64,000 bases of DNA. Source: a virus. Taxonomy: Duplodnaviria; Heunggongvirae; Uroviricota; Caudoviricetes. Positions 1 through 64,000 of the stretch are shown here, in pieces; within the stretch, counting starts at the first letter, position 1; each line of letters starts with the position of its first letter. The stretch is taken from the IMG/VR virus record IMGVR_UViG_3300013121_000012, positions 21,427 through 85,426 of that record. The stretch is one strand, 5' to 3'. The notes beneath the pieces are model-generated. The model was not told the DNA's origin. It did no database searches and worked only from the letters and a program-made list of their open reading frames with translations. Position numbers and translations under genes: made by a program.

Positions 1-25
1 GACCATTACCTATCGAGCAATTCTA

Positions 26-835
26 ATGAGACTAAATACATTAACGCTATCAGATTTACATCTCCCAATAAACGATTCTATGAATTCGTTTTCTTCAAAT
101 ATGTCATTACTATTTGATTTTCTAAACTATCAAATTAATAAGAAAGTCAAATATGAAAAAATTGTTCTTATTGGTGACATCATAGAAGACTGGTATATTG
201 ATTCGAATGATGTATTCAAAAACTATCCAGAAATCATGATGTTGTTTTTCTATAAGCTGAAGATGCTTACTAAACGCATTATCTTCGTTAAAGGTAATCA
301 TGATTCAGATAGCACTTGGGGTAAATTGCCGCGAAGAACAAAAGAGTTTTTAGAAGGGCTCGATGTTGAAATTTGCTATAGACAATTTCATGAAGATAAT
401 CTTGTTTACTCTCATGGTCATAAAGGAGAGAGTGGATTTCCTTTGATAATGTTGCTTAATATTCTTGGAGCGAAGATAGTATTTAATACGTTAAAATGGA
501 TAGCTAAACTTTTTGGAACAAAAGGTAAAACTCTATACTCTAAATTAAAGCCATATTACGACAAAATTACAAACTCGGACGGTATCGGCGACACGCAAGA
601 AGAACACGAAATCTATTATACTAAGGTTCGTGCGCGACTTAATGTTCCAGAAGAATGTACGTTAGTATGCGGACATACACACCGCCCTCTCGTTTTAGAA
701 TCCATGAAAGTTATTAACGACGGAGACTGGATGAGTCACACGACATTCGTAGAAATCGATCATAATTCTAATATTGCATTTTTATGTAAATATACAAGAG
801 AAGGCATACAAATCGAAAACCAATTGGAATTCTAA
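26..835 (+). CDS. calcineurin-like metallophosphoesterase
   Basis: Motifs SDLHLP, GDIIED, GNHD and GHTHRP, which are the metallophosphatase signature blocks. Confidence 0.6.
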   Translation: MRLNTLTLSDLHLPINDSMNSFSSNMSLLFDFLNYQINKKVKYEKIVLIGDIIEDWYIDSNDVFKNYPEIMMLFFYKLKMLTKRIIFVKGNHDSDSTWGKLPRRTKEFLEGLDVEICYRQFHEDNLVYSHGHKGESGFPLIMLLNILGAKIVFNTLKWIAKLFGTKGKTLYSKLKPYYDKITNSDGIGDTQEEHEIYYTKVRARLNVPEECTLVCGHTHRPLVLESMKVINDGDWMSHTTFVEIDHNSNIAFLCKYTREGIQIENQLEF

Positions 836-1956
836 TGGATCATATTAAGAAATATTACTCTCATAAGCTATTCGAAGCCGACGTCGTATCGGATACCGGT
901 GGTGTGCCAGCTCCAGCAGGCGCAGGAAAACAAGGATTAGTTACACCCGACACAGGCTCTAAAGTTCCAGCTAAGAATCCAAACGAAATCAAAGAAAAGA
1001 CTGCTGTTTCAACAGACACTCTAGATAGCGGAACAGATCAGAAAACAGGACCATCTGCTACAGAAATATTCATCGCTTACTTTTACAACAACATGAAGCA
1101 ATTCGGTCCAAAATTGGACGATACGATCAACAGCGCAATTAAAGAAGCTGAATCAGAAAATGGAATTAAAGGCGCAAGAGGATTTGCTGGTATTGCGGGA
1201 GCAGAGTGGATTGTTCTTCGCAGATCAATTTTTTATGCTGCAATGATGTACATCTTTCTTCGCTTCGTCAATAAGACCGGCGCAGAAAGTATGAAGAATG
1301 CTGTTATCGCAAAGAAAGCGGCAGGTGCAATTGCGGCAGGAAAGAAATCAAAAGAACAGCGCGATAAAGAAAAGGCTCTTAAAGAGAAAGCGAAGCAGAA
1401 TACAAACGAAGAGATTGCATACATAGAAGGATTGGCTGAAATCGGCGGACTCTTCAGAGCTCTTGCTCAAAGAACTCCGACAGCTGGAATCAATAAGCAA
1501 GGGACATTCAGATATTTCACTAAAGATGTTGCTACGATGTATGGAATACTTCTTGGAACAAAGAATGGTATTCGTTACTGCAGATCGCCTATTGGAAGCG
1601 GAAAAAACCACGTAGAAAGATTCTATGATGCGACAAACTTAAATCAGACATACGCTGTCACATTGAAATACATAAACAATATCGCTAAAGGTCAACCACC
1701 AAATGATAAGTGGGCGACACTGACGCCAGACATTCTTCAAAAGACTCTTGCCGGATCAGCATTTCAACTTAACTATGGAGAATTAGCAAGAGTAACTGGT
1801 GAGATGGCGAAGCAAATGTTTTTGTTGGCATACGAGAACGAAGACATCAAGATAAATCAAGCAAACGAAAAAGTTCAGAACGCACTCTCTAAATTTACTG
1901 GTATCCACCCAAAAGGAACAGTTACTAAGAAAATCAGTAACGATGTATTGAAGTAA
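835..1956 (+). CDS. hypothetical protein (Ala/Gly/Lys-rich N-terminus)
   Basis: Long ORF in the gene-dense + strand array; no recognisable motif. Confidence 0.4.
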   Translation: MDHIKKYYSHKLFEADVVSDTGGVPAPAGAGKQGLVTPDTGSKVPAKNPNEIKEKTAVSTDTLDSGTDQKTGPSATEIFIAYFYNNMKQFGPKLDDTINSAIKEAESENGIKGARGFAGIAGAEWIVLRRSIFYAAMMYIFLRFVNKTGAESMKNAVIAKKAAGAIAAGKKSKEQRDKEKALKEKAKQNTNEEIAYIEGLAEIGGLFRALAQRTPTAGINKQGTFRYFTKDVATMYGILLGTKNGIRYCRSPIGSGKNHVERFYDATNLNQTYAVTLKYINNIAKGQPPNDKWATLTPDILQKTLAGSAFQLNYGELARVTGEMAKQMFLLAYENEDIKINQANEKVQNALSKFTGIHPKGTVTKKISNDVLK

Positions 1957-1957
1957 T

Positions 1958-2506
1958 ATGGAATTCGCAGGCGAAGAAGATAGACCAAAAACGCTTAAGC
2001 TATTTGATCCAAAGAATCCTGAATACATGCTCGCTGCATCGGTTATTCAAGAACAAATGGAAATAGCTTCACCACATATATTGTGGTTCACGAAGAATGT
2101 TGCAGTCACTGAATCTAAACTCACGGAAGTGGATACAACTTATGGAGAAGAAGCTTCTTCAAAGAAGTTCTTTAATCCGCCTGTTCAAGTTCATGGATTC
2201 TTAGATGTGAATCCTATGATCATTGAATTAAGTAAGCTTGGTTATAATAATCTTCGCGAAATCAATTTGATTATGAATCAAATGGACTTAATGGAGAAAC
2301 TCGGCGATCTTCCAAAAGAAGGTGATGTATTTCGTATCACTTTTTTGCGACCAGGAACCACTGATGAAAATATATTTTATAGTGTTGCTACCGTGCTACC
2401 AACAGATCAGTTCAATCATATGTATTTGAACTTGATGATTGGAGCTGAACAAACAGATTTGGCGGATGTGCACGAAGAAGTAAAAAGTTATTTTAACATG
2501 GAATAA
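1958..2506 (+). CDS. hypothetical protein
   Basis: ORF with tight spacing to its neighbours. Confidence 0.4.
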   Translation: MEFAGEEDRPKTLKLFDPKNPEYMLAASVIQEQMEIASPHILWFTKNVAVTESKLTEVDTTYGEEASSKKFFNPPVQVHGFLDVNPMIIELSKLGYNNLREINLIMNQMDLMEKLGDLPKEGDVFRITFLRPGTTDENIFYSVATVLPTDQFNHMYLNLMIGAEQTDLADVHEEVKSYFNME

Positions 2507-2517
2507 TAGGAGAAAAA

Positions 2518-3264
2518 ATGATTAAGAATGATAAATGGGTTGAACAGTTTGTAATGCAGGAAGAAGCCGCATACAATGAAGCAGAAATTTCTGGTGGGTT
2601 CAACAAACCAAAGGCATCTGACCGTACAAAGTATGGCGAAGCTAATCCAAAAAACGTCGGCGCTGAAAAAGCTGCACAAGCAGAAAAAGCTGCCGATGCA
2701 AGCGAATCTGGTGTTGGTGCCGTAAGAGTTGGAAAACCTTACAAAGCCGCAGACGGAATCGAACACGTAATTTTCAAAGTGTCAGTTACAGTTGGGAAAG
2801 CAGGGAAGAAAACAATTACTGTCCACGTTCCAACAGAACTCGACGGAAGAAAACTCTCAACAAGAGCGATCAAGCAATTGGCGATCTCTGTTGCAGATAA
2901 CAAAGTACAAGGCATCATGAAAAAACTCACTGCAGCTCAGATGAGTGAAGATGTTGCTATCACTGAAGCAAAAAAGAAAGACGAAGAAGCGGCTGAAACT
3001 CCAGCCGAAGAAAAGAAAGAAAAGAAAGCTGGTGGAAAAGAAGAATCCGGCGAAGTTGATCCAGAAGATCTCGATCTAGATTCACTTGATTCTGACACAA
3101 AAGTCGATCTTATCGAACGCATTATGTCTTCACTACAAGACAACTGCGAAGAAAAAGAATATCAGAAGTGCTTTGACAAGGTGTCTGACATGATGGACTC
3201 ATTCATGCCAGAACAATCTGAAGAACCAGTCACTGACGATAGCGAAGAAGAGGAAGAAGAATAA
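2518..3264 (+). CDS. hypothetical acidic protein (possible scaffold/assembly protein)
   Basis: RBS aggagaaaaATG; Lys/Glu-rich with a poly-Glu C-terminus; lies in the structural block upstream of the sheath. Confidence 0.35.
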   Translation: MIKNDKWVEQFVMQEEAAYNEAEISGGFNKPKASDRTKYGEANPKNVGAEKAAQAEKAADASESGVGAVRVGKPYKAADGIEHVIFKVSVTVGKAGKKTITVHVPTELDGRKLSTRAIKQLAISVADNKVQGIMKKLTAAQMSEDVAITEAKKKDEEAAETPAEEKKEKKAGGKEESGEVDPEDLDLDSLDSDTKVDLIERIMSSLQDNCEEKEYQKCFDKVSDMMDSFMPEQSEEPVTDDSEEEEEE

Positions 3265-3762
3265 TTGATTGATGTCAAATTCAATCAGTCACTTCTAATC
3301 AAGACGATTCAAGATGAGGCAAAATCTCATCTTGAATCGATCAGAGAAACCAAAATAAATGAAATCACGAGACTCTTTGAATCATCCAAAGAGTCTTTCT
3401 CCTTAGTTAAAATCAACATCGAGAACACAAAAACAAACGAGAAACGAAAAATCTCGTTTGGTCTCGAGCCATCAATATCATTCAATAATGATCCTGATAA
3501 AATCGTGGCAAATATCACATTTCCTGAAACAGAAGACAGTGTATTATTCTATGCACAAAACGAAGGTGCTGGTTTGACTGGAACTATTGGTGATACAGTG
3601 TTAGAAGCTATTAACACGATTCTTAAGAAGAGTGGCAAGAAAGAAATTCAGCGCGAAAAAGATGTAGAAATATATCTTGAGCCTTCTAAAGCTTTCCAGA
3701 AGTTTATCACATCGATACAAGTCGATGTCTCTGGTGTTAAGAAGTCAATCGGTAACGTCTAA
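3265..3762 (+). CDS. hypothetical protein
   Basis: ORF; stop/start overlap with the next gene. Confidence 0.4.
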   Translation: MIDVKFNQSLLIKTIQDEAKSHLESIRETKINEITRLFESSKESFSLVKINIENTKTNEKRKISFGLEPSISFNNDPDKIVANITFPETEDSVLFYAQNEGAGLTGTIGDTVLEAINTILKKSGKKEIQREKDVEIYLEPSKAFQKFITSIQVDVSGVKKSIGNV

Positions 3763-4589
3763 TGGCACAACAAAACGAAGCACCACTATTCCTTTTTGGA
3801 ATCTACGTCGTAGAGATTGCCAAATACTTTAACACATTCAGATCTTTCAATAAAGACGATTTGAAAGAAATACCAAATCCAAACGCAAAACCTGGCGAGA
3901 AACCAACGTTTCCTAATCCAAACTATGGTCAGACGATACCATTAAACATCGTATATGGTTCACCTAAAGCGAGCATGAGAAAATACTTATCTCGTTACAA
4001 CGGTATGATGCGAACGCCAGTCCTCAACTTTTATGGAGTTGATTGGATTCGCAGAGTAGAAAAAGAACCAATCATGAGGCTCTTCAATAAGAAGGAAGCG
4101 AGAGAAACTGGTGTGGCACAAGTACGTCGTCCGCCAATGCAATTTGATGTAAACTATTCCTTCTCTTTATTTACATCGTCAATACAAGAACGCGATCATA
4201 TCCTTTATCAAATCTACACTGCGTTTCCTAGAAATGAGTTGTCGCTCATCTATCAGGATCCAACTAATCCTGATCCGGATGATTTCATATTCATTCCATT
4301 GAAAATTGATTACAATGCGCAGGATGAAAGTGAGCTAGAAGGTATGGGCGAAAAGGAAACTCGTGATATTATCAGAACAAGTTTTTCACTTGTTGGACAG
4401 CACGTAGTTCCTTATCCATCAAGAGAATATCCAGTCATTAAGAGCATTCATTTTGTTGATAAGATGAGAGACCCGGCAGGTGATGTTGTAACACAATACA
4501 ACTTAGACATCGTACCTGATCCTGATGGTCACATCATCCTTGACATAGGAGCCAATATTGATTTAACGGCTTTAGGAATAAATGGTTAA
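3762..4589 (+). CDS. hypothetical (structural block)
   Basis: ORF; ATGA overlap with the upstream gene. Confidence 0.4.
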   Translation: MAQQNEAPLFLFGIYVVEIAKYFNTFRSFNKDDLKEIPNPNAKPGEKPTFPNPNYGQTIPLNIVYGSPKASMRKYLSRYNGMMRTPVLNFYGVDWIRRVEKEPIMRLFNKKEARETGVAQVRRPPMQFDVNYSFSLFTSSIQERDHILYQIYTAFPRNELSLIYQDPTNPDPDDFIFIPLKIDYNAQDESELEGMGEKETRDIIRTSFSLVGQHVVPYPSREYPVIKSIHFVDKMRDPAGDVVTQYNLDIVPDPDGHIILDIGANIDLTALGING

Positions 4590-4642
4590 ATTTTTTTGAC
4601 GGGGACGATGATTGCAAAATATAAAATAGAGGAATCGTATAG

Positions 4643-4816
4643 ATGAAGAAAATAGAAATCAAAAACAAAATGTATCAGCCGTTCAAACTCCTTGCAAATG
4701 GATCTATCGAATTGATCGAGGCAAAAGAGAAGCGAACAGTTAAGATGGCATCTGTAACGGATCAAATCATAACTGCAGCAGAACGAGGCTTCATCTCGTA
4801 CAAAGTAATTGAGTAA
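4643..4816 (+). CDS. small hypothetical protein (57 aa)
   Basis: ORF below the track threshold; preceded by a TTGACG-N18-TATAAA promoter-like element and aggaa. Confidence 0.3.
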   Translation: MKKIEIKNKMYQPFKLLANGSIELIEAKEKRTVKMASVTDQIITAAERGFISYKVIE

Positions 4817-4834
4817 AATAGGGAGCACTATTAA

Positions 4835-7800
4835 ATGAGTAATACAGTCGCAGACATTAAAGGAAAAGGTTTCGTTTTCGAACAAACAGCGGAACAACAA
4901 TTTATTCCTTCACCAACAGGCACAATCGCAGTTGGTATCGGTGGGGCAAATTGGGGTCCTCTTAAAACTCCTGTCTACATCAGCGCGGGAAATCAGGAAT
5001 TCCGTAAATTGTTCGGAGATCCAATCGACGCAGAGTTCTGCAAAGACTCTTCTGCTTTGATGCTTGATTATCACCTCAAAAAATCAGCTATCGGTTGGTT
5101 TACACGTATCTCTGGTCCAAATGCAACTAAAGCTGCATTGGAACTATATAAGCCAAACGAAAGTGCTCAGATTACTGGTACAAAAAACGTTAAGAACTCT
5201 TCGTTCGTTTTCTATGACGCTACAGACGGCGTAAAGCAAAACAACCAAATGAAGATCCGCACACGTATCGATGAAGGTAACAACCTTTTCTCTGACCGTG
5301 ATGTAACTGTTTCTCTAACGGCTTCTGAAAAAGCTGTTCTTAAAACAGACGATCTTACAAACGTACAAAATTATTCTAAAAATACAACGATCCGCGTAGT
5401 CGACGGGAATGTTTCTGGAAATGAGGAATACTTCTATGTCGTACAAGAAAGCGACGGATTCAATAAACTAAAAGACGATGTGACTTCAGGTCGCTTTGCA
5501 AATGCAGCCGTTGGTTGGATTTACAATGCGATGAACCTCATCAAGAACAACGCAGCAGTAGCTCTTAAAGATATTACTGGTGCAGCGGGCTTGAAAGCAC
5601 GTCGTATCTTCGGTGTCGACACATGGGCGGGAGATGTTAAATCGTTCCTTCGCTTGGACTCAGCAATCGTTAATGCATCACGCTTCAAAGTTAAGGGTGA
5701 AATCGCATTCGTAGCTAATGATAAATTGGCTGGTGTTGATTCTACAGTCGTAGCCAACCCACTATTTACTTATTCAAACCTCGCAACAGGTGTAAAATAC
5801 ATCGCAGAAGGTGGTAACGTTACAATCACAGAAGGTTTGTTCACAACAGTAGTTAACCAAGGTGAAGTTTTCACTAAAGGTGCTGGTGGAGCAAACGGTG
5901 CTCAGGCAACTATCGTAACTCTTACAACTGGCGAAGTATATGTTGTCGAGTCAGACGCTGGCGGAGCAAACGACGTAAGAAAACTCGTTAAAGTTGCAGC
6001 CGCTGGTACTTCGGTAATTTACGGAACTGCATGGAACACTGTTCTAGATGCAGCTTCAGTACAAACAGCCGGAACTAAAATCTTGGTCAATCCTACTGCA
6101 GGATCATTCGCTCTTTACACAGTTAACGTTGGCGCTGATGCTATCACGTTGACTTCTACAACAGGAGCAGACGATGGTAAGTACATTGATCTTCATGCTA
6201 AACAAATTCACACGCACACTAACACAAGCGTACCGAAATGGGTTAAAAACGCATATACGCTTGCTGATGGTGATACTTTTTATTCTGATGCTACTTATTA
6301 CGAGTATGATATTGCTCCAGCGTGGATCACAACGGCAGCGGTCGACGGAGATAAAGTACTTGATCTTGAAGCTATAAAAGTATTTGAGAGAGCAGCAGGT
6401 GTTTTCTCAATCACAGACATCGACCCAGTTGGTGTTGGCGGCGACGGATTGAAAGTTCCATATCATCTTCAAAATAACAACTGCTACTACTACCGATACA
6501 ATGCGGCTACAATCGCATATGTTCGCAAAGAAATGAACAGCGGTGTTTATATCCTTGATCCTGATTCAACAGCAACCGTAACAAACTTCACATCCCCAGC
6601 GGATGATAACAAGAAAGCGACGTTCACAGAGTCTACTGCATCATTTGCGGCTGGAACGGCGACTGTCGACGGTGAAGTATACTTCGCTGAAGAAGACGGC
6701 GCACTCTATTTCAGAGGCGCATCTGCCTTCGTAAAGCGCTTGAGCAACGACGAATCAGCAACGATCCCAGATAATACACTCCAGTTTATCTCATCAGATC
6801 GCGGTGCACTTTCATTCGTGAGAGTCATCGAAGCATTCGCTAATATCTTTACAGTAGACAACGTAACAAAAGCTTTCGGTGTCAATACAACAATCTCAGA
6901 AGTACTCGACGAAATCAATCAGGTCTTTGCCGACGATACAACTCTTTACGGATTGTTCACTGAAGCTCCGCAATATGCGTATGCTCTTATCGATAGCGCA
7001 AACAAACTAGTTCTTTCTACATTCCAGAAGAGCTCTACAGCGAGAATCAGAATTAAGAATGATGGCATCTCAGCAATCAACTCTTATGTTCTCCTTGGGT
7101 TTGTTAACCTTGACGACTTAACTCTTTACCCTACACAACCAGCGTACTTCGAAGCAATTGGTGTCGATAGCACATTGACTTCTTCATGGGAAGCTTTCTA
7201 TACAGGATTTGATGGTAACACAATTCAACTTGTAAACTCACTCACAGTTGATGGTCCTGAATTGAAAGTATACTTCAGAGGAACTCTCATCGCGTCGTAT
7301 ATCAATTACAACTATACGCCAACATCATCTAACTACATCGTTAAGCTGATCACAGAAGATCCAAATGTTAACTCTATCGTTAAGATTTCTCTTACTGCTG
7401 GTCAAACGATTCCATACGGAACGTTCACTCTTAGCGGTGGTAACTCAGATGCACTTACAATCAACGATGCAGATTATGCAAACGAAGTTGTAAAATACCG
7501 CAACGTCGACCTCTTCGACCTTGACTTACTATCTGTTTCTGGTATCAGCTCACAGACAGTTATTGAAAAGATCAAAGAAGTTGCAGAGTACCGTAAAGAC
7601 TTCTTTGGTATCATCGATCCACCACAGTTGCTTTCAGTCAACGGTGTTATTAACTGGCACAATGGTGCTGGTGACGGAAATGACCTCACATTGGATGACG
7701 CTCAGAAACTCAACAGCGAGTTCTTGGCAACATACTACCCATGGTTGGCACTTCCAATTCAAAGAACGGATAAGACAGTGTTCCAGTGGCACGCTCCATC

Positions 7801-8383
7801 AACTCGTGTAGTTGGCGCGATTGCTCAGAACGATGCGATCCTTAAACACAAAGTTGGTGCGCCTGCTGGCCAGATCAGAACATTGTTTGACTCAGACTCA
7901 ATCAATGCTCTCGAAGTATACCTCGAAGACGAAGATAAACAACGTATTTACGCCGACGTATATAACAACAACATCAACCCAATCTCTTACACTGTAGCAG
8001 ATGGTTTCTTTATCGATGGTCAAAAGACTACACTAAGAACTCCAAATGCTCTTCGCAGAATTAACGTAATGAGAACTGGATTGTACCTCAAGAAGCGTAT
8101 TCAGAATGGAGTAAAATTCTACTTCTGGAACCCAACTGATCCAATTGCTTGGAACGACTTCAGAGAATTTGCTGTTGGTATCTTTAACTACCTCGTTAAC
8201 GTACGAGCAATTAAGGACGACTTCGTAGTAAAATGCGATAAGACAACAAACGGTCCTGAGATTACTTCACAGAACGGATTGGTAGCGATTGGCGAATGGA
8301 CACCAATCAAAACAACAGAACGTATTAAGTTCATATCACGTATCAAAGAGGAAAAGGTAAACGTTTCTCTTGAAGCGTTATAA
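4835..8383 (+). CDS. tail sheath protein (very large, 1182 aa)
   Basis: N-terminal block ..TGTIAVGIGGANWGPLKTPVYISAGNQEFRKLFG.. and C-terminal block ..FYFWNPTDPIAWNDF.. match the conserved ends of contractile tail sheath proteins (T4 gp18-like). RBS agggag. Confidence 0.7.
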   Translation: MSNTVADIKGKGFVFEQTAEQQFIPSPTGTIAVGIGGANWGPLKTPVYISAGNQEFRKLFGDPIDAEFCKDSSALMLDYHLKKSAIGWFTRISGPNATKAALELYKPNESAQITGTKNVKNSSFVFYDATDGVKQNNQMKIRTRIDEGNNLFSDRDVTVSLTASEKAVLKTDDLTNVQNYSKNTTIRVVDGNVSGNEEYFYVVQESDGFNKLKDDVTSGRFANAAVGWIYNAMNLIKNNAAVALKDITGAAGLKARRIFGVDTWAGDVKSFLRLDSAIVNASRFKVKGEIAFVANDKLAGVDSTVVANPLFTYSNLATGVKYIAEGGNVTITEGLFTTVVNQGEVFTKGAGGANGAQATIVTLTTGEVYVVESDAGGANDVRKLVKVAAAGTSVIYGTAWNTVLDAASVQTAGTKILVNPTAGSFALYTVNVGADAITLTSTTGADDGKYIDLHAKQIHTHTNTSVPKWVKNAYTLADGDTFYSDATYYEYDIAPAWITTAAVDGDKVLDLEAIKVFERAAGVFSITDIDPVGVGGDGLKVPYHLQNNNCYYYRYNAATIAYVRKEMNSGVYILDPDSTATVTNFTSPADDNKKATFTESTASFAAGTATVDGEVYFAEEDGALYFRGASAFVKRLSNDESATIPDNTLQFISSDRGALSFVRVIEAFANIFTVDNVTKAFGVNTTISEVLDEINQVFADDTTLYGLFTEAPQYAYALIDSANKLVLSTFQKSSTARIRIKNDGISAINSYVLLGFVNLDDLTLYPTQPAYFEAIGVDSTLTSSWEAFYTGFDGNTIQLVNSLTVDGPELKVYFRGTLIASYINYNYTPTSSNYIVKLITEDPNVNSIVKISLTAGQTIPYGTFTLSGGNSDALTINDADYANEVVKYRNVDLFDLDLLSVSGISSQTVIEKIKEVAEYRKDFFGIIDPPQLLSVNGVINWHNGAGDGNDLTLDDAQKLNSEFLATYYPWLALPIQRTDKTVFQWHAPSTRVVGAIAQNDAILKHKVGAPAGQIRTLFDSDSINALEVYLEDEDKQRIYADVYNNNINPISYTVADGFFIDGQKTTLRTPNALRRINVMRTGLYLKKRIQNGVKFYFWNPTDPIAWNDFREFAVGIFNYLVNVRAIKDDFVVKCDKTTNGPEITSQNGLVAIGEWTPIKTTERIKFISRIKEEKVNVSLEAL

Positions 8384-8409
8384 TTAATGGAGCAAAATTA
8401 GGAGACACA

Positions 8410-9081
8410 ATGGCAAACATTTTCCAAATAAGATACATTCAAAACTCTCAGACTAAGAATCAAAACAGATTCACTCTGAGATTCTTGAACTTGGATCAAG
8501 TTCTTCAGAGAGCGAAGAACCACAGAATCAAGAGCGTTCGTGATATTTACGCGGGCGCTGAGAAGGTCTTGAAAAGAGATAACTTCGACTTCGCTCAAAC
8601 ACTTGAACTTGGTCTTCTTTCAGTTAACGCTCCAACTATCACTATTGAAAAGCAAAGAATTCCTCGCTTCAACGACTCAGTAGGTGCAACTACTAAGTTC
8701 GGTGAACCAGAAGATATGACGGTAACATTCATTGACTATGTCAATGGATCACCGTCTGCGATTCTGAAGGTTTGGCATTCATTGGTCGGTGACAAAACTA
8801 CTGGCTACATGGGTTTCAAAGAGGAATACATCCTTGAAAAAGCGCACCTATATAAATATGGTCCAGATGCACCTGGTTATTCAGAAGAAGAAATTGCAAC
8901 AAGCTATCTCGAGAAACACGAGATTATCAACTTGCACCCGCTCTCTGTTCCAATCGGTGAAATGAGCTATGAAAACGGTGAAGCGATCAGAATTGAAGCG
9001 CAATTCTCGATTGACAACATCTACATTGTAGATTACCAAGGATATATCAAAGACAATGCTGGTAATTTCCGCGTTGGCTAA
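8410..9081 (+). CDS. putative tail tube protein
   Basis: Immediately downstream of the sheath gene; RBS aggaga; the size fits. Assigned by synteny only. Confidence 0.4.
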   Translation: MANIFQIRYIQNSQTKNQNRFTLRFLNLDQVLQRAKNHRIKSVRDIYAGAEKVLKRDNFDFAQTLELGLLSVNAPTITIEKQRIPRFNDSVGATTKFGEPEDMTVTFIDYVNGSPSAILKVWHSLVGDKTTGYMGFKEEYILEKAHLYKYGPDAPGYSEEEIATSYLEKHEIINLHPLSVPIGEMSYENGEAIRIEAQFSIDNIYIVDYQGYIKDNAGNFRVG

Positions 9082-9095
9082 GATACAATTAACCA

Positions 9096-9293
9096 ATGAA
9101 AGAAATTCTTCCAAAGGATATAGACCAGGTCGACCTCTCAATATTTGAGGCATACAATATCTACGACTCGTTGAAAGAAATATTTGACGAGTCGGAGAAG
9201 AAAAAGTTTAGTCAGCCAACTAAATACCTTAAGAAAGACAAGAAGAAAAAGAAGGTAGAGGATAATGAAAAACAAACACCTCCCTTCGCATAA
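9096..9293 (+). CDS. hypothetical small protein
   Basis: ORF. Confidence 0.3.
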   Translation: MKEILPKDIDQVDLSIFEAYNIYDSLKEIFDESEKKKFSQPTKYLKKDKKKKKVEDNEKQTPPFA

Positions 9294-9576
9294 AGAAGTT
9301 CTCGACTCAGTCTTCGAAAGCCGTCAAGTCAAAATAATCTTTCCAGAGAAATCTGCCGAATTTACTGACGTGGCCAAGTTTTTGAACTCGCAAGAGTTTG
9401 ATGACGTGGTAGAACATGTTTTATCAGTCATAAAAGAAGGTCTTCAGAAGAGTATCGAAAAACAAAGCAAACGCGTGAATCCAGAGAATTTTCATAAAGC
9501 GTTTGTTGCAAAACTACCAATAATTCTCAAGACTCTTTCAACAAGAGCAAAAACATCAAAGTACTTAAAAGGATAA
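9265..9576 (+). CDS. hypothetical protein
   Basis: ORF. Confidence 0.35.
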   Translation: MKNKHLPSHKEVLDSVFESRQVKIIFPEKSAEFTDVAKFLNSQEFDDVVEHVLSVIKEGLQKSIEKQSKRVNPENFHKAFVAKLPIILKTLSTRAKTSKYLKG

Positions 9577-9580
9577 CAGA

Positions 9581-10069
9581 ATGGGATTAGCGAATACATA
9601 TTTAGAGGCAGCAGTCAAAGCAGAAAAGACTATTGATGCTCAGGCATTTCTAGAAGCTCTGGAGAATAACGACTTAGAAGCATTTGCGGAAGCAATGTCA
9701 GCTATGCGAAAGCTGAAGAAGTTTAAAGATGCAAAAGAAGCTCGCGCAGCTCTTGAAGGAGACTTCACAAAACTTCGTAAAGATATTCAAGACATAGAAG
9801 ACACTATTGCGGAAATGATTCACGATGTAGCTTTTCTTTTAATGGATCCTAACGAAGAGGATCGCGATTCACAAGACGATGAAGAAGCTTTTGATAAAGC
9901 TCAAGAGATGTTCGCTCCGTTGATTAGAGGAGTAACATCTCTTGATTTTAAAAGAGTAAAAGAAAAAATTATTGCTGCTGTCGGAAGACACGTGGAATCT
10001 AAACACCAAAAAGAATCTGAACAGGCTTCCGAAAAAGCTAAAGCTGAAGCTGCCGCAAATCAGGAATAA
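9581..10069 (+). CDS. hypothetical acidic coiled-coil protein
   Basis: ORF. Confidence 0.35.
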   Translation: MGLANTYLEAAVKAEKTIDAQAFLEALENNDLEAFAEAMSAMRKLKKFKDAKEARAALEGDFTKLRKDIQDIEDTIAEMIHDVAFLLMDPNEEDRDSQDDEEAFDKAQEMFAPLIRGVTSLDFKRVKEKIIAAVGRHVESKHQKESEQASEKAKAEAAANQE

Positions 10070-10071
10070 TC

Positions 10072-10362
10072 ATGAAAGACACATACTTAGAAGATATTCA
10101 AAAACAAGTTTTTGCTGAAGGGAAAACACCAAAATCTGCAATAAGATTTATGAATAAGTATCTTCATTCTTTAGCTAGTGACGGCGAGGGATTAAGATTT
10201 CTCGCAAAGAAATTCAAAATTAGATATAAGTCTCTTTCGAAAGCAACGATTAATGACGAGCCAGAATTAGACGATGAAGTTAGAAATCAAATAGACGAAT
10301 TAAGCGACGACGCTCTTCTCGAATTATATCAGATCGCTAAAAAAAGATACGGCGAACTTTAA
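10072..10362 (+). CDS. hypothetical protein
   Basis: ORF. Confidence 0.35.
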   Translation: MKDTYLEDIQKQVFAEGKTPKSAIRFMNKYLHSLASDGEGLRFLAKKFKIRYKSLSKATINDEPELDDEVRNQIDELSDDALLELYQIAKKRYGEL

Positions 10363-12314
10363 CTCTCAATAATAATCTTGCTCTCGTCGTCTTTCTTGAC
10401 GATCTTTAGAACTTCAACTGGTTTAACATTACTCTTAACATAGTCATCATGACTTACGATATGAATCAGCGTATCGGTTCCGAACTTAGCTAAGATCAAC
10501 GCTATCACTTTCTTGATAGTTGGCTTATCCATACTCGTGAATATCTCATCGAAGAAGATGATATTAGACCCATTGAGATTGATTCGAGTCAAATCAAAGA
10601 TCGACAGATTGATTACGAAGTTGATCTTGTTTCTTTCACCTGTAGAGAATTCTTCCGGAAACATTCCATAGTCATTGACTGTTAATGTCTCTTTCATAGT
10701 AGAATCAAAAGACAAGTCGACCTTACCTTCATACATTGTGCTCATGTTCTTTTGAAGGATAGTATTGAACACTGGAACGATCTGAGATACCAAGTGATTC
10801 TTGATACTGTTCTCTTCTTTCACATCCAGGATCGCATGGAGGATCTCCATGATCTCCTTTCGCTTAACCTTAGCACTTCTATCCTTATATAGGATGGCCA
10901 GTTCACTTGAGTCCTTTTTGATCTCTTCACGATACATTTTGAGATTTGTGGTATCAATAGTAAATGACTTAAGCTGATTGATCTTTTCAGATGCGCCAGT
11001 AATTTCGGCAATGATATTTCTCATCGACTCTTCCGTCTTGCTTTTATCTAACTTCTTACGAAGAGACTCATCAAGAGATATCGCTTTGAACTGCTTATAT
11101 GTGCTTTGATAATCTGCTGATGCTTTTGAAAATTTACTTTCTAGATCTTTCAAGAAGCTCTGATCTTTGACGAGATTTTCTTTGTGCTCGTTTGTATCTT
11201 CGATCCAGCTGTCGATATCTTCTCTGATTTTTGCTTTTTTGTTCTCCCATTCATCTTTATGCTGAATGTGACCGCAATTTTCGCATGATTCTGGTTTTAG
11301 GTTTTGTAGTTCGGTATTAAGGTCCTGGATTCTTTTTTCTTGTTTAGCAATCTTATTTGTACGTTCTGTGATTCGCGACTTCATATCCTTAATGTTTTCA
11401 TTAAGAATACGTATGTCTGATTCATACGCAGTAACAACTTGCTTCAATTCAGCATACAACTTAAGATCATTGGTAATGACAATTGGATCGATCTTGCCGA
11501 ATTTCTTGAGTATTGTTTCTTGTTCTAGGATTGCTTCGGCATTCTCTTTCTTCTTTTGTTTGAGAGCCATGATCTCTTTATCGAAGAAGATCTTAGTCTT
11601 TTCTTTTGTCTTTTCAAGAGATGTGATTTCTTCGTTAAGTCCAGTAAGAACCTTGCGGATCGCAAGTAACTTATTATAGTTGTTGTTCCACAATCCTTGG
11701 AACTTACTGAGTTGGATTATGTTCTCAAATATCTCAGCGCGTTTTGGCGGAGACATTTCTAAGAAGTCCGTCATATCATCACGAGCAAAGAGAATACTCT
11801 TCATGAACGTCTGATGATTGATAAGGATAATATTGTTTATGAGGTCTTGTGTTTCATTCGTCTCGTCACGAGAAAGGTCTTCCCACTCATCTGGCACGGA
11901 CCCATCATCTGTGCCTATCGATTTTTGTTTGTATAAGAACAAACCATTGCCAAGACTTTTGTATTGACGATAACGTTCAATTCGATAGCGAACATTGTTC
12001 GCAGTGAATGTTAACCATCCTTTTACATGCTTACCAGTTTTACGGTTGGCAATTCGATTGAGTTTTATATTCTTTCTTTTAAGGACTTCTCCGAACAGAA
12101 TCCAGCCGATTGCAATCGGAAACGAGCTCTTACCAGCTCCGTTACCAGCTTTGGCCTCTTCCTCTTCGTACTGCTCGGATAGGACAGACGTTCCTTCATC
12201 AAGGTTTTCGCCATAGATCCATCTCACGCCTTTGATTTTGTCGAAGCGCACGACTTGTTCTTCTTCGCCAAAAGAAAGAAAATTCTTGATGCGAAGTTCT
12301 TCGAATGTTAGCAT
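10359..12314 (-). CDS. Rad50/SbcC-family recombination ATPase (gp46-like)
   Basis: Walker A GNGAGKSS, a long coiled-coil with a central CENCGH zinc-hook, and a C-terminal IIFFDEIFTSMD Walker B/D-loop. Confidence 0.75.
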   Translation of the reverse strand: MLTFEELRIKNFLSFGEEEQVVRFDKIKGVRWIYGENLDEGTSVLSEQYEEEEAKAGNGAGKSSFPIAIGWILFGEVLKRKNIKLNRIANRKTGKHVKGWLTFTANNVRYRIERYRQYKSLGNGLFLYKQKSIGTDDGSVPDEWEDLSRDETNETQDLINNIILINHQTFMKSILFARDDMTDFLEMSPPKRAEIFENIIQLSKFQGLWNNNYNKLLAIRKVLTGLNEEITSLEKTKEKTKIFFDKEIMALKQKKKENAEAILEQETILKKFGKIDPIVITNDLKLYAELKQVVTAYESDIRILNENIKDMKSRITERTNKIAKQEKRIQDLNTELQNLKPESCENCGHIQHKDEWENKKAKIREDIDSWIEDTNEHKENLVKDQSFLKDLESKFSKASADYQSTYKQFKAISLDESLRKKLDKSKTEESMRNIIAEITGASEKINQLKSFTIDTTNLKMYREEIKKDSSELAILYKDRSAKVKRKEIMEILHAILDVKEENSIKNHLVSQIVPVFNTILQKNMSTMYEGKVDLSFDSTMKETLTVNDYGMFPEEFSTGERNKINFVINLSIFDLTRINLNGSNIIFFDEIFTSMDKPTIKKVIALILAKFGTDTLIHIVSHDDYVKSNVKPVEVLKIVKKDDESKIIIES

Positions 12315-12355
12315 CTATTGATATTGTATTTGATTAGAGGACAGGACGCTTTTAT

Positions 12356-12688
12356 TTATCGCTCATCCCATATAGCGATGACTTTTTCGGCAGGAAACCT
12401 AAGAGCATTAAGACGATCGAAAGATTCGATCCCTGTTTTTGCGTACTCTTCCGTGATTGCTCTGACGAATATCTTTTTAGACGCTGGATCTTGCCAGACA
12501 TCGAACTTATATATCGTGTCTTGCGGGTAATTACCTACGATGATTGGATTGCCTACTCTGAGAGACAAACCATCAATCAGTTCGATGGCGTGGATCTTTA
12601 CTGTTGCATTGACTTTTTCAACTGTTACAAGTGGATTGTCTTTGAAGACTTTTGCATATCCACCTTCTTTACTGAAGGTCCATTTCAT
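12356..12688 (-). CDS. hypothetical protein
   Basis: ORF lying between the Rad50 and Mre11 genes. Confidence 0.35.
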   Translation of the reverse strand: MKWTFSKEGGYAKVFKDNPLVTVEKVNATVKIHAIELIDGLSLRVGNPIIVGNYPQDTIYKFDVWQDPASKKIFVRAITEEYAKTGIESFDRLNALRFPAEKVIAIWDER

Positions 12689-12910
12689 TTAGTGCCACTT
12701 CTTTCGTCCTTTCCAAAATGGTTTACCGAATATTCCGCCCGGATCAATTTTAACTGCGACCGTTGTAAGATTGTCAAACGTAATTCCGCATCTTTTCTTT
12801 CCGCATTTTGGGCATTCTGCTTTCCCATCAGTCGCTTTCATATCGTCATACGATATTAGTTTTTCTTGGATGTCTCCACAGTCTGGGCACTTGTAATCAT
12901 ATAATGGCAT
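12689..12910 (-). CDS. zinc-ribbon protein (CPxCG x2, FmdB-like)
   Basis: CPDCG...CPKCG motifs. Confidence 0.45.
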   Translation of the reverse strand: MPLYDYKCPDCGDIQEKLISYDDMKATDGKAECPKCGKKRCGITFDNLTTVAVKIDPGGIFGKPFWKGRKKWH

Positions 12911-12934
12911 AATCTATTATATCTTAAGCTGTTT

Positions 12935-13993
12935 TCATAATTTTATTTCAGCCATTATTTCTTCTGGCGTATACTTAAATTTCTTTTCATTCATCTTAAC
13001 AAACTCTTCTATGACTTCATCAGGATCTTTGTAGACGAGATCTTGCCATTCTTGAATCGATGCAATTTGGAAATCATCAGTAAGAGAAGCAGTTGCTTCG
13101 GCTGCTACAAACTTGACGTGATAGTTTTTCTTTTGAAGTGCATACTTCAGTTTCTCAAGAACTGCTGGATCTACATCTGATTTTTTATTGATGCGTATGA
13201 AGTGTTTCTCGAGCTTCATCATCCTTTCAATGTTCTTCTTTGTAAGATCGAGAGTAATGAACTTCGGAGAGAATTCGTTTTCAACGAACTCAAACTTTTC
13301 TGGCTTCGCCGTATCAAAGAACACAAAACCATGATCACCTTCTTCATCACCATGACGAGCTTGAAACGGAGACGAAACATATGCGCAGTTATCTTGTCTT
13401 TGATGAAAGTGAAAATGGCCAAAGAAAGCAAAATCAAACTTAGCGAATAAGTGTTTGTTGATGTTAGTATATTGATCCGTGTAACCGTCAGCTTGCATAA
13501 CGAACCCATTAAGACCAAAATGTCCGAAGAACAGATTTCGTCCCGTTCCCATATTCACGTTCTTTACTATTCGTACGACATCGTCTTCAGCTGTGTACGG
13601 ACATAGATGCAATCGTGTTTGTCCATTATCTATATCAACATATTCATAATCTTTGTCGACGACTTTCGCGAAGGGACGAAATGTTTTGAGAAGATGGATT
13701 GAATGGTCGCGCTTCATGTATGAGTCGTGATTACCTACGAGATAAATAGATTGTTCGAAGTTTTGTGCAGCTTCATATTCCATGGTAAACGTTTTATCAA
13801 GTACTTCAGTAGCTACAACATCCTTAAGATGATAGAAGTCTCCAAGATGGATTTTGATTTTGACTTTTCGGTCGGCACATTCCTTGTAAAACTTCGCAAA
13901 AGCAGGAGCGATATGGTCGTCATAGAACCGCGCATTTTTTCGATGCGCCTTCACATGCGTGTCGCTGTATAGGCCGATCATTGTAGAGCTCAT
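12935..13993 (-). CDS. Mre11/SbcD-family nuclease (gp47-like)
   Basis: Phosphoesterase motifs YSDTH, GDFYH, GNHD and GHFH; upstream partner of the Rad50 gene. Confidence 0.75.
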   Translation of the reverse strand: MSSTMIGLYSDTHVKAHRKNARFYDDHIAPAFAKFYKECADRKVKIKIHLGDFYHLKDVVATEVLDKTFTMEYEAAQNFEQSIYLVGNHDSYMKRDHSIHLLKTFRPFAKVVDKDYEYVDIDNGQTRLHLCPYTAEDDVVRIVKNVNMGTGRNLFFGHFGLNGFVMQADGYTDQYTNINKHLFAKFDFAFFGHFHFHQRQDNCAYVSSPFQARHGDEEGDHGFVFFDTAKPEKFEFVENEFSPKFITLDLTKKNIERMMKLEKHFIRINKKSDVDPAVLEKLKYALQKKNYHVKFVAAEATASLTDDFQIASIQEWQDLVYKDPDEVIEEFVKMNEKKFKYTPEEIMAEIKL

Positions 13994-14224
13994 TGCTTAA
14001 TTGTAGTGCGAGAAATTTTTTGACGCATTGTTTTTGTGCGGCGTTTTTCCCGTGCGTCGCTGTCCCGAAAAAAATACATTAGAGATTGAGAGGGGGAGAG
14101 AGGCTGTTTATCTAACCTTCTTAAATTCTTTTTAACGCCGAAATTTTCCCGAGCCTATTAGGAATATGAATAAATATCGCTAAAAATATGATGTGTTGTT
14201 GTTTATGCGATAGAATGTACTATT

Positions 14225-15313
14225 ATGGCAAACACAAAGCGAGTTTTTATATCACTTGGAGGTGCGGGAAATAACATCCTTGATTCCATCCAAAAGGAGA
14301 CTAGTCTGATTCATGATCATGATGATGCAGTCTATATCAACTTTGCAAAGACCGATATATCGGATAAGAGCAAAGGACAAAAGTGTGTCTTAGATGCTGG
14401 CGGAACTGGACGAGATCCAAACGTCGGTAAAAAGATGGCACAAGAAAATCTTCCAAAGATTGAAAACTTTCTTAAAGCTGTTCTTAAGAAAACAACTTAC
14501 AATGAAATTATTGTCATCGCTTCTTTAGGTGGTGGTACTGGCGCATCTCTGTCGCCTTATGTCGTTGATCTCTTGAGAAATCAAGACATTCCTATTTCAG
14601 TATTCTCTGTGTTGCCTTCTACTAAAGAGGGCGTCAGTACTATGCCTAACGCGATTAAAGCGTTCATGAATATCTATAACAACTACGTGTTGTACGATAA
14701 ACTCAACTCATTCTTCTTATTTGATAATGAGTTCTATGAAAAGTTCGGGAATTACGATTCATTCGACTTCAGAAATATCAATATAGAGATTGCAAAAACA
14801 ATCGAAGAGATTCTTGATGAATCAAAGGTTGCACGCAACTCACAAGGCTATCAATCGCTTGACGTTAATGAACGTAAGCGTGTGTTCTTTTGGGGTAAAG
14901 GTATCAGCGATTATTGCAAGATTCCTCTTAAGAAAGATACGAAAGCTGAAGATGTACGGTATGCATCATACATCTACTCAGACAAATACAAAACAACAAC
15001 AGCAAAAGCAGTCGCAGCACAGGTTCTCTTTAGAAATGGAGTTACGACAGCCGAGAATAATGGGCTTGTTGAAAAAGCAAATGAAATTCTTGGCATGCTT
15101 AAGAAGAATTTCAAAAATTCAGCATTTTACTTTGGTTACACGTTCGATAACAACGAGCTTGAATCAGACATTGAAATACGTCTGATTGTAAGCGGACTTG
15201 ATGTTCCTAAGAGCTTCACATCCGATGCAAAGAAAGCGAGCAAGAGCGTAGGTAAACTCAAAGAAGAAAATCACGACTTCGCAATTACTGATGACATCGA
15301 TCTCAATTTCTAA
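14225..15313 (+). CDS. tubulin/FtsZ-like GTPase (PhuZ/TubZ-like)
   Basis: N-terminal SLGGAGNNI (FtsZ GGGxGNN-like box) and SLGGGTGASLS (tubulin signature GGGTG[ST]). Confidence 0.6.
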   Translation: MANTKRVFISLGGAGNNILDSIQKETSLIHDHDDAVYINFAKTDISDKSKGQKCVLDAGGTGRDPNVGKKMAQENLPKIENFLKAVLKKTTYNEIIVIASLGGGTGASLSPYVVDLLRNQDIPISVFSVLPSTKEGVSTMPNAIKAFMNIYNNYVLYDKLNSFFLFDNEFYEKFGNYDSFDFRNINIEIAKTIEEILDESKVARNSQGYQSLDVNERKRVFFWGKGISDYCKIPLKKDTKAEDVRYASYIYSDKYKTTTAKAVAAQVLFRNGVTTAENNGLVEKANEILGMLKKNFKNSAFYFGYTFDNNELESDIEIRLIVSGLDVPKSFTSDAKKASKSVGKLKEENHDFAITDDIDLNF

Positions 15314-15324
15314 TATAGTAAATT

Positions 15325-15663
15325 ATGATCGAGATCGAATTAGAAAGGATTGATAACTTCAAGAAGAAGTTAGAGTCACTAGCCGAAGAAGCTGGTCTTC
15401 AACCTTCAGTGGAAGCTTTTATGGAGTATAAAGAAAGGGAAACTCAGTATGTTCCAAATGCATACAAGTATTTATTCAGTGCTCCGTTGGCTTTCTTAGC
15501 GGCATCTAAGAGTTTCAAGAAAATGTATGAAAGCTTAGATGTAGATTTTGCAAGAGATCTTGTCGATGCTGATGAATTACGAAGTGCAAAAGTAAGGGTT
15601 CTTACGAACCGAGAATTAAGAGATGGAATAAAGAAAATACTAGGAAAGGAATGCGCGTACTAA
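15325..15663 (+). CDS. hypothetical protein
   Basis: ORF. Confidence 0.35.
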   Translation: MIEIELERIDNFKKKLESLAEEAGLQPSVEAFMEYKERETQYVPNAYKYLFSAPLAFLAASKSFKKMYESLDVDFARDLVDADELRSAKVRVLTNRELRDGIKKILGKECAY

Positions 15664-15672
15664 GAGGAAACA

Positions 15673-16245
15673 ATGGATCTATACATCAGACTACTAGACG
15701 ACAAGACTACGTTCATCGACAATCAAGGTGAAGCATTCTCTTTAAAGAAAAGAAAAAACAACGTAATCAAGAAATTCTATCTACCTATATACTCAACAAC
15801 ATCAGAACTTGAATGGGTGTATGAAGCTCTCGAATTCAAGATGATACCAAGAGGCGAAATACAATTCGCTAACTCGTTGCCACTAAAGATCGTGGCAACA
15901 AAAACACGCAATATCATGTATCAAGATTTCTCTAAGAATTCTTGCTTTATCGTAAGAACGAGAAAGGGTTTGACAAAAAGATCTTTTGATGATATTGTTA
16001 TGGGCGATGAACTTATTGTTTATGATGCCGACAGAAAAGAGATTACATCTGAACAACTGATTGATAAGATGACGATCACAGAGAACGGAGAAGAAAATAT
16101 ACGAGCACTCACTACAGATAAGGGTGAACAACTTCCACTATTCTCCACTGATGATGGAATGAATCATGATGAAGGTAAGATGAGTAATTACATGATTAAA
16201 TCTCAATGGGGTTTTATCATTAATGGAATCTTAATAACAAATTAA
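15673..16245 (+). CDS. hypothetical protein
   Basis: ORF. Confidence 0.35.
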   Translation: MDLYIRLLDDKTTFIDNQGEAFSLKKRKNNVIKKFYLPIYSTTSELEWVYEALEFKMIPRGEIQFANSLPLKIVATKTRNIMYQDFSKNSCFIVRTRKGLTKRSFDDIVMGDELIVYDADRKEITSEQLIDKMTITENGEENIRALTTDKGEQLPLFSTDDGMNHDEGKMSNYMIKSQWGFIINGILITN

Positions 16246-16256
16246 GGAGAACAGAA

Positions 16257-16574
16257 ATGGCGACACCAGTAAATAAATTGGTAAGAAACAAAGAACCAAA
16301 CGTAATCAAAGCGGGCGGACAAAAACCAAAGGTAAAGAAACTCAAAGAGGACGCAGAATACCTCGAAGCGCTTCGCGATAAAATCGTAGATGTAGCAAAA
16401 GAATTCAGTACTCATCGTGTCATTGACTCTTTGGCAGATATGCTTCAGTTGATTGATGACACGGCGAAAGCTATGGGAACATCAGTTGCTGAAGTTAAGA
16501 AAATCAAAACTGCAGTCAAGAAAGAAAAGGGTGGATACTCAGGACGTAAGTTCTTGGTAGAAATCCGTGACTAA
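16257..16574 (+). CDS. hypothetical basic protein
   Basis: RBS aggaga. Confidence 0.35.
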   Translation: MATPVNKLVRNKEPNVIKAGGQKPKVKKLKEDAEYLEALRDKIVDVAKEFSTHRVIDSLADMLQLIDDTAKAMGTSVAEVKKIKTAVKKEKGGYSGRKFLVEIRD

Positions 16575-16776
16575 AAACATCGTTGTTCTGGATAACGAAG
16601 GAACGAAAAAACTCAATGAGTTTAAAGAGAGAGAAAAACAACAGATGATTGATCATTTGAAAAATCTCGCTAAACTCATTGAGGATGGAAAACAAACAAT
16701 CGAATGCCGATATGAATACTCCGCTAGAGACAGAAAGGGAGATCAAGTCGGTACAATAAAGGTTTTTGTCGCATGA
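16567..16776 (+). CDS. hypothetical small protein
   Basis: ORF. Confidence 0.3.
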   Translation: MTKNIVVLDNEGTKKLNEFKEREKQQMIDHLKNLAKLIEDGKQTIECRYEYSARDRKGDQVGTIKVFVA

Positions 16777-17036
16777 AAATAATCTCCGCTCGTGATTTAT
16801 CAAAAGTTTCGTTTGCGAGCGGAGAAGTGGCAGCACGAAAATGGTGGGAAACGAAACATCAGTCTGTAGAAGCATTATTACTTAAACAGGCGAAATTAGG
16901 ATTCAGAGATGTCAAGATATTGGTTCCTGATCCTTATGCAATATTTATCTGTGGAATACTCACAGAATTGGGTTACAAAACAAATACTGGTTTTGTAGTA
17001 GAAGAAAATCAAAGAGAGATAAATGTTATATGGTAG
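16773..17036 (+). CDS. hypothetical small protein
   Basis: ORF. Confidence 0.3.
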   Translation: MKIISARDLSKVSFASGEVAARKWWETKHQSVEALLLKQAKLGFRDVKILVPDPYAIFICGILTELGYKTNTGFVVEENQREINVIW

Positions 17037-17317
17037 AAGATAAAAATGAATTTGGATTGATAGTAGCTGGATTTGCTAGAACAATTTCAGTCGCTAGTGT
17101 CGAATCTGCGTCATATCATTGGATGATGGATAACATCGATAAATTCAATGAAAGAATAATTGAACAATCCACAAAAGGTTTTCGTAGATTGGCAATTAGC
17201 GTGCCAAATGAGTATGTTGGTTTTGTTACAAGATATTTTTGTAGTGCGAAGTATCTTATAGATAAGAATATCGCAAACGAAACAAATGGATTCACAGTGA
17301 TGGTTATAAAATGGTAA
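17030..17317 (+). CDS. hypothetical small protein
   Basis: ORF. Confidence 0.3.
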   Translation: MVEDKNEFGLIVAGFARTISVASVESASYHWMMDNIDKFNERIIEQSTKGFRRLAISVPNEYVGFVTRYFCSAKYLIDKNIANETNGFTVMVIKW

Positions 17318-18267
17318 ATAGAGAAGAAGAAAATTACTTACTCCTAGCAAAAGAAATCATTGCGACTGGTTCTGAACGAATGGACAGAACAGGAGTTGGC
17401 ACAAAAGCTCTCTTTGGTACTCGTCTTGAATTCAGTCTTAAAGACGGAAAATTTCCGTTACTTACTACTAAAAAGATGCACACGAAGAGCATCATTCACG
17501 AGTTACTTTGGTTCTTAAAAGGGTCAGACAACATCCAATATCTTAAAGACAACAAAGTCACGATATGGGACGAGTGGGCAAAAGAAGATGGAGATGTTGG
17601 TCCAATTTACGGCTATCAGTGGAGAAAGTGGAGACAATACAGAGAAATTCCTGAAGGAATCCGTGTTACGTATATCGATCAGATCGCGAATGTAATCAGT
17701 AGCATCATAAACAATCCATCATCACGCAGACACTTGGTTAGTGCATGGAATCCAGCAGATATCGATCTGATGGGACTTCCACCATGTCATTATGCATTTC
17801 AATTTTTCTGCAGAGAAATAGATATTATTGAAAGAGCCATGTTGCTTCAAAAAATAAATGTCAATGCTTTTAACGCACTAAATCTGCATGCTACTAAAGA
17901 AGAATTAACGAATATTCTAGATGATTATAAAGTGCCAAAGAATTACCTATCGTGCATGTTCAATATGAGAAGCATCGACGTAGCTCTTGGACTTCCGTTC
18001 AATATTGCTTCATATGCACTTCTTACTCATATGATTGCTCAGATCACGAACACAGCTCCTGATAAACTGATCTTTATTGGTGGAGATACTCATGTCTATT
18101 CGAATCATGTTGATGGTTTACTGGAACAATGTACTCGACGACCAATGACATTTCCAAAGATTCTTCTAAATCCGGATGTAAGAGACATTGATGAATTCAC
18201 GTTCTATGATTTCAAAATAGAGGGATATGAATCTCATCCTAAAATTGAGTTTCCTATCGCAGTATAA
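17311..18267 (+). CDS. thyA: thymidylate synthase (L. casei-type, with ~50-aa insert)
   Basis: Motifs RMDRTGVGT, LLWFLKG, PCHYAFQF, SCMFNMRSIDVALGLPFNIASYALLTHMIAQ. An in-frame insert lies after the PCH region, so it is not an intron. Confidence 0.9.
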   Translation: MVNREEENYLLLAKEIIATGSERMDRTGVGTKALFGTRLEFSLKDGKFPLLTTKKMHTKSIIHELLWFLKGSDNIQYLKDNKVTIWDEWAKEDGDVGPIYGYQWRKWRQYREIPEGIRVTYIDQIANVISSIINNPSSRRHLVSAWNPADIDLMGLPPCHYAFQFFCREIDIIERAMLLQKINVNAFNALNLHATKEELTNILDDYKVPKNYLSCMFNMRSIDVALGLPFNIASYALLTHMIAQITNTAPDKLIFIGGDTHVYSNHVDGLLEQCTRRPMTFPKILLNPDVRDIDEFTFYDFKIEGYESHPKIEFPIAV

Positions 18268-18272
18268 TAATC

Positions 18273-19061
18273 ATGGAAGAAGCAAAAAAGAAAATAGAAT
18301 TATCCGACATCGATGTATACTTTCTCAAACCGGAAGAAACTAAACTATTATGGGATTTCGACAGTAATGACAGTGGTATCTGGGAAAAGAGAGAAAATTT
18401 TTATAATGGGATAAGAAAACCAGAGCGTCATGTTTTGGCAATCGATATCACAAGACCTTGGTTCTATAATCTATTTAAACCAAAAATAGAAGGAGAGCCT
18501 AGAAGCGACATATATGCTACAACACTATATCTCAATTGCAATCTCCGTCAATTTAACGAATGGATCAAAGCAAAATATTTTGCTAAGTTCGAAGAAGAAC
18601 TTTGTTTGACAGATGCTGAAGAGCAAAATGTAACACTCAAAAAAGTAAACAACGATCAGGCAAATTCAATACGCTTTCTTCAATCAAGAATAAACACTCT
18701 TGAGTCGGAACTAGAAGAGTTACGAGCTAAAGAAACTATTAAGGCTCAAGCAGATAAAAAAGGAATACAAGTCTCAGGACAAGATAGTCTTCAAGATGCT
18801 CAAGAAGTTTTATTCGGTAAACGACAAGAAAAAATACTAGAACCTGAGCCTGATATTGAAGAAGATCCAGAAGAACCACTAGATAAATTTGAAGAGAAGA
18901 TAGAAGAACCAATCACAAATTGGAAAGCAATGTATTTTGCAGAAACTTCTGAACTTAAAAAGAAACTCGAGTTCGTTGATTCACAATTCAAAACACTCTT
19001 AGTTCTCATTACAACAAGAGAAATTCCTGCAGAAAGATTTTTAGATTATCTTAAACAGTAA
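18273..19061 (+). CDS. hypothetical acidic protein
   Basis: ORF lying between td and frd. Confidence 0.35.
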   Translation: MEEAKKKIELSDIDVYFLKPEETKLLWDFDSNDSGIWEKRENFYNGIRKPERHVLAIDITRPWFYNLFKPKIEGEPRSDIYATTLYLNCNLRQFNEWIKAKYFAKFEEELCLTDAEEQNVTLKKVNNDQANSIRFLQSRINTLESELEELRAKETIKAQADKKGIQVSGQDSLQDAQEVLFGKRQEKILEPEPDIEEDPEEPLDKFEEKIEEPITNWKAMYFAETSELKKKLEFVDSQFKTLLVLITTREIPAERFLDYLKQ

Positions 19062-19062
19062 G

Positions 19063-19611
19063 ATGATTAAGTTAATCGCGGCATGTGGTAAAAATGGAGA
19101 GATTGGCAAAGACAATCAACTCCTCTTCAAGTATCCTGAAGACATGCGTAACTTTAAAGAGGTTACGACCGGTCATCATGTTGTTATGGGAAGAAAAACG
19201 TGGGAGTCAATAGGTAAAAAACCACTACCACATCGCGGTAATCTAGTAATTACTAGTTCAGTACCTTCATCGTATCAGAATCTTGATAAAGATAATCCGA
19301 TGAACTACTTGGCTTTCTTTTCACTAGATAGTGTTATGAATGGCCGAGATAGTCTTAGAGAATCACATGGCGTTTACAATAGCGACTATCATCATTTCAT
19401 TATTGGCGGTGGCCAACTTTATGACTACTTTCTAAAGAATGACTTAGTAGATGAAATCATCCTTACTTTAGTACATAAAGATTTTCCAGACGCAGATACG
19501 TTCATAGATTTAGAACTGATAGCAAAACGGTTTGATATTGTTCATGCAGTAGAATACGATAACGCTGAATTCGTTATTGTTACTCTCAGACGTAACCTAC
19601 TGAAAATATAA
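19063..19611 (+). CDS. folA: dihydrofolate reductase
   Basis: MIKLIAACGKNGEIGKDNQLLF...VVMGRKTWESIG...GGGQLY: the DHFR signature. Confidence 0.85.
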   Translation: MIKLIAACGKNGEIGKDNQLLFKYPEDMRNFKEVTTGHHVVMGRKTWESIGKKPLPHRGNLVITSSVPSSYQNLDKDNPMNYLAFFSLDSVMNGRDSLRESHGVYNSDYHHFIIGGGQLYDYFLKNDLVDEIILTLVHKDFPDADTFIDLELIAKRFDIVHAVEYDNAEFVIVTLRRNLLKI

Positions 19612-19614
19612 TAT

Positions 19615-20334
19615 GTGCTACAAAGATTAAAAGTAATATTCGATGTGCTGTTCCCAATACTTAAACCAGTATGGGATATGCTATTCGCAAAGAAAGATCC
19701 ACAGAAAGAATTAGAACAACAGAACTATTGGAACGATCCGAAGATCGATGAAGAATTAGCCGATAGTATTAATAGAAGTCCTGAAAAGGAAGCTATTGAT
19801 AATGCTCTTAATTCTGTATACGCAGAAGAGAAAAAGAATCCTTCTACTCCTCAGATTCTATCATCACCTCTCAAAGGATTAGGCCGTCATGTCACTAGCC
19901 CTTATGGGCCAAGAGAACTTCCTGGTCAGAAACCAAAATTCCATATTGGTACAGATTATGGTATTGAAGAAGGCGGTAAGTGCGTTGCAATCGAAGATGT
20001 CATTGTGCTCAAAGTACTCGACATAGATAAGAAATATCCTGTTCGTTTCAAAAAAGTAAAAGGTGTATGGAAGAACATTGCCCCGGAAGGAAGTGCATGG
20101 ACCCCATATGTAAACACAAAATCACTTCGCGATCCAAACCTTGAATATCATTATAAGCATGTTCGTCCGGGCGTTAAAGCTGGTCAAGTAGTCAAACGTG
20201 GGGAAGTAATTGGTTCGTGCGGAAACTATGGATATTCAATGGGCTCGCATTTACATCATGAGGTGTGGGTAAAAGGAAACCACGTCGATCCAGAAAAATG
20301 GTATAAAAGTATGTCAAAATACTTTGTAAAATAA
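19615..20334 (+). CDS. M23-family metallopeptidase (putative lysin)
   Basis: FHIGTDYG (HxxxD) and GSHLHHE (HxH) motifs. Confidence 0.55.
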   Translation: MLQRLKVIFDVLFPILKPVWDMLFAKKDPQKELEQQNYWNDPKIDEELADSINRSPEKEAIDNALNSVYAEEKKNPSTPQILSSPLKGLGRHVTSPYGPRELPGQKPKFHIGTDYGIEEGGKCVAIEDVIVLKVLDIDKKYPVRFKKVKGVWKNIAPEGSAWTPYVNTKSLRDPNLEYHYKHVRPGVKAGQVVKRGEVIGSCGNYGYSMGSHLHHEVWVKGNHVDPEKWYKSMSKYFVK

Positions 20335-20336
20335 AA

Positions 20337-21065
20337 GTGATCATTTATAAAGTCACAAACAAATTAAATAGCAAAATTTACATTGGTTATACGACGAAGT
20401 CCTTAGAAGAACGTCGACGTACGCACATATTAGGATCAAAATATCATACTTATTTTTCTCTTTTTTATAGTGCTATTCGCAAATATGGCATTGATAATTT
20501 TATTTGGGAAATTATAGACGAAGCGACGACAATCAAAGAAGCCGAAGATAAAGAAATTTTCTGGATTAATAAGTTATGTTCATGTAGCCCTTCGATCGGG
20601 TATAATATTACAAGAGGAGGAACTGGTGGAGATACCATAAGTAATCATCCTAACAAAAAACAAATTATTGAAAAACGGATCGCGAAAATTAACGGAGACA
20701 AGAATTATCAATGGAAAAACATTGATACAGACTATCTATATGAATGCGCAAAACAAGGAAGAACACTCAAAAGTGTTTGCGAAGAATTAAAATTAAACAA
20801 GAAAATCCTAAGAGACAGATTCAAAAAAACTTTTGGAGTCAATTACATAGATGTGTTCGAAAAACACGGTCACAATTTTCACAAGACTGAAAGAATCAAA
20901 ATTAATGATCTTGTTGAAAAAGTCGAAGACTACATAAAGAAAGGATTCGAGCGAGACAAAATAGCGGAATTTCTCAACCTCTCAGTTCCTGGATTCAAAT
21001 TGAAACTTAAAAGAGAAAACACGTCATATAGAAAAATCAAACAACTCGCTCTCCAGGAAATATAG
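20337..21065 (+). CDS. GIY-YIG homing endonuclease
   Basis: N-terminal IYKVTN...IYIGYT...R; it also has a C-terminal DNA-binding region. Confidence 0.7.
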   Translation: MIIYKVTNKLNSKIYIGYTTKSLEERRRTHILGSKYHTYFSLFYSAIRKYGIDNFIWEIIDEATTIKEAEDKEIFWINKLCSCSPSIGYNITRGGTGGDTISNHPNKKQIIEKRIAKINGDKNYQWKNIDTDYLYECAKQGRTLKSVCEELKLNKKILRDRFKKTFGVNYIDVFEKHGHNFHKTERIKINDLVEKVEDYIKKGFERDKIAEFLNLSVPGFKLKLKRENTSYRKIKQLALQEI

Positions 21066-21068
21066 ACT

Positions 21069-21464
21069 ATGAAAAAATTTTTACTAGTTATCCTTTGCAA
21101 TGTGTTCATGTCTTGTGCACTATTGCAACCAAAAACAGATCCTGTCGAACCAAGAAACGAAATGGCAGATCTTGTTATTAAGCTAATTGACAACGTAGAC
21201 AACGTGTCAACTATTTCTGAACTCTCTCTTAAAGAACCAACAGAAACAGAAAAGCGCAAGAAAATCGTATACAGAATTCAGTCAAGAACAAGAACATATG
21301 ATGCTCGCTGCGAACTTGAAATCATTTTCTTTGGTGATTCAAAGAGATATGTATTCAAGATTGAGAAGATCAATTTAAGTCAAGATGGAAGAATGGCGCA
21401 AGTTCTTGAAATCAAGACTTCTTCTAAGCAAGAATTGGTCTCGCTAATAAGAGATAATTTCTAA
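21069..21464 (+). CDS. putative lipoprotein
   Basis: Signal peptide MKKFLLVILCNVFMSC with a lipobox-like Cys. Confidence 0.45.
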   Translation: MKKFLLVILCNVFMSCALLQPKTDPVEPRNEMADLVIKLIDNVDNVSTISELSLKEPTETEKRKKIVYRIQSRTRTYDARCELEIIFFGDSKRYVFKIEKINLSQDGRMAQVLEIKTSSKQELVSLIRDNF

Positions 21465-21530
21465 TTAGCTCCATTTACAGGATGTCTGTTGCGCTCTATA
21501 ATACAATAGCTAAAGTGCTATAGGAGCAAC

Positions 21531-21842
21531 ATGTCAATACAAGAACAATTACCAACAACATTCGCCCACGAACTTCAGTCGGCAGGAGTAAAAGTCATTA
21601 CTGAGAGACTTTCTTCAACAGGGAAGTATCACGAAATCGTGATTCAAGATACGCTAGAAGCAAGGAAAGCTTTTATGCGAACAGTCAAAAAAACCATGGT
21701 AAACAATGGCGTCGATTCGATGTATGATACACTCAGCAAGAAGACGTATCATTGCAAGCGACACCTCGTGAAGATCGGAGAAGACATAAAAGAATTCTTC
21801 GGAACTCGCACGATTCTCATTCCTTGGGCAGTCGTAGATTAA
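21531..21842 (+). CDS. hypothetical protein
   Basis: Preceded by a CCATTTACA-N17-TATAAT promoter and RBS aggag. Confidence 0.4.
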   Translation: MSIQEQLPTTFAHELQSAGVKVITERLSSTGKYHEIVIQDTLEARKAFMRTVKKTMVNNGVDSMYDTLSKKTYHCKRHLVKIGEDIKEFFGTRTILIPWAVVD

Positions 21843-21876
21843 CATGAAGTAAGGACAATCCAAGCATATAATAATT

Positions 21877-22197
21877 ATGCTTGGAAAGCCCTCGAATCAC
21901 ATCACTACATTAGACGACATAAAAGGTTGGCTCCTTCAGTGGAGACTAAACCGCATAGTCAGATTCTTCAACAAAGAGTTAGATGTCACACTAAATTCCG
22001 TCACCGTCTCAGAAGATTCAAAAGCTTTCATTCTCGTATTCAGAAAAACACCCCAATCATTTTTAGAACTAACAGTGTCAAATATACACAAGTTTGCATG
22101 GCAATATGAGTGGAATATCGCCTCTCCAGGCTTTCAGACATCCATAAAGTCCGAATCGTACAAAGACTTCTCAAAAGCAATCCTTAAAATACTATAA
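21877..22197 (+). CDS. hypothetical protein
   Basis: ORF. Confidence 0.35.
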   Translation: MLGKPSNHITTLDDIKGWLLQWRLNRIVRFFNKELDVTLNSVTVSEDSKAFILVFRKTPQSFLELTVSNIHKFAWQYEWNIASPGFQTSIKSESYKDFSKAILKIL

Positions 22198-22227
22198 TCT
22201 GGCTTACCTGAAAATATAAAATGAGCC

Positions 22228-23580
22228 ATGATACGTTATCTCGATATCTCATTCCCACTTACGTCAATTGAAAAAAACGTAATCACAGTTCCGTTCAAAA
22301 TAATCTATCAGACACCATCAAAAGCATTAGAATCTAGATTGGCAGAAAAATACCCTGATCTAGTCACAATGTCAGGCTATAATGCCGAGCAACTCAAACG
22401 ACTTCTGGTCATGAAGAAAGAAATCCAGAACGGACTGACTCCTTCGGATATCGATGAGATTCATAATGTGTTCTATGAAAAGTACTTCTTAGATCCAATC
22501 CAGAAAACAGACAATGTCACAAAAATAAAACTGACAGCATTTGACTGCAAGATGTGGACGGACGAAGAGCCGTATCTCGAAATCAATGGAGAGATTTCTG
22601 CAGACATCGACGAGATGTTTCAAAAGTTATATCTGAGAAAGAAGATCATAGTAAAGAAAGACATGAAGTCTTTCAAGCAAACGGTCACATTAAAACTCAT
22701 ATCACATTTGCCTTTGATATACATATTCGATAAGCCCACATTTCTATTCTCGTTCTTCTTTAATAACATCTTCCTTAAGTCCATAGACAAGAGAGGGACA
22801 TTCTGGAATACAAAAATGCGTACGCAGTTCAAGGTTAAGAACTTCGAAAAAGCAGAAAAGAGTTTTGAGTTTATCGGTTTCAATCAGATCACAATCAAGA
22901 TTCTAGACTTCGGAACGAATCTCATGAATAAGATTTCGAATAACAAACTAGAGACCGGAGTATTAGCGATGATGGCATTAGGAATGGTAAGAAACAGACA
23001 TATGTATGGTGAGGCCGCTACTCCTGGAAAAACTGCAGTTATTACTTATGGAAGATTTAACCCAGTAACAAGAGGACATGAAAAAGTTTTCGATATAATT
23101 AATGCCCAAGCTACAAAAGCAAATGGAGACATGATTGTATTCGCATCTCCATCAGAAGGAGACTCAAAGAATCCAATTAGTTTCTCGACAAAAATCAAAC
23201 TCATTAAAGAACTAATACCACGATATTCAAAATCATTTAGCCCAAAGAAGTTCACATCATTTATAGATATTCTTGTCTACCTATACAAAATGGGATATAA
23301 GAATATAGTCATCGTCGTCGGTTCGGACAGAATTAAGAGCATCAAGACTTTATCTAATAACTACAATGGGATCAGAGGAAAAGCTCATGGATTCTATAAG
23401 TTCGATACGATCAAAGTAGTATCGTCTGGATCAAGAGATGATGACGCAATCAGCGGAACACAGATGAGAGAGTGGGCGGCGAAGAACAATATACAGAAAT
23501 TCAAATCTGGTCTTCCTTCGGGAGCAACGCTTAAACAAGCAAAATATATAATGAATATGATTCGCGAAGGCAGTAAATGA
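22228..23580 (+). CDS. two-domain protein with C-terminal HxGH nucleotidyltransferase (NMNAT/cytidylyltransferase-like) domain
   Basis: ITYGRFNPVTRGHEKV is the (H/T)xGH motif of the nucleotidylyltransferase superfamily. The N-terminal ~230 aa are unknown. Confidence 0.45.
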   Translation: MIRYLDISFPLTSIEKNVITVPFKIIYQTPSKALESRLAEKYPDLVTMSGYNAEQLKRLLVMKKEIQNGLTPSDIDEIHNVFYEKYFLDPIQKTDNVTKIKLTAFDCKMWTDEEPYLEINGEISADIDEMFQKLYLRKKIIVKKDMKSFKQTVTLKLISHLPLIYIFDKPTFLFSFFFNNIFLKSIDKRGTFWNTKMRTQFKVKNFEKAEKSFEFIGFNQITIKILDFGTNLMNKISNNKLETGVLAMMALGMVRNRHMYGEAATPGKTAVITYGRFNPVTRGHEKVFDIINAQATKANGDMIVFASPSEGDSKNPISFSTKIKLIKELIPRYSKSFSPKKFTSFIDILVYLYKMGYKNIVIVVGSDRIKSIKTLSNNYNGIRGKAHGFYKFDTIKVVSSGSRDDDAISGTQMREWAAKNNIQKFKSGLPSGATLKQAKYIMNMIREGSK

Positions 23581-24818
23581 AGAGCAGACTTTTAGACGCA
23601 GCAAACTTTTATACGGAAGGCGGAGCAAGTGGCCACCTATCACATATTCACGATGAATTGGATTTGACTTTCGCACAGCTAAAAGACATGATCAGAAAAA
23701 TGTCCGAAGGCAAAGTAAAGACTATCGAAAAAGTTGACGGTCAGAATATTTGGATTACATATAAGAATGGAGTTGTAAAAGCGGCTCGTAACTCTGGTGA
23801 TCTTAAAACAGATGGAATGACTCTTAAAGAACTGCTTCAAAAATTTGCAGGAAGAGGTTCTGTCAAACAAGCTTTTGGCAGAGGAATGATTGGATTCATA
23901 CGACTGATAAAGTCTTCTAAAGTAATGCAAGATGCATTCAATGTTGGAGACGATACTCTGTGGATCAACGCAGAGATTATGTTCAGCGATAACGCAAACA
24001 TTCTTCTTTATGATGGAAATAATCTTGTACTACATAATGCAAAGATATTCGATAAACAGAAGGGAGAAGCTATTGAAACTCCGGATTCAAAAGCACGCTT
24101 CACTAAGATTGAATCGGAAGCAAAGAAAGTAAAACAAATCAAGGGTTGGAATGTATTCGGTAATATCGCGGTCAATCTCAGAACATTTGATCCAACTCCT
24201 GCAATAAACGAACTCAATACATTTATGAAAACGTGGAATCTTAAGGAGTCAAATAGTCTCCTTGATTACATACGTGTAGCAATAGAGAATTCACATCTTA
24301 CAGAATCATTCAGAGGGAATCAAGCTGTTACGGATTTCTTAGTAAAGAAGATGAGCGGCGAAACAGTACCTAACGTAAACGTTCTGAAGAAATCGGTATC
24401 ACCAACTCAAGCAAAAGAACTAAGTAAACTTAACGCAGACATATTCAAGATAAAGAAAGAAGTGCTAACTCCAATCGAAAGTTTGCTTCACGACGTTTCT
24501 GTATTAGCTTTGTCGGGTGTTCATAGCGCTCTTATTCAAAAACCTATGGAAGAACTCGAAAGACTCAAATCAGAAAGTGTTAAGTTGCTTTCAAGTAATA
24601 TTGATGAAACAAAATCTCAGAAGATCATGCATCAGATGAGTAAAATCGTTGGAAAGAATATCAGATCCATTGGTCCAAACAACATCAATGCTGTCATTAA
24701 AAGCCTAGACTCAGCAATCGAAGGCGTAGTATTTCAATATGATGATAAACTGCTGAAAATTACCGGGAACTTCGCGCCATTAAATCAGATACTTGGCGCA
24801 ATAAAATATTCAAGATAG
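23577..24818 (+). CDS. possible ligase-like nucleotidyltransferase
   Basis: EKVDGQN (motif I KxDG), EGVVFQ (motif IV-like) and KLLKITG (motif V-like). The spacing is plausible, but the call rests on short motifs only. Confidence 0.3.
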   Translation: MKSRLLDAANFYTEGGASGHLSHIHDELDLTFAQLKDMIRKMSEGKVKTIEKVDGQNIWITYKNGVVKAARNSGDLKTDGMTLKELLQKFAGRGSVKQAFGRGMIGFIRLIKSSKVMQDAFNVGDDTLWINAEIMFSDNANILLYDGNNLVLHNAKIFDKQKGEAIETPDSKARFTKIESEAKKVKQIKGWNVFGNIAVNLRTFDPTPAINELNTFMKTWNLKESNSLLDYIRVAIENSHLTESFRGNQAVTDFLVKKMSGETVPNVNVLKKSVSPTQAKELSKLNADIFKIKKEVLTPIESLLHDVSVLALSGVHSALIQKPMEELERLKSESVKLLSSNIDETKSQKIMHQMSKIVGKNIRSIGPNNINAVIKSLDSAIEGVVFQYDDKLLKITGNFAPLNQILGAIKYSR

Positions 24819-24825
24819 GAATCAA

Positions 24826-25614
24826 ATGGAATTCAAAGTAGAAGATAAAGAACAAGCAAATACGCTATTTAAGTTTTTTGAGAAGTGGTATATGGAGAGC
24901 GTGGCGAGTGACGCGCACGAAGAAGAATTGCGTAAAGGACTTCGCAAATTCAAGAAGTTAATTGTCAAGGCGCCAAAGAACACAAAATACTCGGACATCT
25001 TTGTGTCATCAGGTAATAAGAGTGCTTGGATTGAAGTAAAAATGAATCACAGTGATAATCTTCCAAACCCGCGTTTCTTCTATGATGGCAGCAAATGGGG
25101 AAGTACATATGACACTCCCGCGGCAAAGATCATGGTGAAACTATTGAATGAATCTCCAGAATCAAAGAAGTTCATTAATGAAATCAAGACATTCACAAAA
25201 GTAAAGAACCCAAAAATGGGAAGTGGATTTGATAAATCTGATCCATCATATATCGGATTAGATAAACTGCAAAAGTTTTTTGCTAAACGTAACGATCAGT
25301 ACTTCTTTAGAAAAGAGGGAGTAGATGTAGCAAAGATTGTTGCGGCGCACTATACATCTGGTAAAGCGGAACCCGCACAGTATATCCAAACTGGTGATGA
25401 TTTCTACTTGTTTGGACCGAGTAATCCGATGGGACTGCCTGCCGGAATACCTGTATTAAAAGGAAAAGGAAACGTGAAGGCGAGATTCTCAATGAGAAGC
25501 GGATCATATGAGATTCAAGCGGAAATCAAATTCGATCCAAAAACAATACAACATTCTGCTTATTCGATCCTTCCTGGTTCCAAAAAGAAGAACCCTTTCG
25601 AAAAGTATCGTTAA
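24826..25614 (+). CDS. hypothetical protein
   Basis: ORF. Confidence 0.35.
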   Translation: MEFKVEDKEQANTLFKFFEKWYMESVASDAHEEELRKGLRKFKKLIVKAPKNTKYSDIFVSSGNKSAWIEVKMNHSDNLPNPRFFYDGSKWGSTYDTPAAKIMVKLLNESPESKKFINEIKTFTKVKNPKMGSGFDKSDPSYIGLDKLQKFFAKRNDQYFFRKEGVDVAKIVAAHYTSGKAEPAQYIQTGDDFYLFGPSNPMGLPAGIPVLKGKGNVKARFSMRSGSYEIQAEIKFDPKTIQHSAYSILPGSKKKNPFEKYR

Positions 25615-25632
25615 GAGAGCGAAATATAAAAT

Positions 25633-27342
25633 ATGCATAATATCTTTGAATCAGACATTAGAGGCTATCTAGAAGCCAGTTTCTCTACAGACCAGACTAA
25701 AAGAGCTTTCAAAAACATCATCTCTTTAGTATCAAGAAAGGTCGGAAAGAAATTTATGGGTGGTATGGTGCCACTCAAATTCAAAAGAAAAGGCGATAAC
25801 CTATATGGTTACACTTACTACACTGATAACAAAGCTGTTCGATTCAATCTTTCAGCTTCTGGTGGATCAACAGAGATATTATCAGTAGACGTATGGACTT
25901 CTCCTGCGATGAAACCACAATTGATGGCGGACATTAAAGGGCAAGGACTAAACCTAGTACAGACAGTCAACCTAGTTACTCAAATGCTTAAAGGCAGAAA
26001 GGGCGAGATCGAAGTAGATAAAGAAGCTTCTGCTGGAATGGACGAAGATCCATTCATGAATAAACGCTCGTCTAAAGATGCAGAAGAAATGGCTGCAACT
26101 CATGAAGATTCAGAGTATGAATACAGATATATTAACCTCGGCGAAACTGTCGAGATGGTCAACGAAGCCCGTGGAAGAAAACCAGTAAGACGCATTCGTG
26201 TAAAAGTTAAAAAAGGAAAAGATAAAGAAGAACAAGCTCAAGCTCCTTCTCGTCCAGGAAGAGGTGGCAAACGTGTAAGTGTCCGTGCAGCTTATGATGA
26301 AGTAAGTGAACTAGAACAAAAATTCCAAAGCAATCCATTATTCGGAAGAGCTGGTGTAGAATCATTCGATCAGATCGAAGCATTCGTAAAATCAGTTATC
26401 AAATTCCGCAGAACAGGTCTCTTAATTACCGGAGATCCTGGTGTTGGTAAGACATTTACTGTTCAGAAGATGCTAGATAAATCTGGCGTTCGATATGAAG
26501 AATTCAAAGGTAATATCAAGTCAGCAACGAACCTATACTCGTTACTTTTCGATAACAACGATCCAGATAAAATCCTAGTCTTTGACGACTGCGACTCAGT
26601 ACTTCAAGATGAAGCACAAACAGAAATCCTCAAAGGTGCTCTCGATGATAAGAAGATCCGATTGATTTCTTATATCGCTAAAAACCTTATGACTCCAGAA
26701 GAATACGTAAAGTATCTCATTTCTGAGGGAGATAAGAAAGGTGCGATCGCATATGCTCAAAGTGTTAAATTAGAAAATGATCCTAAGATCAAGAAAGCTC
26801 TGTTGAAACGATCCACATTTGAAGATGTTATGGGTGGCGGAATTGAATCTGCCTTTGACTACTTCGAAGCAAAAGTCGTAGATGATACAGACGATGAAGA
26901 GGAAGCTCCAGAAGAAGATGATGAACCAGCTATGAAAGTTCGTGGCGCAGGTGCAAAACTTCCTATGCCAAACAAGTTCGCTTATGTCGGACGTATGATT
27001 GTTATTTCAAACCTATATCAATCAAGTATTCCAGGTGCATTACGTACACGTTTGAATCCTGTTGAATTAGATTTGACTCCAAAAGAAATTATGACTCGCA
27101 TCAAAGATGTTAACCTATCGATTGGTGGAGCATCAAAACAAGATATACAAAAAGTCTGGAACTTCATCAACAATGAAGTCTCAGAATACCTAAACAAAAT
27201 GGACTTCAGATCATTTGCTAACGCAGTTAAAGTTTATCTTGACCTCGACGGTAAAGGTCCATGGAAAAAGTGGGTTGGAACATCGCTCGTCAATACGTTC
27301 GGTAAATTTGGCGGAGCAACTGGTAAGAAAAAGAAACGTTAA
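25633..27342 (+). CDS. P-loop ATPase (AAA-like)
   Basis: Walker A GDPGVGKT and Walker B ILVFDDCD. Confidence 0.5.
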   Translation: MHNIFESDIRGYLEASFSTDQTKRAFKNIISLVSRKVGKKFMGGMVPLKFKRKGDNLYGYTYYTDNKAVRFNLSASGGSTEILSVDVWTSPAMKPQLMADIKGQGLNLVQTVNLVTQMLKGRKGEIEVDKEASAGMDEDPFMNKRSSKDAEEMAATHEDSEYEYRYINLGETVEMVNEARGRKPVRRIRVKVKKGKDKEEQAQAPSRPGRGGKRVSVRAAYDEVSELEQKFQSNPLFGRAGVESFDQIEAFVKSVIKFRRTGLLITGDPGVGKTFTVQKMLDKSGVRYEEFKGNIKSATNLYSLLFDNNDPDKILVFDDCDSVLQDEAQTEILKGALDDKKIRLISYIAKNLMTPEEYVKYLISEGDKKGAIAYAQSVKLENDPKIKKALLKRSTFEDVMGGGIESAFDYFEAKVVDDTDDEEEAPEEDDEPAMKVRGAGAKLPMPNKFAYVGRMIVISNLYQSSIPGALRTRLNPVELDLTPKEIMTRIKDVNLSIGGASKQDIQKVWNFINNEVSEYLNKMDFRSFANAVKVYLDLDGKGPWKKWVGTSLVNTFGKFGGATGKKKKR

Positions 27343-27343
27343 T

Positions 27344-27970
27344 ATGATTAAGAGATTACTAGCAGAATCATCAGCGAAAGAATTCGGACCTGAAAAAGCT
27401 ATCATTGGTTTCACAATCAACTTGTGGTCAGTGATTGATGAGACCGATAAGGTCATGAAGAAAGACGCGACTGTATTAGTTCGTGCAAATTCTGTAGACG
27501 AGTTCATAAAGAATCTCGATGATGCCTGTGAGAAAATAGCAAAAGCTCCATTAGGAGAAGAAGCAGAGAAAACAATCCGTGCAAAATTAACTCCTCTTGT
27601 AAACGCATTTAAGAAGCAAGAACTTCAGAAAATGAAAACATCAGGAAAATTCCACGAAGAGTCTTTCCTAGAAGGTTGGAATTGGGCATACGATGATGAC
27701 CCTAAAGACATAAAACGATATGTAGCTAAAGAATCAAAAGCTATGATCAAGAAGTTCACAGGCAAAGATGTAAAAGTTATTGCATATAAACAAGATCCTG
27801 GTTATGGTTATCAGAATGTTTACATGGTAATTTTTGAAACCGGAAAAACGACGGGTATGTGTATTGCTAACCTAAAAGAAAAGAAATTCATAGAAGAACC
27901 AGGTGACATCGAAGATTACGGCATGTCATTAGAAAAATTACAACAAAAATACAAATTCCAGAGGGTGTAA
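27344..27970 (+). CDS. hypothetical protein
   Basis: Start trimmed to the first ATG after the upstream stop (the track ORF began inside the previous gene). Confidence 0.4.
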   Translation: MIKRLLAESSAKEFGPEKAIIGFTINLWSVIDETDKVMKKDATVLVRANSVDEFIKNLDDACEKIAKAPLGEEAEKTIRAKLTPLVNAFKKQELQKMKTSGKFHEESFLEGWNWAYDDDPKDIKRYVAKESKAMIKKFTGKDVKVIAYKQDPGYGYQNVYMVIFETGKTTGMCIANLKEKKFIEEPGDIEDYGMSLEKLQQKYKFQRV

Positions 27971-27971
27971 T

Positions 27972-28199
27972 ATGAAATCATTAGAATCAAATCTTGACTC
28001 AGTACTCAAAAACATCTATTCCGAGGAAGCAGGAAAACGTCCCTCCAAAGAAGATATTGAGAAATTCAAAGAATTCAGAAAGACATACATAGAAACCTTC
28101 AACAAGGTACAAAAAAGATTCATGGAAGGCGAACTAAGCTTCTTTGACATCGAAATGGAATTTGGCCGCTTTCAAAAAGAAACATACACAGATTTTTAG
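27972..28199 (+). CDS. hypothetical small protein
   Basis: ORF. Confidence 0.3.
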   Translation: MKSLESNLDSVLKNIYSEEAGKRPSKEDIEKFKEFRKTYIETFNKVQKRFMEGELSFFDIEMEFGRFQKETYTDF

Positions 28200-28209
28200 C
28201 CAAACGCCA

Positions 28210-28238
28210 TTTACAAAAAATCACTTAAAAGTTATAAT
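28210..28238 (+). promoter_or_regulatory. sigma70-like promoter (TTTACA-N17-TATAAT) with conserved CGCCAT upstream
   Basis: One member of the recurring CCATTTACAA...TATAAT family. Confidence 0.55.
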
Positions 28239-28432
28239 AGTCTACGAGTGCCGGTTGCAACGGCAAGACGTAGTTGCACCCTGTCAAACCTGTTGAAAGG
28301 AAGCGCTTGGTACGCAGTCAGCAGTAAACTCTAGAACACACATAACAAAATAATGTCAGCTGTGAGTGGCTGGAATACGGTTCGAAACGTAAACTCAAAT
28401 GAATATTCCTATGTGTGTCCGATCGCAATACT

Positions 28433-28567
28433 ATGAAAATTAATAAAGTCAAAATTGTCAAGCGTGTATCACGCAAAGCATTTTCTGGAAAGAAGATGGT
28501 TGTCAAAGCACACAAAAGCAAAAAGGCTTACACTCGTAAAGTGAAGCATAAGGGAGAAAACAAATGA
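28433..28567 (+). CDS. small Lys-rich basic protein (44 aa)
   Basis: ATG...TGA ORF below the track threshold, downstream of the promoter and a ~180-nt structured leader. Confidence 0.3.
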   Translation: MKINKVKIVKRVSRKAFSGKKMVVKAHKSKKAYTRKVKHKGENK

Positions 28568-28636
28568 TTGATAACGCATTACGTTTTGTAATTTACGCAA
28601 TCGGTGTCGTAATCATAAATCTCATAATGGGATAAC

Positions 28637-29224
28637 ATGGAAGACACGGTAATCAAAAGCACTTTCGCTGAGGAAGTTTCTCACGCGATCAAGAAATACA
28701 AAGAGCATGAAAAAGCTATCAAAGCAATTCGTCTCAAAGTAAATAACTCGATACGTGTATATGGAAAAGCATCATACAAGCTTACTCCAGGTTACCGCAA
28801 ATTCCGAATTGCAATCTCACGCGTGATGAACCACAAAAATCCTGATCAGTTGGTCGATACAGTGAAGCATGAACTTGCTCATATAGTCGATGCATTGATC
28901 CGCGGCAAAAGCAATCATGATGATCATTGGAAGGAAGTCGCTGAAACTCTTGGCGCTCGTCCAGTCGCAACTGCAAAAATGGCCAACCGCACAGAAGTGA
29001 TTTCTACACACGTGCGGACACGCCGTCAGACATTCCACGCTTACGAGTGTGCATGTATGATACGTTGTCATAAGCGTGCTAAGAAAGATGAGACTCGCCA
29101 TCGTGGCGAAGCCACAAATCTCGGTTGCAGAAAATGCAAAGAAAATCTCGTCTATGTTGGAACAGCACATGTCGAGAAGTGGAAAGAATACGCTGATGAA
29201 AAGAAAAAGGAAATGACTATATGA
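28637..29224 (+). CDS. SprT-like zinc metalloprotease domain protein
   Basis: HELAH (HExxH) followed by a Cys-rich zinc ribbon. Confidence 0.45.
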   Translation: MEDTVIKSTFAEEVSHAIKKYKEHEKAIKAIRLKVNNSIRVYGKASYKLTPGYRKFRIAISRVMNHKNPDQLVDTVKHELAHIVDALIRGKSNHDDHWKEVAETLGARPVATAKMANRTEVISTHVRTRRQTFHAYECACMIRCHKRAKKDETRHRGEATNLGCRKCKENLVYVGTAHVEKWKEYADEKKKEMTI

Positions 29225-29415
29225 TGCCCTATGTTCCACCTCCAATAAGACATCCTCAAAAACCAGTCGAAGTATCAATTGATGCTGCGATTAAAGGAGG
29301 AGAAGAGGCTATCGGAATAATTGTAATATCCTTCATTTTGTTTTTTCTTGGAATCACAGGATTCTACTGGTTAACAAGATTGGTTGATTATTTCCTAAAA
29401 TCAAAAGGCTGGTAA
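29221..29415 (+). CDS. small membrane protein
   Basis: Hydrophobic TM segment. Confidence 0.35.
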   Translation: MMPYVPPPIRHPQKPVEVSIDAAIKGGEEAIGIIVISFILFFLGITGFYWLTRLVDYFLKSKGW

Positions 29416-29556
29416 TCATGATTTCCCCTATCGGCGTAATTGCTTTTCTGCAACAACAACGTCAACGACGCGACGAAGAAGAACGTCAGCGTCGTAAGAC
29501 TAATGAACTCATTGAAAAAATGAAACTCAAAGAAATCTCGAAAAGGAAAGAAGAAA

Positions 29557-29901
29557 ATGATAAGTCCTCTTGATCTTGCAGTCATTACACGTAAACAAGA
29601 AAATGTCGTTAATGCTTCCGAATCCTATTGGGATAAGATTGAACCACAACTCGAAAAAGCATTTGTCGATGCGGCAAAAATAGGACGTCACGAAATCTTT
29701 TTCGAAGTCCAGAAAGAATTCAAAGTTCATGTTGCATCTCGATTAATGAATATGGGTTATCGTCTGGATTACGATCCTTTGAATAAAAATTCTCATATTC
29801 TGAAAATCTCATGGGGAAATAAACTCATGGAAGCTTCAAGAAAAATCTATATGGAAGAACATGTGTGCGAATGCACACATTGTAAAAGGACAATGAAATG
29901 A
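29557..29901 (+). CDS. hypothetical protein
   Basis: ORF. Confidence 0.35.
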   Translation: MISPLDLAVITRKQENVVNASESYWDKIEPQLEKAFVDAAKIGRHEIFFEVQKEFKVHVASRLMNMGYRLDYDPLNKNSHILKISWGNKLMEASRKIYMEEHVCECTHCKRTMK

Positions 29902-30344
29902 TCATCACAGGAAACGATCTCTCTTTTGCTTTGGTTGCAATGAGTGACGCAACATCTTATTATCAAGAGAAAGCGGAAAACTATAAAAAACAAAAAGGGC
30001 TAAAAGGAAAAAAGCGTCTGATCCAATATGCATTGGAAAACGCGGAGAAAGCCGAAGCTCTTACACAAGCAATTCGAAAAGCCTGTTGGGGAGGAATTAC
30101 ATTCATGAAAAAACTCTTACTCATTGCAACTCTTTTTGCAATCTCCTGTTCAAAAGAAGAAAGCGATCGTCTCGTAAATGACTGTATTAAAAGTCATACG
30201 GAAGCCATGATCACGACAACTCTCGATGCATCAGGAAATCCTCAAATGACAACAACTTGGGTTGATGTCTGTGATCAATACGAATTACGTGTCATCATCA
30301 ATAAACGTAAGTATCGTTTCAAAATTACCGGAGAGGCAAAATAA
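29898..30344 (+). CDS. hypothetical; C-terminal part (from 30105) looks like a lipoprotein (MKKLLLIATLFAISCS)
   Basis: An internal signal peptide plus lipobox; the real start may be 30105. Confidence 0.35.
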   Translation: MIITGNDLSFALVAMSDATSYYQEKAENYKKQKGLKGKKRLIQYALENAEKAEALTQAIRKACWGGITFMKKLLLIATLFAISCSKEESDRLVNDCIKSHTEAMITTTLDASGNPQMTTTWVDVCDQYELRVIINKRKYRFKITGEAK

Positions 30345-30345
30345 C

Positions 30346-30567
30346 ATGACAGTCCTCGATCTCGATCCATCCACTCCGAAATACGACGCTAAGAAAGCGA
30401 TCAATGAAATCGAATGGATGACGGATTACCTCGCGAGTCAAATCGAAGTAGAAGGAATCTCAAATTCTGCACGAATGAGTTACGCAAGAGAAATTAACAA
30501 GAAGAAGGACGAACTGATCGCCTACATCAAAAAACTCGAAGAGGAACGTTTCCTTCACGTAGAATAA
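30346..30567 (+). CDS. hypothetical small protein
   Basis: Start trimmed to the ATG after the upstream stop. Confidence 0.3.
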   Translation: MTVLDLDPSTPKYDAKKAINEIEWMTDYLASQIEVEGISNSARMSYAREINKKKDELIAYIKKLEEERFLHVE

Positions 30568-30570
30568 GAT

Positions 30571-31305
30571 ATGAAATTCCAATACTTCTCAGATCTACAT
30601 ACTGAATGTCATCATCATGAGTTACGTCGTGCGATCAACGTCGATAAACTCATTAAGAAAGAGGAAGGAATAGTAATCTTCGCTGGCGACATCATGGTCT
30701 TCAACGAAGAAAGAAATCCTTCGCGTATGTTTGGCCCTCTCACGACTGCGGGTGTCGACCTGTTCTACATTCCAGGAAATCATGAATTCTACCGCTCAAA
30801 TGCGAGATTTATGTTCGACACAATTAAGTTCCATACTCGTGTTGTCGAAAGAGAAGATTTCATCGTCATCTTATCTCCTCTTTGGTCTCATCTTCGCGAA
30901 GGTGTCAAAGAGCGCGTAGAACAAAGCATCGCTGATTTCTACCGAATTGAAGGGCATTCTGGAGATTTTCATAACGAAATTCATGCTTACTGTAAAGAGT
31001 TTGTACGACATCATCTCGCGAGATATATAAATGATCCTCGTAAGAAGATTGTTGTATCCCATTTCTCACCAACTCAACATTCAATTGCTCCTTATTGGAG
31101 AATGCATGGTGGAGTTATCAATGAGTATTTCTCGAATAGTATGACAGATATGATCGAAGAATTCCAACCAGATGTTTGGGTTCACGGTCACACTCATGAT
31201 ACATTCGACTACATGATCGGAAAGACGAGAATTCTGTGTAACCCAAGAGGTTATCCAGATGAAAAGAAACCAGGAGAATTCCACTATAATGTGGTAGAAG
31301 TATGA
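30571..31305 (+). CDS. calcineurin-like metallophosphoesterase
   Basis: SDLH, GDIM, GNHE and GHTHD motifs. Confidence 0.6.
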   Translation: MKFQYFSDLHTECHHHELRRAINVDKLIKKEEGIVIFAGDIMVFNEERNPSRMFGPLTTAGVDLFYIPGNHEFYRSNARFMFDTIKFHTRVVEREDFIVILSPLWSHLREGVKERVEQSIADFYRIEGHSGDFHNEIHAYCKEFVRHHLARYINDPRKKIVVSHFSPTQHSIAPYWRMHGGVINEYFSNSMTDMIEEFQPDVWVHGHTHDTFDYMIGKTRILCNPRGYPDEKKPGEFHYNVVEV

Positions 31306-31559
31306 CAAAAACAAACGAAGCAATTTCAGATGAACGAATTAAAAATGCTATTAACGTAATCACACGTTTCGGCGGTATTGACGGCGATCATCACAAAGCT
31401 TGGGTTTTAGATCAAGCAGTTCGTGCTCTTTTTGGTGGAAAACCAAATCGCGATGCATACGAATCTACTCCAGAATACGAACAACATGTGAAAGAAGCAT
31501 GTGAAGGTGATAACGGAGAACCCGATGAATACGAGTGGGATCAAGGAATTCCTCCATGA
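31302..31559 (+). CDS. hypothetical protein
   Basis: ORF. Confidence 0.3.
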   Translation: MTKTNEAISDERIKNAINVITRFGGIDGDHHKAWVLDQAVRALFGGKPNRDAYESTPEYEQHVKEACEGDNGEPDEYEWDQGIPP

Positions 31560-31600
31560 ACGCAATTGTAAATAAATACAATTAGGAGAAACAAAAAACA

Positions 31601-32419
31601 ATGAAGTCGAATCAAGAAGAAATTTTTGGTTTTCTCAACAGGTTTAAGAAACCGATGATCGCTGTTGCAGGCGTTCTGATTTTCTTTCTGTTGCTAAATC
31701 CAATTACGTGCGTGAAACCTGGCCATCGTGGCGTGGTTCTAAAGTTCGGAGCCGTTTCGGGAAAAATCCTGAATGAAGGTGTGAACTGGCGAACTCCATT
31801 CGTCGACGAAGTCGTACAAATCAGTGTTCAAGTACAAAAAGTGGAAGAACAATCTCAATCTGCGTCAAAGGACCTTCAAACAGTCCGTACGGAAATTGCG
31901 CTGAACTTTCATATTTCTCCAGAAGCCGTGAACGAGTTGTATCAGAAAGTCGGTCTCAAATACGCAGACACGATAATCGAACCTGCCGTTCTTGAAACTA
32001 TGAAAGCCGTGACGGCTCAATACTCTGCTTCTGAATTGATTACAAAACGTGAACTTGTTTCTGACGCTGTCAAAGTCTCGTTGAAAGAGAAACTGAAAAC
32101 TTATTATCTGATCGTCGATGAAATATCGATGAAGGATTTCCAATTCAGTCAATCATTCTCTGAGGCGATTGAAGCAAAACAGAAATCCGAACAGGAAGCT
32201 CTTAAAGCTCAGAACGATTTGACTCGTATTAAGGTAGAAGCGGAACAGCAAATCGCTACCGCTAAAGCAGAAGCCGAATCGTATCGACTTAAGAGTCAAC
32301 AAATTACACGTAACATGATCGACATGGAACTCGCGAAGAAGTGGGACGGACACTATCCTCAAGTAATGAGTGGTGGTGGAACCATCTTGCAAATTCCAGT
32401 ACCAAAATCGAATCAATAG
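31601..32419 (+). CDS. SPFH/band-7 (prohibitin-like) membrane protein
   Basis: N-terminal TM segment, then a PHB-domain-like region (GHRGVVLKFG...) and a coiled-coil tail. Confidence 0.65.
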   Translation: MKSNQEEIFGFLNRFKKPMIAVAGVLIFFLLLNPITCVKPGHRGVVLKFGAVSGKILNEGVNWRTPFVDEVVQISVQVQKVEEQSQSASKDLQTVRTEIALNFHISPEAVNELYQKVGLKYADTIIEPAVLETMKAVTAQYSASELITKRELVSDAVKVSLKEKLKTYYLIVDEISMKDFQFSQSFSEAIEAKQKSEQEALKAQNDLTRIKVEAEQQIATAKAEAESYRLKSQQITRNMIDMELAKKWDGHYPQVMSGGGTILQIPVPKSNQ

Positions 32420-32481
32420 GTAATTCACAAGGAGGTCTACTTTTTGTGGACCTCCAATGCAATACTACATATAATAAACCT

Positions 32482-32880
32482 ATGGCAAATTCGGAATTCG
32501 CAATGGAAGAACAAGAAAAACAAAATCTTCTTGAAACTATCAATGATCTTGAAAGCATCCTTGATGAAAAGGAAGAAGAATTAGATGCACTCAATACAGA
32601 AATTCTAGAACTTCAAAAAGAAGTCAACAAGTTCAGAAATGGAATAAGACAAAATGACAACATAAACAGAGAACTAGTATCTTTCCAAGCACAATTATTA
32701 AATATTGTACGAGGAATGGATGGAATTACGGAACAAGATTTCTTACGATATGCACATCACTTCGTTCACAATTTGCGTTCTCAATTGGAATCCAGCCAGT
32801 ATGTTCGCTTAGAATGCGAAAGACAGAATACCCCAGTATATTCGGTACATTCTAGAACTTTTAAATTACCAGGGTTTTAA
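32482..32880 (+). CDS. hypothetical coiled-coil protein
   Basis: Start trimmed to an internal ATG; the upstream part of the track ORF overlaps the previous gene and a hairpin. Confidence 0.35.
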   Translation: MANSEFAMEEQEKQNLLETINDLESILDEKEEELDALNTEILELQKEVNKFRNGIRQNDNINRELVSFQAQLLNIVRGMDGITEQDFLRYAHHFVHNLRSQLESSQYVRLECERQNTPVYSVHSRTFKLPGF

Positions 32881-32881
32881 T

Positions 32882-33148
32882 ATGAAAAAACTCTCAATAA
32901 AAATTGAGGATCGATTCGTCGAACCACTCCTTCTCAACAAAGGATTTCTCCTTGATGTCAAGGATAAAGATCAATTGGTCGAAAGATTTCGTATTGTTGC
33001 CCGTATTGCAAGGATTCGCCAACTTAGGTTGAAAGCATATTTGAATAAAATCAAGAATTCTGAAACGCTTCAGCATTCTCTTTTGTTTATTGCCAAGGTT
33101 TTAATTGCTGCACAAAGCAAAAAATATAAGAATCTTGCATCGACATAA
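32882..33148 (+). CDS. hypothetical protein
   Basis: ORF. Confidence 0.3.
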   Translation: MKKLSIKIEDRFVEPLLLNKGFLLDVKDKDQLVERFRIVARIARIRQLRLKAYLNKIKNSETLQHSLLFIAKVLIAAQSKKYKNLAST

Positions 33149-33167
33149 CGTAAAATATACTACATAA

Positions 33168-33241
33168 GCTCTAGTAGAGAATGGTATATCGGTTCCGCTT
33201 AAAACGGGATGTCATTGTCGGTTCGAATCCGACCTAGAGTA
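33168..33241 (+). tRNA. tRNA, class-I size, anticodon loop cuUAAaa (Leu-type anticodon UAA)
   Basis: Acceptor gctctag/ctagagt, T-arm gtcgg-TTCGAAT-ccgac, discriminator A. Confidence 0.55.
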
Positions 33242-33244
33242 AAT

Positions 33245-33321
33245 GCCGGTGTGATGCAATTTTGGCAGACATCTCTCATTCAAAACGAGAGTTTTTGGGG
33301 GTTCGAGTCCCTTCACCGGCA
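33245..33321 (+). tRNA. tRNA, class-I size, probable anticodon CAA (loop uuCAAaa closed by an A·C mismatch)
   Basis: Acceptor gccggtg/caccggc, T-loop TTCGAGT, discriminator A. Confidence 0.45.
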
Positions 33322-33337
33322 CAAAGTTTTTTAATAA

Positions 33338-33411
33338 GCCACTGTACACCAACGGTAGAGTGAGCGGTCTTAGAAGCCGTAAAGTGATGGGTTCGAATCC
33401 CTCCAGTGGTA
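33338..33411 (+). tRNA. tRNA, class-I size, anticodon loop cuUAGaa (Leu-type UAG); weak T-stem
   Basis: Acceptor gccactg/cagtggt, T-loop TTCGAAT. Confidence 0.45.
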
Positions 33412-33421
33412 CATAAAAATT

Positions 33422-33495
33422 GGTCTTGTGCGCGAAATGGTATAGCGGCAGTCCTGAGAAGGCTGTGTTTGTGGGTTCGAATCTCACCAAGACCA
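33422..33495 (+). tRNA. tRNA, class-I size, anticodon GAG (loop cuGAGaa; Leu-type)
   Basis: Acceptor ggtcttg/caagacc, D-stem cgcg, anticodon stem cagtc/ggctg, T-arm gtggg-TTCGAAT-ctcac, 5-nt variable loop. Confidence 0.6.
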
Positions 33496-33770
33496 CATGA
33501 ATATTGGTTGACAAGAGATTGTTAGAAACTCTTGGTAGCTCGAAATGATTGTTCTACGTAGTCTATTCGTAGTGATCATAGTAGAGTGCACTAAGACTGG
33601 ATGACGCAAAAATCTTTTGTCCGAAATGTTCATCATTTTCCTGGGTGATTAGAAAACAAAAAGTCTACGCCGAAAGAAAATGAAAATAATTTAATTGATT
33701 TAGAATTTAGAATTGACGCGGTTATGAATGGGTTTCTTGAACGTTTTTCCCCCGCAATAAACGTTCTTAA

Positions 33771-33858
33771 CCTCCTGTGGTGTAATGGCAGCACAACGGA
33801 TTTATATCCCGTCGCACCAGATTAGTGGTTTGTGAAGGTTCGATTCCTTCCAGGAGGA
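33771..33858 (+). tRNA. class-II (long variable arm) tRNA, anticodon unresolved
   Basis: Acceptor cctcctg/caggagg, T-arm gaagg-TTCGATT-ccttc, variable-arm hairpin acca/tggt. The anticodon region has an irregular 9-nt loop. Confidence 0.45.
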
Positions 33859-33939
33859 CATGAGTTTGAAAACGACAATAACAGTCGCTTTGAAGATGAA
33901 ATTAAATTGTAGTAGTCGACATTGTTCAAACTCACAAAT

Positions 33940-34013
33940 GGGTTGCTCGTCTAATGATTAGGACACCGTCCCCTTTACGGACGGAAATCGGGACTCGATC
34001 CCCCGGTGGCCCA
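33940..34013 (+). tRNA. degenerate tRNA-like element (possible pseudo-tRNA; loop ccUUUac)
   Basis: Acceptor gggttgc/gtggccc with three G·U pairs, T-loop CTCGATC, anticodon-like hairpin ccgtcc-cctttac-ggacgg. Confidence 0.25.
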
Positions 34014-34193
34014 CATTTTCTCACCAAAGAGAGTAAGAATCTCATGAGGACGGGTGATTCCCTTGACTGCTTGTAATTAAGCGTCCCATTATCTTCTAAT
34101 CGGAAGAATGCCCGAGCGTATGACGACTTGGCAAGTGAGAAAAAGAAGATAAAGTGAAAAACTAAGCCGCGGCTTGTATGCGCTTTATCATTC

Positions 34194-34264
34194 AGGAACT
34201 TAGTTCACTGGTAGAATTTTTGTACGACGCACAAAAGAAAAGAGTTCGATTCTCTTAGTTCCTA
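34194..34264 (+). tRNA. degenerate tRNA-like element (no U33; possible pseudo-tRNA)
   Basis: Acceptor aggaact/agttcct, T-arm aagag-TTCGATT-ctctt, anticodon hairpin tttgt-acgacgc-acaaa. Confidence 0.3.
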
Positions 34265-34298
34265 CATATTATTCGAACAAAGAACAAATATAATATGT

Positions 34299-34874
34299 AT
34301 GAGTTCTTTAAAGTTCGAACCTATAGATCAATATATTCTCAAATCAAAGGATTTGAGACAATCGCATCTTGACTTAAAATCTGAATGCATTGAAATAGGA
34401 GGCGCTGACTCAAAACATTATAGAGGATTATTGGCTCATGTTCTTAAAACAACAATTCCATCTGGAAAAAAGATTCATTTATGTCATGCATGCAATAATC
34501 CAAAATGTTCCAATGTCAAACACTTATACTGGGGAACTGTAAAAGAGAATGCGCGTGATAAATTTGAATGTGGAAGAATGAGCTCTAAAAAAATAAAAGA
34601 ATCGCTTTTGAGAAAATTTGGATCAGAAGAAAATCTTCGGAAGCATTTCTCTGAAAATGGAAAGAAAAACAAGGGAAGAATCTTAGATCCAGAAAAAACC
34701 AAACACAGAATAGATTTAATACGATATTGTAATGTTGATTTTTCGAAATATGGTTGGGTACAAGAAGTGAGTAAAGTTACTGGAGTACATACGCAACACA
34801 TTAATAAACTGGTAAAAAGACATTTACCAGAAATTTATGCAATTGCCTTCAAGAGGAAAACAAAGGTATCATAG
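34299..34874 (+). CDS. HNH homing endonuclease
   Basis: HLCHACNNPKCSNVKHLYWGT: an HNH motif embedded in the tRNA array. Confidence 0.55.
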   Translation: MSSLKFEPIDQYILKSKDLRQSHLDLKSECIEIGGADSKHYRGLLAHVLKTTIPSGKKIHLCHACNNPKCSNVKHLYWGTVKENARDKFECGRMSSKKIKESLLRKFGSEENLRKHFSENGKKNKGRILDPEKTKHRIDLIRYCNVDFSKYGWVQEVSKVTGVHTQHINKLVKRHLPEIYAIAFKRKTKVS

Positions 34875-34889
34875 AAATATAATACATAT

Positions 34890-34958
34890 CGCGTGAGCGC
34901 TAGGGAGCACGGTTCTCTCATAAGGAACCTTTGGTGGGTTCGAATCCCATGCACGCGA
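34890..34958 (+). tRNA. tRNA-Met/Ile2 (anticodon CAU), short D-arm
   Basis: Anticodon arm ggttct-cuCAUaa-ggaacc; T-arm gtggg-TTCGAAT-cccat. Confidence 0.5.
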
Positions 34959-34962
34959 CCAT

Positions 34963-35033
34963 GGAGCATTAGTGTAGTGGTTATCACGGCTGATTGTCGA
35001 TCAGCAAATAGGGGTTCGATTCCCCTATGCTCC
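34963..35033 (+). tRNA. tRNA-Asp (GUC)
   Basis: Acceptor ggagcat/atgctcc, anticodon arm gctga-uuGUCga-tcagc, T-arm agggg-TTCGATT-cccct. Confidence 0.6.
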
Positions 35034-35239
35034 GCACTACTTTCTCTAATCTACCTTAACTGGCAAACTGAGGAAGTATAATCGACGGTCTATTTCAAGC
35101 TTACGAGTTTGTTAGAAGATTGTACCCTACTTCTTGCAAGTAGGGATTAGGATGAAATACAAAATCGGTGATTAAGTTCCCGAATACAAAGGTTCATTCG
35201 CCCACAATGAAATGTTCGAACGAGTAGTTGTGGTTTTTA

Positions 35240-35317
35240 GGTCACGTATCGGCGGGGTCTTCTAAGCCTTAAGCACGTAAATGGATGAAAATGCGGGTTC
35301 GATTCCTGCCGTGATCG
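35240..35317 (+). tRNA. tRNA-like gene, anticodon arm not resolved
   Basis: Acceptor ggtcacg/cgtgatc, T-arm gcggg-TTCGATT-cctgc. Confidence 0.35.
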
Positions 35318-35340
35318 CAGCATCATAGGATGCATTTATC

Positions 35341-35742
35341 GGGGGCGCATTTGGCTTCGATTGTCCTGTTTGAAAACAAATTCTCAGTCGAGGAGTGTGC
35401 CTCGTAAAAAACAACAAAGCATATAAATGCAGAAAAGAAAGAAGGTAAACTACTCGTTGGAAACTTTGGTGCTACACCAGTTTCTCGTGGCGTAGTTGCC
35501 GCACTCGCAGCTTAATTTTAAGTTGCAAGAAACCCACAAGAGTTCGGTAGTGGTGTTTCTCCTTACAGAACTAAGAGATAAGAAAACGACGAAGGTTCTT
35601 ATTTATGAAAATTTCAGATTCGCCGAAGCCACCGACGCTTGTGTCTTATGTAGGTGAGCAGGAACAGTCAATAAGACTCTAAACTGTAAGATGAATCTGT
35701 TTTACAAGGGGTAAGACAGGGGTTCGATTCCCCTCGCCTCCA
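35341..35742 (+). ncRNA. ssrA: tmRNA (ssrA-like)
   Basis: 5' GGGGGCG pairs with 3' CGCCUCC-A and gives a G3·U70 pair (Ala identity). A T-arm agggg-TTCGATT-cccct lies next to the 3' end. The 5' region GGCTTCGATTGTCC resembles the tmRNA GGATTCGACGGG block. An internal reading frame ends ...GVVAALAA-TAA, a typical degradation tag. Confidence 0.65.
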
Positions 35743-35867
35743 CAAAGAATGTTTTTAACCATAGGCGGATCTCCGTTTATGAATCTCGCTATGACGGATA
35801 GCGATCACATCACTGAGCAGTTACAGTAATGTCGAGAAGTTAGAAGCCAACATCCGTCAGCAATATT

Positions 35868-36203
35868 ATGATTACATGTCCACAATGCAAAGGGTCAGGT
35901 TACGCAGAAGAAGGTAGAACTTACTGTGCGGTTTGCGAATCTGTCGGTTATCTCCCTCAAATCGTTGCGTCAGCAATCCGCTACAATGGAATAGTCTATA
36001 CTGGAAAACGTCATAACAACATTATTCATGAGATGGTAACGAAATATCTCATTCGTAAACCTACAATTGACAATGAGCAAGGATTCGTAGACGAGAACGG
36101 AAATTATCTTACTCGCAAAGAAGGTGCTCGTCTTGCTCTAAAAAGCGGCCAAATTGAAAAACTATCTTGGCCACCGAACCTTTATAGTGAAGACTTATGG
36201 TAA
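35868..36203 (+). CDS. hypothetical zinc-ribbon protein
   Basis: CPQCKGSG...CAVC. Confidence 0.35.
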   Translation: MITCPQCKGSGYAEEGRTYCAVCESVGYLPQIVASAIRYNGIVYTGKRHNNIIHEMVTKYLIRKPTIDNEQGFVDENGNYLTRKEGARLALKSGQIEKLSWPPNLYSEDLW

Positions 36204-36219
36204 ATCGATATAATAAACT

Positions 36220-36408
36220 ATGCCTAGTCCTTATGCGATTATCGAATATAATCTTTCTCAAGGACAAGATGAGCATACACTAACAAGCGACAATCTCGCA
36301 GATCTAATTGAAGAAGTGATCGATGCTGTCAAAGAAGACAGAAAGAATAATACTCTTGTGTTCACAGCAAAATTCAAAAGACTTGTAGAGGAACTAAGGA
36401 AAACATAA
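36220..36408 (+). CDS. hypothetical small protein
   Basis: ORF. Confidence 0.3.
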   Translation: MPSPYAIIEYNLSQGQDEHTLTSDNLADLIEEVIDAVKEDRKNNTLVFTAKFKRLVEELRKT

Positions 36409-36671
36409 TGACACGAATTGTTCCAGACGATACGCGTAAAAAATGGAGAATTGTTATGCTTCCTAATAAGAAGTATGCAGTTCAAAGAAAATTCTTGTTT
36501 TGGTGGTTGTATGAAAGTATCACTGTCCCCTCCGGATTTGCTGATTTTGAAGATCTTATTCTCGAATTCGAGAAACTCAAATTAGCCGAAGAGCATATTA
36601 AAAAGAACTGCAAGAAACAAAAAACAAATAATGTAATATGTCACTACAATGACGAAGGAATAGAAGTATGA
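36408..36671 (+). CDS. hypothetical protein
   Basis: ORF. Confidence 0.3.
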   Translation: MTRIVPDDTRKKWRIVMLPNKKYAVQRKFLFWWLYESITVPSGFADFEDLILEFEKLKLAEEHIKKNCKKQKTNNVICHYNDEGIEV

Positions 36672-37663
36672 TACGACAAGTAAAAGCAGTAGTCTATTTT
36701 CATTCGAATTGTTTCGACGGAGTAGGAGCCGCTGCAGTCGCAAAATACCTCCTGAACAAAGAAGGAATAAACGTAACATGCATTCCTTATACTCATGGAA
36801 CTCCTGAAGGAGTAGCAATTCCACAATGGGTAAGTTCACATAAAGATGCCGGAATAACAGATGAAATCTACTGTGTAGACTTCACTCCTAAGAAATCAGA
36901 CGCAGAACGATTCATGAAAACTGGTGCAACGGTTATTGTTCTTGATCATCATATCTCTGCAATAGAGAAAGTTGAAGCGGATCCAGAATACAAAGCAATG
37001 TTCGATACAGTGGAATTCGACATCCATAGAAGTGGATGCGGAATTACATGGGATTACATCTCTGCTGGATTACCTCGTCCTAAGTTCGTTGATCTAATTG
37101 AAGACCGTGATCTGTACAAATTTCGCTGGCCATATACAAAAGAATTCTACCACTTCCTCGGAACTCTTGATTTTGATATCGACGAATTCGTAAAAGTGCT
37201 AGCACACTCGGTGGAAAACATTGATAATGAAAATTGTCTGGCGGAATACCTAAATAAAGGAATTGCGATAGGCAAATACTACGATTCACATATTGAATCT
37301 CTTGCGAGAGAAGCGTTTGTTGGAATATTCCAATTCGGAAACAAATTCATTCCGTTCTATAATGTTCCATATTTCTATGGATCAGATTTGTGTAATAAAA
37401 TCATTAACACAAAGAACACACCATATTGCGGTTACTTCTCGATAATGAGAGGACGTATTCGTGGAGGAATAAGAAGCAAGAAAGGACATGATGATTGTCA
37501 TATCCTTTGTGCACAAGTAGGTGGCGGTGGTCACGCTAATGCTTCTGGATTTGAAACATCTATCAGCAAGCTTTTAGGACCTATGGGAATGCAAGTTAGC
37601 GAATGGCTCGTGGCTCTCGATGATCAGGAGCTTGTTGATAAATTTTACAAGAAGGAAAAATGA
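36668..37663 (+). CDS. DHH/DHHA1-family phosphoesterase (NrnA-like nanoRNase / phosphodiesterase)
   Basis: FHSNCFDGVGAAAV (DHH motif I/II region), VLDHHI (DHH) and GGGGHANASG (DHHA1 GGGH motif). Confidence 0.6.
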   Translation: MIRQVKAVVYFHSNCFDGVGAAAVAKYLLNKEGINVTCIPYTHGTPEGVAIPQWVSSHKDAGITDEIYCVDFTPKKSDAERFMKTGATVIVLDHHISAIEKVEADPEYKAMFDTVEFDIHRSGCGITWDYISAGLPRPKFVDLIEDRDLYKFRWPYTKEFYHFLGTLDFDIDEFVKVLAHSVENIDNENCLAEYLNKGIAIGKYYDSHIESLAREAFVGIFQFGNKFIPFYNVPYFYGSDLCNKIINTKNTPYCGYFSIMRGRIRGGIRSKKGHDDCHILCAQVGGGGHANASGFETSISKLLGPMGMQVSEWLVALDDQELVDKFYKKEK

Positions 37664-37947
37664 GAATCGACGCTAAACAAGCATTTGAAAATGTTCTCAA
37701 TTCAGAACATTATTATGATAATGCAAAAGTAAAATACTGGGATTCGATTCGCGAAGACATCGAAGAGAAGATCATAAAACAATCCAAGCTCGGAAAAGTA
37801 TTTCATGAAACATCAGTTAGGAAAGAATTTTCTGGCTACGTCACAGAGCAATTAAGAAAGAATGGATTTCAAGCTAGTGAAAAAGGGCCTACATCTCGAT
37901 CAGAAGAGTTTGTTAAAATAACAATAGGATGGCAGAACGAAAAATGA
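37660..37947 (+). CDS. hypothetical protein
   Basis: ORF. Confidence 0.3.
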   Translation: MRIDAKQAFENVLNSEHYYDNAKVKYWDSIREDIEEKIIKQSKLGKVFHETSVRKEFSGYVTEQLRKNGFQASEKGPTSRSEEFVKITIGWQNEK

Positions 37948-38180
37948 CAGAAACAAAACCAAATTTCACTCATATGTCGAATGATGCATTCGAATGGTTC
38001 GTGGAATGTTACATCAATGCAGTCTCAATGGCTAGAACATCCAAATCCCTAATGGCAAAAGGAATTCCAAGCCTAGGCCAACACTTTCAGAACTACTACG
38101 GCATTAAGGATGAAGAGCTTACTGCCGAGAAAGACATCAATAAACAATTTCACATTATCAAGCGAAAGTACATAAAATGA
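37929..38180 (+). CDS. hypothetical protein
   Basis: ORF. Confidence 0.3.
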   Translation: MAERKMTETKPNFTHMSNDAFEWFVECYINAVSMARTSKSLMAKGIPSLGQHFQNYYGIKDEELTAEKDINKQFHIIKRKYIK

Positions 38181-38359
38181 TTTCTTCACAACAGCTTCTA
38201 TATACGTCGGCGATGTTCGACCAATACATGAAGAAAAGTGGACTTCGTTTCGGACAGCATTTCTGTAATACATTTGGTGTGACAGATCCAAATGTGTTTT
38301 ATGAAAACAACACAGACGTCGCAATCGCAAAGATTCGTGAAAAATACGTAAAAGATTGA
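38177..38359 (+). CDS. hypothetical small protein
   Basis: ORF. Confidence 0.3.
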   Translation: MISSQQLLYTSAMFDQYMKKSGLRFGQHFCNTFGVTDPNVFYENNTDVAIAKIREKYVKD

Positions 38360-38369
38360 AAAATATCTT

Positions 38370-38603
38370 ATGCGGCTCTGTCGCATGTACATCGCAATAC
38401 TTCTCTGTATGAATTTCGTCTCAGGAATTCCGCAGATAAAAACCGACGAATATGCAATCAACGGAATAAAGGGTGATGATGTAATTTACAACGACAAATC
38501 GTCTTGCTTCCTTATATTCAATGGAAAACGAATAGAGAAGGAATGCATACAAGAAATCAGACCATGCTTCTTTACCAAGGAAGCTTTCGTTTGTCTTAAA
38601 TAG
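38370..38603 (+). CDS. small secreted protein (signal peptide)
   Basis: N-terminal hydrophobic signal-like segment. Confidence 0.3.
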   Translation: MRLCRMYIAILLCMNFVSGIPQIKTDEYAINGIKGDDVIYNDKSSCFLIFNGKRIEKECIQEIRPCFFTKEAFVCLK

Positions 38604-38608
38604 AACCA

Positions 38609-38637
38609 TTTACAACATACTCGTTTTTCTGTATAAT
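38609..38637 (+). promoter_or_regulatory. sigma70-like promoter CCATTTACAA-N17-TATAAT
   Basis: Same conserved architecture as at 21474, 28210, 52094 and 52620; lies upstream of the RNA ligase gene. Confidence 0.5.
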
Positions 38638-38656
38638 AGAGAAACCAGGAGGCAAC

Positions 38657-39799
38657 ATGCAAGTTGACTTAAAGAAGATCGAACAATACGTTGCCTCTGG
38701 CAAAGTATCAAAGCGCAAACACCCAACACTCCCTTTGAATATCTACACATATTCGAAGTTAACTGAAATCAATAACGAGTGGGATGAAATCACAGCTATG
38801 TGCCGAGGATTAATTCTCGACTTAAACGGAAACGTTGTCGGAAATCCATGGCCAAAGTTTTTCAACATTGAACAAACTGGCGGATCAGCGCACATTAAGA
38901 AATTATGGTCGCATCCAGAAATTGGACACGATGTAATCAAACATAAGGGAACTGAATACAAGATTCCAGCGGTTGACTATGTTGCTTATGAAAAAATGGA
39001 CGGATCAATCCTCTATGGTTGCCGTTATTTTGACCAAATGGTCTTAGCATCAAAGGGTTCGTTCGAATCTGATCAAGTAAAAGTTGGAGAAAAAATCCTT
39101 AAGGAAAAGTACCCAACATTTATGGTGCCAGAAGGACATACGTTCATCTGGGAAATCATTTATCCAGCGAACCGGATAGTTGTTGACTACGGCGATATGT
39201 GCGATCTAGTTCTTTTAGGTATCCGTAATACGGATCTTAATATGGACTGGTTCGGATATAAAGAATCGTGGCTCAAAATCTTTCCACGACCAACTGTTTA
39301 CGAAAAGACAATTGAAGAACTTCTCGTTGAAAAAGACCGCAAGGACTTCATCAACAAAGAAGGATTCGTAATCCATTTTGAAAATGGCGAAAAGGTTAAG
39401 ATTAAGTATGAAGCTTATTTTGATCTTCACAAGATAATGACTAACGTCACATCAAAGGATATTCTCGAAGCTCTTGAAAAGGGCGACTCAGTCGTTGCTT
39501 TCTGCGAGCAAAAGGATATTCCAGATGAAATGCTTGATGAAATCAAAGCAGTCGAAAAGGACTTTATCAATCGCTACGCCAAAATCGAAGAAGATTGCAA
39601 GTACTATTTGTCTGTTGCTCTCGATAAGAGAGAACGTAAAGCTCAAGCAAAGAACGTCATGGAGTTTACTCCTGAGAATTTACGAGGAATCGTATTCGCT
39701 ATGCTCGACAATAAGGATTATTCAAAGATGATCTTTACTCTGTTGAAGATTGACGAAAAGATGAATCGCAAATTTATTGGAAAAGCAGGAGCGTCGTAA
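38657..39799 (+). CDS. RNA ligase, Rnl1 (T4 RnlA-like) family
   Basis: CRGLILDLNGNVVGNPWPKFFNIEQTG parallels T4 Rnl1 CRGIMFE...PMEKFFNLNENP. RBS aggagg. Confidence 0.75.
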   Translation: MQVDLKKIEQYVASGKVSKRKHPTLPLNIYTYSKLTEINNEWDEITAMCRGLILDLNGNVVGNPWPKFFNIEQTGGSAHIKKLWSHPEIGHDVIKHKGTEYKIPAVDYVAYEKMDGSILYGCRYFDQMVLASKGSFESDQVKVGEKILKEKYPTFMVPEGHTFIWEIIYPANRIVVDYGDMCDLVLLGIRNTDLNMDWFGYKESWLKIFPRPTVYEKTIEELLVEKDRKDFINKEGFVIHFENGEKVKIKYEAYFDLHKIMTNVTSKDILEALEKGDSVVAFCEQKDIPDEMLDEIKAVEKDFINRYAKIEEDCKYYLSVALDKRERKAQAKNVMEFTPENLRGIVFAMLDNKDYSKMIFTLLKIDEKMNRKFIGKAGAS

Positions 39800-39822
39800 G
39801 ACGCTCTTTTAAAGGAACTAAT

Positions 39823-40410
39823 ATGCAAGAAGTATATATCTTACGCGGAGTGCCAGCTTCAGGAAAATCAACCTGGGCAAGAGCATTCGTAAAACAAAAC
39901 CGAGATTTCGTAATCATATCTCGCGATGGAATCCGTGAAATGATCGGAGACTATTCACACTCACCACAAACAGAGAATCTCGTTACGAAGTTATATGATA
40001 AGATGGTTAAAGAACTCCTTTCTATGAAGAAGTCTTTGATCCTCGACAACTGTCATGCGCAACCAAAGTACATTTCAGAAACTCTCAAGTTGATCGAAGG
40101 AACTCGTCTCAACGTTAAAGTCACACTCAAAGAGTTTGAATATGATGTCGAGACATGCGTTGAGCGTGATGCAAAACGTGAACGTACTGTCGGTCGTGAA
40201 GTAATCGAAAAGATGGATCGTGCTATCCGCCAAAATCCATTCAAACACGTCGAAAAGATGGTGAATGAATGGAAGGCGAGTGTCGCCTCCAATCCTGATA
40301 CGAAGAGAGCGTGGAGCAATCCTACACTCAACTTCAAACCAGGATTGCCTTTAGCGGTAATTTTTGATATAGATGGTACATTAGCTCACATTTCTAGAAA
40401 GATCCAATAA
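39823..40410 (+). CDS. polynucleotide 5'-kinase domain of Pnk (T4 PseT-like), ends in the HAD DxDGT motif
   Basis: P-loop GVPASGKST. The C-terminus ...VIFDIDGTLAHI then reaches a stop, so the phosphatase domain is cut off after motif I. Confidence 0.75.
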   Translation: MQEVYILRGVPASGKSTWARAFVKQNRDFVIISRDGIREMIGDYSHSPQTENLVTKLYDKMVKELLSMKKSLILDNCHAQPKYISETLKLIEGTRLNVKVTLKEFEYDVETCVERDAKRERTVGREVIEKMDRAIRQNPFKHVEKMVNEWKASVASNPDTKRAWSNPTLNFKPGLPLAVIFDIDGTLAHISRKIQ

Positions 40411-40429
40411 TATAATAAAATATATTATT

Positions 40430-41092
40430 GTGAAAGTAAAACAGAAATGCTCGATATGCGGCCATGATTATGAGTGCTTTCCTAGTGCAATAAAACTAGG
40501 AAAAAGCACATGTTCGAAAAAGTGCTCATATATACTTCGAGGTAATAAACGAGCGAATGATTTATCTGGAAAAAAATTCAGACATTTGACGGCCATCAAA
40601 AGAGTACAAAATAAAAATGGAAAAGTTTTTTGGTCAGTACTTTGTGATTGTGGAAATACCTCAGAGGTTGATGCGAATGCTTTAACAAGAATCGACGGTA
40701 AAGGCGCTGTATCTTGTGGTTGCATGAATTTTCGCAAGGGAAAAGAAAGTTCAAATTGGAAAAGTCCAAACGAAATATCTCACGCTTATTTTTTCCGAAC
40801 ACAATGTAATGCAAAAAGAAGAAAACTCGAATTTTCTATAACAATAGAAGAAACTTTCGAGATATTCAAAAATCAAAATCGTCTCTGTCGAATCAGTGGA
40901 ATGCCTATTTCTTTAGGCCAAAATATGAGAACGATGACAGCTTCTTTAGATCGAATCGATTCATCTAAAGGATATATCAAAGGCAATGTTCAATGGCTTC
41001 ATAAAGACATCAATCGTCTTAAGAGCAATTGGAATCAAAAAGTTTTTATAGAACTTTGCAAAAAGGTAGCAAATTATGAAAGAAAAATATGA
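40430..41092 (+). CDS. HNH homing endonuclease inserted inside the pnk gene
   Basis: ...ASLDRIDSSKGYIKGNVQWLHKDIN: an HNH_3-type motif, plus a Cys-rich N-terminus. Confidence 0.6.
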   Translation: MKVKQKCSICGHDYECFPSAIKLGKSTCSKKCSYILRGNKRANDLSGKKFRHLTAIKRVQNKNGKVFWSVLCDCGNTSEVDANALTRIDGKGAVSCGCMNFRKGKESSNWKSPNEISHAYFFRTQCNAKRRKLEFSITIEETFEIFKNQNRLCRISGMPISLGQNMRTMTASLDRIDSSKGYIKGNVQWLHKDINRLKSNWNQKVFIELCKKVANYERKI

Positions 41093-41456
41093 CAACTCGA
41101 TGCGCTCTCCATTTGATTGGAAACGAGTCGGAGAAGATGTTGTAGATCCGGTCGTAAGATGGATGCTAGAACGTTTTCAAAATGAAGCAAAAATAATAAT
41201 CGTATCAGGAAGAGATTCTGTTTGTCGAAAAGAAACAGAAGATTGGCTTCTTGAAAATGGAATTCTTTATGATGAGTTATTTATGCGCGGAGAAAATGAT
41301 ATGCGCAAAGATTCAATCATTAAAAGAGAAATCTATGAAAACTATATTAAAGACAAGTATAACGTTATGTTAGTTGTTGACGATAGACAACAGGTCGTTG
41401 ATACTTGGAGGGAAATGGGAATGAAAGTTGCCCAAGTGGAACCTGGAGATTTCTAA
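41076..41456 (+). CDS. polynucleotide 3'-phosphatase domain of Pnk (continuation of 39823..40410)
   Basis: RSPFDWKRVGEDVVDPVV...IIIVSGRD...VVDDRQQVVDTWREMGMKVAQV aligns with T4 Pnk GPYDLEKCDTDVINPMV...VVVSGRE...[21 protein letters not shown]. Confidence 0.75.
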   Translation: MKEKYDNSMRSPFDWKRVGEDVVDPVVRWMLERFQNEAKIIIVSGRDSVCRKETEDWLLENGILYDELFMRGENDMRKDSIIKREIYENYIKDKYNVMLVVDDRQQVVDTWREMGMKVAQVEPGDF

Positions 41457-41803
41457 TGGCAGTAAAAATAGAACTCGAAATCAATGATAGCGGTCAGTTA
41501 GTTGACGCTATCATTGACATGTCTATGTTAGCTACTGAAAGAGAAACAAAAGAACTTCGGTTACAATACAGAAAACAAACAGATCTAGCAATAAACAAGC
41601 TGTGTGCTCTTTTTGAAAAGCATCACAAAGATTTCAGCGACAGAGACTTCCTTCTGCTAAGAAGGTTCCTTTATAAAGTCAATAAATACGACCCATTCGA
41701 AGATGTCTCTGATGAATTCATAGATCGTTGTGAAAAAGTTAACTATAAGATTCCTCGCGATTTCGATAAATCAGGTAATCTAATTCCTGATCCGTCTTTC
41801 TAA
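41456..41803 (+). CDS. hypothetical protein
   Basis: Start trimmed. Confidence 0.35.
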   Translation: MAVKIELEINDSGQLVDAIIDMSMLATERETKELRLQYRKQTDLAINKLCALFEKHHKDFSDRDFLLLRRFLYKVNKYDPFEDVSDEFIDRCEKVNYKIPRDFDKSGNLIPDPSF

Positions 41804-41827
41804 AAAACAAGATATAATGGAGTAACA

Positions 41828-42034
41828 ATGGAACCAGCAAGTGGAGTATTCGTTCTCTTAGAAAAACGAAAATGGGGATGGTTTACGTACTGGAAGCGAG
41901 TCGTAAAGATTGTAGCCGACGATGTCAATACATTCCGTCATGCAGTCGAGACAGTTCCAGGAACTGTGATTCTCGACCCCGACACAGACGCTCTTATCAA
42001 AGAAATTCCTGCGATAGGAGAGGAGACAGAATGA
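41828..42034 (+). CDS. hypothetical small protein
   Basis: ORF. Confidence 0.3.
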   Translation: MEPASGVFVLLEKRKWGWFTYWKRVVKIVADDVNTFRHAVETVPGTVILDPDTDALIKEIPAIGEETE

Positions 42035-42870
42035 AGAAACTATTGATTGCGATTTTATTCGCATCAGCATCTATCTTTTCCGCAGTCTCATGTCAAAGTG
42101 AGAAAGAAAAAGAGAATGCAAAACTAACGGCGAAACTCGAGGAAATGAAACAATGCCTCAAGTACACAGACCAAGAAGCGTGCGAAGTAAAGATCGGAAT
42201 GAAGATCTACAAACACGAGACTGGAAACTTTATCTTTAAAGATTCTGAAACTGACAAGTTTGTTTTACCGGTACCACCTCAAACAGGGCAACCGCAAGGA
42301 CAACCTCAGATTCAAACCTTTAATCAATATCCTCCAGCACCTGTCGTGAATAACTATTATCCTCCACAACAGTACCATCACGGAAATTCAGATTTCTTTT
42401 TTGGTGCGATGCTCGGAATGGCGCTGTCACATGGATCTTATTATCCACCTTCAGCGTATCATAATGGAGTAATTGTAAACCGAACAACTGTTATTAACAA
42501 CAACACTCGCTCATATTCTCCAAGCGCCGATCGTCAATGGCGACAAGAACGTACAGCAAAGATGGAACGTTATCAGCGAATGGAACATGCTCGTAATCAG
42601 CGAGCCGAACAAATTCGTCAAGAACGCCAAGTTAAAAGAGAACGTGCAGAACGTGCACGAGAATTGAAAGCGCAGCGATCTGATCCGAATTATCGCGCAG
42701 AACAACGCCGTCAGCGAAATGCAGAAGTTCATGGTCGTTCATCAAGCAGAAGTTCATCATACAGCTCAAGCAGCCGATCAAGTTCGTCTTATGGATCTTC
42801 AAACAGAAGTTCATCATACGGATCAAGCAGCCGATCAAGTTCATATTCAAGTGGCGGAAGACGCCGATAA
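42031..42870 (+). CDS. lipoprotein with Pro/Gln-rich, Arg/Glu-rich and C-terminal Ser-rich tandem repeats
   Basis: MKKLLIAILFASASIFSAVSC lipobox; RSSSY(G/S)SS repeats encoded by a ~57-nt tandem DNA repeat. Confidence 0.5.
   Translation: MKKLLIAILFASASIFSAVSCQSEKEKENAKLTAKLEEMKQCLKYTDQEACEVKIGMKIYKHETGNFIFKDSETDKFVLPVPPQTGQPQGQPQIQTFNQYPPAPVVNNYYPPQQYHHGNSDFFFGAMLGMALSHGSYYPPSAYHNGVIVNRTTVINNNTRSYSPSADRQWRQERTAKMERYQRMEHARNQRAEQIRQERQVKRERAERARELKAQRSDPNYRAEQRRQRNAEVHGRSSSRSSSYSSSSRSSSSYGSSNRSSSYGSSSRSSSYSSGGRRR
42747..42860 (+). repeat. 2 x ~57-nt tandem direct repeat (inside lipoprotein gene)
   Basis: cagaagttcatcatac(a/g)g(c/a)tcaagcagccgatcaagttc... occurs twice. Confidence 0.6.
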
Positions 42871-42907
42871 AATTCAGAGAGGAGATTCTCCTCTCAACGC
42901 AATACTA

Positions 42908-43366
42908 ATGAAAGAGGATTCTCTTTCTGACTGGAAAACAATGGCAGACATAAAACAGATCGCTCCACTAAAACCTATTGCCGCAGATGGAATACCGACA
43001 ATTTTCAAATTATTGTCCGGAGTCGCAGCACAAGGTTTATATCATCTTCCAATGGGAGCAGACATCGTAAAAGCCGGAGTGAGTTCTAGAGGATATTCTA
43101 CTTTCGAAGAAGAAATACTTAAAATAAAAACCGCTATGAAATGCAACGCAAAAGAAACCGCTGAAAAAATTCTAGAATGCTTGGACATAATCCAAGAATC
43201 TGCTGAAGAATTAGAAGAGAATCCTGATGAAACGCAAGTCGAAGAATTGTCAGCGAGAATTTACTCGGCGAATCAAGACATCATAAAAATCATGAATGCG
43301 TTCAGTGTTTCCGACGCAGAATACAGAAAGAAATTAAAGGCGATGCCAAGGAAGAAGTTCATATAA
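42908..43366 (+). CDS. hypothetical protein
   Basis: Start trimmed; the upstream part of the track ORF is an out-of-frame read-through of the lipoprotein repeats. Confidence 0.35.
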   Translation: MKEDSLSDWKTMADIKQIAPLKPIAADGIPTIFKLLSGVAAQGLYHLPMGADIVKAGVSSRGYSTFEEEILKIKTAMKCNAKETAEKILECLDIIQESAEELEENPDETQVEELSARIYSANQDIIKIMNAFSVSDAEYRKKLKAMPRKKFI

Positions 43367-43611
43367 TGCCATTCTTCAGAAAAATCACTAAGACTCGTCA
43401 AGTTCACTATATACATAATAGTGGGCGAGATGCTTCTTACAAAGCGTCGAAGTCTCAAAAAGAAATTATAGAAGATCTAGAAGAATCAAATAATATTCTG
43501 ATTGAAGAGAATATGGAACTAAAGACAAAACTGTTAGCGGTTGAATTTGTTTTAACTGTTACTGGTCTTTTATTCGGCTGGTTCTTAAACAAAACCTATC
43601 GTTGGTTTTAA
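43366..43611 (+). CDS. small membrane-anchored protein
   Basis: C-terminal TM segment. Confidence 0.3.
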   Translation: MPFFRKITKTRQVHYIHNSGRDASYKASKSQKEIIEDLEESNNILIEENMELKTKLLAVEFVLTVTGLLFGWFLNKTYRWF

Positions 43612-43620
43612 GAAGGTAAT

Positions 43621-44679
43621 ATGGAATGGAAAGTATACAAAAGCAAAGTTGAAGTCTTTCCTCATAAAGGGGCAGACAAACTAGAACTCGTAAAAGCGGG
43701 ACTATATCAGTTCGTCACGCAAAAAGGACTATATAAAACAGGCGACGATGCATTCGTTATACCTGAGAAAAGTGTTCTACCAGATGCCCTAAAACCGCAT
43801 TGGGAACAGTTCCTGAAAGGACCGGATAAAAACCGCGTAGGTTCTATTCGTCTCAGAAATGAAGCATCTCAAGGAATTCTGCTTTCAATGGACAAAGCAA
43901 AAGAAATATTTGCTGACATCGAAACAGCGGAATATGGAACGGACGTAAGTGAATTCCTCGGAATTACAAAATACGAACCACCAATTCCTCCACAATTCGC
44001 CGGTCAAATGAAACCACTTCAAGGAGAGAAACACTTCTTCGATTGTACTCATTTCAGTATCTATGAAAATGAATTCAGAGAAGAGGACGATGTTATCGTC
44101 ACAGAGAAACTTCACGGAACACAATGTAACTATCAATATAACATCCTTACTGGCGAAGAACAAATCACATCGAAAGGATTACTTCAAAAAGATATTTGCA
44201 TTGTTGAAAATCCAGACAACATTTACTGGAGGGCAATCCGTGAAAGCAAAGTAAAAGAATGGATCGACGAATGGATCTCATGTCTTCCTGCCGGAGATGA
44301 ATTCAAAAAAGTTCAAATAACTGGAGAAGTTATTCCGTGTCAAAAAGGATATTCTTATGGTCTAACGAAACCAAAGTTCTTCATTTTTAACATTGCAGTA
44401 TGGGAAGTTGATGAATCATTTTCAACGTGGTTCCCGGATGAAGATGAGATACTTCCATTCGACAAAGCTCCAATTCTTTTCGCTGGAAAATATGCTGATG
44501 TTTGTTACAGACTCCAAGAGATGTGCGAAGGAATGGAAACGGTTTCTGGAAAAGGATTACACATCCGCGAAGGAATCGTTGTTCGTCCAGTTCCAGATCG
44601 CAGAACACATTCTGGTGAATGGCTTCGTTTGAAAGTCATCAATCCAAAATACAAAGAGGATGGAGAAGAGTTGTCATGA
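43621..44679 (+). CDS. ATP-dependent RNA/DNA ligase-family nucleotidyltransferase (Rnl2-like motifs)
   Basis: TEKLHGTQ (motif I, KxHG as in Rnl2 KIHGTN), EGIVVRP (motif IV) and WLRLKVINPKYK (motif V). Confidence 0.45.
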   Translation: MEWKVYKSKVEVFPHKGADKLELVKAGLYQFVTQKGLYKTGDDAFVIPEKSVLPDALKPHWEQFLKGPDKNRVGSIRLRNEASQGILLSMDKAKEIFADIETAEYGTDVSEFLGITKYEPPIPPQFAGQMKPLQGEKHFFDCTHFSIYENEFREEDDVIVTEKLHGTQCNYQYNILTGEEQITSKGLLQKDICIVENPDNIYWRAIRESKVKEWIDEWISCLPAGDEFKKVQITGEVIPCQKGYSYGLTKPKFFIFNIAVWEVDESFSTWFPDEDEILPFDKAPILFAGKYADVCYRLQEMCEGMETVSGKGLHIREGIVVRPVPDRRTHSGEWLRLKVINPKYKEDGEELS

Positions 44680-45065
44680 GAAGTATAAGACTTGAAAAAA
44701 TCTGGTGGTATCGCGGTTACAAATGCGCGGTCATCTTAACAAGAACAAGAGAAGAAAATTGGAGATGCGGTTACGTACGCGTTACTCGTTTCCATAACGC
44801 GTTCGAAGAAGATTACGAACTCATGCCAAAGACAAGTATTCACGAAGGTCTTAGCGATTCAGGTTATGATCTTCCGTTCCAACGAGCTTCTGTTTGGCAG
44901 AAATTTCTTAATTGGCTTGGTGGAAAATTCAAGCTTACTTGGTGGTTCGGATTCGACTGCGCTCATGCAGTTGATGAAGGCAACCCAAAAGATATCGATT
45001 TCTGCATAAAGGAATGTGAAGGATTGGTCGATGACTTGATCCTCATGCAAAAAGGCGAGTTATGA
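44676..45065 (+). CDS. hypothetical protein
   Basis: Start trimmed. Confidence 0.3.
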   Translation: MRSIRLEKIWWYRGYKCAVILTRTREENWRCGYVRVTRFHNAFEEDYELMPKTSIHEGLSDSGYDLPFQRASVWQKFLNWLGGKFKLTWWFGFDCAHAVDEGNPKDIDFCIKECEGLVDDLILMQKGEL

Positions 45066-45367
45066 TCGTTAAAGCGAGAAGAATTGAATCGGAAGAATTC
45101 TTTTTTTACGACGGCACACAAGAATCTTTCGAGGAATTTCTTAAATGGGTTCCTCCAATGTACTACATCAATGGATGTCCGCAAAAAGGAAGTGTAGAAA
45201 GACGCAACGAAGGAAAAGGATCAGACAGAGAAATCTGGTGCTCAGGATGGAAACAATTCATTCGAATAAAACCTAATTTCTACGTTCATAAAAAATCATT
45301 TCCATCCGACTCGTGTATTTGGTCAGAAGAAAAATTCAAACAATATTACAAGAAGACACGAAAATGA
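45062..45367 (+). CDS. hypothetical protein
   Basis: ORF. Confidence 0.3.
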   Translation: MIVKARRIESEEFFFYDGTQESFEEFLKWVPPMYYINGCPQKGSVERRNEGKGSDREIWCSGWKQFIRIKPNFYVHKKSFPSDSCIWSEEKFKQYYKKTRK

Positions 45368-45579
45368 TCAAAGCAATCAGAAGATGGTGGATAAAAACTG
45401 GAATCGACGCCTGTTACAAAGAATACGAAAATCTGAATCATTTTTGGAAGTTCGAATGTTCTAATTTTTTTAGAGGGCCACAATCGGCAAAAAGAAATCG
45501 TGTGCGAGCTCATCAATGGCAACATAGAATAGATGAAAGACTCGATAAACTCGAAGCAAAATTGAAGGAACTAAAATGA
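45364..45579 (+). CDS. hypothetical small protein
   Basis: Start trimmed. Confidence 0.3.
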   Translation: MIKAIRRWWIKTGIDACYKEYENLNHFWKFECSNFFRGPQSAKRNRVRAHQWQHRIDERLDKLEAKLKELK

Positions 45580-46379
45580 ATAACAGCAAAGACAGTCTCG
45601 GCGATCGCATGAAGGGATATGAAAATATCTGGAAGACAAAACTTCCACGTCGCCTTCCAATGATCATGAGAGTGGATGGAAAAGCATTTCACACATACAC
45701 TCGCGACTGTGAAAAACCATTCGATAAAAGACTTGCTGATCTTATGGATGCAACAGCGAAGCATCTTTGTGAGAATATCCAGGGTGCTCAGATCGCATAC
45801 GTTCAAAGTGATGAGATAACAATTCTCGTTCATGACTACAAGACTCTTCAGAGTGATGCGTGGTTCGATAAAGAACTTCAGAAGATGTGTTCAATCTCTG
45901 CGGCATTAGCAAGTACGTTCTTTACTGTTAATAGCCACAAATTGTGGAAATATGATGATGCAGATCTACCGTCTGGAATGAACAGAATCAAAACTGCTCT
46001 CTTTGATTCTCGTTGCTTCATTGTACCAGAACATGACGTTGTCAACAACTTTATTTGGAGACAGCAAGACGCAGTACGTAACAGCATTCAAATGCTTGCT
46101 CGTTCTCTTTACTCACACAACGAATGCAACAATAAAAATCAGGCGGCTCTTCAGGAGATGATTCACCAGAAAGGCCAAAACTGGAATGATGTTCCTACTG
46201 GCTTCAAACGTGGTCGCTGCGTATACAAGAAACCATTTTATGTTGTCAGCGATGAACGCATGCACGATGAAGATGTTGTACGCAACAAGTGGATTATCGA
46301 TTCAGAAATTCCTACGTTTACTGTTGACAGAGATTTTATAGGAAAATGGTTAGCAGTTAATGAGGAAAAAAATGATTGA
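45576..46379 (+). CDS. Thg1-like protein (tRNA-His guanylyltransferase family, 3'-5' nucleotidyltransferase)
   Basis: N-terminus DRMKGYE...PMIMRVDGKAFHTYT parallels the Thg1 RIDGKKFHEFS core, and SDEITILV parallels the Thg1 SDEYSF block. Confidence 0.65.
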   Translation: MNNSKDSLGDRMKGYENIWKTKLPRRLPMIMRVDGKAFHTYTRDCEKPFDKRLADLMDATAKHLCENIQGAQIAYVQSDEITILVHDYKTLQSDAWFDKELQKMCSISAALASTFFTVNSHKLWKYDDADLPSGMNRIKTALFDSRCFIVPEHDVVNNFIWRQQDAVRNSIQMLARSLYSHNECNNKNQAALQEMIHQKGQNWNDVPTGFKRGRCVYKKPFYVVSDERMHDEDVVRNKWIIDSEIPTFTVDRDFIGKWLAVNEEKND

Positions 46380-46803
46380 AATAGATTTGAAAAGACTTCG
46401 TCAAAACGAAAAAATTAATTTTCGAATTGCTTATGAAATTAACGGAGATTGGATCCAAACAAAACCCGTTGAGGTATTTATTGAAACGATTCCGACTACG
46501 ATCATGATTATTGATCACATAGAAAAAGAAATAAAACCTATCAAAGGTGAAAGTCGTTTAAGCGACTATATATTTCGAAAATTACTTGAGCTCAAAAATG
46601 ATATGCGTCTTATTCTAAATGTAGATAAAGAAAACGGAGAAGTTCTCAATTCAGAAGAATTTATAGTAAGAAAAAATTCTCCTATAGCGTTTCCAAGAGA
46701 TTCATACGGAGTGCCATTTTTAAAAGAGGAAGGGAAACGATACGCAATTAATTTCGACATTATAGAAAGAGTTACTCGCGGATTAAGATATGGAATTGTG
46801 TGA
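46360..46803 (+). CDS. hypothetical protein
   Basis: ORF. Confidence 0.3.
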   Translation: MRKKMIEIDLKRLRQNEKINFRIAYEINGDWIQTKPVEVFIETIPTTIMIIDHIEKEIKPIKGESRLSDYIFRKLLELKNDMRLILNVDKENGEVLNSEEFIVRKNSPIAFPRDSYGVPFLKEEGKRYAINFDIIERVTRGLRYGIV

Positions 46804-47071
46804 ATTATGCCAACTAGAATCGAATAATTTAACTAAACATCATCTGATTCCACGAACACTGCACTCGAACAAGTGGTTTAAACAACGATACACTAAAGAA
46901 CAGTTGCATGAAGGAATTATGGTCGATCGTGATTGCCATAATGAAATACACAAGTTGCATGACAATAAGCATCTTGCAAAAGTGCTTAATACTCTGGATA
47001 AATTGCGATCAGATGAGAAGATAGCAAAATACGTTTCTTGGAAAAAGAAGAGATATAATAAACATGGGTGA
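46790..47071 (+). CDS. small HNH endonuclease
   Basis: CELCQ...HHLIP...H motifs. Confidence 0.5.
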   Translation: MELCELCQLESNNLTKHHLIPRTLHSNKWFKQRYTKEQLHEGIMVDRDCHNEIHKLHDNKHLAKVLNTLDKLRSDEKIAKYVSWKKKRYNKHG

Positions 47072-47216
47072 ATTACTTCATATTCTGGGTTTTTGCCCAG
47101 ACCGCTTCGCACATTTCAGTCTTACGACTCTTTTGTGTACAAACGAAATACTATTCACAATTTATTACTTGTGGCTTAAGTTCAGAACGTCCTTCTAGCC
47201 ACCAAAGGTGGTTAAA

Positions 47217-47879
47217 ATGAAACGTTACAAGTACCCAAAAACAATGCATTTTCCATGGTCGCCTGGTCTTCAGAACGACGACCGTATGCTTGAATCTGTC
47301 AATGTTTTTATAGGCAAAGAAGTCATCATTACTGAAAAGTTCGATGGCGAGAATACATCGATCTACGCAGATCATATTCATGCCAGGAGTTTAGACTCAC
47401 AGAATCATCCGAGCAGAAACTGGGTAAGAGCATTCGCTGCAAAATTTCAGCATCAGATACCAATTGATTGGAGAATCTGTGGAGAGAATATGTATGCGAT
47501 GCATTCTATTTTCTACAAATATCTGCCATCGTACTTTCTAGGATTCTCAATATGGGATGATAAGAATAACTGCTTACATTGGGATGAAACGATGAATTGG
47601 TTTCAAATGTTCGGAATAACACCCGTGAGACCGATCTATCGCGGAATCTTTGATGATAAACTAATTCAATCATTGATCATGGCAAATGGATCAGCGATTA
47701 TGGATGAAAACATGGAAGGATATGTTTGCAGAACGGTTGAAGGATTTCATTACGATGACTTCCAGAAATGCGTTGCGAAATATGTACGAAAAAACCATGT
47801 TCAGACAGATGAACATTGGATGAATAAGGAGATAGTTAAGAATGGCCTCGACACAAGATCAGAAATCAGCGGCAAGTGA
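47217..47879 (+). CDS. small RNA-ligase-family nucleotidyltransferase (PF09414-like)
   Basis: TEKFDGEN (motif I KxDG), EGYVCRT (motif IV) and VAKYVRKNH (motif V); RBS aaaggtgg. Confidence 0.5.
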   Translation: MKRYKYPKTMHFPWSPGLQNDDRMLESVNVFIGKEVIITEKFDGENTSIYADHIHARSLDSQNHPSRNWVRAFAAKFQHQIPIDWRICGENMYAMHSIFYKYLPSYFLGFSIWDDKNNCLHWDETMNWFQMFGITPVRPIYRGIFDDKLIQSLIMANGSAIMDENMEGYVCRTVEGFHYDDFQKCVAKYVRKNHVQTDEHWMNKEIVKNGLDTRSEISGK

Positions 47880-48354
47880 TTTATCTCTTGAAACAGAAGC
47901 AAAGAAGTTAGTTTGTCCTATATCGATTTATACTGGCAAACCTCAGACTTGTCTTGGAAGTTCTTGTGTAGGATGGAAAACGACTTCTTCTCAAGAAATC
48001 AAATCAGAAATAGCCGATGGGATATTTCTAGAAGGAATGGCGTATACAGAACTTATGACGGGAGAAAATGAATCTCATGCGTACGTAATAAGAAACGGAC
48101 TCATAATTCATGAGAAATGGAATGCTAAAAAAGATCCAACAGTTCTTAAGGTAATATCTCACGATGAAATAATGAATGAAAAATTCGGAATGAGAAAGTG
48201 GCTAGAGGTCGTACGAAAAAGAAGACCGATGGCGATTGAACATGACGGCTCGCGTAATATTCAATATAATACAGAAGAACAGAAATTTTACCACATATAT
48301 GATGAACCACTAGTACAACGAAAAGGATATTGTGCGGTGATTTACGATAAATAA
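47842..48354 (+). CDS. hypothetical protein
   Basis: ORF. Confidence 0.3.
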   Translation: MASTQDQKSAASDLSLETEAKKLVCPISIYTGKPQTCLGSSCVGWKTTSSQEIKSEIADGIFLEGMAYTELMTGENESHAYVIRNGLIIHEKWNAKKDPTVLKVISHDEIMNEKFGMRKWLEVVRKRRPMAIEHDGSRNIQYNTEEQKFYHIYDEPLVQRKGYCAVIYDK

Positions 48355-48366
48355 AAGGAGAAGACG

Positions 48367-48834
48367 ATGGCCAAAAAAGAACAAGCGCAACTCAAAAACT
48401 TAATTGATTTTGATTGGGAACAAATCAAAGAATTTGTAATGAATTCTTCTGATGAGTCGCTTGTCTATGTAGGATGTGACTCAAAAGATCATAAAACTCA
48501 TGTCGACTTCGTGACTGTTGTTTGTGTACACATCGACGGCCGTCATGGATCCAGAGTATTCATAGACAAGAAACGGATAAAGAAGAGAATGTATCTTCAC
48601 GACAGACTATGGCAAGAAGTTGTTCTTACTAAAGATGCAGCAGAAAAAGTCAGAGGATTTGTCGGAAAGAAATACCTCGAAACTCACGTTGACTTGAATC
48701 CAAACCGCAAGTACAAGAGCAATACAATCCTTAAAGATGCGCTTGCTTATCTTGTTGCTTTCGGCTTCAACGTCAAAGAAAAACCAGAAGCTCATAGCGC
48801 AAGTTATGCAGCAGACCACTATTTGAGAATATGA
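48367..48834 (+). CDS. hypothetical protein
   Basis: RBS aaggaga. Confidence 0.35.
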   Translation: MAKKEQAQLKNLIDFDWEQIKEFVMNSSDESLVYVGCDSKDHKTHVDFVTVVCVHIDGRHGSRVFIDKKRIKKRMYLHDRLWQEVVLTKDAAEKVRGFVGKKYLETHVDLNPNRKYKSNTILKDALAYLVAFGFNVKEKPEAHSASYAADHYLRI

Positions 48835-49253
48835 AAATGAAATGTGGAGTTTGCAGATACCCCGATGAAATACGAGTCGAGTATTTTCAGACTCCACAAT
48901 ATTTTCCTTATAATCCTCGTCCAGTTGAGATAACAGATGAGGCAATTGCTATACATAGAGCATTAGAAAAACATTATAACATAAGACCAAATATTCCCGA
49001 AGATTATGGTATGCCAAATGAAAACTACGAACAATTCAATTCACCAGAAGAGCATCTAAAATCAATCAAAGAGAGATGGCCAAAATACGAAGAATTACTG
49101 AAATTGAAGAAATCAGATTTTAACGACTTAGAACGATATTTAGCTACGGCGGCTCACAGAGAATGGGCTGAAAGACAAGATCGCTTAGCAGTTAATTTAG
49201 CAATCGATATATTCAGAAAATATGAAGAGGAAGCATTTGACCCAGCAATATAA
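48831..49253 (+). CDS. hypothetical protein
   Basis: ORF. Confidence 0.3.
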   Translation: MKMKCGVCRYPDEIRVEYFQTPQYFPYNPRPVEITDEAIAIHRALEKHYNIRPNIPEDYGMPNENYEQFNSPEEHLKSIKERWPKYEELLKLKKSDFNDLERYLATAAHREWAERQDRLAVNLAIDIFRKYEEEAFDPAI

Positions 49254-49290
49254 ACTATTTTTGTGTCTTCTAAGGAATATAATATGGTAG

Positions 49291-49992
49291 ATGCAAGAAG
49301 TATATGTGTATGCTTATCTTGATCCAAGAAAGAAATGCGCGCTAGAATATTCGAATGTTTGTTTCTTATATGAACCGTTTTATATAGGTCAAGGAATCGG
49401 CAATCGATACAAAAATCATCTGAATATAATTAATCACCACGAATGTAAAAGATCTAAACTCGAGTGGAAATTTAATCCAGAAAAATGCAAAATTCTTACC
49501 GATATTTACATAGAAACAAAATCTTATCCATTCATAGAAAAGATTGCAATATTAAAATCAAGAGATGAGGCGAATTTAGAAGAAGAAAAATATATAAATC
49601 TAATTAAAAGGAAAACTGACGGCGGATATTTGACAAACATACTTAAGAATCACCAAGTTGATAATTCCGTCAAAAAAGGAAAAACCCTAGAGGAATTGTA
49701 TGGAAAAGAAAAATCTGATGAAATAAAGAGAAAACTTTCTGTTAGCTCAAAAGCAATGTTATCTTCTCCTGAAATGAAAGAAAAAATTAAGGCTCTTCGT
49801 ACAGGAAAAACAAACCCAAAAGCTAGAAAAATATCTCAGTTTAATTTAGATGGGACATTTATAAAGGAATTTGAATACATAAATCAAGCTGTAAAAGAAT
49901 TGAATTTGATTCCTGCAGCAAAAAACGCAATCATAGGAGTGGCGAGAGGAAGAAGACATAAAGCGTACGGATTCATTTGGAAGTACTCATAA
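49291..49992 (+). CDS. GIY-YIG homing endonuclease
   Basis: VYVYAYLDP...YEPFYIGQGIGNRYKNH: a GIY-YIG N-terminal domain. Confidence 0.6.
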   Translation: MQEVYVYAYLDPRKKCALEYSNVCFLYEPFYIGQGIGNRYKNHLNIINHHECKRSKLEWKFNPEKCKILTDIYIETKSYPFIEKIAILKSRDEANLEEEKYINLIKRKTDGGYLTNILKNHQVDNSVKKGKTLEELYGKEKSDEIKRKLSVSSKAMLSSPEMKEKIKALRTGKTNPKARKISQFNLDGTFIKEFEYINQAVKELNLIPAAKNAIIGVARGRRHKAYGFIWKYS

Positions 49993-50177
49993 TGAGAAAA
50001 CTCCTAAAGAGAATTTCGCTTCCGTTTAAGATCTTGCATCATAAACATTCAATAGTCTACGAAGTTCCAGGAGTAAAGAAAAAGAAAATCAGCGCGCTTT
50101 GGTTAGTACTTATATCGTTCATCTATATCTTTGGCATCTTGTGGATGCAATATATCAATTGTGCAAGAACAATTTGA
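49977..50177 (+). CDS. small membrane protein
   Basis: TM segment. Confidence 0.3.
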   Translation: MEVLIMRKLLKRISLPFKILHHKHSIVYEVPGVKKKKISALWLVLISFIYIFGILWMQYINCARTI

Positions 50178-50199
50178 TACACGCACTATTAAAAAAAAC

Positions 50200-50514
50200 G
50201 AAAATTTTTATGCGAAATTTCGGTTTGTTGTAATATAATAGTAATATCGGAAGCGAGAAAAGAGCTACTTCGAATCAACTACAAACAGCTTTAAAAAGAA
50301 AACAATCTCTTTTCAATTTTTCTCCGAGATAATGCACGTCAGAAGACTGACAGCAAGGTAAGTGAGTTACTTCGGCCCTTAGTGGGCAATTTTTATTTGA
50401 AAAAAAATCCGGTTGGTGCGAATCCAGCAAAGATGGCGAAAGCCAGGGAGCAATCCCGCCTCACTCCAATTTCCTTCAGTCGAGTGCACCGTTCTCATAA
50501 TAAAGAAAAATTAA
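50200..50514 (+). ncRNA. candidate structured ncRNA upstream of the Ro60 gene (possible second Y-like RNA)
   Basis: A noncoding stretch with a -10-like element at ~50228 that ends at the intrinsic terminator at 50515. It contains GNRA-type hairpins (ggcgaaagcc) and a T-arm-like hairpin ttgg-TGCGAAT-ccag. Confidence 0.3.
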
Positions 50515-50540
50515 GGCTCCCAATGAGGAGCCTTTTTTAT
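50515..50540 (+). terminator. intrinsic terminator
   Basis: ggctcc-caatga-ggagcc + TTTTTTA. Confidence 0.65.
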
Positions 50541-50555
50541 TTTAGGAGTGACAAT

Positions 50556-52037
50556 ATGTCAAAGTTTAACAAGAAAACAAAAACAACAATCAAGCCAAAG
50601 GTCGTCGCCAATAAAGGCGGTGGTGTAGGCTTTGCGCAGAGTAAGGAAATGGAACTCGCTTCTATTTTGCTTACATCGTTCCTATCAGGGAACACACATG
50701 AATCAGAGTCAGCGCAAGAACAAAGAATCTCGAATCTCCTTGATTCGTTTGGCGATTCAAACTTCCCAGCGAAAGCTGCGGTGTTTGCTCGTAACGAATT
50801 CGGTATGCGTTCAGTTTCACACTTGATCGCGTCTGAAATCGGTGAAAGAGTTAAGGGAGCAGAATGGACAAAACGATTCTTTGAAAAGGTTGTTCGCCGT
50901 CCAGACGACATTACTGAAATTCTTTCACGCACACTCGCAGAACAAGGAACAGTTCCTAATGCGATGAAGAAAGGACTTGCAGCTTCTTTCTCTAAGTTCG
51001 ATGAGTACCAACTCGCGAAGTATAGAGGAGAAGGAAAAGCAGTTTCTTTGATTGACGCTGTCAATCTTCTTCACCCAACTCCAACAGCGAAAAACAAAAT
51101 CGCTCTCAAGAAATTGATTGCCGATAAGCTTCGTTCAAAGGAAACATGGGAATCAAAGATTTCTGAAACAGGAAAATCTGAGAATGTCGAAGAAGCTAAG
51201 ACGGAAGCTTGGGCAGATTTAATCACTTCCGAAAGAATTGGTTATCTCGCTCTTGTACGAAACCTCCGTAACATTCTCACAAGTGTTACTGATGTAGGCG
51301 TTATTGAAAAGGCTTGCGATATCCTTAAGGATAAGAACAAGTGCAAGAACAGTCTTATCTTCCCTTTCACTTTCTGGTCAGCGTACTTTGAAGTTGAAAG
51401 TATGTCACTCTCAAGTGTTACAAAGAAGCTTGTCATGAGCGCTTTGAACAAAGCACTTGAAATGTCATGTGACAACATCCCAGTATTCGAAGGACGAACA
51501 CTCGTTGCTATCGATTATTCTGGATCAATGGGTGGAACTGACATCTGCAACAAATTGAGCAATCGAGGCGTTGCATCATTGTTCGCTACTGTTCTCGCTA
51601 AGAAGAACCCAACATCTGACATCGTTATCTTCGGAGACGATTGCAAGTATGTTAAGAACTTCAACGCAGACGACAGCATCTTCACAAACCTAAAAAACTT
51701 GATGAAGAATAACCAATATGCGGGAGACAATACTGTTCATGTTGGTCACAGTACAAATTTCTATTCAATCTTCAATGCCGCAAAGCATAAGTATGATCGA
51801 ATCGTAATTTTCTCTGATATGCAAGCGAACTCTGGATATGGTTGGTCTGGACTAGAAGCATACAACAAGAAGTTTGACGTAAAGCCACTCATTATTGCTG
51901 TTGATCTTCAAGGCAACGGAACAACTCAGTTCAAGAAAGACTTCGTTCAAGTAGTCGGATGGTCTGAAAAGATTTTCGATCTTATGAAGAACGATGCTCA
52001 GACACTTGTCAACAGAATCAAAGCCATCGAGCTTTAA
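50556..52037 (+). CDS. rsr: Ro60 (TROVE domain + C-terminal vWA/MIDAS) ortholog, Rsr-like
   Basis: RBS ttaggagtgacaATG. The C-terminal vWA has LVAIDYSGSMGG (MIDAS DxSxS). An N-terminal ~350-aa helical region is typical of TROVE proteins. The length (493 aa) matches bacterial Rsr. Start trimmed from the track ORF. Confidence 0.65.
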   Translation: MSKFNKKTKTTIKPKVVANKGGGVGFAQSKEMELASILLTSFLSGNTHESESAQEQRISNLLDSFGDSNFPAKAAVFARNEFGMRSVSHLIASEIGERVKGAEWTKRFFEKVVRRPDDITEILSRTLAEQGTVPNAMKKGLAASFSKFDEYQLAKYRGEGKAVSLIDAVNLLHPTPTAKNKIALKKLIADKLRSKETWESKISETGKSENVEEAKTEAWADLITSERIGYLALVRNLRNILTSVTDVGVIEKACDILKDKNKCKNSLIFPFTFWSAYFEVESMSLSSVTKKLVMSALNKALEMSCDNIPVFEGRTLVAIDYSGSMGGTDICNKLSNRGVASLFATVLAKKNPTSDIVIFGDDCKYVKNFNADDSIFTNLKNLMKNNQYAGDNTVHVGHSTNFYSIFNAAKHKYDRIVIFSDMQANSGYGWSGLEAYNKKFDVKPLIIAVDLQGNGTTQFKKDFVQVVGWSEKIFDLMKNDAQTLVNRIKAIEL

Positions 52038-52064
52038 AAAAGACTGAAAAGTCCGCTATTAAAA

Positions 52065-52090
52065 GCGTCCCTCCGTGGACGCTTTTTTTA
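52065..52090 (+). terminator. intrinsic terminator
   Basis: gcgtcc-ctccgt-ggacgc + TTTTTTTA. Confidence 0.65.
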
Positions 52091-52093
52091 TGC

Positions 52094-52122
52094 TCATGCG
52101 CCATTTACAAGTTTTCACTTAA
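52094..52122 (+). promoter_or_regulatory. sigma70-like promoter CGCCATTTACAA-N17-TATAAT driving the downstream ncRNA
   Basis: Near-identical to the promoter at 28210. Confidence 0.55.
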
Positions 52123-52129
52123 GTGTTAT

Positions 52130-52370
52130 AATAAAGCACTTCCGGAAAAGAGGGCGCCCCTCTGGAACGGAAGGAGAAACTGCGGGGTAGCCCAATATGG
52201 TAGAGGCATCGGCGTGAAAGCCGAAACAGTGTTGGTTCGATTCCAATCCTCATGGCTTTCGAAGGTTTTGCGGGAACAACGCCCGCAGTTTCCTAACAAA
52301 AAACTGGACGGATGCGAAGTGAATTTCATGCATGGTTTACAGATTAAACCAGCTGACTTTTTACCAATTT
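52130..52370 (+). ncRNA. Y RNA-like ncRNA (YrlA-like), core helix 52176..52292
   Basis: gaaactgcgggg...cccgcagtttc forms a ≥11-bp terminal helix that encloses a D-arm-like gtagcccaatatggtagagg and a T-arm gttgg-TTCGATT-ccaat. It is followed by a hairpin ggttta-caga-ttaaacc and a T-rich tract. Confidence 0.5.
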
Positions 52371-52619
52371 TTCAATGCCAGTAAAAATGGTGACTTTTAT
52401 CTCGACCTCTGTTGGAATAGTAAACCGCCGGTCGTGAGGGTTTTAGCAGTATTTGTCGCAATGAACACAAAATCTGCCATATATTCTCGGATTTCGAGTC
52501 TAATGTAAGTAGGCGACCGTAATAACGCATCGCTCCTTTTAGATAAGATTCCGGATCTTGGATTTCGAACTGATCATTTGAGATTGTTTCAAATTCGAGA
52601 ATATTTTGCAATCATACCA

Positions 52620-52648
52620 TTTACAAGAAAACGAATAAAGATTATAAT
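52620..52648 (+). promoter_or_regulatory. sigma70-like promoter CCATTTACAA-N17-TATAAT
   Basis: Upstream of the 52659 ORF, followed by RBS aaggag. Confidence 0.5.
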
Positions 52649-52658
52649 AAGGAGCAAA

Positions 52659-52883
52659 ATGGAAACAAAGTTCAAAGTCGGACAAAAAGTCTTCGTGATG
52701 ATCGACAACAAGATCGCTGTCGACACAGTCAAAACTGCGAACATCGCTCCAGGCACAGACGTTGGAATTTATCGCTTAAAAAGCACGAAATCCAATTCTC
52801 AGAAATACTATTTTGATGGAGATCTTTTTCAGAATGAGCAATTGCTCGTTGACATGCTTCTCATGAATATCAAGGAGAGATAA
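52659..52883 (+). CDS. hypothetical small protein
   Basis: Start trimmed to the ATG after the RBS. Confidence 0.35.
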   Translation: METKFKVGQKVFVMIDNKIAVDTVKTANIAPGTDVGIYRLKSTKSNSQKYYFDGDLFQNEQLLVDMLLMNIKER

Positions 52884-53224
52884 TGAGCTTCGCAAGACAA
52901 TCAGTAATGAAAGCCGTCATGAAAGAATTACTTGCAAACCCTGCTGGTATGACATATTCTGAAATCTGGAATATCATTGCTCGCGAGGGTCGAGGATTTA
53001 CAAAAGAAACTCATCCGCGTCTGTTTACAAAAAACGGCAATTTTAACAATTCGCTTTACTCAGCGGATTTCAAAGGTTGGGTACGTCTAAGATGCTTGTT
53101 CTTAAATCAGAACGGTCGCTTGTACACAATGCGCTACAACTTCACTCCTAATCAAATTGATCAAATGAAATTTTGGTCAAAAGACTGGGATAATGTTGCA
53201 ATAAATGCAGGAGCAGTATTATGA
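52883..53224 (+). CDS. hypothetical protein
   Basis: ORF. Confidence 0.3.
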   Translation: MSFARQSVMKAVMKELLANPAGMTYSEIWNIIAREGRGFTKETHPRLFTKNGNFNNSLYSADFKGWVRLRCLFLNQNGRLYTMRYNFTPNQIDQMKFWSKDWDNVAINAGAVL

Positions 53225-53445
53225 TAGAAGTAGTTTACATCGGCGATAAATTCTATGGAGATTCTGGGACGATGATGTCTTCAATCTACAAAAAAGAAGG
53301 AAAAAAATACACTCGATTTGATTGGGGGTTTTTGCAAATCGCACTAGCAAATGGCGAAAATGTGAAAATCCGTCAAGCTAATCGTAAAGAAATGCTTCAT
53401 TTCAAAACGATGCTCGCTGATCATATACTGAAAAAACAAAAATAG
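53221..53445 (+). CDS. hypothetical protein
   Basis: ORF. Confidence 0.3.
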   Translation: MIEVVYIGDKFYGDSGTMMSSIYKKEGKKYTRFDWGFLQIALANGENVKIRQANRKEMLHFKTMLADHILKKQK

Positions 53446-53514
53446 GTTCCATATATAGTGGCAATTGTTTCCGCTGTCTACGGAAACACCGGGGTTCGAT
53501 TCCCCGTGGAACCG
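53445..53514 (+). tRNA. tRNA-Asp (GUC), short
   Basis: Acceptor ggttcca/tggaacc, anticodon arm ttccg-cuGUCua-cggaa, T-arm cgggg-TTCGATT-ccccg. Confidence 0.5.
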
Positions 53515-53536
53515 CACTAAAAATCTGGAGGGATAT

Positions 53537-54211
53537 ATGAAAACATTCACTTTCGAAAGTCAAATGAAAGTTATTGGCGAAATGAATCCCTTTACGGATG
53601 AGCAGATAAAAAATGAGCCGATGCTTTTTAATTGCGATTTGAAAGCAGCATACGATCTCGGTGGACCAATCACTCAGGAATTCCTCGATAAAGTCATGGA
53701 CTTTGTTGATGATGAAAAAGTCGTGATTGATACTCGAGTACACATGCTCATGAAGGGTTGGTTCCCGTGCATTCCTGGATTTCATCATGACGATGTTCCA
53801 AGAAGTGGTCGCGATGGACAACCTAACTACTTCAATCCAGAATACAAAAGCAAACACGTAATGGCACTCGTAAATGCCGATGTCTGTCCAACAGAATTTG
53901 CAATAGGTACCACGATTCTTCCCGATATTGAGGAAGGAATCTACTATAAAGAGTGGCATCCAATGATTGAAAAACGACTTGAAGAAAAAAGCAAAATCAA
54001 TCATTTACTCTTAATGGAAAGAGTGCGTGCCAAGGGGAATCCAATCATTTATTTTGATTGGCAAACATTCCATCAAGGAACTAGAGCCGTAAAAAATGGC
54101 TGGCGATGGTTTGCTAGACTGAGCTATAATACAGATCGTGTGAAAAATTGCACGAACGAATTACGAAGACAAGTTCAAGTGTATCTTGAGCACCCAATGG
54201 AAGGATGGTAA
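53537..54211 (+). CDS. hypothetical protein
   Basis: RBS ggaggg; start trimmed. Confidence 0.35.
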   Translation: MKTFTFESQMKVIGEMNPFTDEQIKNEPMLFNCDLKAAYDLGGPITQEFLDKVMDFVDDEKVVIDTRVHMLMKGWFPCIPGFHHDDVPRSGRDGQPNYFNPEYKSKHVMALVNADVCPTEFAIGTTILPDIEEGIYYKEWHPMIEKRLEEKSKINHLLLMERVRAKGNPIIYFDWQTFHQGTRAVKNGWRWFARLSYNTDRVKNCTNELRRQVQVYLEHPMEGW

Positions 54212-54493
54212 ATGATAGCATTCGCGATAAAACCTGAAAATCAAGAACAAGTAAATGATTTCGTATACTCTATGAAAAGAGAGTTCGAAAACAAAGAAAG
54301 AGATATGGTAGGCGTAATCGCTATACCCGGTTTTAGTCGATGGTATATTGAAATCGATATCGATAAAAACGAAAGGAATTTCGAGAGAATAGCGAATGTC
54401 ATGAATTCGTTTAATGGATTCGGTAATTCTCTGCGAGGTTGGAAAGTTTACGAAGATAACGACAAAATTCTTCCGTATTGTGAGGCGCAATGA
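54212..54493 (+). CDS. hypothetical protein
   Basis: ORF. Confidence 0.3.
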   Translation: MIAFAIKPENQEQVNDFVYSMKREFENKERDMVGVIAIPGFSRWYIEIDIDKNERNFERIANVMNSFNGFGNSLRGWKVYEDNDKILPYCEAQ

Positions 54494-55602
54494 AAATAGT
54501 ACTTAAAAAGAAATCATCGACGGGAGCACCATTAATCTGGACTGCAACTGTCAAAGGAAATACCGTGACTTACACTCACGGGCAAGAAGGTGGAAAACTG
54601 CAGACGAAAGTCGATGTCCACAAAACTGGGAAGAACATCGGGAAGAAGAATGAGAAAACTCCAGAAGATGTTGCACTCTTTGAAGCTGAAACTACAGCTC
54701 TGAAGAAAATCGACAACGGGTACAAACTCGTTGAAGGTAAGATCAATGAACATACAACTAAAGCTGAAAAAGCAATGCACGTTCCTCAACCAATGCTTGC
54801 TCACAAGTATGTTGATCACAAACACAAACTCGGTAATAAGTTTTATGTACAAAAGAAGTACGATGGAATCCGAGGAATCTTCGACACGAATACAGGAAAA
54901 GGTTACTCACGAAATGGTAAACAAATCCTCGGTGTTCCACATATCGAAGAATCAATACGCTCTCTTAAAATAAAGGATGCATGGATCGACGGTGAATTGT
55001 ATTCACACGATCTGTCATTCGAACAAATTATTTCAATCACCAAGAAGACTAAAACTCTTGCTGATGAAAAGGACCGCAAGAAAATCATACTTGTGGTATT
55101 CGATGCAGTTGTTCCTGGCAACACAATGCAACGTCATGAGTGGGTCAAGAAACACATCGGCAAGACGAAATATCTCGAAATTTCTGAGATGCATGAGTGC
55201 ACTCACGACAAGCTCGAGAAGATGCATGATAAATTCGTCCAAGAAGGTTACGAAGGAATCATGGTCAGGAATGTTGATGGAAAGTATGAGCACAAACGCT
55301 CATACGGGCTCCTCAAATTCAAGAAGTTCTTTGATAAAGAATTCAAGATCTTTGGCTTTCATAAGCAAGATCATCAAGATACTCTTGGAGCGATGGAGTT
55401 TGTCGATCACAAAGGCGACCACTTTAGCGCTGGCTTGAAGATGAGTCACGAAATGCGTCAAGAAATCTGGGACAATAAAGAAGCTTACCGCGGCAAAATG
55501 GCGACTGTCCGCTATCAAGAGATTACTCAGCCGAATAAAGCAGGAATTCCTGTTGGTGTCCCACGATTCGGTGTAGTTGTTGCCATAAGGGATTACGAAT
55601 GA
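54490..55602 (+). CDS. ATP-dependent DNA ligase
   Basis: QKKYDGIRG (motif I KxDGxR), EGIMVRN (motif IV) and LLKFKKF (motif V). Confidence 0.7.
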   Translation: MKIVLKKKSSTGAPLIWTATVKGNTVTYTHGQEGGKLQTKVDVHKTGKNIGKKNEKTPEDVALFEAETTALKKIDNGYKLVEGKINEHTTKAEKAMHVPQPMLAHKYVDHKHKLGNKFYVQKKYDGIRGIFDTNTGKGYSRNGKQILGVPHIEESIRSLKIKDAWIDGELYSHDLSFEQIISITKKTKTLADEKDRKKIILVVFDAVVPGNTMQRHEWVKKHIGKTKYLEISEMHECTHDKLEKMHDKFVQEGYEGIMVRNVDGKYEHKRSYGLLKFKKFFDKEFKIFGFHKQDHQDTLGAMEFVDHKGDHFSAGLKMSHEMRQEIWDNKEAYRGKMATVRYQEITQPNKAGIPVGVPRFGVVVAIRDYE

Positions 55603-55808
55603 TAAAAGAAATAATCGCTGCAATCTTACTGATCGCAGCAATAATCGGAGCGTATGTTTTCGTAGATGTATCTCAAAGAAAATCTGCGGAAAGGTATGAA
55701 GCAATTTATGGCGAATAAAATCGTCATAACGATAATCACTGCTCTCATCGTAGTATACTTCACTATGTATGGTGGCTGCTACATAGCAATGTTCAAAGGA
55801 ATGAGATT

Positions 55809-56144
55809 ATGAAAAATGCAGGATTACGAGAAGATTCGATTATTCGAGTTCTGAACGCAGAAGGAGAATTCATACGCCGAGGAACATACAATTGGGCTGA
55901 TAAAAACCCAACTGTAGAAAGCAACCATAATCTTCGTGGATTGAAACCAAATATCACTCAGAGATTCGGAGACTTTACCGATTACGAAGGCAAAATTACT
56001 CTTCGAGACAAAGATCATGCAAAAAGATTCGAGGAGTTTCTCAATGAAACAATTATTGAGTACGAACTCAAAGAAATCAATCGCATGACAATGAGGCAAT
56101 ATTTAGAACGGATGGGAAAACTTACTCGTCCTGGAGATGAATAA
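55809..56144 (+). CDS. hypothetical protein
   Basis: ORF. Confidence 0.3.
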   Translation: MKNAGLREDSIIRVLNAEGEFIRRGTYNWADKNPTVESNHNLRGLKPNITQRFGDFTDYEGKITLRDKDHAKRFEEFLNETIIEYELKEINRMTMRQYLERMGKLTRPGDE

Positions 56145-56155
56145 AGAGGGGAAAC

Positions 56156-56497
56156 ATGGAACAAACATTCGCAAATCAAGGCGTGACATTACTCGCGCAC
56201 AAACAAACGGATAAGTTCGTACGATTCGTCGTAGCTGATACTGAAGCTGGTCGGACAAAAACAGTGCGTGCAGTACGCAACGCTGGATACGATGTCGACA
56301 CTCTCAAGAAAGACGTACAAGTCTTTACGAAGTGGGACAAGTTTGAGAATGTTCGTGTGTTTACATTCTCCGCCGAGAAACTTTTCTGTGATACACACAA
56401 AGCTGCATCAAAGCAAGCAGGAATCTCAGGATCTGTTCCAATGCATTTGTCACTCCAAGAACTTGCGAAGATGCAAGCGTCTGGTGTACGGGTATGA
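56156..56497 (+). CDS. hypothetical protein
   Basis: RBS gagggg. Confidence 0.3.
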   Translation: MEQTFANQGVTLLAHKQTDKFVRFVVADTEAGRTKTVRAVRNAGYDVDTLKKDVQVFTKWDKFENVRVFTFSAEKLFCDTHKAASKQAGISGSVPMHLSLQELAKMQASGVRV

Positions 56498-57117
56498 CAA
56501 AAGCACAAAGAGAATTCGATCTCATTTGGCAAGTCCGATACTTGCTACTCGGTAAATTCGCTGAGCTATTTCGGCTCCGCGATGAAGCACTAGAGATTAG
56601 CCCGATGATTGATTATTCGGTCATCGCCGACAAACTTAACGAGTACATGAAAAATCGTGTACAAGAGCTCAAAGACATCGTCAAAAAACACGAGCTCATG
56701 AAGTACTATGATATTTCTCCGTACGTGATCCCGACATTCAACTATCTCAATCGAAAGATCGAGAGAAAGGAATTCAACTTCATAAATGATCCGAAGATCA
56801 AAGGTCGTTTGATTCATGTTGGTGGAAGTCACGCTTGTCTCTATGACGAATATTACTGCAAAGACTGTGAGACGTTCGTCGTAACACGAGATGATACTGA
56901 CGATTGCATGATTCTTCCAGTGTGTCCAACATGTAACAATATCCAAAACTACATTTGGAAAACAGTACGAGACGACGGAACAATGGCATATATCCACTAC
57001 CGAAACAGAACTCTTAAGTGGTATCGTATGCACAAGCGTGATTTGAAAATCCAAAAGTTCTTGGGTCGCTTTACGCCGAAGAAGATAACTGAGCGAATCA
57101 GTTATTGGGGCGCATAA
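56494..57117 (+). CDS. hypothetical protein with CxxC...CxxC zinc motif
   Basis: CKDCETF...CPTCNN. Confidence 0.3.
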   Translation: MTKAQREFDLIWQVRYLLLGKFAELFRLRDEALEISPMIDYSVIADKLNEYMKNRVQELKDIVKKHELMKYYDISPYVIPTFNYLNRKIERKEFNFINDPKIKGRLIHVGGSHACLYDEYYCKDCETFVVTRDDTDDCMILPVCPTCNNIQNYIWKTVRDDGTMAYIHYRNRTLKWYRMHKRDLKIQKFLGRFTPKKITERISYWGA

Positions 57118-57214
57118 ATAAAACCGTCTTGAGTTGATTCTACATACAATAGAATATAGCAACTCCAAATGTCCTTATAAATAAAGGAAAATTAAAAACA
57201 ATTACGGAGACAAA

Positions 57215-57409
57215 ATGGCACAACCACAAACAATCACATTGAAGCAAGGTCAGATCAACAAGATCGTTAAACTCGCATCAGGGACATCGAAGAAAGCAGG
57301 TCTTTCAGCTCGAACAATCTCTGAAGAAACAGGTTTCCCTCGCCGTCAAGTAATGGCAGTTCTCGAAGACAACAACCTCGCTTCGTACTCAGCCGGTTCT
57401 TACAACTAA
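57215..57409 (+). CDS. hypothetical small protein
   Basis: RBS acggaga. Confidence 0.3.
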   Translation: MAQPQTITLKQGQINKIVKLASGTSKKAGLSARTISEETGFPRRQVMAVLEDNNLASYSAGSYN

Positions 57410-57494
57410 GTAAGACACCCACTCTCCCCGTGTAATCAGGAGAATGGACCGGCGAAGATAATCGCGGATAGCCGGTTCCAATGCAATACTACTA

Positions 57495-57620
57495 TGAAAA
57501 TAAAAAATGCAATTCTTAAAGCGACTCAGATAACAATCGCAATTGCTTTCTTTATATATGTTATCGTCGTCGTTATGACACTCGGTTTTATGGCCGCAAG
57601 TCTCGGAGGACTCAAGTGAG
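57495..57620 (+). CDS. small membrane peptide (41 aa)
   Basis: ORF below the track threshold; a single TM segment. Confidence 0.25.
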
Positions 57621-57870
57621 TAAAGATCTTGTTGAATACAACGTCCTCGCAAAAGGATTCATCGACAAACTCGAAGAGCTTCAAAAAGAAAAAGATCTTG
57701 AAACTCTTAAGAAAAAGATTATCGCAATACTTCAAAGCGAAGAATACTCTGGTGCGAATGGCACTCGAAAGAAGTGGATAGAAAAGGTTGGTGCAATGAG
57801 CACAATGCGAGATGTCCAGTTCTTTCTTTACAATTTCATTCTCGCAGCAAATGGAATGAAAGCGACATGA
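57616..57870 (+). CDS. hypothetical protein
   Basis: ORF. Confidence 0.3.
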   Translation: MSKDLVEYNVLAKGFIDKLEELQKEKDLETLKKKIIAILQSEEYSGANGTRKKWIEKVGAMSTMRDVQFFLYNFILAANGMKAT

Positions 57871-58418
57871 ATCATTTTCAGCTCAGATTAAAATTCGGAG
57901 AAGAAGCAGAAAATCTGTTTGAAGAAGTACTGAAACTTCAGATTCTTCCGAATAAAGGATATGAGCGCTTTACATTTCAAAGTCTCCGTGATAAACACGG
58001 ATGGAATTCAGTAGAATGTCAGAAATTCACAAAGGTGAATGGAGACTTTAAAGTCATCGGTCAAGATGACGAAGAGTTGTTCTTTGACGTCAAAGGTACA
58101 GAGAAACTTTCTCTTGATTCTCTTGAATTCGCAAGAGAAGATCTTATATTCGCGATGAACTTTCATTTGAGAAGAGAACACTGTTTCTTCTTCAGAAAAA
58201 GTGATGTCGCTAACAAAATCAAGAATGTCTGTAAGAAAGTCAAACTTCCAAGTGGAGACGATGGATTTTCAATATGGGCGGCACAAGATTTTCCTCAAGA
58301 AAGGCTATACACTGAACTGCCAAGAAAGATTCTATCGCTGAAGAAAAAACTTCGCAAGAAAGCTGCTGAAGAATTTTCAGATAAATTTTTCGGGAATGTT
58401 CTAACTCCAGAAATATAA
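57867..58418 (+). CDS. hypothetical protein
   Basis: Start trimmed. Confidence 0.3.
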   Translation: MNHFQLRLKFGEEAENLFEEVLKLQILPNKGYERFTFQSLRDKHGWNSVECQKFTKVNGDFKVIGQDDEELFFDVKGTEKLSLDSLEFAREDLIFAMNFHLRREHCFFFRKSDVANKIKNVCKKVKLPSGDDGFSIWAAQDFPQERLYTELPRKILSLKKKLRKKAAEEFSDKFFGNVLTPEI

Positions 58419-58743
58419 TAGCAACATGGAGCAGATGATTAATACTTTCAGTTTTAATTATTGTGCAGCTCGTCATTCGCAGACGGGTAAACCTGAGATT
58501 CGCTAATCTCAAAGGGTTTCCATACTTCATCCCAAAGCACTCTTTAAAAAATATGGACCAGAGCCCCTAGAGAGGGAAGCTCTCGAGTCAGAGAACTCGT
58601 TCGGTATCGTTTCAAGTCATACGGGAAACCTTATTACTTGGGGCGAAGGCGCGAAAGAGAAGGATCTTTGAGGAGATCAGAAGTAAAACGAGGCGTCGCA
58701 ACACGCCTATCTGAGTCGAAACTTTGACAACGTTACTTTACTT

Positions 58744-58814
58744 AGGCGATTAGTTCAATGGTAGAACGGCAGACCGATAATCTGCTAACGTGGGTTCGAT
58801 TCCCTCATTGCCTA
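58744..58814 (+). tRNA. tRNA, probable Ile (GAU)
   Basis: D-arm gttc/gaac, anticodon arm gcaga-ccGAUaa-tctgc, T-loop TTCGATT with an imperfect stem. Confidence 0.4.
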
Positions 58815-58870
58815 CATAAGTGGATCATGATTATTTTGCGCAAAGATAGTCAGATCCACAAATATACATT

Positions 58871-59407
58871 ATGAAAGAAATCATAATGGAAGATTCTTAT
58901 GGGAAAAAAAGAGCCCATGTAGAAGTTAACTGCAAAAATTGTGATAAGCAATTTTTTAGAGTTAAAAGAAAAGTGATTGAAAAAAACTTCTGTTGTAGAT
59001 TGTGTTCGGAAGAACACAAAAAGAATTCAGATATTTTTGAAACGCAGTGCGCTTTCTGTAAAAGTTCAATCAAAAGAAAGAACAGCAGAAAAAGAAATAG
59101 TAAGTCTGGTCTGTATTTTTGCTCTAGAGACTGTAAAGATAACGCACAACGTTATCATAACTCTCTAAGAATAAAAGAATTCGAATCTATAATGCCAAAC
59201 CATTATGGAACAGGAGAATATAGATACAGAAAGAAAGCGTTCGATAACGCAAAGGTTATCAAGTGTAATTTTTGTGATTACTCGAATGAGAAAATTCTTC
59301 AAGTTCATCACATCGATGAGGACAGAGAAAATAATGAATTGTCAAATTTAATGATCGTTTGTCCAACTCATCATTGCGAAATACACTATGGAGAATTAAA
59401 AATTTAG
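58871..59407 (+). CDS. HNH homing endonuclease
   Basis: Cys-rich N-terminus; C-terminal ILQVHHIDEDRENNELSNLMIVCPTHHCEIH. Confidence 0.65.
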   Translation: MKEIIMEDSYGKKRAHVEVNCKNCDKQFFRVKRKVIEKNFCCRLCSEEHKKNSDIFETQCAFCKSSIKRKNSRKRNSKSGLYFCSRDCKDNAQRYHNSLRIKEFESIMPNHYGTGEYRYRKKAFDNAKVIKCNFCDYSNEKILQVHHIDEDRENNELSNLMIVCPTHHCEIHYGELKI

Positions 59408-59575
59408 GGCCTTGGGACTGCTGGAGGTGGTCGTCTCGCTTGCACCGAGAATAACAGGTCGGTTTGAACCCGACAAGGTCCACATGAACAAACAACAACC
59501 GCAAACCCTCCGGTAGTAGATGCATCGAATAGATGGAATGCTTTCGATGATAAACTCTGTTGTTTGTTCACTTAT

Positions 59576-59647
59576 TGCCTCGTAGCCAAGTGGTAAGGCA
59601 GGTGACTGTTAATCATCGTATCGTAGGTTCGATCCCTACCGAGGCAG
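59576..59647 (+). tRNA. tRNA-Asn (GUU)
   Basis: Anticodon arm ggtga-cuGUUaa-tcatc, T-arm gtagg-TTCGATC-cctac. Confidence 0.55.
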
Positions 59648-59666
59648 CAGTATAATAAGGAGAAAA

Positions 59667-59858
59667 ATGATAGTAGTATACATCATTCTAGGTCTAAGTT
59701 TATTGGGTTTGATTTTAGAACGAATCGAATATCATAGACTTCCTCCTAAAAGACAAAAAGCATACGACAGAGCTTTGGCTTATCGAATGAAAAAAGAAGA
59801 AGAAAAAAGAGAAAGCGATAAAAAAATCGACGAACTCAATAGTGGTTTTCTTCTCTAA
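59667..59858 (+). CDS. small membrane protein
   Basis: RBS aaggagaaaaATG; N-terminal TM segment. Confidence 0.3.
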   Translation: MIVVYIILGLSLLGLILERIEYHRLPPKRQKAYDRALAYRMKKEEEKRESDKKIDELNSGFLL

Positions 59859-59863
59859 TAAAT

Positions 59864-59955
59864 TCCGCGGTACACTAATTGGTAAGTGACCTCACTGTTA
59901 ATGAGACGTAAATCCCTTCGGGGAATATATAGAGGTTCGAGCCCTCTCTGCGGAG
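59864..59955 (+). tRNA. class-II-sized tRNA with Asn-type anticodon loop cuGUUaa and a 24-nt extra arm capped by UUCG
   Basis: Acceptor tccgcgg/ctgcgga, D-arm cact/agtg, T-arm agagg-TTCGAGC-cctct, extra arm atccc-ttcg-gggaat. Confidence 0.4.
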
Positions 59956-59958
59956 CAA

Positions 59959-60516
59959 ATGATTCACTTTACAAGTGATACTCATTATTTCCACAGTAAA
60001 ATAATCGAGTATTGTAATCGACCGTTCAAATCCGTCGAGGAAATGAACAAAACCATGGTTGACAACTACAACTCAGTTGTCAAACCAGAGGATACTGTTT
60101 ATCATTTAGGAGATTTTGCATTCGCGAATGAATCGCGGATAAAGCAAATTTTCTATCAGTTAAACGGTAAGAAAATACTGATCTTTGGAAATCACGATGT
60201 TGATCCAAAGTATAGTGGTAAGAAAGCATATTCGCAGCTTTTTGACGAAGTGCATGATTACCTCGAGTTGAAAATCAATGGAGAAAGGATTGTAATGTTT
60301 CACTTTCCTATTGATTCATGGAACAAAAGACATCGCTCTGCGATTCACTTGCATGGACACACGCATGGAACGCATCAAGAGAAAAACAAACTTGTTCCAA
60401 ACAGATTTGATGTTGGCGTTGATTGCTGGGATTTCAAACCAGTTTCTCTCAACAAAATTCTGTCAATGAAACAGGAAGTCACTATTCATGATAGGTATCA
60501 AACACCTGTCGTGTAA
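59959..60516 (+). CDS. calcineurin-like metallophosphoesterase
   Basis: SDTHYFH, GDFAF, GNHD and GHTHG motifs. Confidence 0.55.
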   Translation: MIHFTSDTHYFHSKIIEYCNRPFKSVEEMNKTMVDNYNSVVKPEDTVYHLGDFAFANESRIKQIFYQLNGKKILIFGNHDVDPKYSGKKAYSQLFDEVHDYLELKINGERIVMFHFPIDSWNKRHRSAIHLHGHTHGTHQEKNKLVPNRFDVGVDCWDFKPVSLNKILSMKQEVTIHDRYQTPVV

Positions 60517-60526
60517 GCGACACATT

Positions 60527-60599
60527 GGCTTGTTAGCAACTGTGGTCAATGCGCTCCCCTGAAGAGGGAGACAACTCGGTTCGATTCCGAGACAAGCCA
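60527..60599 (+). tRNA. tRNA-Phe (GAA)
   Basis: Acceptor ggcttgt/acaagcc, anticodon arm ctccc-cuGAAga-gggag, T-arm ctcgg-TTCGATT-ccgag. Confidence 0.65.
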
Positions 60600-60653
60600 C
60601 AATCATACTGTTAATGCGAATGCTTTTTAAGCGTACGCTATAATATAATAGAT

Positions 60654-61118
60654 ATGAACAAAAGAAAATGGACCGATGAAGAATTTTTGGAAGCTGTAAA
60701 AACTTCCATCAGCAAATCGGACGTTCTGAAAAAACTAGGACTCACGTTGAGACCAGGAAATTTTAGAACATTTGAAAAATATGTTAAACTTTTGAATGCA
60801 GACATTTCTCATTTCAAAGGAAAAGCACACGGAACAACTAAAATCGTGAAATACACGATTGAAGAATTGTTGGTAGAAAATTCTACGAACTATAATTCTT
60901 CGACCATAAAAAGAAGGTTGTTAAGTGAAGGCATTATCAAACATGTCTGCGATATTTGTGATTTAAAAGAATGGAATGGAAAACCACTAATAATGGTTCT
61001 CGATCACATCAATGGAATTCACACAGATTACAGAAGAGAAAATTTGAGAATGCTTTGTCCAAATTGCAATAGTCAACAAGAGACTTTTTGCAGAAAGACA
61101 AAAATTAACAGGCATTAG
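60654..61118 (+). CDS. HNH homing endonuclease
   Basis: ICDICDLKEWNGKPLIMVLDHINGIHTDYRRENLRMLCPNCN: a paralog of the 62520 ORF. Confidence 0.65.
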   Translation: MNKRKWTDEEFLEAVKTSISKSDVLKKLGLTLRPGNFRTFEKYVKLLNADISHFKGKAHGTTKIVKYTIEELLVENSTNYNSSTIKRRLLSEGIIKHVCDICDLKEWNGKPLIMVLDHINGIHTDYRRENLRMLCPNCNSQQETFCRKTKINRH

Positions 61119-61179
61119 TGAACTGGTATCATACGGAGCTTGGTCCTCTGAGAAGTGGGTTCGATTCCCACGTGCCTGA
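61109..61179 (+). tRNA. tRNA, probable anticodon UGG (Pro-type), atypical loop
   Basis: Acceptor caggcat/gtgcctg, T-arm gtggg-TTCGATT-cccac. It overlaps the 3' end of the HNH ORF. Confidence 0.4.
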
Positions 61180-61186
61180 CAAATAA

Positions 61187-61258
61187 CCGCGTGTAGCGCA
61201 GCGGAAGCGCACTCCGTTTGGGGCGGAGGGGTCGAAGGTTCGAATCCTTCTACGCGGA
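61187..61258 (+). tRNA. tRNA-Pro (UGG)
   Basis: D-arm gcgc/gcgc, anticodon arm ctccg-uuUGGgg-cggag, T-arm gaagg-TTCGAAT-ccttc. Confidence 0.6.
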
Positions 61259-61279
61259 CATTGAGGAGAAAAATATATT

Positions 61280-61444
61280 ATGTGCATTTGTGTGTGCAAA
61301 CATGTTTCTCACAATACAATATCTAAGCTTATCGAAGAAAAGAAAAGCAAAGATGAAATTATAAAATGTACAGGCGCAACAACAATGTGCGGTACATGTA
61401 AAAGAGCTTTTGACTCTTTTTACGAAAACAGGACTTTAGTCTAA
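61280..61444 (+). CDS. small BFD-like [2Fe-2S]-binding domain protein (54 aa)
   Basis: MCICVCKHVSHNTI...CTGATTMCGTCK (C-x-C ... C-x2-C); RBS gaggag. Its 3' end overlaps the start of tRNA-Trp. Confidence 0.4.
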   Translation: MCICVCKHVSHNTISKLIEEKKSKDEIIKCTGATTMCGTCKRAFDSFYENRTLV

Positions 61445-61499
61445 TGGTAGAATTCTTGGCTCCAAACCAAGAGGCGTGGGTTCGATTCCTACAAGTCCT
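61430..61499 (+). tRNA. tRNA-Trp (CCA)
   Basis: Anticodon arm cttgg-cuCCAaa-ccaag, T-arm gtggg-TTCGATT-cctac. Confidence 0.6.
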
Positions 61500-61681
61500 G
61501 CATTTGGTTAGCTCATTGAGGTTTGCAAAATAAAAGAATCGTCCTCAATCTTGCTCGAGTCAAGTCCTGACGAAAAATGTATACAAAAGTAAGTCAGTCC
61601 ACGAGAGTAGCAAACTAACCGAAGAAAATTCGAGAACGGTTGCCAACGGATAATCTCCAACTGGTCAGAGTTCTCGAAAAT

Positions 61682-61755
61682 GCGGGTATGGTGTTTCAAT
61701 GGTAGCATCGCGGTCTTCCAAACCGAAGGTGTCGGTTCGATCCCGACTACCCGCT
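61682..61755 (+). tRNA. tRNA-Gly (UCC)
   Basis: Acceptor gcgggta/tacccgc, anticodon loop cuUCCaa, T-arm gtcgg-TTCGATC-ccgac. Confidence 0.6.
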
Positions 61756-62005
61756 CATGAGATAAGTGCTCCCTCGGGGAGAATACTGCTCAAACAGTTT
61801 TTGTGGTTTCTTAAGAAAAAACCATTTAACTCTCTATAGATTAAAGTAGTGATGAAGCGGTACCAGTTGTAGTCATGAATAAATCACTCCCCTTAAGGAG
61901 AGATGCGGTGCAAGTCCGACATGAGGGACCAACGGGACACAGCGTAAGATGCGCAACGGCAGTTGGTGCCGGAGGTTTTGGTGAAAATCCAAATGACCCG
62001 ACCAA

Positions 62006-62095
62006 GCGGGAGAGGCTACTATTGGTTCTGTGGCGTTCGTCTGTAAAACGAAACCCTCCGGGTAAAGATTGTGTGTTCGATTCACACCTTCCGCA
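62006..62095 (+). tRNA. tRNA-Tyr (GUA), class II
   Basis: Acceptor gcgggag/cttccgc, anticodon arm ttcgt-cuGUAaa-acgaa, a long variable arm, T-arm gtgtg-TTCGATT-cacac. Confidence 0.6.
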
Positions 62096-62392
62096 CAGTG
62101 ATATTTAAGATTCTCTAATCGCGAAGAAATGCGGAGAACGCCGAGAATGTACGAAATATCAGACCGAATTTAACCTTTTGACTGGTCGCCTTTCGCAGGT
62201 TTCATCGTTAAAGAAAAGGCATCGAAGAGAATGGAGTAATTAACCATTGCTCTTCAATGGAGTGGTCGTCTGCGGCCTAACAGTTCGTCTTGAAAACGAA
62301 TACGGTACCAATGTGTACGGGGATCGACACCTCACCACTCCGCAGCTCATGTGCCAAGTGTACAAGGAGCATAGAATTCGTTAGCAATGACG

Positions 62393-62463
62393 AATTCCGA
62401 ATGTCGCGTTCGTCTAATGGTAGGACATTGGGTTTTCAGTCCAAGAATCTCGGTTCAAACCCG
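62393..62463 (+). tRNA. tRNA-Glu (UUC)
   Basis: D-arm gtct/ggac, anticodon arm ttggg-uuUUCag-tccaa, T-loop TTCAAAC. Confidence 0.5.
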
Positions 62464-62519
62464 TGACGCGATGCCAGCAATAATAAATGCAATTCGGTTC
62501 GATTCGGAATATAATATGA

Positions 62520-63062
62520 ATGGAACAGTTTGTTAAATGTCTAAAAGATGATTGTGAAAACACTCTGACTTTAGAGAAAGTTAAGCGCGGAACAAAATTT
62601 TGTTCTCGATCTTGTGGAATTTCACATGGAAATACCATTAGACAAAAAGCTCCCACGATTGTTCACTGTGATAGTTGTGGAAATAAAATTGAAGGGCCGA
62701 ATTTTTGGCTCAACGGAAAGCTTAAATTCAAAAACAAATTCTGTAATGATACTTGCAGAAGAGATTTTGATAATAAGAAAAAGATTTCTTTGGTCGAATC
62801 TGGAAAAGCAACCGATAACGACAGAAGAGTTTTGAAAGAATACTTGGAAAACAAAGAAGGACACAAATGCAAAATTTGTGGAATTACTGATTGGTTAGGA
62901 AAACCTTTGATAATGATCTTAGATCATATTGATGGTCATTCTGAAAACAATGAACTGTCTAATTTAAGACTAGTTTGTTCGAATTGTGATTCGCAACTCG
63001 ATACATATAAAGCTAGAAATAAAGGAAACGGAAGAAAGAATAGAAAAGCTCTGCAAGCATAA
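62520..63062 (+). CDS. HNH homing endonuclease
   Basis: ICGITDWLGKPLIMILDHIDGHSENNELSNLRLVCSNCD; Cys-rich N-terminus. Confidence 0.65.
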   Translation: MEQFVKCLKDDCENTLTLEKVKRGTKFCSRSCGISHGNTIRQKAPTIVHCDSCGNKIEGPNFWLNGKLKFKNKFCNDTCRRDFDNKKKISLVESGKATDNDRRVLKEYLENKEGHKCKICGITDWLGKPLIMILDHIDGHSENNELSNLRLVCSNCDSQLDTYKARNKGNGRKNRKALQA

Positions 63063-63119
63063 ATGGCGATGCACCGGTCTTGTAAATCGGGGAACGGGAT
63101 TCGATTTCTCGGCGGAGCA
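63048..63119 (+). tRNA. tRNA-Thr (UGU)
   Basis: Acceptor gctctgc/gcggagc, D-arm gcat/atgc, anticodon arm ccggt-cuUGUaa-atcgg, T-arm cggga-TTCGATT-tctcg. It overlaps the last codons of the HNH ORF. Confidence 0.55.
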
Positions 63120-63124
63120 CAATG

Positions 63125-63238
63125 AAGGGTGAGTTGGTCGTGGAACAGCATGCAGCCCCAATGAGGATCGTTACCTCAATCGAGTCGGAAGACAAGATGA
63201 TTTGGTCTGGAAGGTAGGTTCGATTCCTACCGCTCTTC
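63125..63238 (+). tRNA. unresolved tRNA-like element (canonical T-arm and acceptor 3' strand; 5' partner only found 114 nt upstream)
   Basis: gtagg-TTCGATT-cctac + cgctctt. The candidate 5' strand aagggtg is at 63125. Confidence 0.2.
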
Positions 63239-63249
63239 ACAGGAATAAT

Positions 63250-63483
63250 ATGAAAGAATTGGTTAAAACAAATAAGGTTCACGTACTTGATACTGAAAGA
63301 TCTTTCTGGGAAGACTTTATTCCAGTAGATTTACCTTATACGTTTATAGGCCGGAAAACGTTCGATAAAAAATCTCTTAAGGAAACAAAAGAGATATTTG
63401 AAAAACTGGCGGAACATTGCAAAGAAAACAATGTCGCGGTAATTATATGTGACTCGCTTAATGGCGGCACAAGAGGAATATGA
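63250..63483 (+). CDS. hypothetical protein
   Basis: Start trimmed to avoid the tRNA-like element. Confidence 0.3.
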   Translation: MKELVKTNKVHVLDTERSFWEDFIPVDLPYTFIGRKTFDKKSLKETKEIFEKLAEHCKENNVAVIICDSLNGGTRGI

Positions 63484-63818
63484 AAGTCAACAAAGAATTG
63501 TTTGCTCATAAAAGAGAAATGAAACGCAGACAAAAAGATTTGATTGAGAAATGGATGAATACAAGAGTAGAAGATACTCCAATCCATAATGATCAAGCAA
63601 GAAGAACTGCGATTGCTTTAGAGCAGCAATTCAAAAAGAATTTCAATCTCGTAGGAGAGGATAAATTGGAATTCATAACGGATGAGACAGAAAGAGCTAA
63701 AAGATTCCGTTCGATATTTTACACGGCCACAGGCCGAAAACTAGAAACAAAATTTAAAAGGAGAACAAAGCTAAATGAAGAAAACTTTCGCGAAGAGCAA
63801 AAACCACAAAACATCTAG
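63480..63818 (+). CDS. hypothetical basic protein
   Basis: ORF. Confidence 0.3.
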   Translation: MKVNKELFAHKREMKRRQKDLIEKWMNTRVEDTPIHNDQARRTAIALEQQFKKNFNLVGEDKLEFITDETERAKRFRSIFYTATGRKLETKFKRRTKLNEENFREEQKPQNI

Positions 63819-63891
63819 GATCGTACCAAAATTTAGCATTGGGTCTGACTTTTAATCAGAATAAAAGTGAGTGCAATTCTCACCGGTCCTA
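63817..63891 (+). tRNA. tRNA-Lys (UUU), divergent copy (T-loop TGCAATT)
   Basis: Acceptor aggatcg/cggtcct, D-arm ccaa/ttgg, anticodon arm tctga-cuUUUaa-tcaga. Confidence 0.45.
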
Positions 63892-63898
63892 CAATAAT

Positions 63899-63971
63899 GG
63901 GATCGTGGCGCAATAGGTAGCGCAAGGGGCTTTTAACCTCGAGGTTGTGAGTTCGATTCTCACCGGTCCCA
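63899..63971 (+). tRNA. tRNA-Lys (UUU)
   Basis: Acceptor gggatcg/cggtccc, D-arm gcgc/gcgc, loop cuUUUaa, T-arm gtgag-TTCGATT-ctcac. Confidence 0.6.
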
Positions 63972-64000
63972 CAAAGTATAATCGGTTCGTATGATAATTG

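What the first reader, a model, noticed from the sequence alone, without database searches (positions are those of the whole stretch)
33168..33495. Four tandem class-I-sized tRNAs that all carry leucine-type anticodons (UAA, CAA?, UAG, GAG)
Each gene has a clean acceptor stem, a canonical T-loop, a 4-5-nt variable loop (total 74-77 nt) and discriminator A, yet the 7-nt anticodon loops read cuUAAaa, uuCAAaa, cuUAGaa and cuGAGaa. Bacterial tRNA-Leu is always class II, with a long variable arm. These are therefore either an unusual set of 'short-armed' Leu isoacceptors, tRNAs of another identity carrying Leu anticodons (with mistranslation potential), or nuclease-evading substitutes or decoys for a host tRNA-Leu-targeting defence. 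The #4 (GAG) parse is unambiguous; #2 requires a mismatch-closed loop.
Basis: seen in the sequence. Interest (0 to 1): 0.75.

Follow-up and report, generated by a model that had tools for sequence, protein, structure and literature searches.

The report
Short-armed leucine tRNAs in a phage
Four neighbouring phage tRNA genes really do carry leucine anticodons without the long extra arm usual for leucine tRNAs, but such short leucine tRNAs turn out to be common in phages and in many actinobacteria, so this is a fresh example of a known, under-appreciated tRNA type.

Summary
ARAGORN and Rfam both call four tandem tRNAs at 33168-33495 with anticodons UAA, CAA, UAG and GAG. All have 5-6 nt variable loops and A73, and none is refolded with a long arm or a different anticodon.

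The premise that bacterial tRNA-Leu is always class II is wrong. Streptomyces coelicolor has a short (type I) tRNA-Leu(CAA) that its LeuRS charges, and short tRNA-Leu genes are annotated in phages of seven host genera.

The scaffold of tRNA3, searched with the anticodon left free, occurs in at least 119 IMG/VR contigs and at least 120 bacterial species. Every one of 243 hits carries a leucine anticodon. A73 is invariant in the viral set, and all its stems covary. The scaffold of tRNA2 and tRNA4 keeps the D arm typical of class II tRNA-Leu and is 93% Leu. In close relatives the same array slot holds either a short or a long tRNA-Leu(UAG).

Best reading: these are genuine leucine isoacceptors covering all six Leu codons, tolerated because bacterial LeuRS does not read the long arm. 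In the same contigs tRNA-Ser never loses its arm. Mistranslation and decoy readings are not supported, and nuclease evasion remains untested. This is a new member of a known kind.

The parts
33168..33241 (+). Type I tRNA-Leu(UAA), 74 nt, G1.U72, A73, 6-nt variable loop GUCAUU. I call this scaffold 'family A'.
   Evidence: ARAGORN and Rfam at 41.8 bits. The only homologues found are tRNA-Leu(CAA/UAA) of Xanthomonas phages X1 and BUDD, at 84-89% identity. 7 of 18 pairs are kept through changes on both sides in the 4-sequence alignment. A strict family A pattern found nothing in IMG/VR.
33245..33321 (+). Type I tRNA-Leu(CAA), 77 nt, A73, U8-G9, a 3-bp D stem with a long D loop AAUUUUGGCAG(A), and variable loop GUUUUU. 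This is 'family C'. It is the weakest of the four, with A31.C39 and two G.U pairs in the T stem.
   Evidence: ARAGORN and Rfam at 35.4 bits. The same architecture is seen in IMG/VR Leu(CAA) genes such as L158, L172 and L185. Its slot is not orthologous in the relatives L017 and L024.
33338..33411 (+). Type I tRNA-Leu(UAG), 74 nt, G1.U72, A73, U8-A9, 3-bp D stem, D loop CAACGGUAGA, variable loop AAAGU, and a bulged U in the T stem. This is 'family B'.
   Evidence: ARAGORN and Rfam at 44.3 bits. It is 93% identical over 57 nt to Pseudomonas phage XD2 and 82-87% identical to tRNA-Leu of Bacillus, Lactobacillus, Mycobacterium and Streptomyces phages. The scaffold is found in at least 119 IMG/VR contigs and at least 120 bacterial species, always with Leu anticodons.
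33422..33495 (+). Type I tRNA-Leu(GAG), 74 nt, G1-C72, A73, U8-G9, 3-bp D stem, D loop GAAAUGGUAUA (the class II Leu type), and variable loop UGUUU. This is 'family C'.
   Evidence: ARAGORN and Rfam at 52.4 bits. It is orthologous in the relatives L017 and L024. 14 of 21 pairs are kept through changes on both sides in a 6-sequence alignment. A family C pattern gave 74 IMG/VR hits, of which 66 of the 71 parsed tRNAs are Leu.

Best explanation
The four genes are functional leucine isoacceptors of the type I (short-variable-loop) kind. They sit in a co-oriented tRNA array of a large, uncultured T4-superfamily-like myophage.

Inferred mechanism: the array is transcribed as a precursor, the tRNAs are cut out by host RNase P and 3' processing, and CCA is added because it is not encoded. 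The host LeuRS then charges them with leucine. Bacterial LeuRS reads the discriminator A73 and the D/T-loop elbow (A14, A15-U48, G18G19, A20a, U54-A58). [quoted passage not shown]

With anticodons UAA, CAA, UAG and GAG, the set can read all six Leu codons, and the phage uses all six. The phage therefore carries its own complete Leu-decoding set.

The short arm is best explained as a tolerated state that has been inherited and exchanged horizontally. Losing the arm costs little for LeuRS recognition. tRNA-Ser, whose synthetase needs the arm, never loses it in the same contigs.

Shown here: the genes, their folds, their covariation, the exclusive link between scaffold and Leu anticodons, and slot-for-slot interchange with a class II tRNA-Leu(UAG) in sibling phages. 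Inferred: expression, processing and leucylation.
For: (1) Two independent tools agree on four canonical cloverleaves with Leu anticodons and short variable loops.

(2) The family B scaffold (tRNA3) was searched with anticodon, acceptor stem and discriminator unconstrained. All 122 IMG/VR hits carry Leu anticodons: UAA 61, UAG 41, CAA 19, AAG 1. A73 is present in every parsed tRNA. Among 98 unique sequences, all 20 stem pairs are 95-100% paired, and 18 of those pairs show 3-6 pair types.

(3) The same pattern in bacterial genomes gave 121 hits, all Leu, mostly Actinomycetota.

(4) Family C (tRNA2, tRNA4) keeps the D arm typical of class II tRNA-Leu: U8-G9, a 3-bp stem and the loop GAAnUGGUAnA. 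Of 71 parsed IMG/VR hits, 66 are Leu. All 37 in-register sequences have A73 and U48.

(5) tRNA2, tRNA3 and tRNA4 carry the full E. coli-type Leu identity set listed in PMC9976931: A73, A14, A15-U48, G18G19, A20a and U54-A58. All four have variable loops of at least 5 nt, the minimum for good charging reported in PMC6614811.

(6) In the relatives L017 and L024 the flanks and tRNA4 are orthologous, but the UAG slot holds an 84-nt class II tRNA-Leu(UAG). Short and long versions therefore replace one another.

(7) tRNA4 compared with its L017 orthologue shows compensatory changes at pair 7:66 and in the anticodon stem.

(8) Control: across 222 fetched loci, tRNA-Ser is 0 short and 99 long, while tRNA-Leu is 286 short and 62 long. 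This matches the known dependence of SerRS, but not LeuRS, on the arm.

(9) A type I tRNA-Leu(CAA) with variable loop ACAGC is leucylated by S. coelicolor LeuRS.

(10) All six Leu codons are used in the window's ORFs.
Against: There are no expression, processing or charging data. The host is unknown, so its LeuRS cannot be examined. E. coli LeuRS failed to charge the S. coelicolor type I tRNA-Leu(CAA), so charging by any given host enzyme is not guaranteed.

tRNA1 lacks the A15-U48 pair (it has U15 and U48) and has a short D loop. tRNA2 has an A.C mismatch closing the anticodon loop and scores only 35.4 bits.

The two CUN readers have A37 rather than the G37 (m1G37) that, to my knowledge, is usual in bacterial tRNA-Leu(NAG).

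The Leu short/long ratio is biased, because the loci were chosen for carrying short Leu genes. Parts of the D loop, variable loop and T loop were fixed by the search patterns and so are not independent evidence.
Confidence: 0.8

Rival explanations
1. The short arm is itself an adaptation. Some host defence or toxin, or a phage-made nuclease aimed at the host, recognises class II tRNA-Leu through its long arm or its anticodon loop. The phage carries a complete arm-less Leu set that escapes this attack, so translation of all Leu codons continues. This adds a selective reason to the best explanation and does not exclude leucylation.
For: The array lies in an island rich in RNA-repair genes: Rnl1-type RNA ligase 38657-39799, PNK-like kinase 39823-40410, two further RNA-ligase-domain proteins (43621-44679 and 47208-47879), a Thg1-like protein 45576-46379, a Ro60-like protein 50382-52037 and a tmRNA. 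All four isoacceptors are short and together cover all six codons. Precedents exist for phage tRNAs escaping anticodon nucleases through loop changes (PMC10264068) and for a toxin that favours tRNA-Ser (MenT3, PMC11541572, abstract seen). From my own knowledge, human SLFN11 cleaves type II tRNAs. That paper is cited in PMC13056530.
Against: No bacterial system that targets tRNA-Leu through its long arm was found. The bacterial Schlafen studied in PMC13056530 cleaves Lys, Met, Ala and other tRNAs and is not specific for class II. Sibling phages L017 and L024 keep a class II tRNA-Leu(UAG) in the same array. Cultured phages often carry short and long Leu genes side by side. The same short scaffold is a chromosomal tRNA in many actinobacteria, where evasion is not an obvious explanation.
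Confidence: 0.12
2. They are tRNAs of another amino-acid identity that acquired Leu anticodons, so they insert a different residue at Leu codons. This would be deliberate or tolerated mistranslation, as with nematode nev-tRNAs or bacterial allo-tRNAs.
For: LeuRS ignores the anticodon, so the anticodon alone does not prove Leu identity. ARAGORN names tRNAs by anticodon only. Class-I-sized bodies are typical of other identities.
Against: Scaffolds B and C were searched with a free anticodon. They carry Leu anticodons in 243 of 243 hits and 66 of 71 parsed tRNAs respectively. A scaffold of another identity would mostly carry that identity's anticodons. A73 is invariant. The D arm is of the Leu type (3-bp stem, 10-11 nt loop, A14-A15, A20a) rather than the 4-bp, 7-8 nt type of the window's other class I tRNAs. 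The slot is interchangeable with a class II Leu. A member of this kind is leucylated in vitro (PMC6614811).
Confidence: 0.04
3. They are uncharged decoys or sponges that soak up an anticodon nuclease or another tRNA-binding factor. Alternatively, some of them, especially tRNA2, are decaying pseudogenes.
For: tRNA2 has a mismatch-closed anticodon loop, G.U-rich T stem pairs and the lowest score. The first three slots turn over quickly between sibling phages.
Against: Acceptor stems covary and A73 is invariant across more than 100 divergent homologues. A decoy for an anticodon nuclease would not need either feature. The T-loop and D-loop tertiary nucleotides are intact in all four. All four score above the Rfam gathering threshold.
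Confidence: 0.04

Closest known systems
Type I tRNA-Leu(CAA) of Streptomyces coelicolor (Fan et al. 2019, NAR; PMC6614811)
   Same: It is a bacterial-type tRNA with a Leu anticodon, a 5-nt variable loop (ACAGC, compared with NNAGU in family B) and A73. It coexists with class II tRNA-Leu and has been shown to be leucylated by a bacterial LeuRS. The family B scaffold of window tRNA3 is abundant in actinobacterial genomes.
   Different: Here all four isoacceptors are short, they are phage-borne in a 39% GC genome that is unlikely to infect a high-GC actinobacterium, and they come from three different scaffolds. I could not obtain the S. coelicolor sequence itself, so its placement in family B is inferred from the variable-loop sequence alone. 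E. coli LeuRS did not charge the Streptomyces tRNA.
Short tRNA-Leu genes annotated in cultured phages and in mycobacterial tRNA clusters (PMC6582537)
   Same: 73-78 nt tRNA-Leu genes are annotated in Mycobacterium Bixzunavirus phages, Rhodococcus phage NiceHouse, Streptomyces phage Dennebes, Bacillus phages Thurquoise, Deep Blue and vB_BcoS-136, Lactobacillus phages 8014-B2 and Semele, Pseudomonas phage vB_PseuGesM_254 and Xanthomonas phage X1. ARAGORN calls further, unannotated copies in Pseudomonas phage XD2 and Xanthomonas phage BUDD. Behra et al. noted a short-variable-loop tRNA-Leu(TAG) in a Mycobacterium tRNA cluster. Window tRNA3 is 82-93% identical to several of these, and tRNA1 is 84-89% identical to the Xanthomonas phage genes.
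   Different: Those phages usually carry one or two short Leu genes, often next to a long one. I found no paper that treats them as a class. This window has a full tandem set of four with no class II tRNA-Leu in 64 kb.
Canonical class II bacterial and phage tRNA-Leu
   Same: They share A73, A14, A15-U48, G18G19, A20a, a 3-bp D stem with a 10-11 nt D loop (families B and C) and the same anticodons. Class II genes occupy the same array slot in sibling phages.
   Different: The window genes have no long variable arm: 5-6 unpaired nucleotides instead of 13-17 with a stem. The two CUN readers have A37 rather than G37.
Animal mitochondrial type I tRNA-Leu
   Same: Short variable loop, A73 and A14 as identity elements, and charging without a long arm (PMC9976931).
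   Different: Mitochondrial tRNAs have degenerate D and T loops and a dedicated LeuRS. The window tRNAs have fully canonical bacterial D and T loops.
Phage tRNAs that evade tRNA-targeting defences (van den Berg et al. 2023, PMC10264068)
   Same: Phage-borne tRNA sets sit next to tRNA-repair genes. The proposed logic is that phage copies differ from host copies at the features a nuclease recognises.
   Different: The described cases rest on anticodon-loop substitutions, not on loss of the variable arm. No tRNA-Leu-directed or arm-directed defence is linked to this locus.

Membership tests
Type I (short-variable-loop) tRNA-Leu | Complete cloverleaf tRNA | tested here: met
   RF00005 matches all four end to end at 35.4-52.4 bits, above the gathering score of 29. 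ARAGORN agrees.
Type I (short-variable-loop) tRNA-Leu | Leu anticodon (NAG or YAA) in a 7-nt loop with U33 | tested here: met
   UAA, CAA, UAG and GAG in loops CUUAAAA, UUCAAAA, CUUAGAA and CUGAGAA. Both tools agree.
Type I (short-variable-loop) tRNA-Leu | Variable region short and unpaired, but at least 5 nt (the minimum for good charging in PMC6614811) | tested here: met
   Variable loops GUCAUU, GUUUUU, AAAGU and UGUUU (requirement).
Type I (short-variable-loop) tRNA-Leu | Bacterial Leu identity elements outside the arm: A73, U8-A14, A15-U48, G18G19, A20a, U54-A58 | tested here: met
   All are present in tRNA2, tRNA3 and tRNA4. tRNA1 has A73, A14, G18G19 and U54-A58, but U15/U48 and a short D loop (element list from PMC9976931).
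Type I (short-variable-loop) tRNA-Leu | Scaffold tied to Leu anticodons across divergent homologues | tested here: met
   Family B: 122 of 122 viral and 121 of 121 bacterial hits are Leu. Family C: 66 of 71. The anticodon was left free in all these searches. Family A has only 3 homologues, all Leu.
Type I (short-variable-loop) tRNA-Leu | Leucylation by LeuRS | not testable with these tools
   Needs in vitro charging or charged-tRNA sequencing. Shown only for the S. coelicolor member (PMC6614811).
Class II bacterial tRNA-Leu | Long variable arm (more than 10 nt, with a stem) | tested here: not met
   No tool folds any of the four with a long arm. The class II tRNA-Leu(UAG) of relatives L017 and L024 is 84 nt.
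Identity/anticodon-mismatched tRNAs (nev-tRNA, allo-tRNA, mistranslating tRNAs) | Body carries identity elements of an amino acid other than the one its anticodon specifies | tested here: not met
   The body carries Leu elements, and the scaffolds carry almost only Leu anticodons.
Defence-evading phage tRNAs | Differs from the host's cognate tRNA at the nucleotides or structure recognised by a host tRNA-targeting nuclease | not testable with these tools
   Neither the host nor a cognate nuclease is known. The only context is an RNA-repair island.

The most novel reading that the evidence does not exclude
Loss of the long arm is an escape device. The phage encodes a complete, arm-less leucine-decoding set so that translation continues while class II tRNA-Leu is destroyed or disabled, either by a host defence that recognises the long arm or by the phage's own attack on host tRNAs. 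More generally, phages remodel the variable region as a handle for friend-or-foe discrimination. They delete it in Leu and add tetraloop hairpins to Asn, Lys, Gln and others. To the AUA-reading tRNA-Ile(UAU) they add a hairpin whose loop spells the Ile anticodon GAU.
Probability: 0.12. Interest if true: 0.7.

Novelty: new member of a known kind. Interest (0 to 1): 0.35.

Why it matters
A 2023 review of tRNA identity (PMC9976931) still states that tRNA-Leu carries a long variable arm everywhere except animal mitochondria. This locus, and the searches it prompted, show that arm-less tRNA-Leu genes are frequent in phage genomes across host phyla and in actinobacterial chromosomes. They fall into a few conserved, horizontally shared scaffolds.

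This makes a clean natural test of LeuRS recognition rules. E. coli LeuRS reportedly rejects one such tRNA, yet phages of Pseudomonas and Xanthomonas carry them.

It also matters for annotation. These genes should not be flagged as pseudogenes or as mismatched isotypes.

If the short arm proves to be an escape from a long-arm-specific defence, it would add a new axis to the phage-host conflict over tRNAs. Nothing here shows that.

Tried and rejected
- **Exact 22-nt match to the tRNA4 3' half in IMG/VR:** no hits.
- **Related-locus search in IMG/VR with the RNA ligase:** no hits.
- **Exact-protein look-ups of two window proteins:** not on record.
- **tblastn of the RNA ligase and tail sheath against cultured phages:** at most 31% and 28% identity, so no cultured relative exists to compare arrays with.
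- **Strict family A pattern in IMG/VR:** no hits. tRNA1 therefore rests on only three homologues.
- **Sigma-70 promoter and terminator scan around the array:** no more sites than in shuffled sequence, so no statement about transcription signals can be made.
- **Literature searches for phage type I tRNA-Leu:** nothing direct. There is only a passing remark in PMC6582537.
- **Bacterial Schlafen nucleases as a long-arm-specific threat:** the published bacterial enzyme is not specific for class II tRNAs. The eLife paper on phage tRNA evasion does not mention the variable arm.
- **Host assignment:** the only hint is that the phage's SPFH protein is about 55% identical to Leptospira prohibitins. That is too weak to call.
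- **tRNAscan-SE isotype-specific models** were not available.

Full report
**1.

ARAGORN on the whole window reports 22 tRNAs and a tmRNA. Four of them are consecutive genes on the + strand: Leu(UAA) at 33168-33241, Leu(CAA) at 33245-33322, Leu(UAG) at 33338-33412 and Leu(GAG) at 33422-33496. Rfam's tRNA model matches all four from end to end above its gathering score. The scores are 41.8, 35.4, 44.3 and 52.4 bits against a threshold of 29.

Rfam and ARAGORN give the same anticodon loops: CUUAAAA, UUCAAAA, CUUAGAA and CUGAGAA. Variable loops are 5-6 unpaired nucleotides. The discriminator is A in all four, and CCA is not encoded.

tRNA2 is the weakest of the four. It has an A31.C39 mismatch and two G.U pairs in the T stem. 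tRNA3 has a single bulged U in its T stem, and the same bulge recurs in homologues from unrelated phages.

**2. Setting**

The window comes from a large uncultured myophage. It encodes:
- a 1182-aa tail sheath (25-28% identical to T4-like sheaths);
- an SbcC-like protein and a PhuZ-like tubulin;
- a DNA ligase;
- an unusually rich RNA-repair set: an Rnl1-type ligase, a PNK-like kinase, two further RNA-ligase-domain proteins, a Thg1-like protein, a Ro60-like protein and a metallophosphatase.

GC content is about 39%. No cultured phage is close.

**3. Short tRNA-Leu genes are not rare**

BLAST of the array against cultured phages hit 35 records. The hosts named are Mycobacterium, Bacillus, Lactobacillus, Pseudomonas, Xanthomonas, Rhodococcus and Streptomyces.

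I fetched twelve of these loci. Each holds a 73-78 nt tRNA-Leu, annotated in ten and called only by ARAGORN in two. Often it sits beside an 84-87 nt class II tRNA-Leu.

The literature adds three points:
- S. coelicolor has a type I tRNA-Leu(CAA) with variable loop ACAGC. Its own LeuRS charges it, but E. coli LeuRS does not (PMC6614811).
- A short-variable-loop tRNA-Leu(TAG) was noted in passing in a Mycobacterium tRNA cluster (PMC6582537).
- A 2023 review of tRNA identity still describes the long arm of tRNA-Leu as universal outside animal mitochondria (PMC9976931).

**4. Three scaffolds**

Parsing all the Leu genes into their arms shows that the four window genes belong to three scaffolds.

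| Scaffold | Window gene(s) | Main features | Where else found |
|---|---|---|---|
| Family A | tRNA1 | 4-bp D stem with one mismatch, 6-nt D loop, variable loop GUCAUU | Only Xanthomonas phages X1 and BUDD |
| Family B | tRNA3 | U8-A9, 3-bp D stem, D loop CAACGGNAGA, variable loop NNAGU | Phages of many hosts; actinobacterial chromosomes |
| Family C | tRNA2, tRNA4 | U8-G9, 3-bp D stem, D loop GAAnUGGUAnA (as in class II tRNA-Leu), U-rich 5-6 nt variable loop | IMG/VR viral contigs |

**5. Test of identity by association**

I searched IMG/VR with the family B scaffold, leaving the anticodon, acceptor stem and discriminator free.
Every hit has a Leu anticodon: UAA 61, UAG 41, CAA 19 and AAG 1.
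- All parsed genes are 73-75 nt to the discriminator. A73 is present in all of them, once ARAGORN's 8-bp acceptor calls are put back in register.
- Among 98 unique sequences, each of the 20 stem pairs is 95-100% paired, and 18 of the 20 pairs show three to six pair types.
All 121 hits are Leu.

The family C pattern gave 74 viral hits. Of the 71 parsed as tRNAs, 66 are Leu. All 37 in-register sequences have A73 and U48, and their stems covary.

A scaffold that belonged to some other identity, or that was merely decaying, would not show this exclusive link to Leu anticodons.

**6. Identity elements**

The review lists the E. coli Leu determinants as A73, A14, the A15-U48 pair, G18G19, A20a and the elbow pairs. 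It states explicitly that the anticodon and the long arm are not determinants, and that variants lacking the arm still charge.

tRNA2, tRNA3 and tRNA4 have every one of these elements. tRNA1 lacks A15-U48.

**7. Relatives**

The SPFH protein 750 nt upstream of the array has metagenomic homologues at 84-97% identity.

- **L017/L018.** Their contigs carry the same array order: Leu(UAA), Leu(CAA), Leu(UAG), Leu(GAG), a long-armed UAU tRNA, Val, Asp and a tmRNA.
- **L024.** It carries a variant of that order.
- **Homology.** BLAST shows that the flanks and tRNA4 are homologous, while the first three slots are not.
- **Slot contents.** In both relatives the UAG slot holds an 84-nt class II tRNA-Leu. 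The UAA and CAA slots hold family B genes, or in L024 an ORF in place of CAA.

Short and long tRNA-Leu genes therefore replace one another slot for slot. This is what is expected if they do the same job. tRNA4 and its orthologues differ by compensatory changes, with 14 of 21 pairs kept through changes on both sides. Family A shows 7 of 18 such pairs.

**8. A control**

Across the 222 loci fetched up to that point, ARAGORN finds these counts:

| tRNA | Short | Long |
|---|---|---|
| tRNA-Ser | 0 | 99 |
| tRNA-Leu | 286 | 62 |

The Leu ratio is inflated because the loci were chosen for carrying short Leu genes. The Ser result is not affected by that choice. It fits the known rule that SerRS needs the long arm and LeuRS does not.

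**9. Function**

All six Leu codons are used in the window's ORFs: CUU 29%, CUC 19%, UUA 17%, UUG 16%, CUA 13% and CUG 7%. The four anticodons cover them all.

The most likely reading is a self-sufficient Leu-decoding set charged by the host LeuRS. I put this at 0.8.

Why the arm is short is not settled. The simplest account is that its loss is tolerated and that such genes spread among phages. An adaptive account, escape from a factor that recognises the long arm, fits the neighbouring RNA-repair genes but has no direct support. The one bacterial Schlafen nuclease studied is not specific for class II tRNAs. Sibling phages also keep a class II tRNA-Leu in the same array.

**10. Verdict**

The finding is real and correctly described. 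It is a new member of a known but little-noticed kind.

What is new here is modest:
- a complete tandem set of four short isoacceptors drawn from three scaffolds, in a phage that probably does not infect an actinobacterium;
- the demonstration that these scaffolds are widespread and strictly Leu-linked.

**11. Things noticed in passing**

The most striking side observation is a long-armed tRNA with the Ile anticodon UAU at 33771-33859.
- Relatives of it are very common in IMG/VR, with at least 120 contigs.
- Their extra arm is a covarying 4-bp stem capped by a 7-nt loop YAGAUNN, most often CAGAUUA or CAGAUAA. This is almost the anticodon loop of the major tRNA-Ile(GAU).
- I found no description of this in the literature.

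Other phage tRNAs (Asn, Lys, Gln, Cys, Trp, Glu, Thr, Pro) sometimes carry short extra hairpins, most of them capped by a four-base loop. In nearly all, the discriminator is the one I expect for the anticodon's amino acid. In phages the class I/class II boundary is therefore leaky in both directions.

Noticed in passing
window 33771-33859 (+); orthologue L017 10197-10286; IMG/VR loci L343-L459 and others: An 89-nt tRNA has the Ile anticodon UAU, A73, C1-G72, a class-I-type D arm and a long variable arm. Of 48 tRNA-Ile(UAU) genes in the first 222 loci, 17 are long (88-95 nt), and no other tRNA-Ile is long. In 15 of the 16 unique long ones the arm carries the loop motif YAGAUNN (CAGAUUA, CAGAUAA, UAGAUGA). 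This is nearly the anticodon loop of tRNA-Ile(GAU). The motif is absent from all of about 185 other long tRNAs. In the closest relative, L024, the slot instead holds a 73-nt CAU tRNA. I found no paper describing this. One idea is that the arm shows a GAU loop to IleRS or to a modification enzyme, so that an AUA-reading tRNA keeps Ile identity.
   Followed up: partly
window 59864-59956 (+), next to a normal tRNA-Asn at 59576-59648: A 93-nt tRNA has the Asn anticodon GUU, G73 (the Asn discriminator) and a long variable arm capped by a UUCG tetraloop. It lies about 200 nt downstream of an ordinary 73-nt tRNA-Asn(GUU). Three more long Asn(GUU) genes occur in IMG/VR loci L055, L063 and L218. Long-armed Lys, Gln, Cys, Trp, Glu, Thr and Pro tRNAs, most with short four-base loops, also occur. 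In nearly all, the discriminator is the one I expect for the anticodon's amino acid.
   Followed up: partly
window 50382-52037 (+) and 52181-52256 (+): A Ro60-like protein (TROVE plus vWA domains) is followed by a strong terminator hairpin. Next comes a tRNA-like element with a 6-nt 'anticodon' loop and a mispaired acceptor stem (Rfam tRNA 27.5 bits, below threshold). This may be the tRNA-like module of a Y RNA partner of Ro60.
   Followed up: partly
window 30571-31305, 38657-40410, 43621-44679, 45576-46379, 47208-47879 (+): The tRNA region is interleaved with a dense RNA-repair island. It holds a metallophosphatase, an Rnl1-type RNA ligase, a PNK-like kinase, two more RNA-ligase-domain proteins and a Thg1-like (3'-5' polymerase family) protein.
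   Followed up: partly
window 35341-35743 (+); L017 11856-12262; L024 4182-4584: The phage encodes a tmRNA (Rfam 106 bits) with a long 28-residue tag, AEKKEGKLLVGNFGATPVSRGVVAALAA. It is conserved, with tag variation, in both relatives.
   Followed up: no
window 33338-33495 and homologues: The CUN-reading tRNA-Leu genes (UAG and GAG) have A37 rather than the G37 that, to my knowledge, is usual in bacterial tRNA-Leu(NAG). Most family B and family C members also have A37, with a minority carrying G37. G1.U72 is the most common first pair in the viral family B genes, at 64 of 98.
   Followed up: partly
window 63048-63119 (+): ARAGORN misses a tRNA here that Rfam finds at 44.5 bits. Its anticodon loop is CUUGUAA, making it tRNA-Thr(UGU).
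   Followed up: yes
window 34299-34874 (+); L024 2014-2547: An ORF that reads like an HNH-type homing endonuclease lies between tRNA-Val and tRNA-Asp. Pfam gave no match for it, so this rests on its sequence alone. In relative L024 an unrelated ORF occupies the place of the tRNA-Leu(CAA) gene. This fits cassette-like turnover of the array.
   Followed up: no
window 31601-32419 (+): The phage's SPFH/Band 7 protein has its best named matches, at about 55% identity, almost all in Leptospira prohibitins. This is a weak hint at a Leptospiraceae host or gene donor.
   Followed up: no

What the first reader, a model, noticed from the sequence alone, without database searches (positions are those of the whole stretch)
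35341..35742. Phage-encoded tmRNA with G3·U70 acceptor and an ...VVAALAA proteolysis tag
The 5' GGGGGCG pairs with the 3' CGCCUCC(A) next to a T-arm, which reproduces the tRNA-like domain of tmRNA and includes the alanine identity pair G3·U70. The 5' region resembles the conserved tmRNA block. An internal frame ends GKLLVGNFGATPVSRGVVAALAA-TAA, and the resume codon within it is uncertain. A tmRNA inside a tRNA array would add trans-translation rescue to this phage's RNA repair theme.
Basis: seen in the sequence. Interest (0 to 1): 0.7.

Follow-up and report, generated by a model that had tools for sequence, protein, structure and literature searches.

The report
Jumbo-phage tmRNA with a long tag
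This is a genuine, complete transfer-messenger RNA gene carried by a large uncultivated T4-like phage inside its tRNA cluster; phage tmRNAs are already known, and its one unusual feature is a 28-residue degradation tag that is conserved at the peptide level across related phages.

Summary
ARAGORN calls a tmRNA at 35341-35743(+). Rfam RF00023 matches end to end at 106.2 bits (gathering score 47, E 1.7e-40).

The gene lies in a tRNA array of a contractile-tailed jumbo phage, next to Rnl1, PNK, two more RNA ligases, Thg1-like and Ro60 genes. Six distinct related metagenomic variants, 73-90% identical, carry the same tmRNA at the same syntenic position.

On a 7-sequence alignment my full model pairs 97.5% of cells, against 42-47% when partners are slid. 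The model has an acceptor with invariant G3·U70, T-arm, H2, H5 and PK1-PK4. 28 of 91 pairs change on both sides.

The resume codon is GCA at 35429. The tag is AEKKEGKLLVGNFGATPVSRGVVAALAA, with the stop UAA in the H5 loop. The frame keeps 28-29 codons, its only indel is one codon, and dN/dS is 0.1-0.5. It therefore looks translated, with a conserved core AE·K·GKLL·G·FG.

CCA is not encoded, and no SmpB is in the window.

Phage tmRNAs are documented, so this is a new member of a known kind. The most likely function is ribosome rescue and tagging during infection.

The parts
35341..35742 (+). Whole tmRNA gene, from G1 to discriminator A. The mature RNA would carry a post-transcriptionally added CCA; the genome continues CAA.
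   Evidence: ARAGORN; Rfam RF00023 at 106.2 bits, E 1.7e-40, full-length match; conserved in six distinct related variants at 91.5-100.8 bits, or 40.3 bits for the intron-split L049 copy.
35341..35347 (+). Acceptor stem 5' strand GGGGGCG, with G3 of the G3·U70 alanine identity pair.
   Evidence: Pairs with 35735-35741. 3 of 7 pairs show compensatory changes (GGGATAG/CTATTCC, GGGGTCG/CGACTCC). G3·U is invariant in 7 of 7 sequences.
35348..35360 (+). D-loop analogue (CAUUUGGCUUCGA) of the tRNA-like domain.
   Evidence: GGCUUCGA is invariant in all relatives and aligns to the Rfam consensus uGGaUUCGA with high posterior probability.
35361..35385 (+). Helix H2, 5' strand. Its partner is 35690-35714.
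   Evidence: 21 pairs, 95-98% of cells paired, 4 pairs with changes on both sides (helices 2 and 3).
35389..35416 (+). Pseudoknot PK1. Stem a is CGAGG/CCUCG (35389-93 with 35400-04). Stem b is UGUG/CA-CA (35396-99 with 35412-16).
   Evidence: Stem a has one compensatory pair (C-G to U-A in L046 and L049). Stem b is complementary but invariant, so covariation cannot test it.
35429..35515 (+). Tag reading frame: resume codon GCA (35429-31), 28 codons encoding AEKKEGKLLVGNFGATPVSRGVVAALAA, stop UAA (35513-15).
   Evidence: ARAGORN coding part 89-175. The frame is kept in all relatives at 28-29 codons, and the only indel is one codon. Variable sites by codon position are 9, 13 and 18. dN/dS is 0.08-0.47.
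35505..35528 (+). Helix H5, enclosing the last tag codons, with the UAA stop at its apex.
   Evidence: 9 pairs, 100% paired but invariant. The L046 and L049 length changes fall in the apical loop.
35529..35572 (+). Pseudoknot PK2. Stem a is 35529-37 with 35550-59. Stem b is 35541-45 with 35568-72.
   Evidence: Stem a is 100% paired with 3 compensatory pairs. Stem b has 1 compensatory pair (U-A to C-G in L049) but a U·U mismatch in L039, L042 and L043.
35576..35625 (+). Pseudoknot PK3. Stem a is 35576-84 with 35596-604. Stem b is 35587-93 with 35619-25.
   Evidence: Stem a has 6 of 9 pairs changed on both sides. Stem b has A-U to G-C in L051 and L046. L049 has a different sequence here that still forms a 7-bp stem a and a 7-bp stem b (CUGUGCA/UGCACAG), read by eye from the unaligned L049 sequence printed.
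35628..35675 (+). Pseudoknot PK4. Stem a is 35628-33 with 35653-59. Stem b is 35645-49 with 35671-75.
   Evidence: Stem a is 100% paired with 4 of 6 pairs compensatory. Stem b is 100% paired with 2 of 5 compensatory (helices 12 and 13).
35690..35714 (+). Helix H2, 3' strand.
   Evidence: See the H2 5' strand entry.
35718..35734 (+). T-arm: stem AGGGG/CCCCU, loop UUCGAUU.
   Evidence: 5 pairs, 100% paired, 3 compensatory (helix 14).
35735..35742 (+). Acceptor 3' strand CGCCUCC plus discriminator A73. It is followed by CAA in the genome, so no CCA is encoded.
   Evidence: Relatives read ACAA, ACAG or AAAA after the acceptor, and none encodes CCA.
35320..35333 (+). Small hairpin (GCAUC-AUAG-GAUGC) in the spacer about 7 nt upstream of the tmRNA 5' end. 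It may be a processing or spacer element.
   Evidence: A hairpin is present at the same place in all 7 relatives with different sequences: GACACC...GGUGUC in L046 and AUGUC-GAAA-GACAU in L049.

Best explanation
This is a functional, standard one-piece tmRNA (ssrA) gene that belongs to an uncultivated T4-superfamily jumbo phage.

Shown here:
- A complete tRNA-like domain with the AlaRS identity elements G3·U70 and A73.
- Helix H2.
- Four pseudoknots.
- A resume codon GCA in the canonical upstream context.
- A 28-codon tag frame ending in ...AALAA, with its UAA stop in the H5 loop.
- All of this under structural and coding constraint across a clade of related phages.

Inferred from established tmRNA biology:
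1. The RNA is transcribed with the surrounding same-strand tRNA cluster.
2. RNase P cuts it out at the 5' end. It is trimmed at the 3' end, and a CCA-adding enzyme adds CCA, because the gene encodes A-CAA.
3. Host AlaRS charges it with alanine, and SmpB binds it. The SmpB would be host-encoded, or phage-encoded elsewhere in the ~207 kb genome.
4. It enters the empty A site of ribosomes stalled on broken mRNAs.
5. Translation resumes at GCA and appends A-AEKKEGKLLVGNFGATPVSRGVVAALAA.
6. The ribosome is released at UAA, and the tagged protein goes to host proteases through its ALAA C-terminus.

Why the phage keeps it (inference): infection by such phages, and host RNA-targeting defences such as anticodon nucleases and mRNA interferases, generate many non-stop or stalled complexes. 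The neighbouring Rnl1, PNK, RNA ligase, Thg1-like and Ro60 genes are the kind of toolkit that counters that damage. A phage copy of tmRNA would keep ribosomes recycling for phage protein synthesis. The conserved internal motif AE·K·GKLL·G·FG suggests the long tag carries extra recognition information, for an adaptor or a protease, beyond the C-terminal degron.
For: Detection: ARAGORN and Rfam at 106.2 bits against a gathering score of 47, full length.

Conservation: the tmRNA is in the same slot (tRNA array - tmRNA - T4_Y16D - DHH - Rnl1 - PNK) in L039, L040 and L042-L046. L048, L049 and L051 hold further copies in a shorter context.

Structure: 97.5% of 636 cells are paired, against 42-47% with slid partners. 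28 of 91 pairs change on both sides, against 5 or fewer when slid. 0 of 500 shuffles reach the observed covariation score. G3·U70 is invariant while the neighbouring acceptor pairs covary.

Translation of the tag: the frame and length are kept, the indel is a whole codon, third positions vary most (9/13/18), and dN/dS is 0.08-0.47. Synonymous changes occur inside the conserved motif (CTA CTC to CTT TTG for Leu-Leu; GGT, GGC and GGA for Gly).

Phage context: tail sheath and tail tube, Rnl1-like and PNK, two RNA ligases and a Thg1-like enzyme, Ro60.

Precedent: tmRNA and SmpB in huge phages (PMC7162821) and a tmRNA in phage G (PMC12484599).
Against: - No SmpB was found in the 64 kb window. No SmpB family is listed among the called genes of the related contigs.
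- CCA is not encoded.
- PK1 stem b and H5 never vary, so comparison cannot test them.
- PK2 stem b has a U·U mismatch in three relatives.
- I derived the structure model from these same sequences, which inflates the paired percentage somewhat.
- The sequence pairs used for dN/dS are few and phylogenetically dependent. Individual p-values are only 0.007-0.27.
- There is no expression, charging or tagging data.
- The host is unknown.
Confidence: 0.86

Rival explanations
1. Specialised tag. This refines the best explanation rather than excluding it. The phage tmRNA does rescue ribosomes, but it exists because of its own tag. The conserved 28-29-residue peptide would redirect tagged proteins to a different protease or adaptor than the host tag does. 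It might also mark them for a phage-specific fate. The precedent is the long Mycoplasma tag, which switched specificity to Lon (Gur and Sauer 2008, recalled from memory).
For: The tag is 28-29 aa, against a commonest length of 10 aa (PMC11915505). The internal motif AE·K·GKLL·G·FG is invariant across variants whose tmRNAs are only 73-90% identical, and it contains synonymous changes. The motif was not found in IMG/VR or in 185,579 species-representative genomes. Other viral-contig tmRNAs also have long tags of 18-33 aa.
Against: The C-terminus is still a canonical ALAA, FAA or IAA degron. There are only four distinct tag types. Part of the conservation near the resume codon could be an RNA-level constraint on frame setting. 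No candidate adaptor or protease was identified.
Confidence: 0.3
2. Decoy or inhibitor. The RNA competes with host tmRNA for SmpB, AlaRS or ribosomes in order to shut down host trans-translation, rather than to tag proteins. This was reported for the CDS-less tmRNA-like RNA of mycobacteriophage DS6A.
For: PMC11915505 cites the DS6A mini-tmRNA as inhibiting endogenous tmRNA in E. coli. No SmpB is in the window, so the RNA must use the host's SmpB or a distant phage copy.
Against: Unlike the DS6A RNA, this one is full-length. It has a resume codon, four pseudoknots with covariation and a tag frame under purifying selection with whole-codon indels. A pure decoy would not need any of these.
Confidence: 0.05
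3. Non-functional passenger or artefact: a recently captured host ssrA, a bacterial contig misjoined to phage DNA, or the attP/attL remnant of an element that integrates into ssrA.
For: Many IMG/VR hits that share the 3' 24-mer may be host tmRNA genes or fragments at prophage borders (not tested); several loci hold the 3' end without any complete tmRNA call. Temperate elements often target ssrA (PMC11915505).
Against: The gene is complete, not a 3' fragment. Phage genes and phage tRNAs flank it on the same strand. Independent assemblies from JGI, NCBI, ENA and Logan keep it in the same slot. Its divergence is compensatory rather than decay. No matching bacterial tmRNA was found among the GTDB species representatives. 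No integrase appeared among the 60 larger ORFs scanned against Pfam or PHROGs.
Confidence: 0.03

Closest known systems
Standard one-piece bacterial tmRNA (SsrA; Rfam RF00023)
   Same: Full architecture: 7-bp acceptor with G3·U70 and A73, D-loop analogue GGCUUCGA, T-arm with a UUCGAUU loop, long H2, PK1 upstream of the resume codon, a GCA resume codon, the stop codon in the H5 loop, PK2-PK4, and a tag ending ALAA. The covariance-model match is end to end.
   Different: It is encoded by a phage, not a bacterium. The tag is 28 aa, against a commonest length of 10 aa (PMC11915505), and has a clade-specific conserved core. PK1 stem b is short (4 bp with a bulge). No CCA is encoded. No SmpB gene is nearby.
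tmRNAs of huge and jumbo phages (Al-Shayeb et al. 2020, PMC7162821; phage G, PMC12484599; mycobacteriophage tmRNAs listed in the tmRNA database, PMC11915505)
   Same: A tmRNA carried by a large lytic-type phage genome alongside many tRNAs and other translation- or RNA-related genes, and detectable with ARAGORN.
   Different: No nucleotide similarity to any of 50,697 deposited phage genomes. Only the last ~30 nt are shared with IMG/VR tmRNAs. The tag is different and longer (phage G: AKLNITNNELQVA). This clade places the tmRNA directly beside the Rnl1/PNK RNA-repair block.
Mycobacteriophage DS6A tmRNA-like RNA (CDS-less form; cited in PMC11915505)
   Same: A phage-encoded RNA with a tmRNA tRNA-like domain.
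   Different: The DS6A RNA lacks a tag reading frame and acts as an inhibitor of host tmRNA. The RNA here has a conserved, apparently translated frame and all four pseudoknots.
Intron-form tmRNA genes (group I intron at T-loop position 7; PMC11915505)
   Same: The relative L049 carries a 220-nt insert exactly at T-loop position 7, with U at -1, a terminal G, and a P1 helix (exon UUCGAU with intron GUCGAA) that has the U·G pair at the splice site.
   Different: The window's own gene is uninterrupted. The L049 insert scores only 20.9 bits against Rfam Intron_gpI (gathering score 50). It lies in a phage-like contig rather than a bacterial genome.

Membership tests
tmRNA (standard one-piece, RF00023) | Covariance-model score at or above the curated gathering threshold over the full model | tested here: met
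   106.2 bits against 47, model positions 1-374 of 374, E 1.7e-40. ARAGORN agrees independently.
tmRNA (standard one-piece, RF00023) | tRNA-like domain: 7-bp acceptor stem closed by the 5' and 3' ends, T-arm with a tRNA-type T-loop, and a D-loop analogue | tested here: met
   Positions 1-7 pair with 395-401. The T-arm is 378-382 with 390-394, loop UUCGAUU. GGCUUCGA is invariant. The acceptor and T-arm are 100% paired, each with 3 compensatory pairs.
tmRNA (standard one-piece, RF00023) | Alanine identity: G3·U70 wobble pair and discriminator A73 | tested here: met
   G3·U is invariant in 7 of 7 sequences while pairs 4, 5 and 6 covary. The discriminator A is invariant.
tmRNA (standard one-piece, RF00023) | Internal tag reading frame with no start codon, resuming just 3' of PK1 and ending at an in-frame stop in helix 5, with a hydrophobic, Ala-rich C-terminus | tested here: met
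   GCA at position 89, 28 codons, UAA at 173-175 at the H5 apex, C-terminus ALAA. The frame is conserved with dN/dS below 0.5.
tmRNA (standard one-piece, RF00023) | Pseudoknots PK1-PK4 connected by helix H2 | tested here: met
   All eight stems can be drawn. Seven of the eight show at least one pair changed on both sides. PK1 stem b is complementary but invariant. PK2 stem b has a U·U mismatch in 3 of 7 sequences.
tmRNA (standard one-piece, RF00023) | 3'-terminal CCA on the mature RNA | tested here: inconclusive
   The genome encodes A-CAA, and relatives encode ACAA, ACAG or AAAA, so CCA would have to be added enzymatically. The phage's tRNA genes also lack an encoded CCA. The mature end was not observable.
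tmRNA (standard one-piece, RF00023) | Dedicated protein partner SmpB available | tested here: inconclusive
   None in the window or within the fetched flanks (up to 10 kb) of the tmRNA in relatives. The rest of the ~207 kb contig and the host could not be examined.
tmRNA (standard one-piece, RF00023) | Alanylation and trans-translation activity | not testable with these tools
   This needs biochemistry or proteomics.
Phage-encoded tmRNA (as opposed to host ssrA at a prophage border) | A complete gene embedded among phage genes on both sides, and conserved in related phage genomes | tested here: met
   Tail sheath and tube, T4_Y16D, Rnl1, PNK, HNH genes and 22 tRNAs are on the same strand. Synteny is kept in the related contigs. 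No integrase appeared among the 60 larger ORFs scanned against Pfam or PHROGs.

The most novel reading that the evidence does not exclude
The long, peptide-conserved tag (core AE·K·GKLL·G·FG, C-terminal ALAA or FAA) is a phage-specific degron or adaptor-binding module. The phage would replace the host's tag with its own. Products of ribosomes stalled by RNA-cleaving defences or by phage-induced mRNA decay would then go to a protease or fate that the phage controls. This would couple trans-translation functionally to the adjacent RNA-repair cassette (Rnl1, PNK, ligases, Thg1-like, Ro60 with a Y-like RNA).
Probability: 0.2. Interest if true: 0.6.

Novelty: new member of a known kind. Interest (0 to 1): 0.33.

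Why it matters
This adds a well-supported case of a virus carrying its own ribosome-rescue RNA. Few metagenomic phage tmRNAs come with covariation evidence for every domain and evidence that the tag is translated. Two points could justify experiments:

- The tag is nearly three times the usual length, and its peptide sequence is conserved. That hints at recognition information beyond the C-terminal degron.
- The gene sits in a dense block of RNA-damage-response genes. This is a natural place to ask whether phage trans-translation counters RNA-targeting host defences.

Neither point changes current understanding. Routine ARAGORN annotation would have found the gene.

Tried and rejected
- blastn of the tmRNA, and megablast of 12 kb around it, against 50,697 deposited phages. 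The tmRNA gave no match, and the 12 kb gave only one unrelated 56-nt match.
- IMG/VR scan with the 3' 24-mer. It returned 38 loci, but all share only the universal T-arm and acceptor (about 30 nt). None is a relative.
- IMG/VR scans with the 5' 23-mer and with an invariant 19-mer: nothing.
- IMG/VR search with the DHH neighbour protein: nothing.
- Exact-protein look-up of the window's DHH protein and of its 100%-identical cluster representative P0001. Neither is on record, so the rest of the ~207 kb source contig could not be read.
- Scans of the GTDB species representatives with the PK1 block and with the tag-motif pattern, and an IMG/VR scan with the tag motif: nothing. So there is no host clue and no bacterial source.
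- SmpB search: nothing (plus the Pfam scans).
- tblastn of the tubulin-like protein against phages: no match.
- I considered and rejected a prophage att remnant, a misassembly and a CDS-less decoy; the reasons are under the rival explanations.
- I considered whether tag conservation is purely an RNA-level constraint. I rejected this for the motif region because synonymous substitutions occur within it. It remains possible for the first few codons and for the H5 part.

Full report

Yes. The sequence at 35341-35745 begins GGGGGCG and ends CGCCUCC-A-CAA. The two ends form a 7-bp acceptor stem whose third pair is G·U. A canonical T-arm (AGGGG-UUCGAUU-CCCCU) abuts the 3' strand. ARAGORN reports a tmRNA at 35341-35743 with tag peptide AEKKEGKLLVGNFGATPVSRGVVAALAA*. 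Rfam's tmRNA model RF00023 matches 35341-35745 across all 374 model positions at 106.2 bits, against a gathering score of 47, E 1.7e-40. It is GCA at 35429-35431, which both tools place there, and the sequence UAAAU-GCA aligns to the consensus UAAuU-GCa.

**2. What genome is this?**

- The window is about 38-40% G+C, and nearly all ORFs of 100 aa or more that do not overlap a longer + strand ORF lie on the + strand.
- It encodes a 1182-aa tail sheath, about 25% identical to T4-type and Atu_ph07-type sheaths, followed by a tail tube.
- It also encodes SbcC/SbcD-like proteins, a tubulin/FtsZ-family protein, ThyA and DHFR.
- ARAGORN tRNA genes in two arrays interspersed with HNH genes, and Rfam adds one more (63048-63119).
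- Downstream of the tmRNA lie a T4_Y16D-family ORF, a DHH phosphoesterase, a T4 Rnl1-like ligase, and a polynucleotide kinase/phosphatase split by an HNH ORF. Further on are two more RNA-ligase-family proteins, a Thg1-like enzyme, an RNase-H-like protein, a Ro60/TROVE protein and a DNA ligase.
- So 'phage-encoded', 'inside a tRNA array' and 'RNA repair theme' are all correct as descriptions.
- No deposited phage is similar at the nucleotide level. The source contig is about 207 kb but could not be retrieved.

**3. Relatives and conservation**

The neighbouring DHH protein has homologues of 71-79% identity. They lie on metagenomic contigs from JGI, NCBI, ENA and Logan assemblies that are syntenic with the window: Band_7 ... 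tRNAs ... T4_Y16D - DHH - Rnl1 - PNK. Every one that covers the interval carries a tmRNA in the same slot, with Rfam scores of 91.5-100.8 bits. A metagenome scan with the invariant PK1 block added L048 and L049. This gives seven distinct sequences, 73-90% identical to the window.

**4. Structure**

I wrote a full secondary-structure model in window numbering: acceptor, T-arm, H2, both stems of PK1, H5, and both stems of PK2, PK3 and PK4. I then counted the pairs on alignment A2.

- 97.5% of 636 cells form standard pairs, against 42-47% when every 3' partner is slid by 1-3 columns.
- 28 of 91 pairs show changes on both sides, against 1-5 when slid.
- None of 500 column shuffles reached the observed covariation score.
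- The acceptor alone shows GGGGGCG/CGCCUCC, GGGAUAG/CUAUUCC and GGGGUCG/CGACUCC, while G3·U70 never changes.
- PK3 and PK4 covary heavily. In L049, PK3 has a quite different sequence that still forms both stems.

Limits:
- PK1 stem b (4 bp with a bulge) and H5 are invariant, so they are only consistent with the model.
- PK2 stem b has a U·U mismatch in L039, L042 and L043.
- The model was drawn from these same sequences, which favours it somewhat.

**5. The tag**

The frame is open in all relatives for 28 or 29 codons, and the only length change is one inserted codon (CGC). The four tag types are:
- AEKKEGKLL[VA]GNFGATPVSRGVVAALAA
- AEKKEGKLL[AS]GFFGVRAPESRGVVAAFAA
- AETKLGKLLTGNFGVKPAFATEGFALAA
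- AETKLGKLLTGNFGAKPAFATEGFAIAA

Variable sites rise from codon position 1 to 3 (9, 13, 18 of 29). Nei-Gojobori dN/dS is 0.08-0.47 in all informative pairs. Synonymous changes fall inside invariant residues (Leu-Leu as CTA CTC or CTT TTG; Gly as GGT, GGC or GGA). This is the signature of a translated sequence under purifying selection, with a conserved core AE·K·GKLL·G·FG ... A-x-AA.

The sample is small and the pairs are not independent, so I treat this as good but not conclusive evidence. The commonest tmRNA tag length is 10 aa (PMC11915505), so 28 aa is long. It is not unique, though: unrelated tmRNAs on IMG/VR contigs have tags of 18-33 aa. The motif pattern was not found in IMG/VR or in 185,579 species-representative genomes.

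**6. What is missing**

- CCA is not encoded. The genome reads A-CAA, and relatives read ACAA, ACAG or AAAA.
- The phage's own tRNA genes likewise carry N73-CA rather than CCA, so a CCA-adding enzyme is needed.
- No SmpB was found in the window (Pfam scans; tblastn) or near the tmRNA in relatives.
- The remaining ~140 kb of the genome and the host are unknown.

**7. Mechanism**

Shown here:
- All sequence and structure determinants of a standard tmRNA.
- Their evolutionary maintenance.
- A tag frame that behaves as coding.

Inferred from established tmRNA biology:
- Processing by RNase P and 3' trimming with CCA addition.
- Charging by AlaRS through G3·U70 and A73, and SmpB binding.
- Entry into stalled ribosomes, and resumption at GCA.
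- Addition of Ala plus the 28 encoded residues, and termination at UAA in the H5 loop.
- Proteolysis through the ALAA end.

Inferred from context: the phage keeps its own copy to sustain ribosome recycling when mRNAs and tRNAs are being cut. That could happen through its own takeover or through host RNA-targeting defences. T4 Rnl1 and PNK are the classical counter to the PrrC anticodon nuclease (established knowledge, not tested here).

Rivals:
- Specialised tag function. It is compatible with the main reading, and I put it at about 0.3.
- A decoy like the CDS-less DS6A RNA (PMC11915505). The constrained frame and pseudoknots argue against it.
- A passenger, artefact or att remnant. Completeness, synteny and compensatory evolution argue against it.

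**8. Comparison with the known, and verdict**

The RNA passes every membership test for standard tmRNA that can be run in silico. Phage-encoded tmRNAs are documented: huge phages with tmRNA and SmpB (PMC7162821), phage G (PMC12484599), and mycobacteriophage entries in the tmRNA database (PMC11915505). This is therefore a new member of a known kind, with one mildly unusual trait, the long peptide-conserved tag, and an interesting neighbourhood.

- Confidence that it is a real, functional phage tmRNA: about 0.85-0.9.
- Interest: about 0.33.

**9. Things seen along the way**

These are listed separately in the report:
- An intron-form copy of this tmRNA in relative L049.
- A D-arm-less tRNA-Arg(UCU)-like element just upstream.
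- The N73-CA ends of the tRNA genes.
- The HNH-split PNK.
- A Y-RNA-like element after Ro60.

Noticed in passing
L049:4108-4740 (insert at 4504-4723): The tmRNA of this relative is split in the T-loop by a 220-nt insert at loop position 7. The 5' exon ends ...GGGGUUCGAU, the insert ends ...UUUG, and the 3' exon starts UCCCCUCGACUCC. Splicing in silico restores the T-loop UUCGAUU. Exon UUCGAU can pair with intron nt 7-12 (GUCGAA), giving a P1 helix with U·G at the splice site. Rfam Intron_gpI scores only 20.9 bits (E 0.006, gathering score 50). ARAGORN misses this gene, and Rfam scores it below the gathering threshold. It is a likely group I intron-form tmRNA in a phage-like contig (context in PMC11915505).
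   Followed up: partly
window 35240-35317 (+): A tRNA-like element lies 23 nt upstream of the tmRNA. It has acceptor GGUCACG/CGUGAUC, anticodon loop CUUCUAA (UCU, Arg), a normal T-arm, a D-arm reduced to about 4 nt, and a 19-nt extra segment. Rfam tRNA scores it 27.2 bits (gathering score 29), and ARAGORN does not call it. The same odd form is in L046 and L049. L039, L042-45 and L051 have a canonical tRNA-Arg(tct) at this position.
   Followed up: partly
window 33168-35035 and 53445-63972 (tRNA gene 3' ends): About 20 of the 22 tRNA genes called by ARAGORN, and the tmRNA, have the discriminator followed by C-A and then A/T-rich sequence (N73-CA, not CCA). This is far more regular than chance (1/16 per gene). 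It suggests a shared 3'-processing or partial-CCA signal.
   Followed up: no
window 39823-41456 (+): The polynucleotide kinase/phosphatase is split into a kinase part (39823-40410, AAA_33) and a phosphatase part (41076-41456, phrog_505). An HNH endonuclease ORF (40430-41092) lies between them. Relatives L039, L042 and L043 have an intact 310-314-aa PNK, and L046 is split in the same way.
   Followed up: partly
window 52064-52300 (+): Downstream of the Ro60/TROVE gene (50382-52037) there is a terminator-like hairpin with a U-run (about 52064-52090). Next comes a sigma-70-like TTTACA...TATAAT. Then a long stem (GAAACUGCGGG...CCCGCAGUUUC) encloses a tRNA-like module (52181-52255). Rfam tRNA scores the module 27.5 bits, and ARAGORN calls it 'tRNA-???'. 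The fold z-score is -3.1. The layout resembles bacterial YrlA-type Y RNAs, which partner Ro60.
   Followed up: partly
L046:8168-8204 and L049:3788-3824: The Rfam abiF RNA motif (RF03085) hits at or above the gathering score (47.7 and 37.5 bits) immediately after tRNA-Asp in two relatives. The homologous stretch of the window (35036-35100) gave no abiF hit at E of 1 or better.
   Followed up: partly
L042:2197-3010, L046:8867-9644, L049:4741-5512: In three relatives, a 244-255-aa ORF with no Pfam family is inserted between the tmRNA and T4_Y16D. It starts MW·C·ECG. A T-loop-like repeat (GGUUCGAUUC) precedes it, just after the tmRNA 3' end. The window, L039 and L051 lack this ORF. It may be a mobile, homing-type insertion next to the tmRNA.
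   Followed up: no
window 14225-15313 (+): A tubulin/FtsZ-family protein (Pfam Tubulin, E 1.2e-18) has no tblastn match in 50,697 deposited phage genomes. It would be a very divergent phage tubulin.
   Followed up: no
window 33771-33859, 59864-59956, 62006-62096 (+): tRNA-Ile(tat) at 89 nt and tRNA-Asn(gtt) at 93 nt are much longer than ordinary class I tRNAs. The Rfam tRNA match for Ile spans 88 nt for a 71-position model. These genes may have insertions or introns. tRNA-Tyr is 91 nt.
   Followed up: no

What the first reader, a model, noticed from the sequence alone, without database searches (positions are those of the whole stretch)
36668..47879. Concentrated RNA end-healing/sealing toolkit: Rnl1 + Pnk + Thg1-like + extra ligase-family enzymes + DHH phosphoesterase
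Within about 11 kb the phage encodes an Rnl1-family RNA ligase (38657..39799), a T4 Pnk-like kinase and phosphatase (39823..41456), a Thg1-like 3'-5' nucleotidyltransferase (45576..46379), two KxHG/KxDG ligase-family proteins (43621..44679 and 47217..47879) and a DHH/DHHA1 phosphoesterase (36668..37663). Rnl1 plus Pnk is the classic counter-defence that reseals tRNAs cut by host anticodon nucleases. Thg1-like proteins repair 5'-truncated tRNAs. Together with Ro60/Y RNA, the tmRNA and about 25 tRNAs, this points to an unusually elaborate strategy for protecting or rebuilding the translation apparatus.
Basis: partly seen in the sequence, partly recalled or inferred. Interest (0 to 1): 0.8.

Follow-up and report, generated by a model that had tools for sequence, protein, structure and literature searches.

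The report
Jumbo-phage RNA repair gene cluster
A large phage carries, between its tRNA genes, a real cluster of enzymes that mend broken RNA ends (three RNA ligases, an end-healing kinase/phosphatase, a reverse-direction tRNA polymerase); this kind of toolkit is already described for jumbo phages, and the main new detail is that the kinase/phosphatase gene is cut in two by a selfish endonuclease gene.

Summary
Profile, PDB and fold searches confirm every enzyme named:
- a DHH phosphoesterase
- a T4-type Rnl1
- a T4-type Pnk
- a DraRnl/NgrRnl-type (Rnl5) nick-sealing ligase
- a bacterial-type Thg1-like protein (TLP)
- a stand-alone 223-aa PF09414 ligase

Corrections:
- "Pnk 39823..41456" is not one gene. 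An HNH endonuclease ORF (40430..41092) splits it just after the DIDGT phosphatase motif.
- The DHH gene sits in a separate predicted transcription unit, and its link to repair is weak.

Related metagenomic phages (70-87% aa identity) keep the order tRNA array, tmRNA, DHH, Rnl1, Pnk, Rnl5, small ligase, RNaseH-like, Ro60. The TLP, small ligase, Ro60 and HNH insert vary between them. Some relatives have an intact Pnk. Both halves of the split gene show dN/dS of about 0.07.

The most likely function is heal-and-seal repair of tRNAs cut by host nucleases, alongside phage tRNAs, a tmRNA and Ro60 with a Y-like RNA. Iyer et al. 2021 already describe this repertoire in jumbo phages, so this is a new member of a known kind. 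The split pnk resembles the Aeh1 nrdA/mobE gene-in-pieces. Nothing here tests activity or targets.

The parts
36668..37663 (+). DHH/DHHA1-type phosphoesterase (331 aa). It is syntenic with the cluster but sits in a separate predicted transcription unit.
   Evidence: PF01368 29.9 bits (cutoff 28.1), phrog_4771 7e-52, DHH at residue 93 and GGGGH at 285. It is 71-78% identical in L004, L007 and L013. Terminator-like 38566-38584 and promoter-like 38609-38637 lie between it and Rnl1.
38657..39799 (+). Rnl1-type (T4 gp63/RnlA-like) RNA ligase, 380 aa
   Evidence: phrog_562 2.7e-53 over residues 14-364; T4 Rnl1 2c5u 9.6e-11, aligned 105-360; TIGR02308 7.6e-17 (below the equivalog cutoff); motif I K113 (KMDG), EGFV at 235, VKIK. 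dN/dS about 0.10 against relatives.
39823..40410 (+). Pnk N-fragment (195 aa): the complete P-loop 5'-kinase domain, plus the first phosphatase motif DIDGT with the nucleophile Asp
   Evidence: PF13671 1.7e-18; phrog_505 positions 1-176 of 295; GVPASGKS P-loop; DIDGT at 182. The rejoined sequence matches Pnkp1 4xrp at 2.5e-35 and T4 Pnk 1ltq at 3.4e-28, end to end. dN/dS 0.076 against L004.
40430..41092 (+). Free-standing HNH endonuclease ORF (220 aa) inserted in pnk
   Evidence: phrog_3322 8e-24, phrog_374 4.7e-19, phrog_3118 2.7e-16. It is in a different frame from both pnk halves. No Rfam intron was found. The same insertion, 61% identical, is in L004 and is absent from L007, L013 and P0001-P0005.
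41076..41456 (+). Pnk C-fragment (126 aa): the rest of the HAD phosphatase domain (SGR and DDR motifs). Its start codon lies inside the 3' end of the HNH ORF.
   Evidence: PF25109 HAD_PNKP 3.2e-40, positions 15-143 of 143; phrog_505 positions 175-295. dN/dS 0.071 against L004.
43621..44679 (+). Rnl5-type (DraRnl/NgrRnl) nick-sealing RNA ligase, 352 aa, with an N-terminal OB module and an NTase domain
   Evidence: TIGR02306 6.6e-71, 239 bits against cutoff 151; PF09414 8.7e-16; PF21189 1.4e-5; NgrRnl 5cot/6vt4 about 5e-10 on residues 9-131; KLHG at 163, EGIV at 317. It is 75-83% identical in L007 and L014.
44619..45065 (+). Conserved small ORF of unknown function (phrog_2164) overlapping the end of the Rnl5 gene. 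Membership in the system is unproven.
   Evidence: phrog_2164 8e-15; homologue in L014. The family has 10,213 representatives with invariant RCGYV, HxGL and WFGFDCxHxxD motifs. No Pfam family and no fold match.
45576..46379 (+). Bacterial-type Thg1-like protein (TLP), a 3'-5' nucleotidyltransferase, 267 aa
   Evidence: PF04446 7.3e-30; phrog_4717 1.3e-86; BtTLP 4kgk 4.4e-61 over residues 6-262; RVDGKAFH and QSDE catalytic motifs aligned. Only a 50-aa remnant remains in L007, and the gene is absent from L014.
46790..47071 (+). 93-aa Cys/His-rich ORF that always precedes the small ligase. Its function is unknown.
   Evidence: 66-68% identical in L007 and L014. No significant profile hit, and no similarity to the HNH domains fused to related ligases.
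47208..47879 (+). Stand-alone PF09414 RNA-ligase-family nucleotidyltransferase (223 aa from GTG 47208; the ATG is at 47217)
   Evidence: PF09414 7.8e-31 (108 bits); phrog_34045 and phrog_24030; KFDG at 44, EGYV at 170, KYVRK. AF2 pLDDT 88.4; Foldseek top hits are NgrRnl, archaeal Rnl3 and T4 Rnl2 at E about 1e-6 and TM about 0.5. The family has 5,454 clusters, some with an N-terminal HNH domain.
48367..48834 (+). RNase H-like (PF04308/DUF458) protein, a conserved neighbour
   Evidence: PF04308 3.8e-24; phrog_11311 6e-36. It is 78-85% identical in L007 and L014.
35341..35745 (+). Phage tmRNA (context). It lies directly upstream of the cluster, and this position is conserved in relatives.
   Evidence: Rfam RF00023 106 bits; ARAGORN. 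tmRNAs are in the same position in L004 and L007.
50382..52037 (+). Ro60/TROVE protein (context)
   Evidence: PF05731 4e-18; PF25045 4.9e-7. It is 73% identical in L014.
52139..52293 (+). Candidate Y-like RNA: a 5' hairpin, then a long-range stem enclosing a tRNA-like module (52181-52255), behind its own promoter-like site (context)
   Evidence: Rfam tRNA 27.5 bits (below GA 29); ARAGORN calls it 'tRNA-???'; fold z-score -3.5. The order terminator, promoter, hairpin, tRNA-like element is conserved after Ro60 in L014.

Best explanation
This is the RNA-repair island of a jumbo (at least 207 kb) myovirus. It lies between two phage tRNA arrays and just after a phage tmRNA.

Proposed mechanism, inferred from the biochemistry of the homologous enzymes and not tested here:
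- Host tRNA-targeting nucleases leave 2',3'-cyclic-phosphate and 5'-OH ends.
- The Pnk kinase domain phosphorylates the 5' end. The HAD phosphatase removes the 3' phosphate. In this phage the phosphatase must reassemble from a 195-aa fragment carrying the DIDGT nucleophile and a 126-aa fragment carrying the other motifs.
- Rnl1 reseals breaks in single-stranded loops such as the anticodon loop.
- The Rnl5-type ligase seals 3'-OH/5'-PO4 nicks within duplex RNA (stems).
- The small PF09414 ligase adds a third sealing specificity, which is unknown.
- The Thg1-like protein refills 5'-truncated acceptor stems by templated 3'-5' addition, using a 5'-phosphate end that Pnk can supply.
- Phage tRNAs, the tmRNA and Ro60 with a Y-like RNA add replacement, ribosome rescue and RNA quality control.

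The DHH enzyme and the RNase H-like protein are conserved neighbours whose roles are open.

The island has a conserved backbone (DHH, Rnl1, Pnk, Rnl5, RNase H-like) and exchangeable cassettes (TLP, small ligase, Ro60, homing endonucleases).
For: - Family assignments come from independent libraries. The catalytic motifs are intact in all enzymes.
- The small ligase model has an RNA-ligase NTase fold.
- Gene order is conserved, with dN/dS of 0.07-0.12, in related contigs L004/L014, L007 and L013.
- The order tRNA array, tmRNA, DHH, Rnl1, Pnk is conserved.
- There is an independent recurrence: a Pnk only 34-56% identical lies beside three PF09414 ligases, flanked by tRNAs, in L011. Rnl1-Pnk are adjacent in L012, and PTH2-Pnk in L010.
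- Both pnk halves are under purifying selection between two split-carrying phages (dN/dS 0.076 and 0.071, with dS above 1.4).
- Published comparative genomics describes the same repertoire and interpretation in jumbo phages (PMC7824862).
Against: - No activity, substrate or host nuclease is known for any of these proteins.
- The phage and its host are uncultured. There is no match in INPHARED by DNA or in IMG/VR.
- TLP, the small ligase and Ro60 are missing from close relatives, so they are dispensable there.
- Unrelated genes are interspersed, including a lipoprotein with a Ser/Arg-rich tail at 41872-42870, small unknown ORFs, and HNH and GIY-YIG endonucleases.
- A terminator/promoter-like pair separates DHH from Rnl1.
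- In CcrSC, XacN1 and Atu_ph07, none of the window's other proteins is found within 10 kb of the small ligase homologue.
- The phosphatase may be impaired by the split.
- Rnl1 misses the curated Pfam and TIGR cutoffs.
Confidence: 0.65

Rival explanations
1. The enzymes are housekeeping for the phage's own RNA set. They would mature or proof-read the 20-plus phage tRNAs, the tmRNA and the Y-like RNA (for example G-1 addition to a phage tRNA-His, 5'-end editing, or splicing and circularisation) rather than repair nuclease damage.
For: - The island is embedded between tRNA arrays and next to the tmRNA, and this arrangement is conserved in relatives.
- Most phage tRNA genes here lack an encoded CCA, so they need post-transcriptional processing anyway.
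- Thg1-family enzymes are known for tRNA-His G-1 addition (established knowledge; PMC7824862).
Against: - All 22 tRNA genes in the window have perfectly paired 7-bp acceptor stems, so nothing calls for 5' editing.
- The long tRNAs have long variable arms, not introns, so no protein-dependent splicing is indicated.
- There is no tRNA-His in the window.
- Close relatives with similar tRNA sets lack the TLP or the small ligase.
Confidence: 0.15
2. This is a loose accessory-gene island rather than one pathway. The enzymes would act independently, and several not on damaged RNA at all:
- DHH as a nanoRNA/pAp or cyclic-oligonucleotide phosphodiesterase that blunts host signalling.
- The Rnl5-type ligase and Pnk acting on nicks with ribonucleotide 3' ends or on DNA ends during replication or repair.
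- The small ligase with another role.
For: - The cassette content varies. In L014 a Metallophos gene occupies the TLP position and CYTH + HD_4 occupy the GIY-YIG position. L007 lacks the small ligase and Ro60.
- DHH is in a separate predicted transcription unit, and its homologues elsewhere are not beside ligases.
- The literature reads phage DHH enzymes as cyclic-nucleotide PDEases.
- An ATP-dependent DNA ligase lies nearby at 54490-55602.
- DraRnl-type ligases need only the 3'-OH strand to be RNA (PMC1807946 abstract).
Against: - The thematic concentration is strong. Of the ORFs between 36.6 and 52.3 kb that have a family-level assignment and are not homing endonucleases, most act on RNA ends or bind RNA.
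- Rnl1-Pnk adjacency recurs in distant phages, as does Pnk next to multiple ligases.
Confidence: 0.25
3. The HNH insertion has inactivated the Pnk 3'-phosphatase. Only the kinase domain works, and 3'-end healing is done by another phosphoesterase, for example one of the calcineurin-like proteins at 30571-31305 or 59959-60516.
For: - The split falls inside the HAD domain, immediately after the DxDGT nucleophile motif.
- Two Metallophos proteins are encoded in the window.
- Metallophosphoesterase domains do heal 3' ends in the Clostridium thermocellum Pnkp (PMC2190708 abstract).
Against: - The C-fragment keeps an open frame, its own start codon and all its motifs in two lineages that have diverged to dS above 1.9, with dN/dS of 0.071. 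That is as constrained as the kinase half and as intact orthologues.
- Split genes made by free-standing HNH insertions (Aeh1 nrdA/mobE, phage 25 gene 43) encode functional enzymes (PMC2988022).
Confidence: 0.15

Closest known systems
T4 Pnkp + Rnl1 tRNA restriction-repair pathway (counter to the PrrC anticodon nuclease)
   Same: An Rnl1-type ligase gene lies 24 nt upstream of a T4-type kinase/HAD-phosphatase gene. The essential motifs of both are conserved.
   Different: The Pnk is split into two polypeptides by an HNH ORF. The Rnl1 is only distantly related to T4's (E 1e-10) and falls below the curated equivalog cutoff. Two more RNA ligases and a TLP accompany them. The host and the nuclease being countered are unknown.
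Jumbo-phage RNA repair repertoires catalogued by Iyer, Anantharaman, Krishnan, Burroughs and Aravind 2021 (PMC7824862, section 3.4.9)
   Same: The components and their interpretation match: several non-redundant ATP-dependent RNA ligases, a PNK-HAD enzyme, sporadic Thg1, ROT/TROVE with a tRNA-like partner RNA, many tRNAs, HNH domains associated with Rnl2-family ligases, and a DHH phosphodiesterase.
   Different: That survey counts repertoires per genome. Here the genes are packed into one roughly 16-kb island next to a tmRNA. This lineage is not in the isolate databases. No RlaP, RtcB, CCA-adding enzyme, 2H or PTH2 protein was found among the window ORFs scanned. The Pnk is interrupted.
Deinococcus radiodurans DraRnl / Naegleria gruberi NgrRnl (Rnl5 clade)
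   Same: The architecture is the same: an N-terminal OB-like module plus a C-terminal adenylyltransferase domain. The protein passes the TIGR02306 equivalog cutoff and has a KxHG motif I.
   Different: This one is phage-encoded. Its nick-sealing specificity is inferred, not tested.
Bacillus thuringiensis Thg1-like protein (BtTLP, PDB 4kgk)
   Same: Full-length similarity at 4e-61, with the catalytic carboxylate motifs conserved. Homologues are annotated in 164 phage records.
   Different: I found no experimental work on a phage TLP in the paper library. Its substrate during infection is unknown. It is a variable cassette in this lineage.
Genes in pieces made by free-standing homing endonucleases: Aeh1 nrdA/mobE, T4 gene 39/60 with mobA, phage 25 gene 43 (PMC2988022)
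   Same: An HNH ORF is inserted into a functionally critical, highly conserved motif of a host gene. It splits the gene into two ORFs, and the downstream start codon overlaps the endonuclease ORF. Intact alleles exist in relatives.
   Different: The target is pnk, which I did not find reported as a split gene. Reassembly and activity of the halves are untested.
Bacterial Pnkp1-Rnl-Hen1 repair complex (Capnocytophaga gingivalis Pnkp1, PDB 4xrp)
   Same: It is the best solved-structure match to the rejoined Pnk (2.5e-35, end to end).
   Different: No Hen1 methyltransferase was detected among the scanned ORFs. The ligase partners differ.

Membership tests
Rnl1 (T4 RnlA/gp63-type RNA ligase) | Covalent nucleotidyltransferase motifs: the motif I lysine (KxDG), the motif III Glu, motif IV (EG) and motif V (KxK) | tested here: met
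   KMDG (K113), wEii, kEGfv and vKiKy align with T4 K99, E159, E227/G228 and K240/K242.
Rnl1 (T4 RnlA/gp63-type RNA ligase) | Rnl1-specific N-terminal elements (equivalents of T4 R54, K75, F77) and the C-terminal helical domain | tested here: met
   cRGlil and wpKFFni align with T4 cRGimf and mEKFFnl. The alignment with 2c5u continues to T4 residue 356. phrog_562 covers residues 14-364.
Rnl1 (T4 RnlA/gp63-type RNA ligase) | Scores above the curated family cutoffs (Pfam PF09511, TIGR02308) | tested here: not met
   There is no PF09511 hit even at E 0.1. TIGR02308 scores 61.5 bits against a cutoff of 242. Orthologues 78-80% identical in L007 and L013 do carry a precomputed PF09511 hit. This is a divergent member, not an equivalog of the T4 enzyme.
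Rnl1 (T4 RnlA/gp63-type RNA ligase) | ATP-dependent sealing of tRNA anticodon-loop breaks | not testable with these tools
   Needs enzyme assays.
T4-type polynucleotide kinase-phosphatase (Pnkp) | P-loop 5'-kinase domain | tested here: met
   GVPASGKS P-loop; PF13671 1.7e-18; aligned with 1ltq and 4xrp from residue 2-4.
T4-type polynucleotide kinase-phosphatase (Pnkp) | DxDxT acylphosphatase (HAD) domain with its downstream motifs | tested here: met
   DIDGT sits at the end of the N-fragment. SGR, RKD and DDR are in the C-fragment. PF25109 scores 138 bits against a cutoff of 27.6.
T4-type polynucleotide kinase-phosphatase (Pnkp) | Kinase and phosphatase on one polypeptide | tested here: not met
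   There are two ORFs in different frames, separated by a 220-aa HNH ORF. There is no intein (not in frame) and no Rfam intron. Relatives P0001-P0005, L007 and L013 have the single 310-314-aa form.
Rnl5 (DraRnl/NgrRnl nick-sealing RNA ligase) | Curated equivalog profile and an N-terminal OB-like module fused to the NTase domain | tested here: met
   TIGR02306 scores 239 bits against a cutoff of 151, over residues 4-345. The NgrRnl N-module aligns at about 5e-10. PF21189 scores 25.9 bits, just under its cutoff of 27.
PF09414 RNA_ligase family (Rnl2-like in the sense of Iyer et al.), small 223-aa protein | Profile match above the cutoff, the motif I lysine, motifs IV and V, and the NTase fold | tested here: met
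   108 bits against a cutoff of 27. K44 (KFDG), E170-G171, and K191 and R194 are invariant in 32 homologues. Foldseek matches NgrRnl, Rnl3 and T4 Rnl2 at probability 1.0 and E about 1e-6.
PF09414 RNA_ligase family (Rnl2-like in the sense of Iyer et al.), small 223-aa protein | An accessory nucleic-acid-binding domain as in Rnl2 (C-terminal), Rnl5 (N-terminal OB) or Rnl3 | tested here: not met
   The protein is the NTase domain only. No PDB sequence relative was found, even with a profile. TM scores of only about 0.5 show it belongs to a clade with no solved structure.
Thg1 superfamily, TLP branch | Thg1 catalytic domain profile and closeness to a characterised bacterial TLP rather than to eukaryotic Thg1 | tested here: met
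   PF04446 scores 104 bits against a cutoff of 29.2. BtTLP 4kgk scores 4e-61, against 1e-7 to 1e-11 for eukaryotic Thg1 structures.
Thg1 superfamily, TLP branch | Templated 3'-5' addition on 5'-truncated tRNA | not testable with these tools
   Needs enzyme assays. No phage tRNA in the window shows a 5' defect that would demand this activity.
DHH/DHHA1 phosphoesterases | DHH domain profile and motif, and the DHHA1 domain with its GGGH motif | tested here: inconclusive
   PF01368 scores 29.9 bits, barely above the 28.1 cutoff. PF02272 scores 17.3 bits, below its cutoff of 25.9. The DHH and GGGGH motifs are present and phrog_4771 scores 7e-52. The subfamily and substrate (NrnA-like, cyclic-nucleotide PDE or RecJ-like) remain unresolved.
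Gene in pieces made by a free-standing homing endonuclease | An endonuclease ORF inserted in a conserved motif, an intact allele in relatives, and both halves kept under selection | tested here: met
   The intact allele reads ...DIDGTLAH-FKD-RSPFDW.... The window and L004 carry the HNH ORF at the same point. dN/dS is 0.076 for the N half, 0.071 for the C half and 0.156 for the HNH ORF.
Gene in pieces made by a free-standing homing endonuclease | Endonuclease activity or homing, and reassembly of the split enzyme | not testable with these tools
   Needs biochemistry and phage crosses.

The most novel reading that the evidence does not exclude
The island could encode a coordinated pathway that rebuilds tRNAs, going beyond T4-style heal-and-seal. 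The split Pnk would supply 5'-phosphate ends. The TLP would re-synthesise lost 5' acceptor-strand nucleotides in the 3'-5' direction. The Rnl5-type and small ligases would close nicks in stems, and Rnl1 would close loops. Together these would let the phage reverse repair-defying attacks in which nucleotides or whole arm segments are excised (RloC-like wobble excision, OLD-like anticodon-arm amputation). The HNH-split Pnk would work as an obligate two-subunit enzyme. A second possibility: the uncharacterised stand-alone 210-aa ligase clade (over 5,000 clusters, no solved structure) may have a distinct substrate class.
Probability: 0.12. Interest if true: 0.7.

Novelty: new member of a known kind. 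Interest (0 to 1): 0.35.

Why it matters
tRNA cleavage is a widespread anti-phage strategy, and phage countermeasures are known in biochemical detail mainly from T4 Pnk/Rnl1. This island gathers three different ligase types, an end-healing enzyme and a 3'-5' polymerase in one place. Natural presence/absence variants exist in close relatives. That makes it a compact test bed for asking whether these enzymes divide the labour by type of RNA lesion.

It also adds pnk to the short list of phage genes split by free-standing homing endonucleases that apparently still function. And it points to a large stand-alone RNA-ligase clade that has no structure or assay. As an annotation result it is confirmatory rather than surprising.

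Tried and rejected
- **Close relatives in phage databases.** Megablast of the 11-kb region against INPHARED found no match. IMG/VR scans with the Pnk kinase fragment and Rnl1 found no relatives.
- **Exact-sequence look-ups.** The window's TLP and the 99%-identical P0006 are not on record, so the 206.8-kb source contig could not be retrieved.
- **Group I intron or intein in pnk.** Rejected. The three ORFs are in three frames. Only about 39 nt of the roughly 700-nt insert is non-coding. Rfam gave only chance-level hits.
- **TLP needed for 5' editing of phage tRNAs.** Rejected for this window, because every acceptor stem is fully paired.
- **Ligases and Pnk needed to splice tRNA introns.** Rejected. 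The 89-93-nt tRNAs have long variable arms, not introns.
- **The 93-aa Cys/His ORF as a detached HNH domain** of the HNH-ligase fusions seen in CcrSC and L011. Not supported by BLASTP or Pfam.
- **Conserved neighbourhood of the small ligase** in CcrSC, XacN1 and Atu_ph07. None was found.
- **Function of the phrog_2164 ORF (44619-45065).** The AF2 model reached only pLDDT 63, and Foldseek gave nothing below E 0.5. Ten relatives scanned against Pfam gave no family.
- **PDB profile search for the small ligase.** No significant sequence hit. Only the fold search placed it.
- **RlaP, RtcB, 2H, PTH2, CCA-adding enzyme or Hen1.** No such protein was seen among the roughly 70 window ORFs scanned. Small or unscanned ORFs could still hide one.

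Full report
**Observation**

All genes in 36-50 kb lie on the + strand.

- **DHH.** ORF 36668-37663 matches Pfam DHH just above its cutoff (29.9 against 28.1 bits) and phrog_4771 at 7e-52. It has DHH and GGGGH motifs.
- **Rnl1.** ORF 38657-39799 has no Pfam hit. It matches phrog_562, the T4 gp63/Rnl1 family, at 2.7e-53. It matches TIGR02308 at 7.6e-17, below the equivalog cutoff, and the T4 Rnl1 crystal structures at 1e-10. The T4 essential residues are aligned: R54, K75/F77, K99, E159, E227/G228 and K240/K242.
- **Rnl5-type ligase.** ORF 43621-44679 passes the DraRnl equivalog model TIGR02306 (239 against 151 bits). It shares the N-terminal OB-like module of NgrRnl.
- **Thg1-like protein.** ORF 45576-46379 is 4e-61 to the B. 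thuringiensis TLP structure 4kgk, and much further from eukaryotic Thg1.
- **Small ligase.** ORF 47208-47879 hits PF09414 at 7.8e-31. It has no relative in the PDB by sequence, even with a profile. An AlphaFold model at pLDDT 88 matches the nucleotidyltransferase domains of NgrRnl, archaeal Rnl3 and T4 Rnl2 with probability 1.0 but TM of only about 0.5.

**Correction: pnk is split**

The span called "Pnk 39823..41456" holds three ORFs in three frames.

- A 195-aa fragment carries the whole kinase domain and ends ...LAVIFDIDGTLAH-ISRKIQ*.
- A 220-aa HNH endonuclease follows (phrog_3322, phrog_374 and phrog_3118).
- A 126-aa fragment, MKEKYDNSM-RSPFDW..., carries the remaining HAD motifs.

Rejoined, the two halves align end to end with Pnkp1 (4xrp, 2.5e-35) and T4 Pnk (1ltq, 3.4e-28). 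The only gap is at the junction.

The interruption is not an intein, because it is out of frame. Only about 39 nt of the insert is non-coding, and Rfam finds no intron.

A search with the healed sequence found intact 310-314-aa orthologues at 74-83% identity (P0001-P0005). It also found two kinase-only fragments, P0006 at 99% identity on a 206.8-kb JGI contig and P0007 at 87%. Contig L004 carries P0007 and has the same HNH insertion at the same codon. L007 and L013 read ...DIDGTLAH-FKD-RSPFDW... without interruption.

Between the two split-carrying phages, dS is saturated (1.4-1.9). dN/dS is 0.076 for the N half and 0.071 for the C half. That is the same range as Rnl1, DHH and Rnl5 (0.09-0.12). 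The HNH ORF is at 0.156.

The simplest reading is a gene in pieces made by a free-standing homing endonuclease, with both halves still selected. This matches Aeh1 nrdA/mobE and phage 25 gene 43, whose split products are active (PMC2988022). Reassembly of the phosphatase in this phage is inferred, not shown.

**Comparative context**

No isolate phage is close. The tail sheath is distantly T4-like, and DNA-level searches are empty.

The small ligase has homologues mostly in jumbo or huge phages: SCTP-2, RsoM2USA, CcrSC, XacN1, Atu_ph07 and LR7-series metagenomic genomes. It also occurs in bacterial chromosomes. The family has 5,454 clusters, about 210 aa alone or about 340 aa with an N-terminal HNH domain.

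Related metagenomic contigs show a conserved backbone with exchangeable cassettes:

| Contig | Content |
|---|---|
| L007 | DHH, Rnl1, intact Pnk, Rnl5, a 50-aa TLP remnant, the 93-aa ORF, RNase H-like, DNA ligase. No small ligase, no Ro60. |
| L004 + L014 (same sample) | DHH, Rnl1, split Pnk, Rnl5, a Metallophos gene where the TLP sits here, the 93-aa ORF, small ligase, RNase H-like, CYTH, HD_4, Ro60. |

The order tRNA array, tmRNA, DHH, Rnl1, Pnk is conserved.

There are independent recurrences in more distant phages. A Pnk only 34-56% identical lies beside an HNH-PF09414 ligase, a PHA02142-OB ligase and a third PF09414 ligase, flanked by tRNAs (L011). Rnl1-Pnk adjacency occurs in L012, and PTH2-Pnk in L010.

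By contrast, none of the window's other proteins is found within 10 kb of the small ligase homologue in CcrSC, XacN1 or Atu_ph07. DHH homologues in EL, CcrColossus, ME3 and Moabite are not beside ligases. Within the window, a terminator-like site (38566-38584) and a near-consensus promoter-like site (38609-38637) separate the DHH unit from Rnl1-Pnk.

**Mechanism**

What is shown: family membership, intact catalytic motifs, conserved synteny and purifying selection.

What is inferred from the biochemistry of the homologues:
- Pnk converts 2',3'-cyclic-phosphate/5'-OH breaks into 3'-OH/5'-phosphate ends.
- Rnl1 seals loop breaks.
- The DraRnl-type enzyme seals nicks in duplex RNA where the 3'-OH strand is RNA (PMC1807946 and PMC4408790 abstracts).
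- The small ligase provides a further, unknown specificity.
- The TLP refills 5'-truncated tRNAs by templated 3'-5' addition.
- Phage tRNAs, the tmRNA and Ro60 with a Y-like RNA add replacement, ribosome rescue and quality control.

I put 0.65 on this counter-defence repair reading.

**Rivals tested**

A housekeeping role in maturing the phage's own tRNAs finds no support here. All acceptor stems are perfectly paired. The long tRNAs have long variable arms rather than introns. There is no tRNA-His in the window, so G-1 addition could not be examined.

The "loose accessory island" reading is partly true. The cassettes vary, and unrelated genes and homing endonucleases are interspersed. It is the better account for DHH.

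Inactivation of the phosphatase by the split is disfavoured by the selection data, but it remains possible.

**Comparison with what is known, and novelty**

Iyer et al. 2021 (PMC7824862, section 3.4.9) already describe jumbo phages that combine several non-redundant RNA ligases, PNK-HAD enzymes, sporadic Thg1, TROVE proteins with tRNA-like partner RNAs, large tRNA sets, HNH-fused Rnl2-family ligases and DHH phosphodiesterases. They interpret these as repair of host attacks on the translation apparatus.

The present locus is therefore a new, uncultured member of a known kind. It is notable for how tightly the genes are packed beside the tmRNA, and for the split pnk. I found no experimental work on a phage TLP in the paper library, and no solved structure for the stand-alone small-ligase clade. 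Those are the parts where experiments would add most.

**Verdict**

Interest is moderate to low (0.35), because the result is mainly confirmatory.

Noticed in passing
window 52061-52293; L014 9900-10090: After Ro60 come a terminator-like hairpin, a near-consensus promoter-like site (TTTACA-17-TATAAT), a 5' hairpin, and a long-range stem (GAAACUGCGGG...CCCGCAGUUUC) that encloses a sub-threshold tRNA-like module with a shortened anticodon loop. The same layout follows Ro60 in L014. There the hairpin shows compensatory changes and the tRNA-like part has diverged. This is a likely YrlA-type Y RNA gene.
   Followed up: partly
window 33168-33496, 33771-33859, 59864-59956: tRNA architecture and anticodon do not match as expected. 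The four 'tRNA-Leu' genes are only 74-78 nt and have no long variable arm. A tRNA with the Ile anticodon UAU (89 nt) and one with the Asn anticodon GUU (93 nt) do carry long variable-arm hairpins, which is class II-like. Only tRNA-Glu encodes CCA.
   Followed up: partly
window 44619-45065: A small ORF (phrog_2164) overlaps the end of the Rnl5 gene. It belongs to a very large family with no annotation (10,213 representatives at E <= 0.001), with invariant RCGYVxV, HxGL(T/S) and WFGFDCxHxxD motifs. There is no Pfam model and no usable structure prediction.
   Followed up: partly
window 14225-15313: A tubulin/FtsZ-family GTPase (PF00091, 1.2e-18) is encoded by this phage. It lies next to SbcC/Rad50-like and Mre11-like (Metallophos) genes on the minus strand.
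   Followed up: no
window 38609-38637, 52104-52132, 52620-52648: The same promoter-like motif, TTTACA-N17-TATAAT (11 of 12 matches), recurs in front of Rnl1, the Y-like RNA and the next gene. It is conserved in L014. It may be a phage promoter class.
   Followed up: no
window 20337-21065, 49291-49992, 58871-59407, 60654-61118, 62520-63062: Homing-endonuclease-like ORFs are dense here. There are two GIY-YIG ORFs and three related HNH_3-type ORFs interleaved with the tRNA genes, in addition to the HNH ORF inside pnk.
   Followed up: partly
window 41872-42870 (probable start near 42031): A predicted lipoprotein (MKKLLIAILFASASIFSAVSC...) with a proline/glutamine-rich middle and a long Ser/Arg-rich tail sits between Pnk and Rnl5. 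It is 81% conserved in L004 and L013. A 215-aa ORF in another frame (42719-43366) overlaps its 3' part.
   Followed up: no
L014 2667-3398 and 6719-7812: In the closest split-pnk relative, a calcineurin-like phosphoesterase occupies the position that the TLP holds in the window. A CYTH protein plus an HD_4 (alarmone-hydrolase-like) protein occupy the position of the GIY-YIG gene. This shows cassette exchange within the island.
   Followed up: partly
window 22228-23580 and 30571-31305, 59959-60516: A 450-aa protein has a cytidylyltransferase-like (HIGH nucleotidyltransferase) domain. Two calcineurin-like phosphoesterases are encoded outside the cluster. Any link to NAD metabolism or RNA-end metabolism was not examined.
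   Followed up: no
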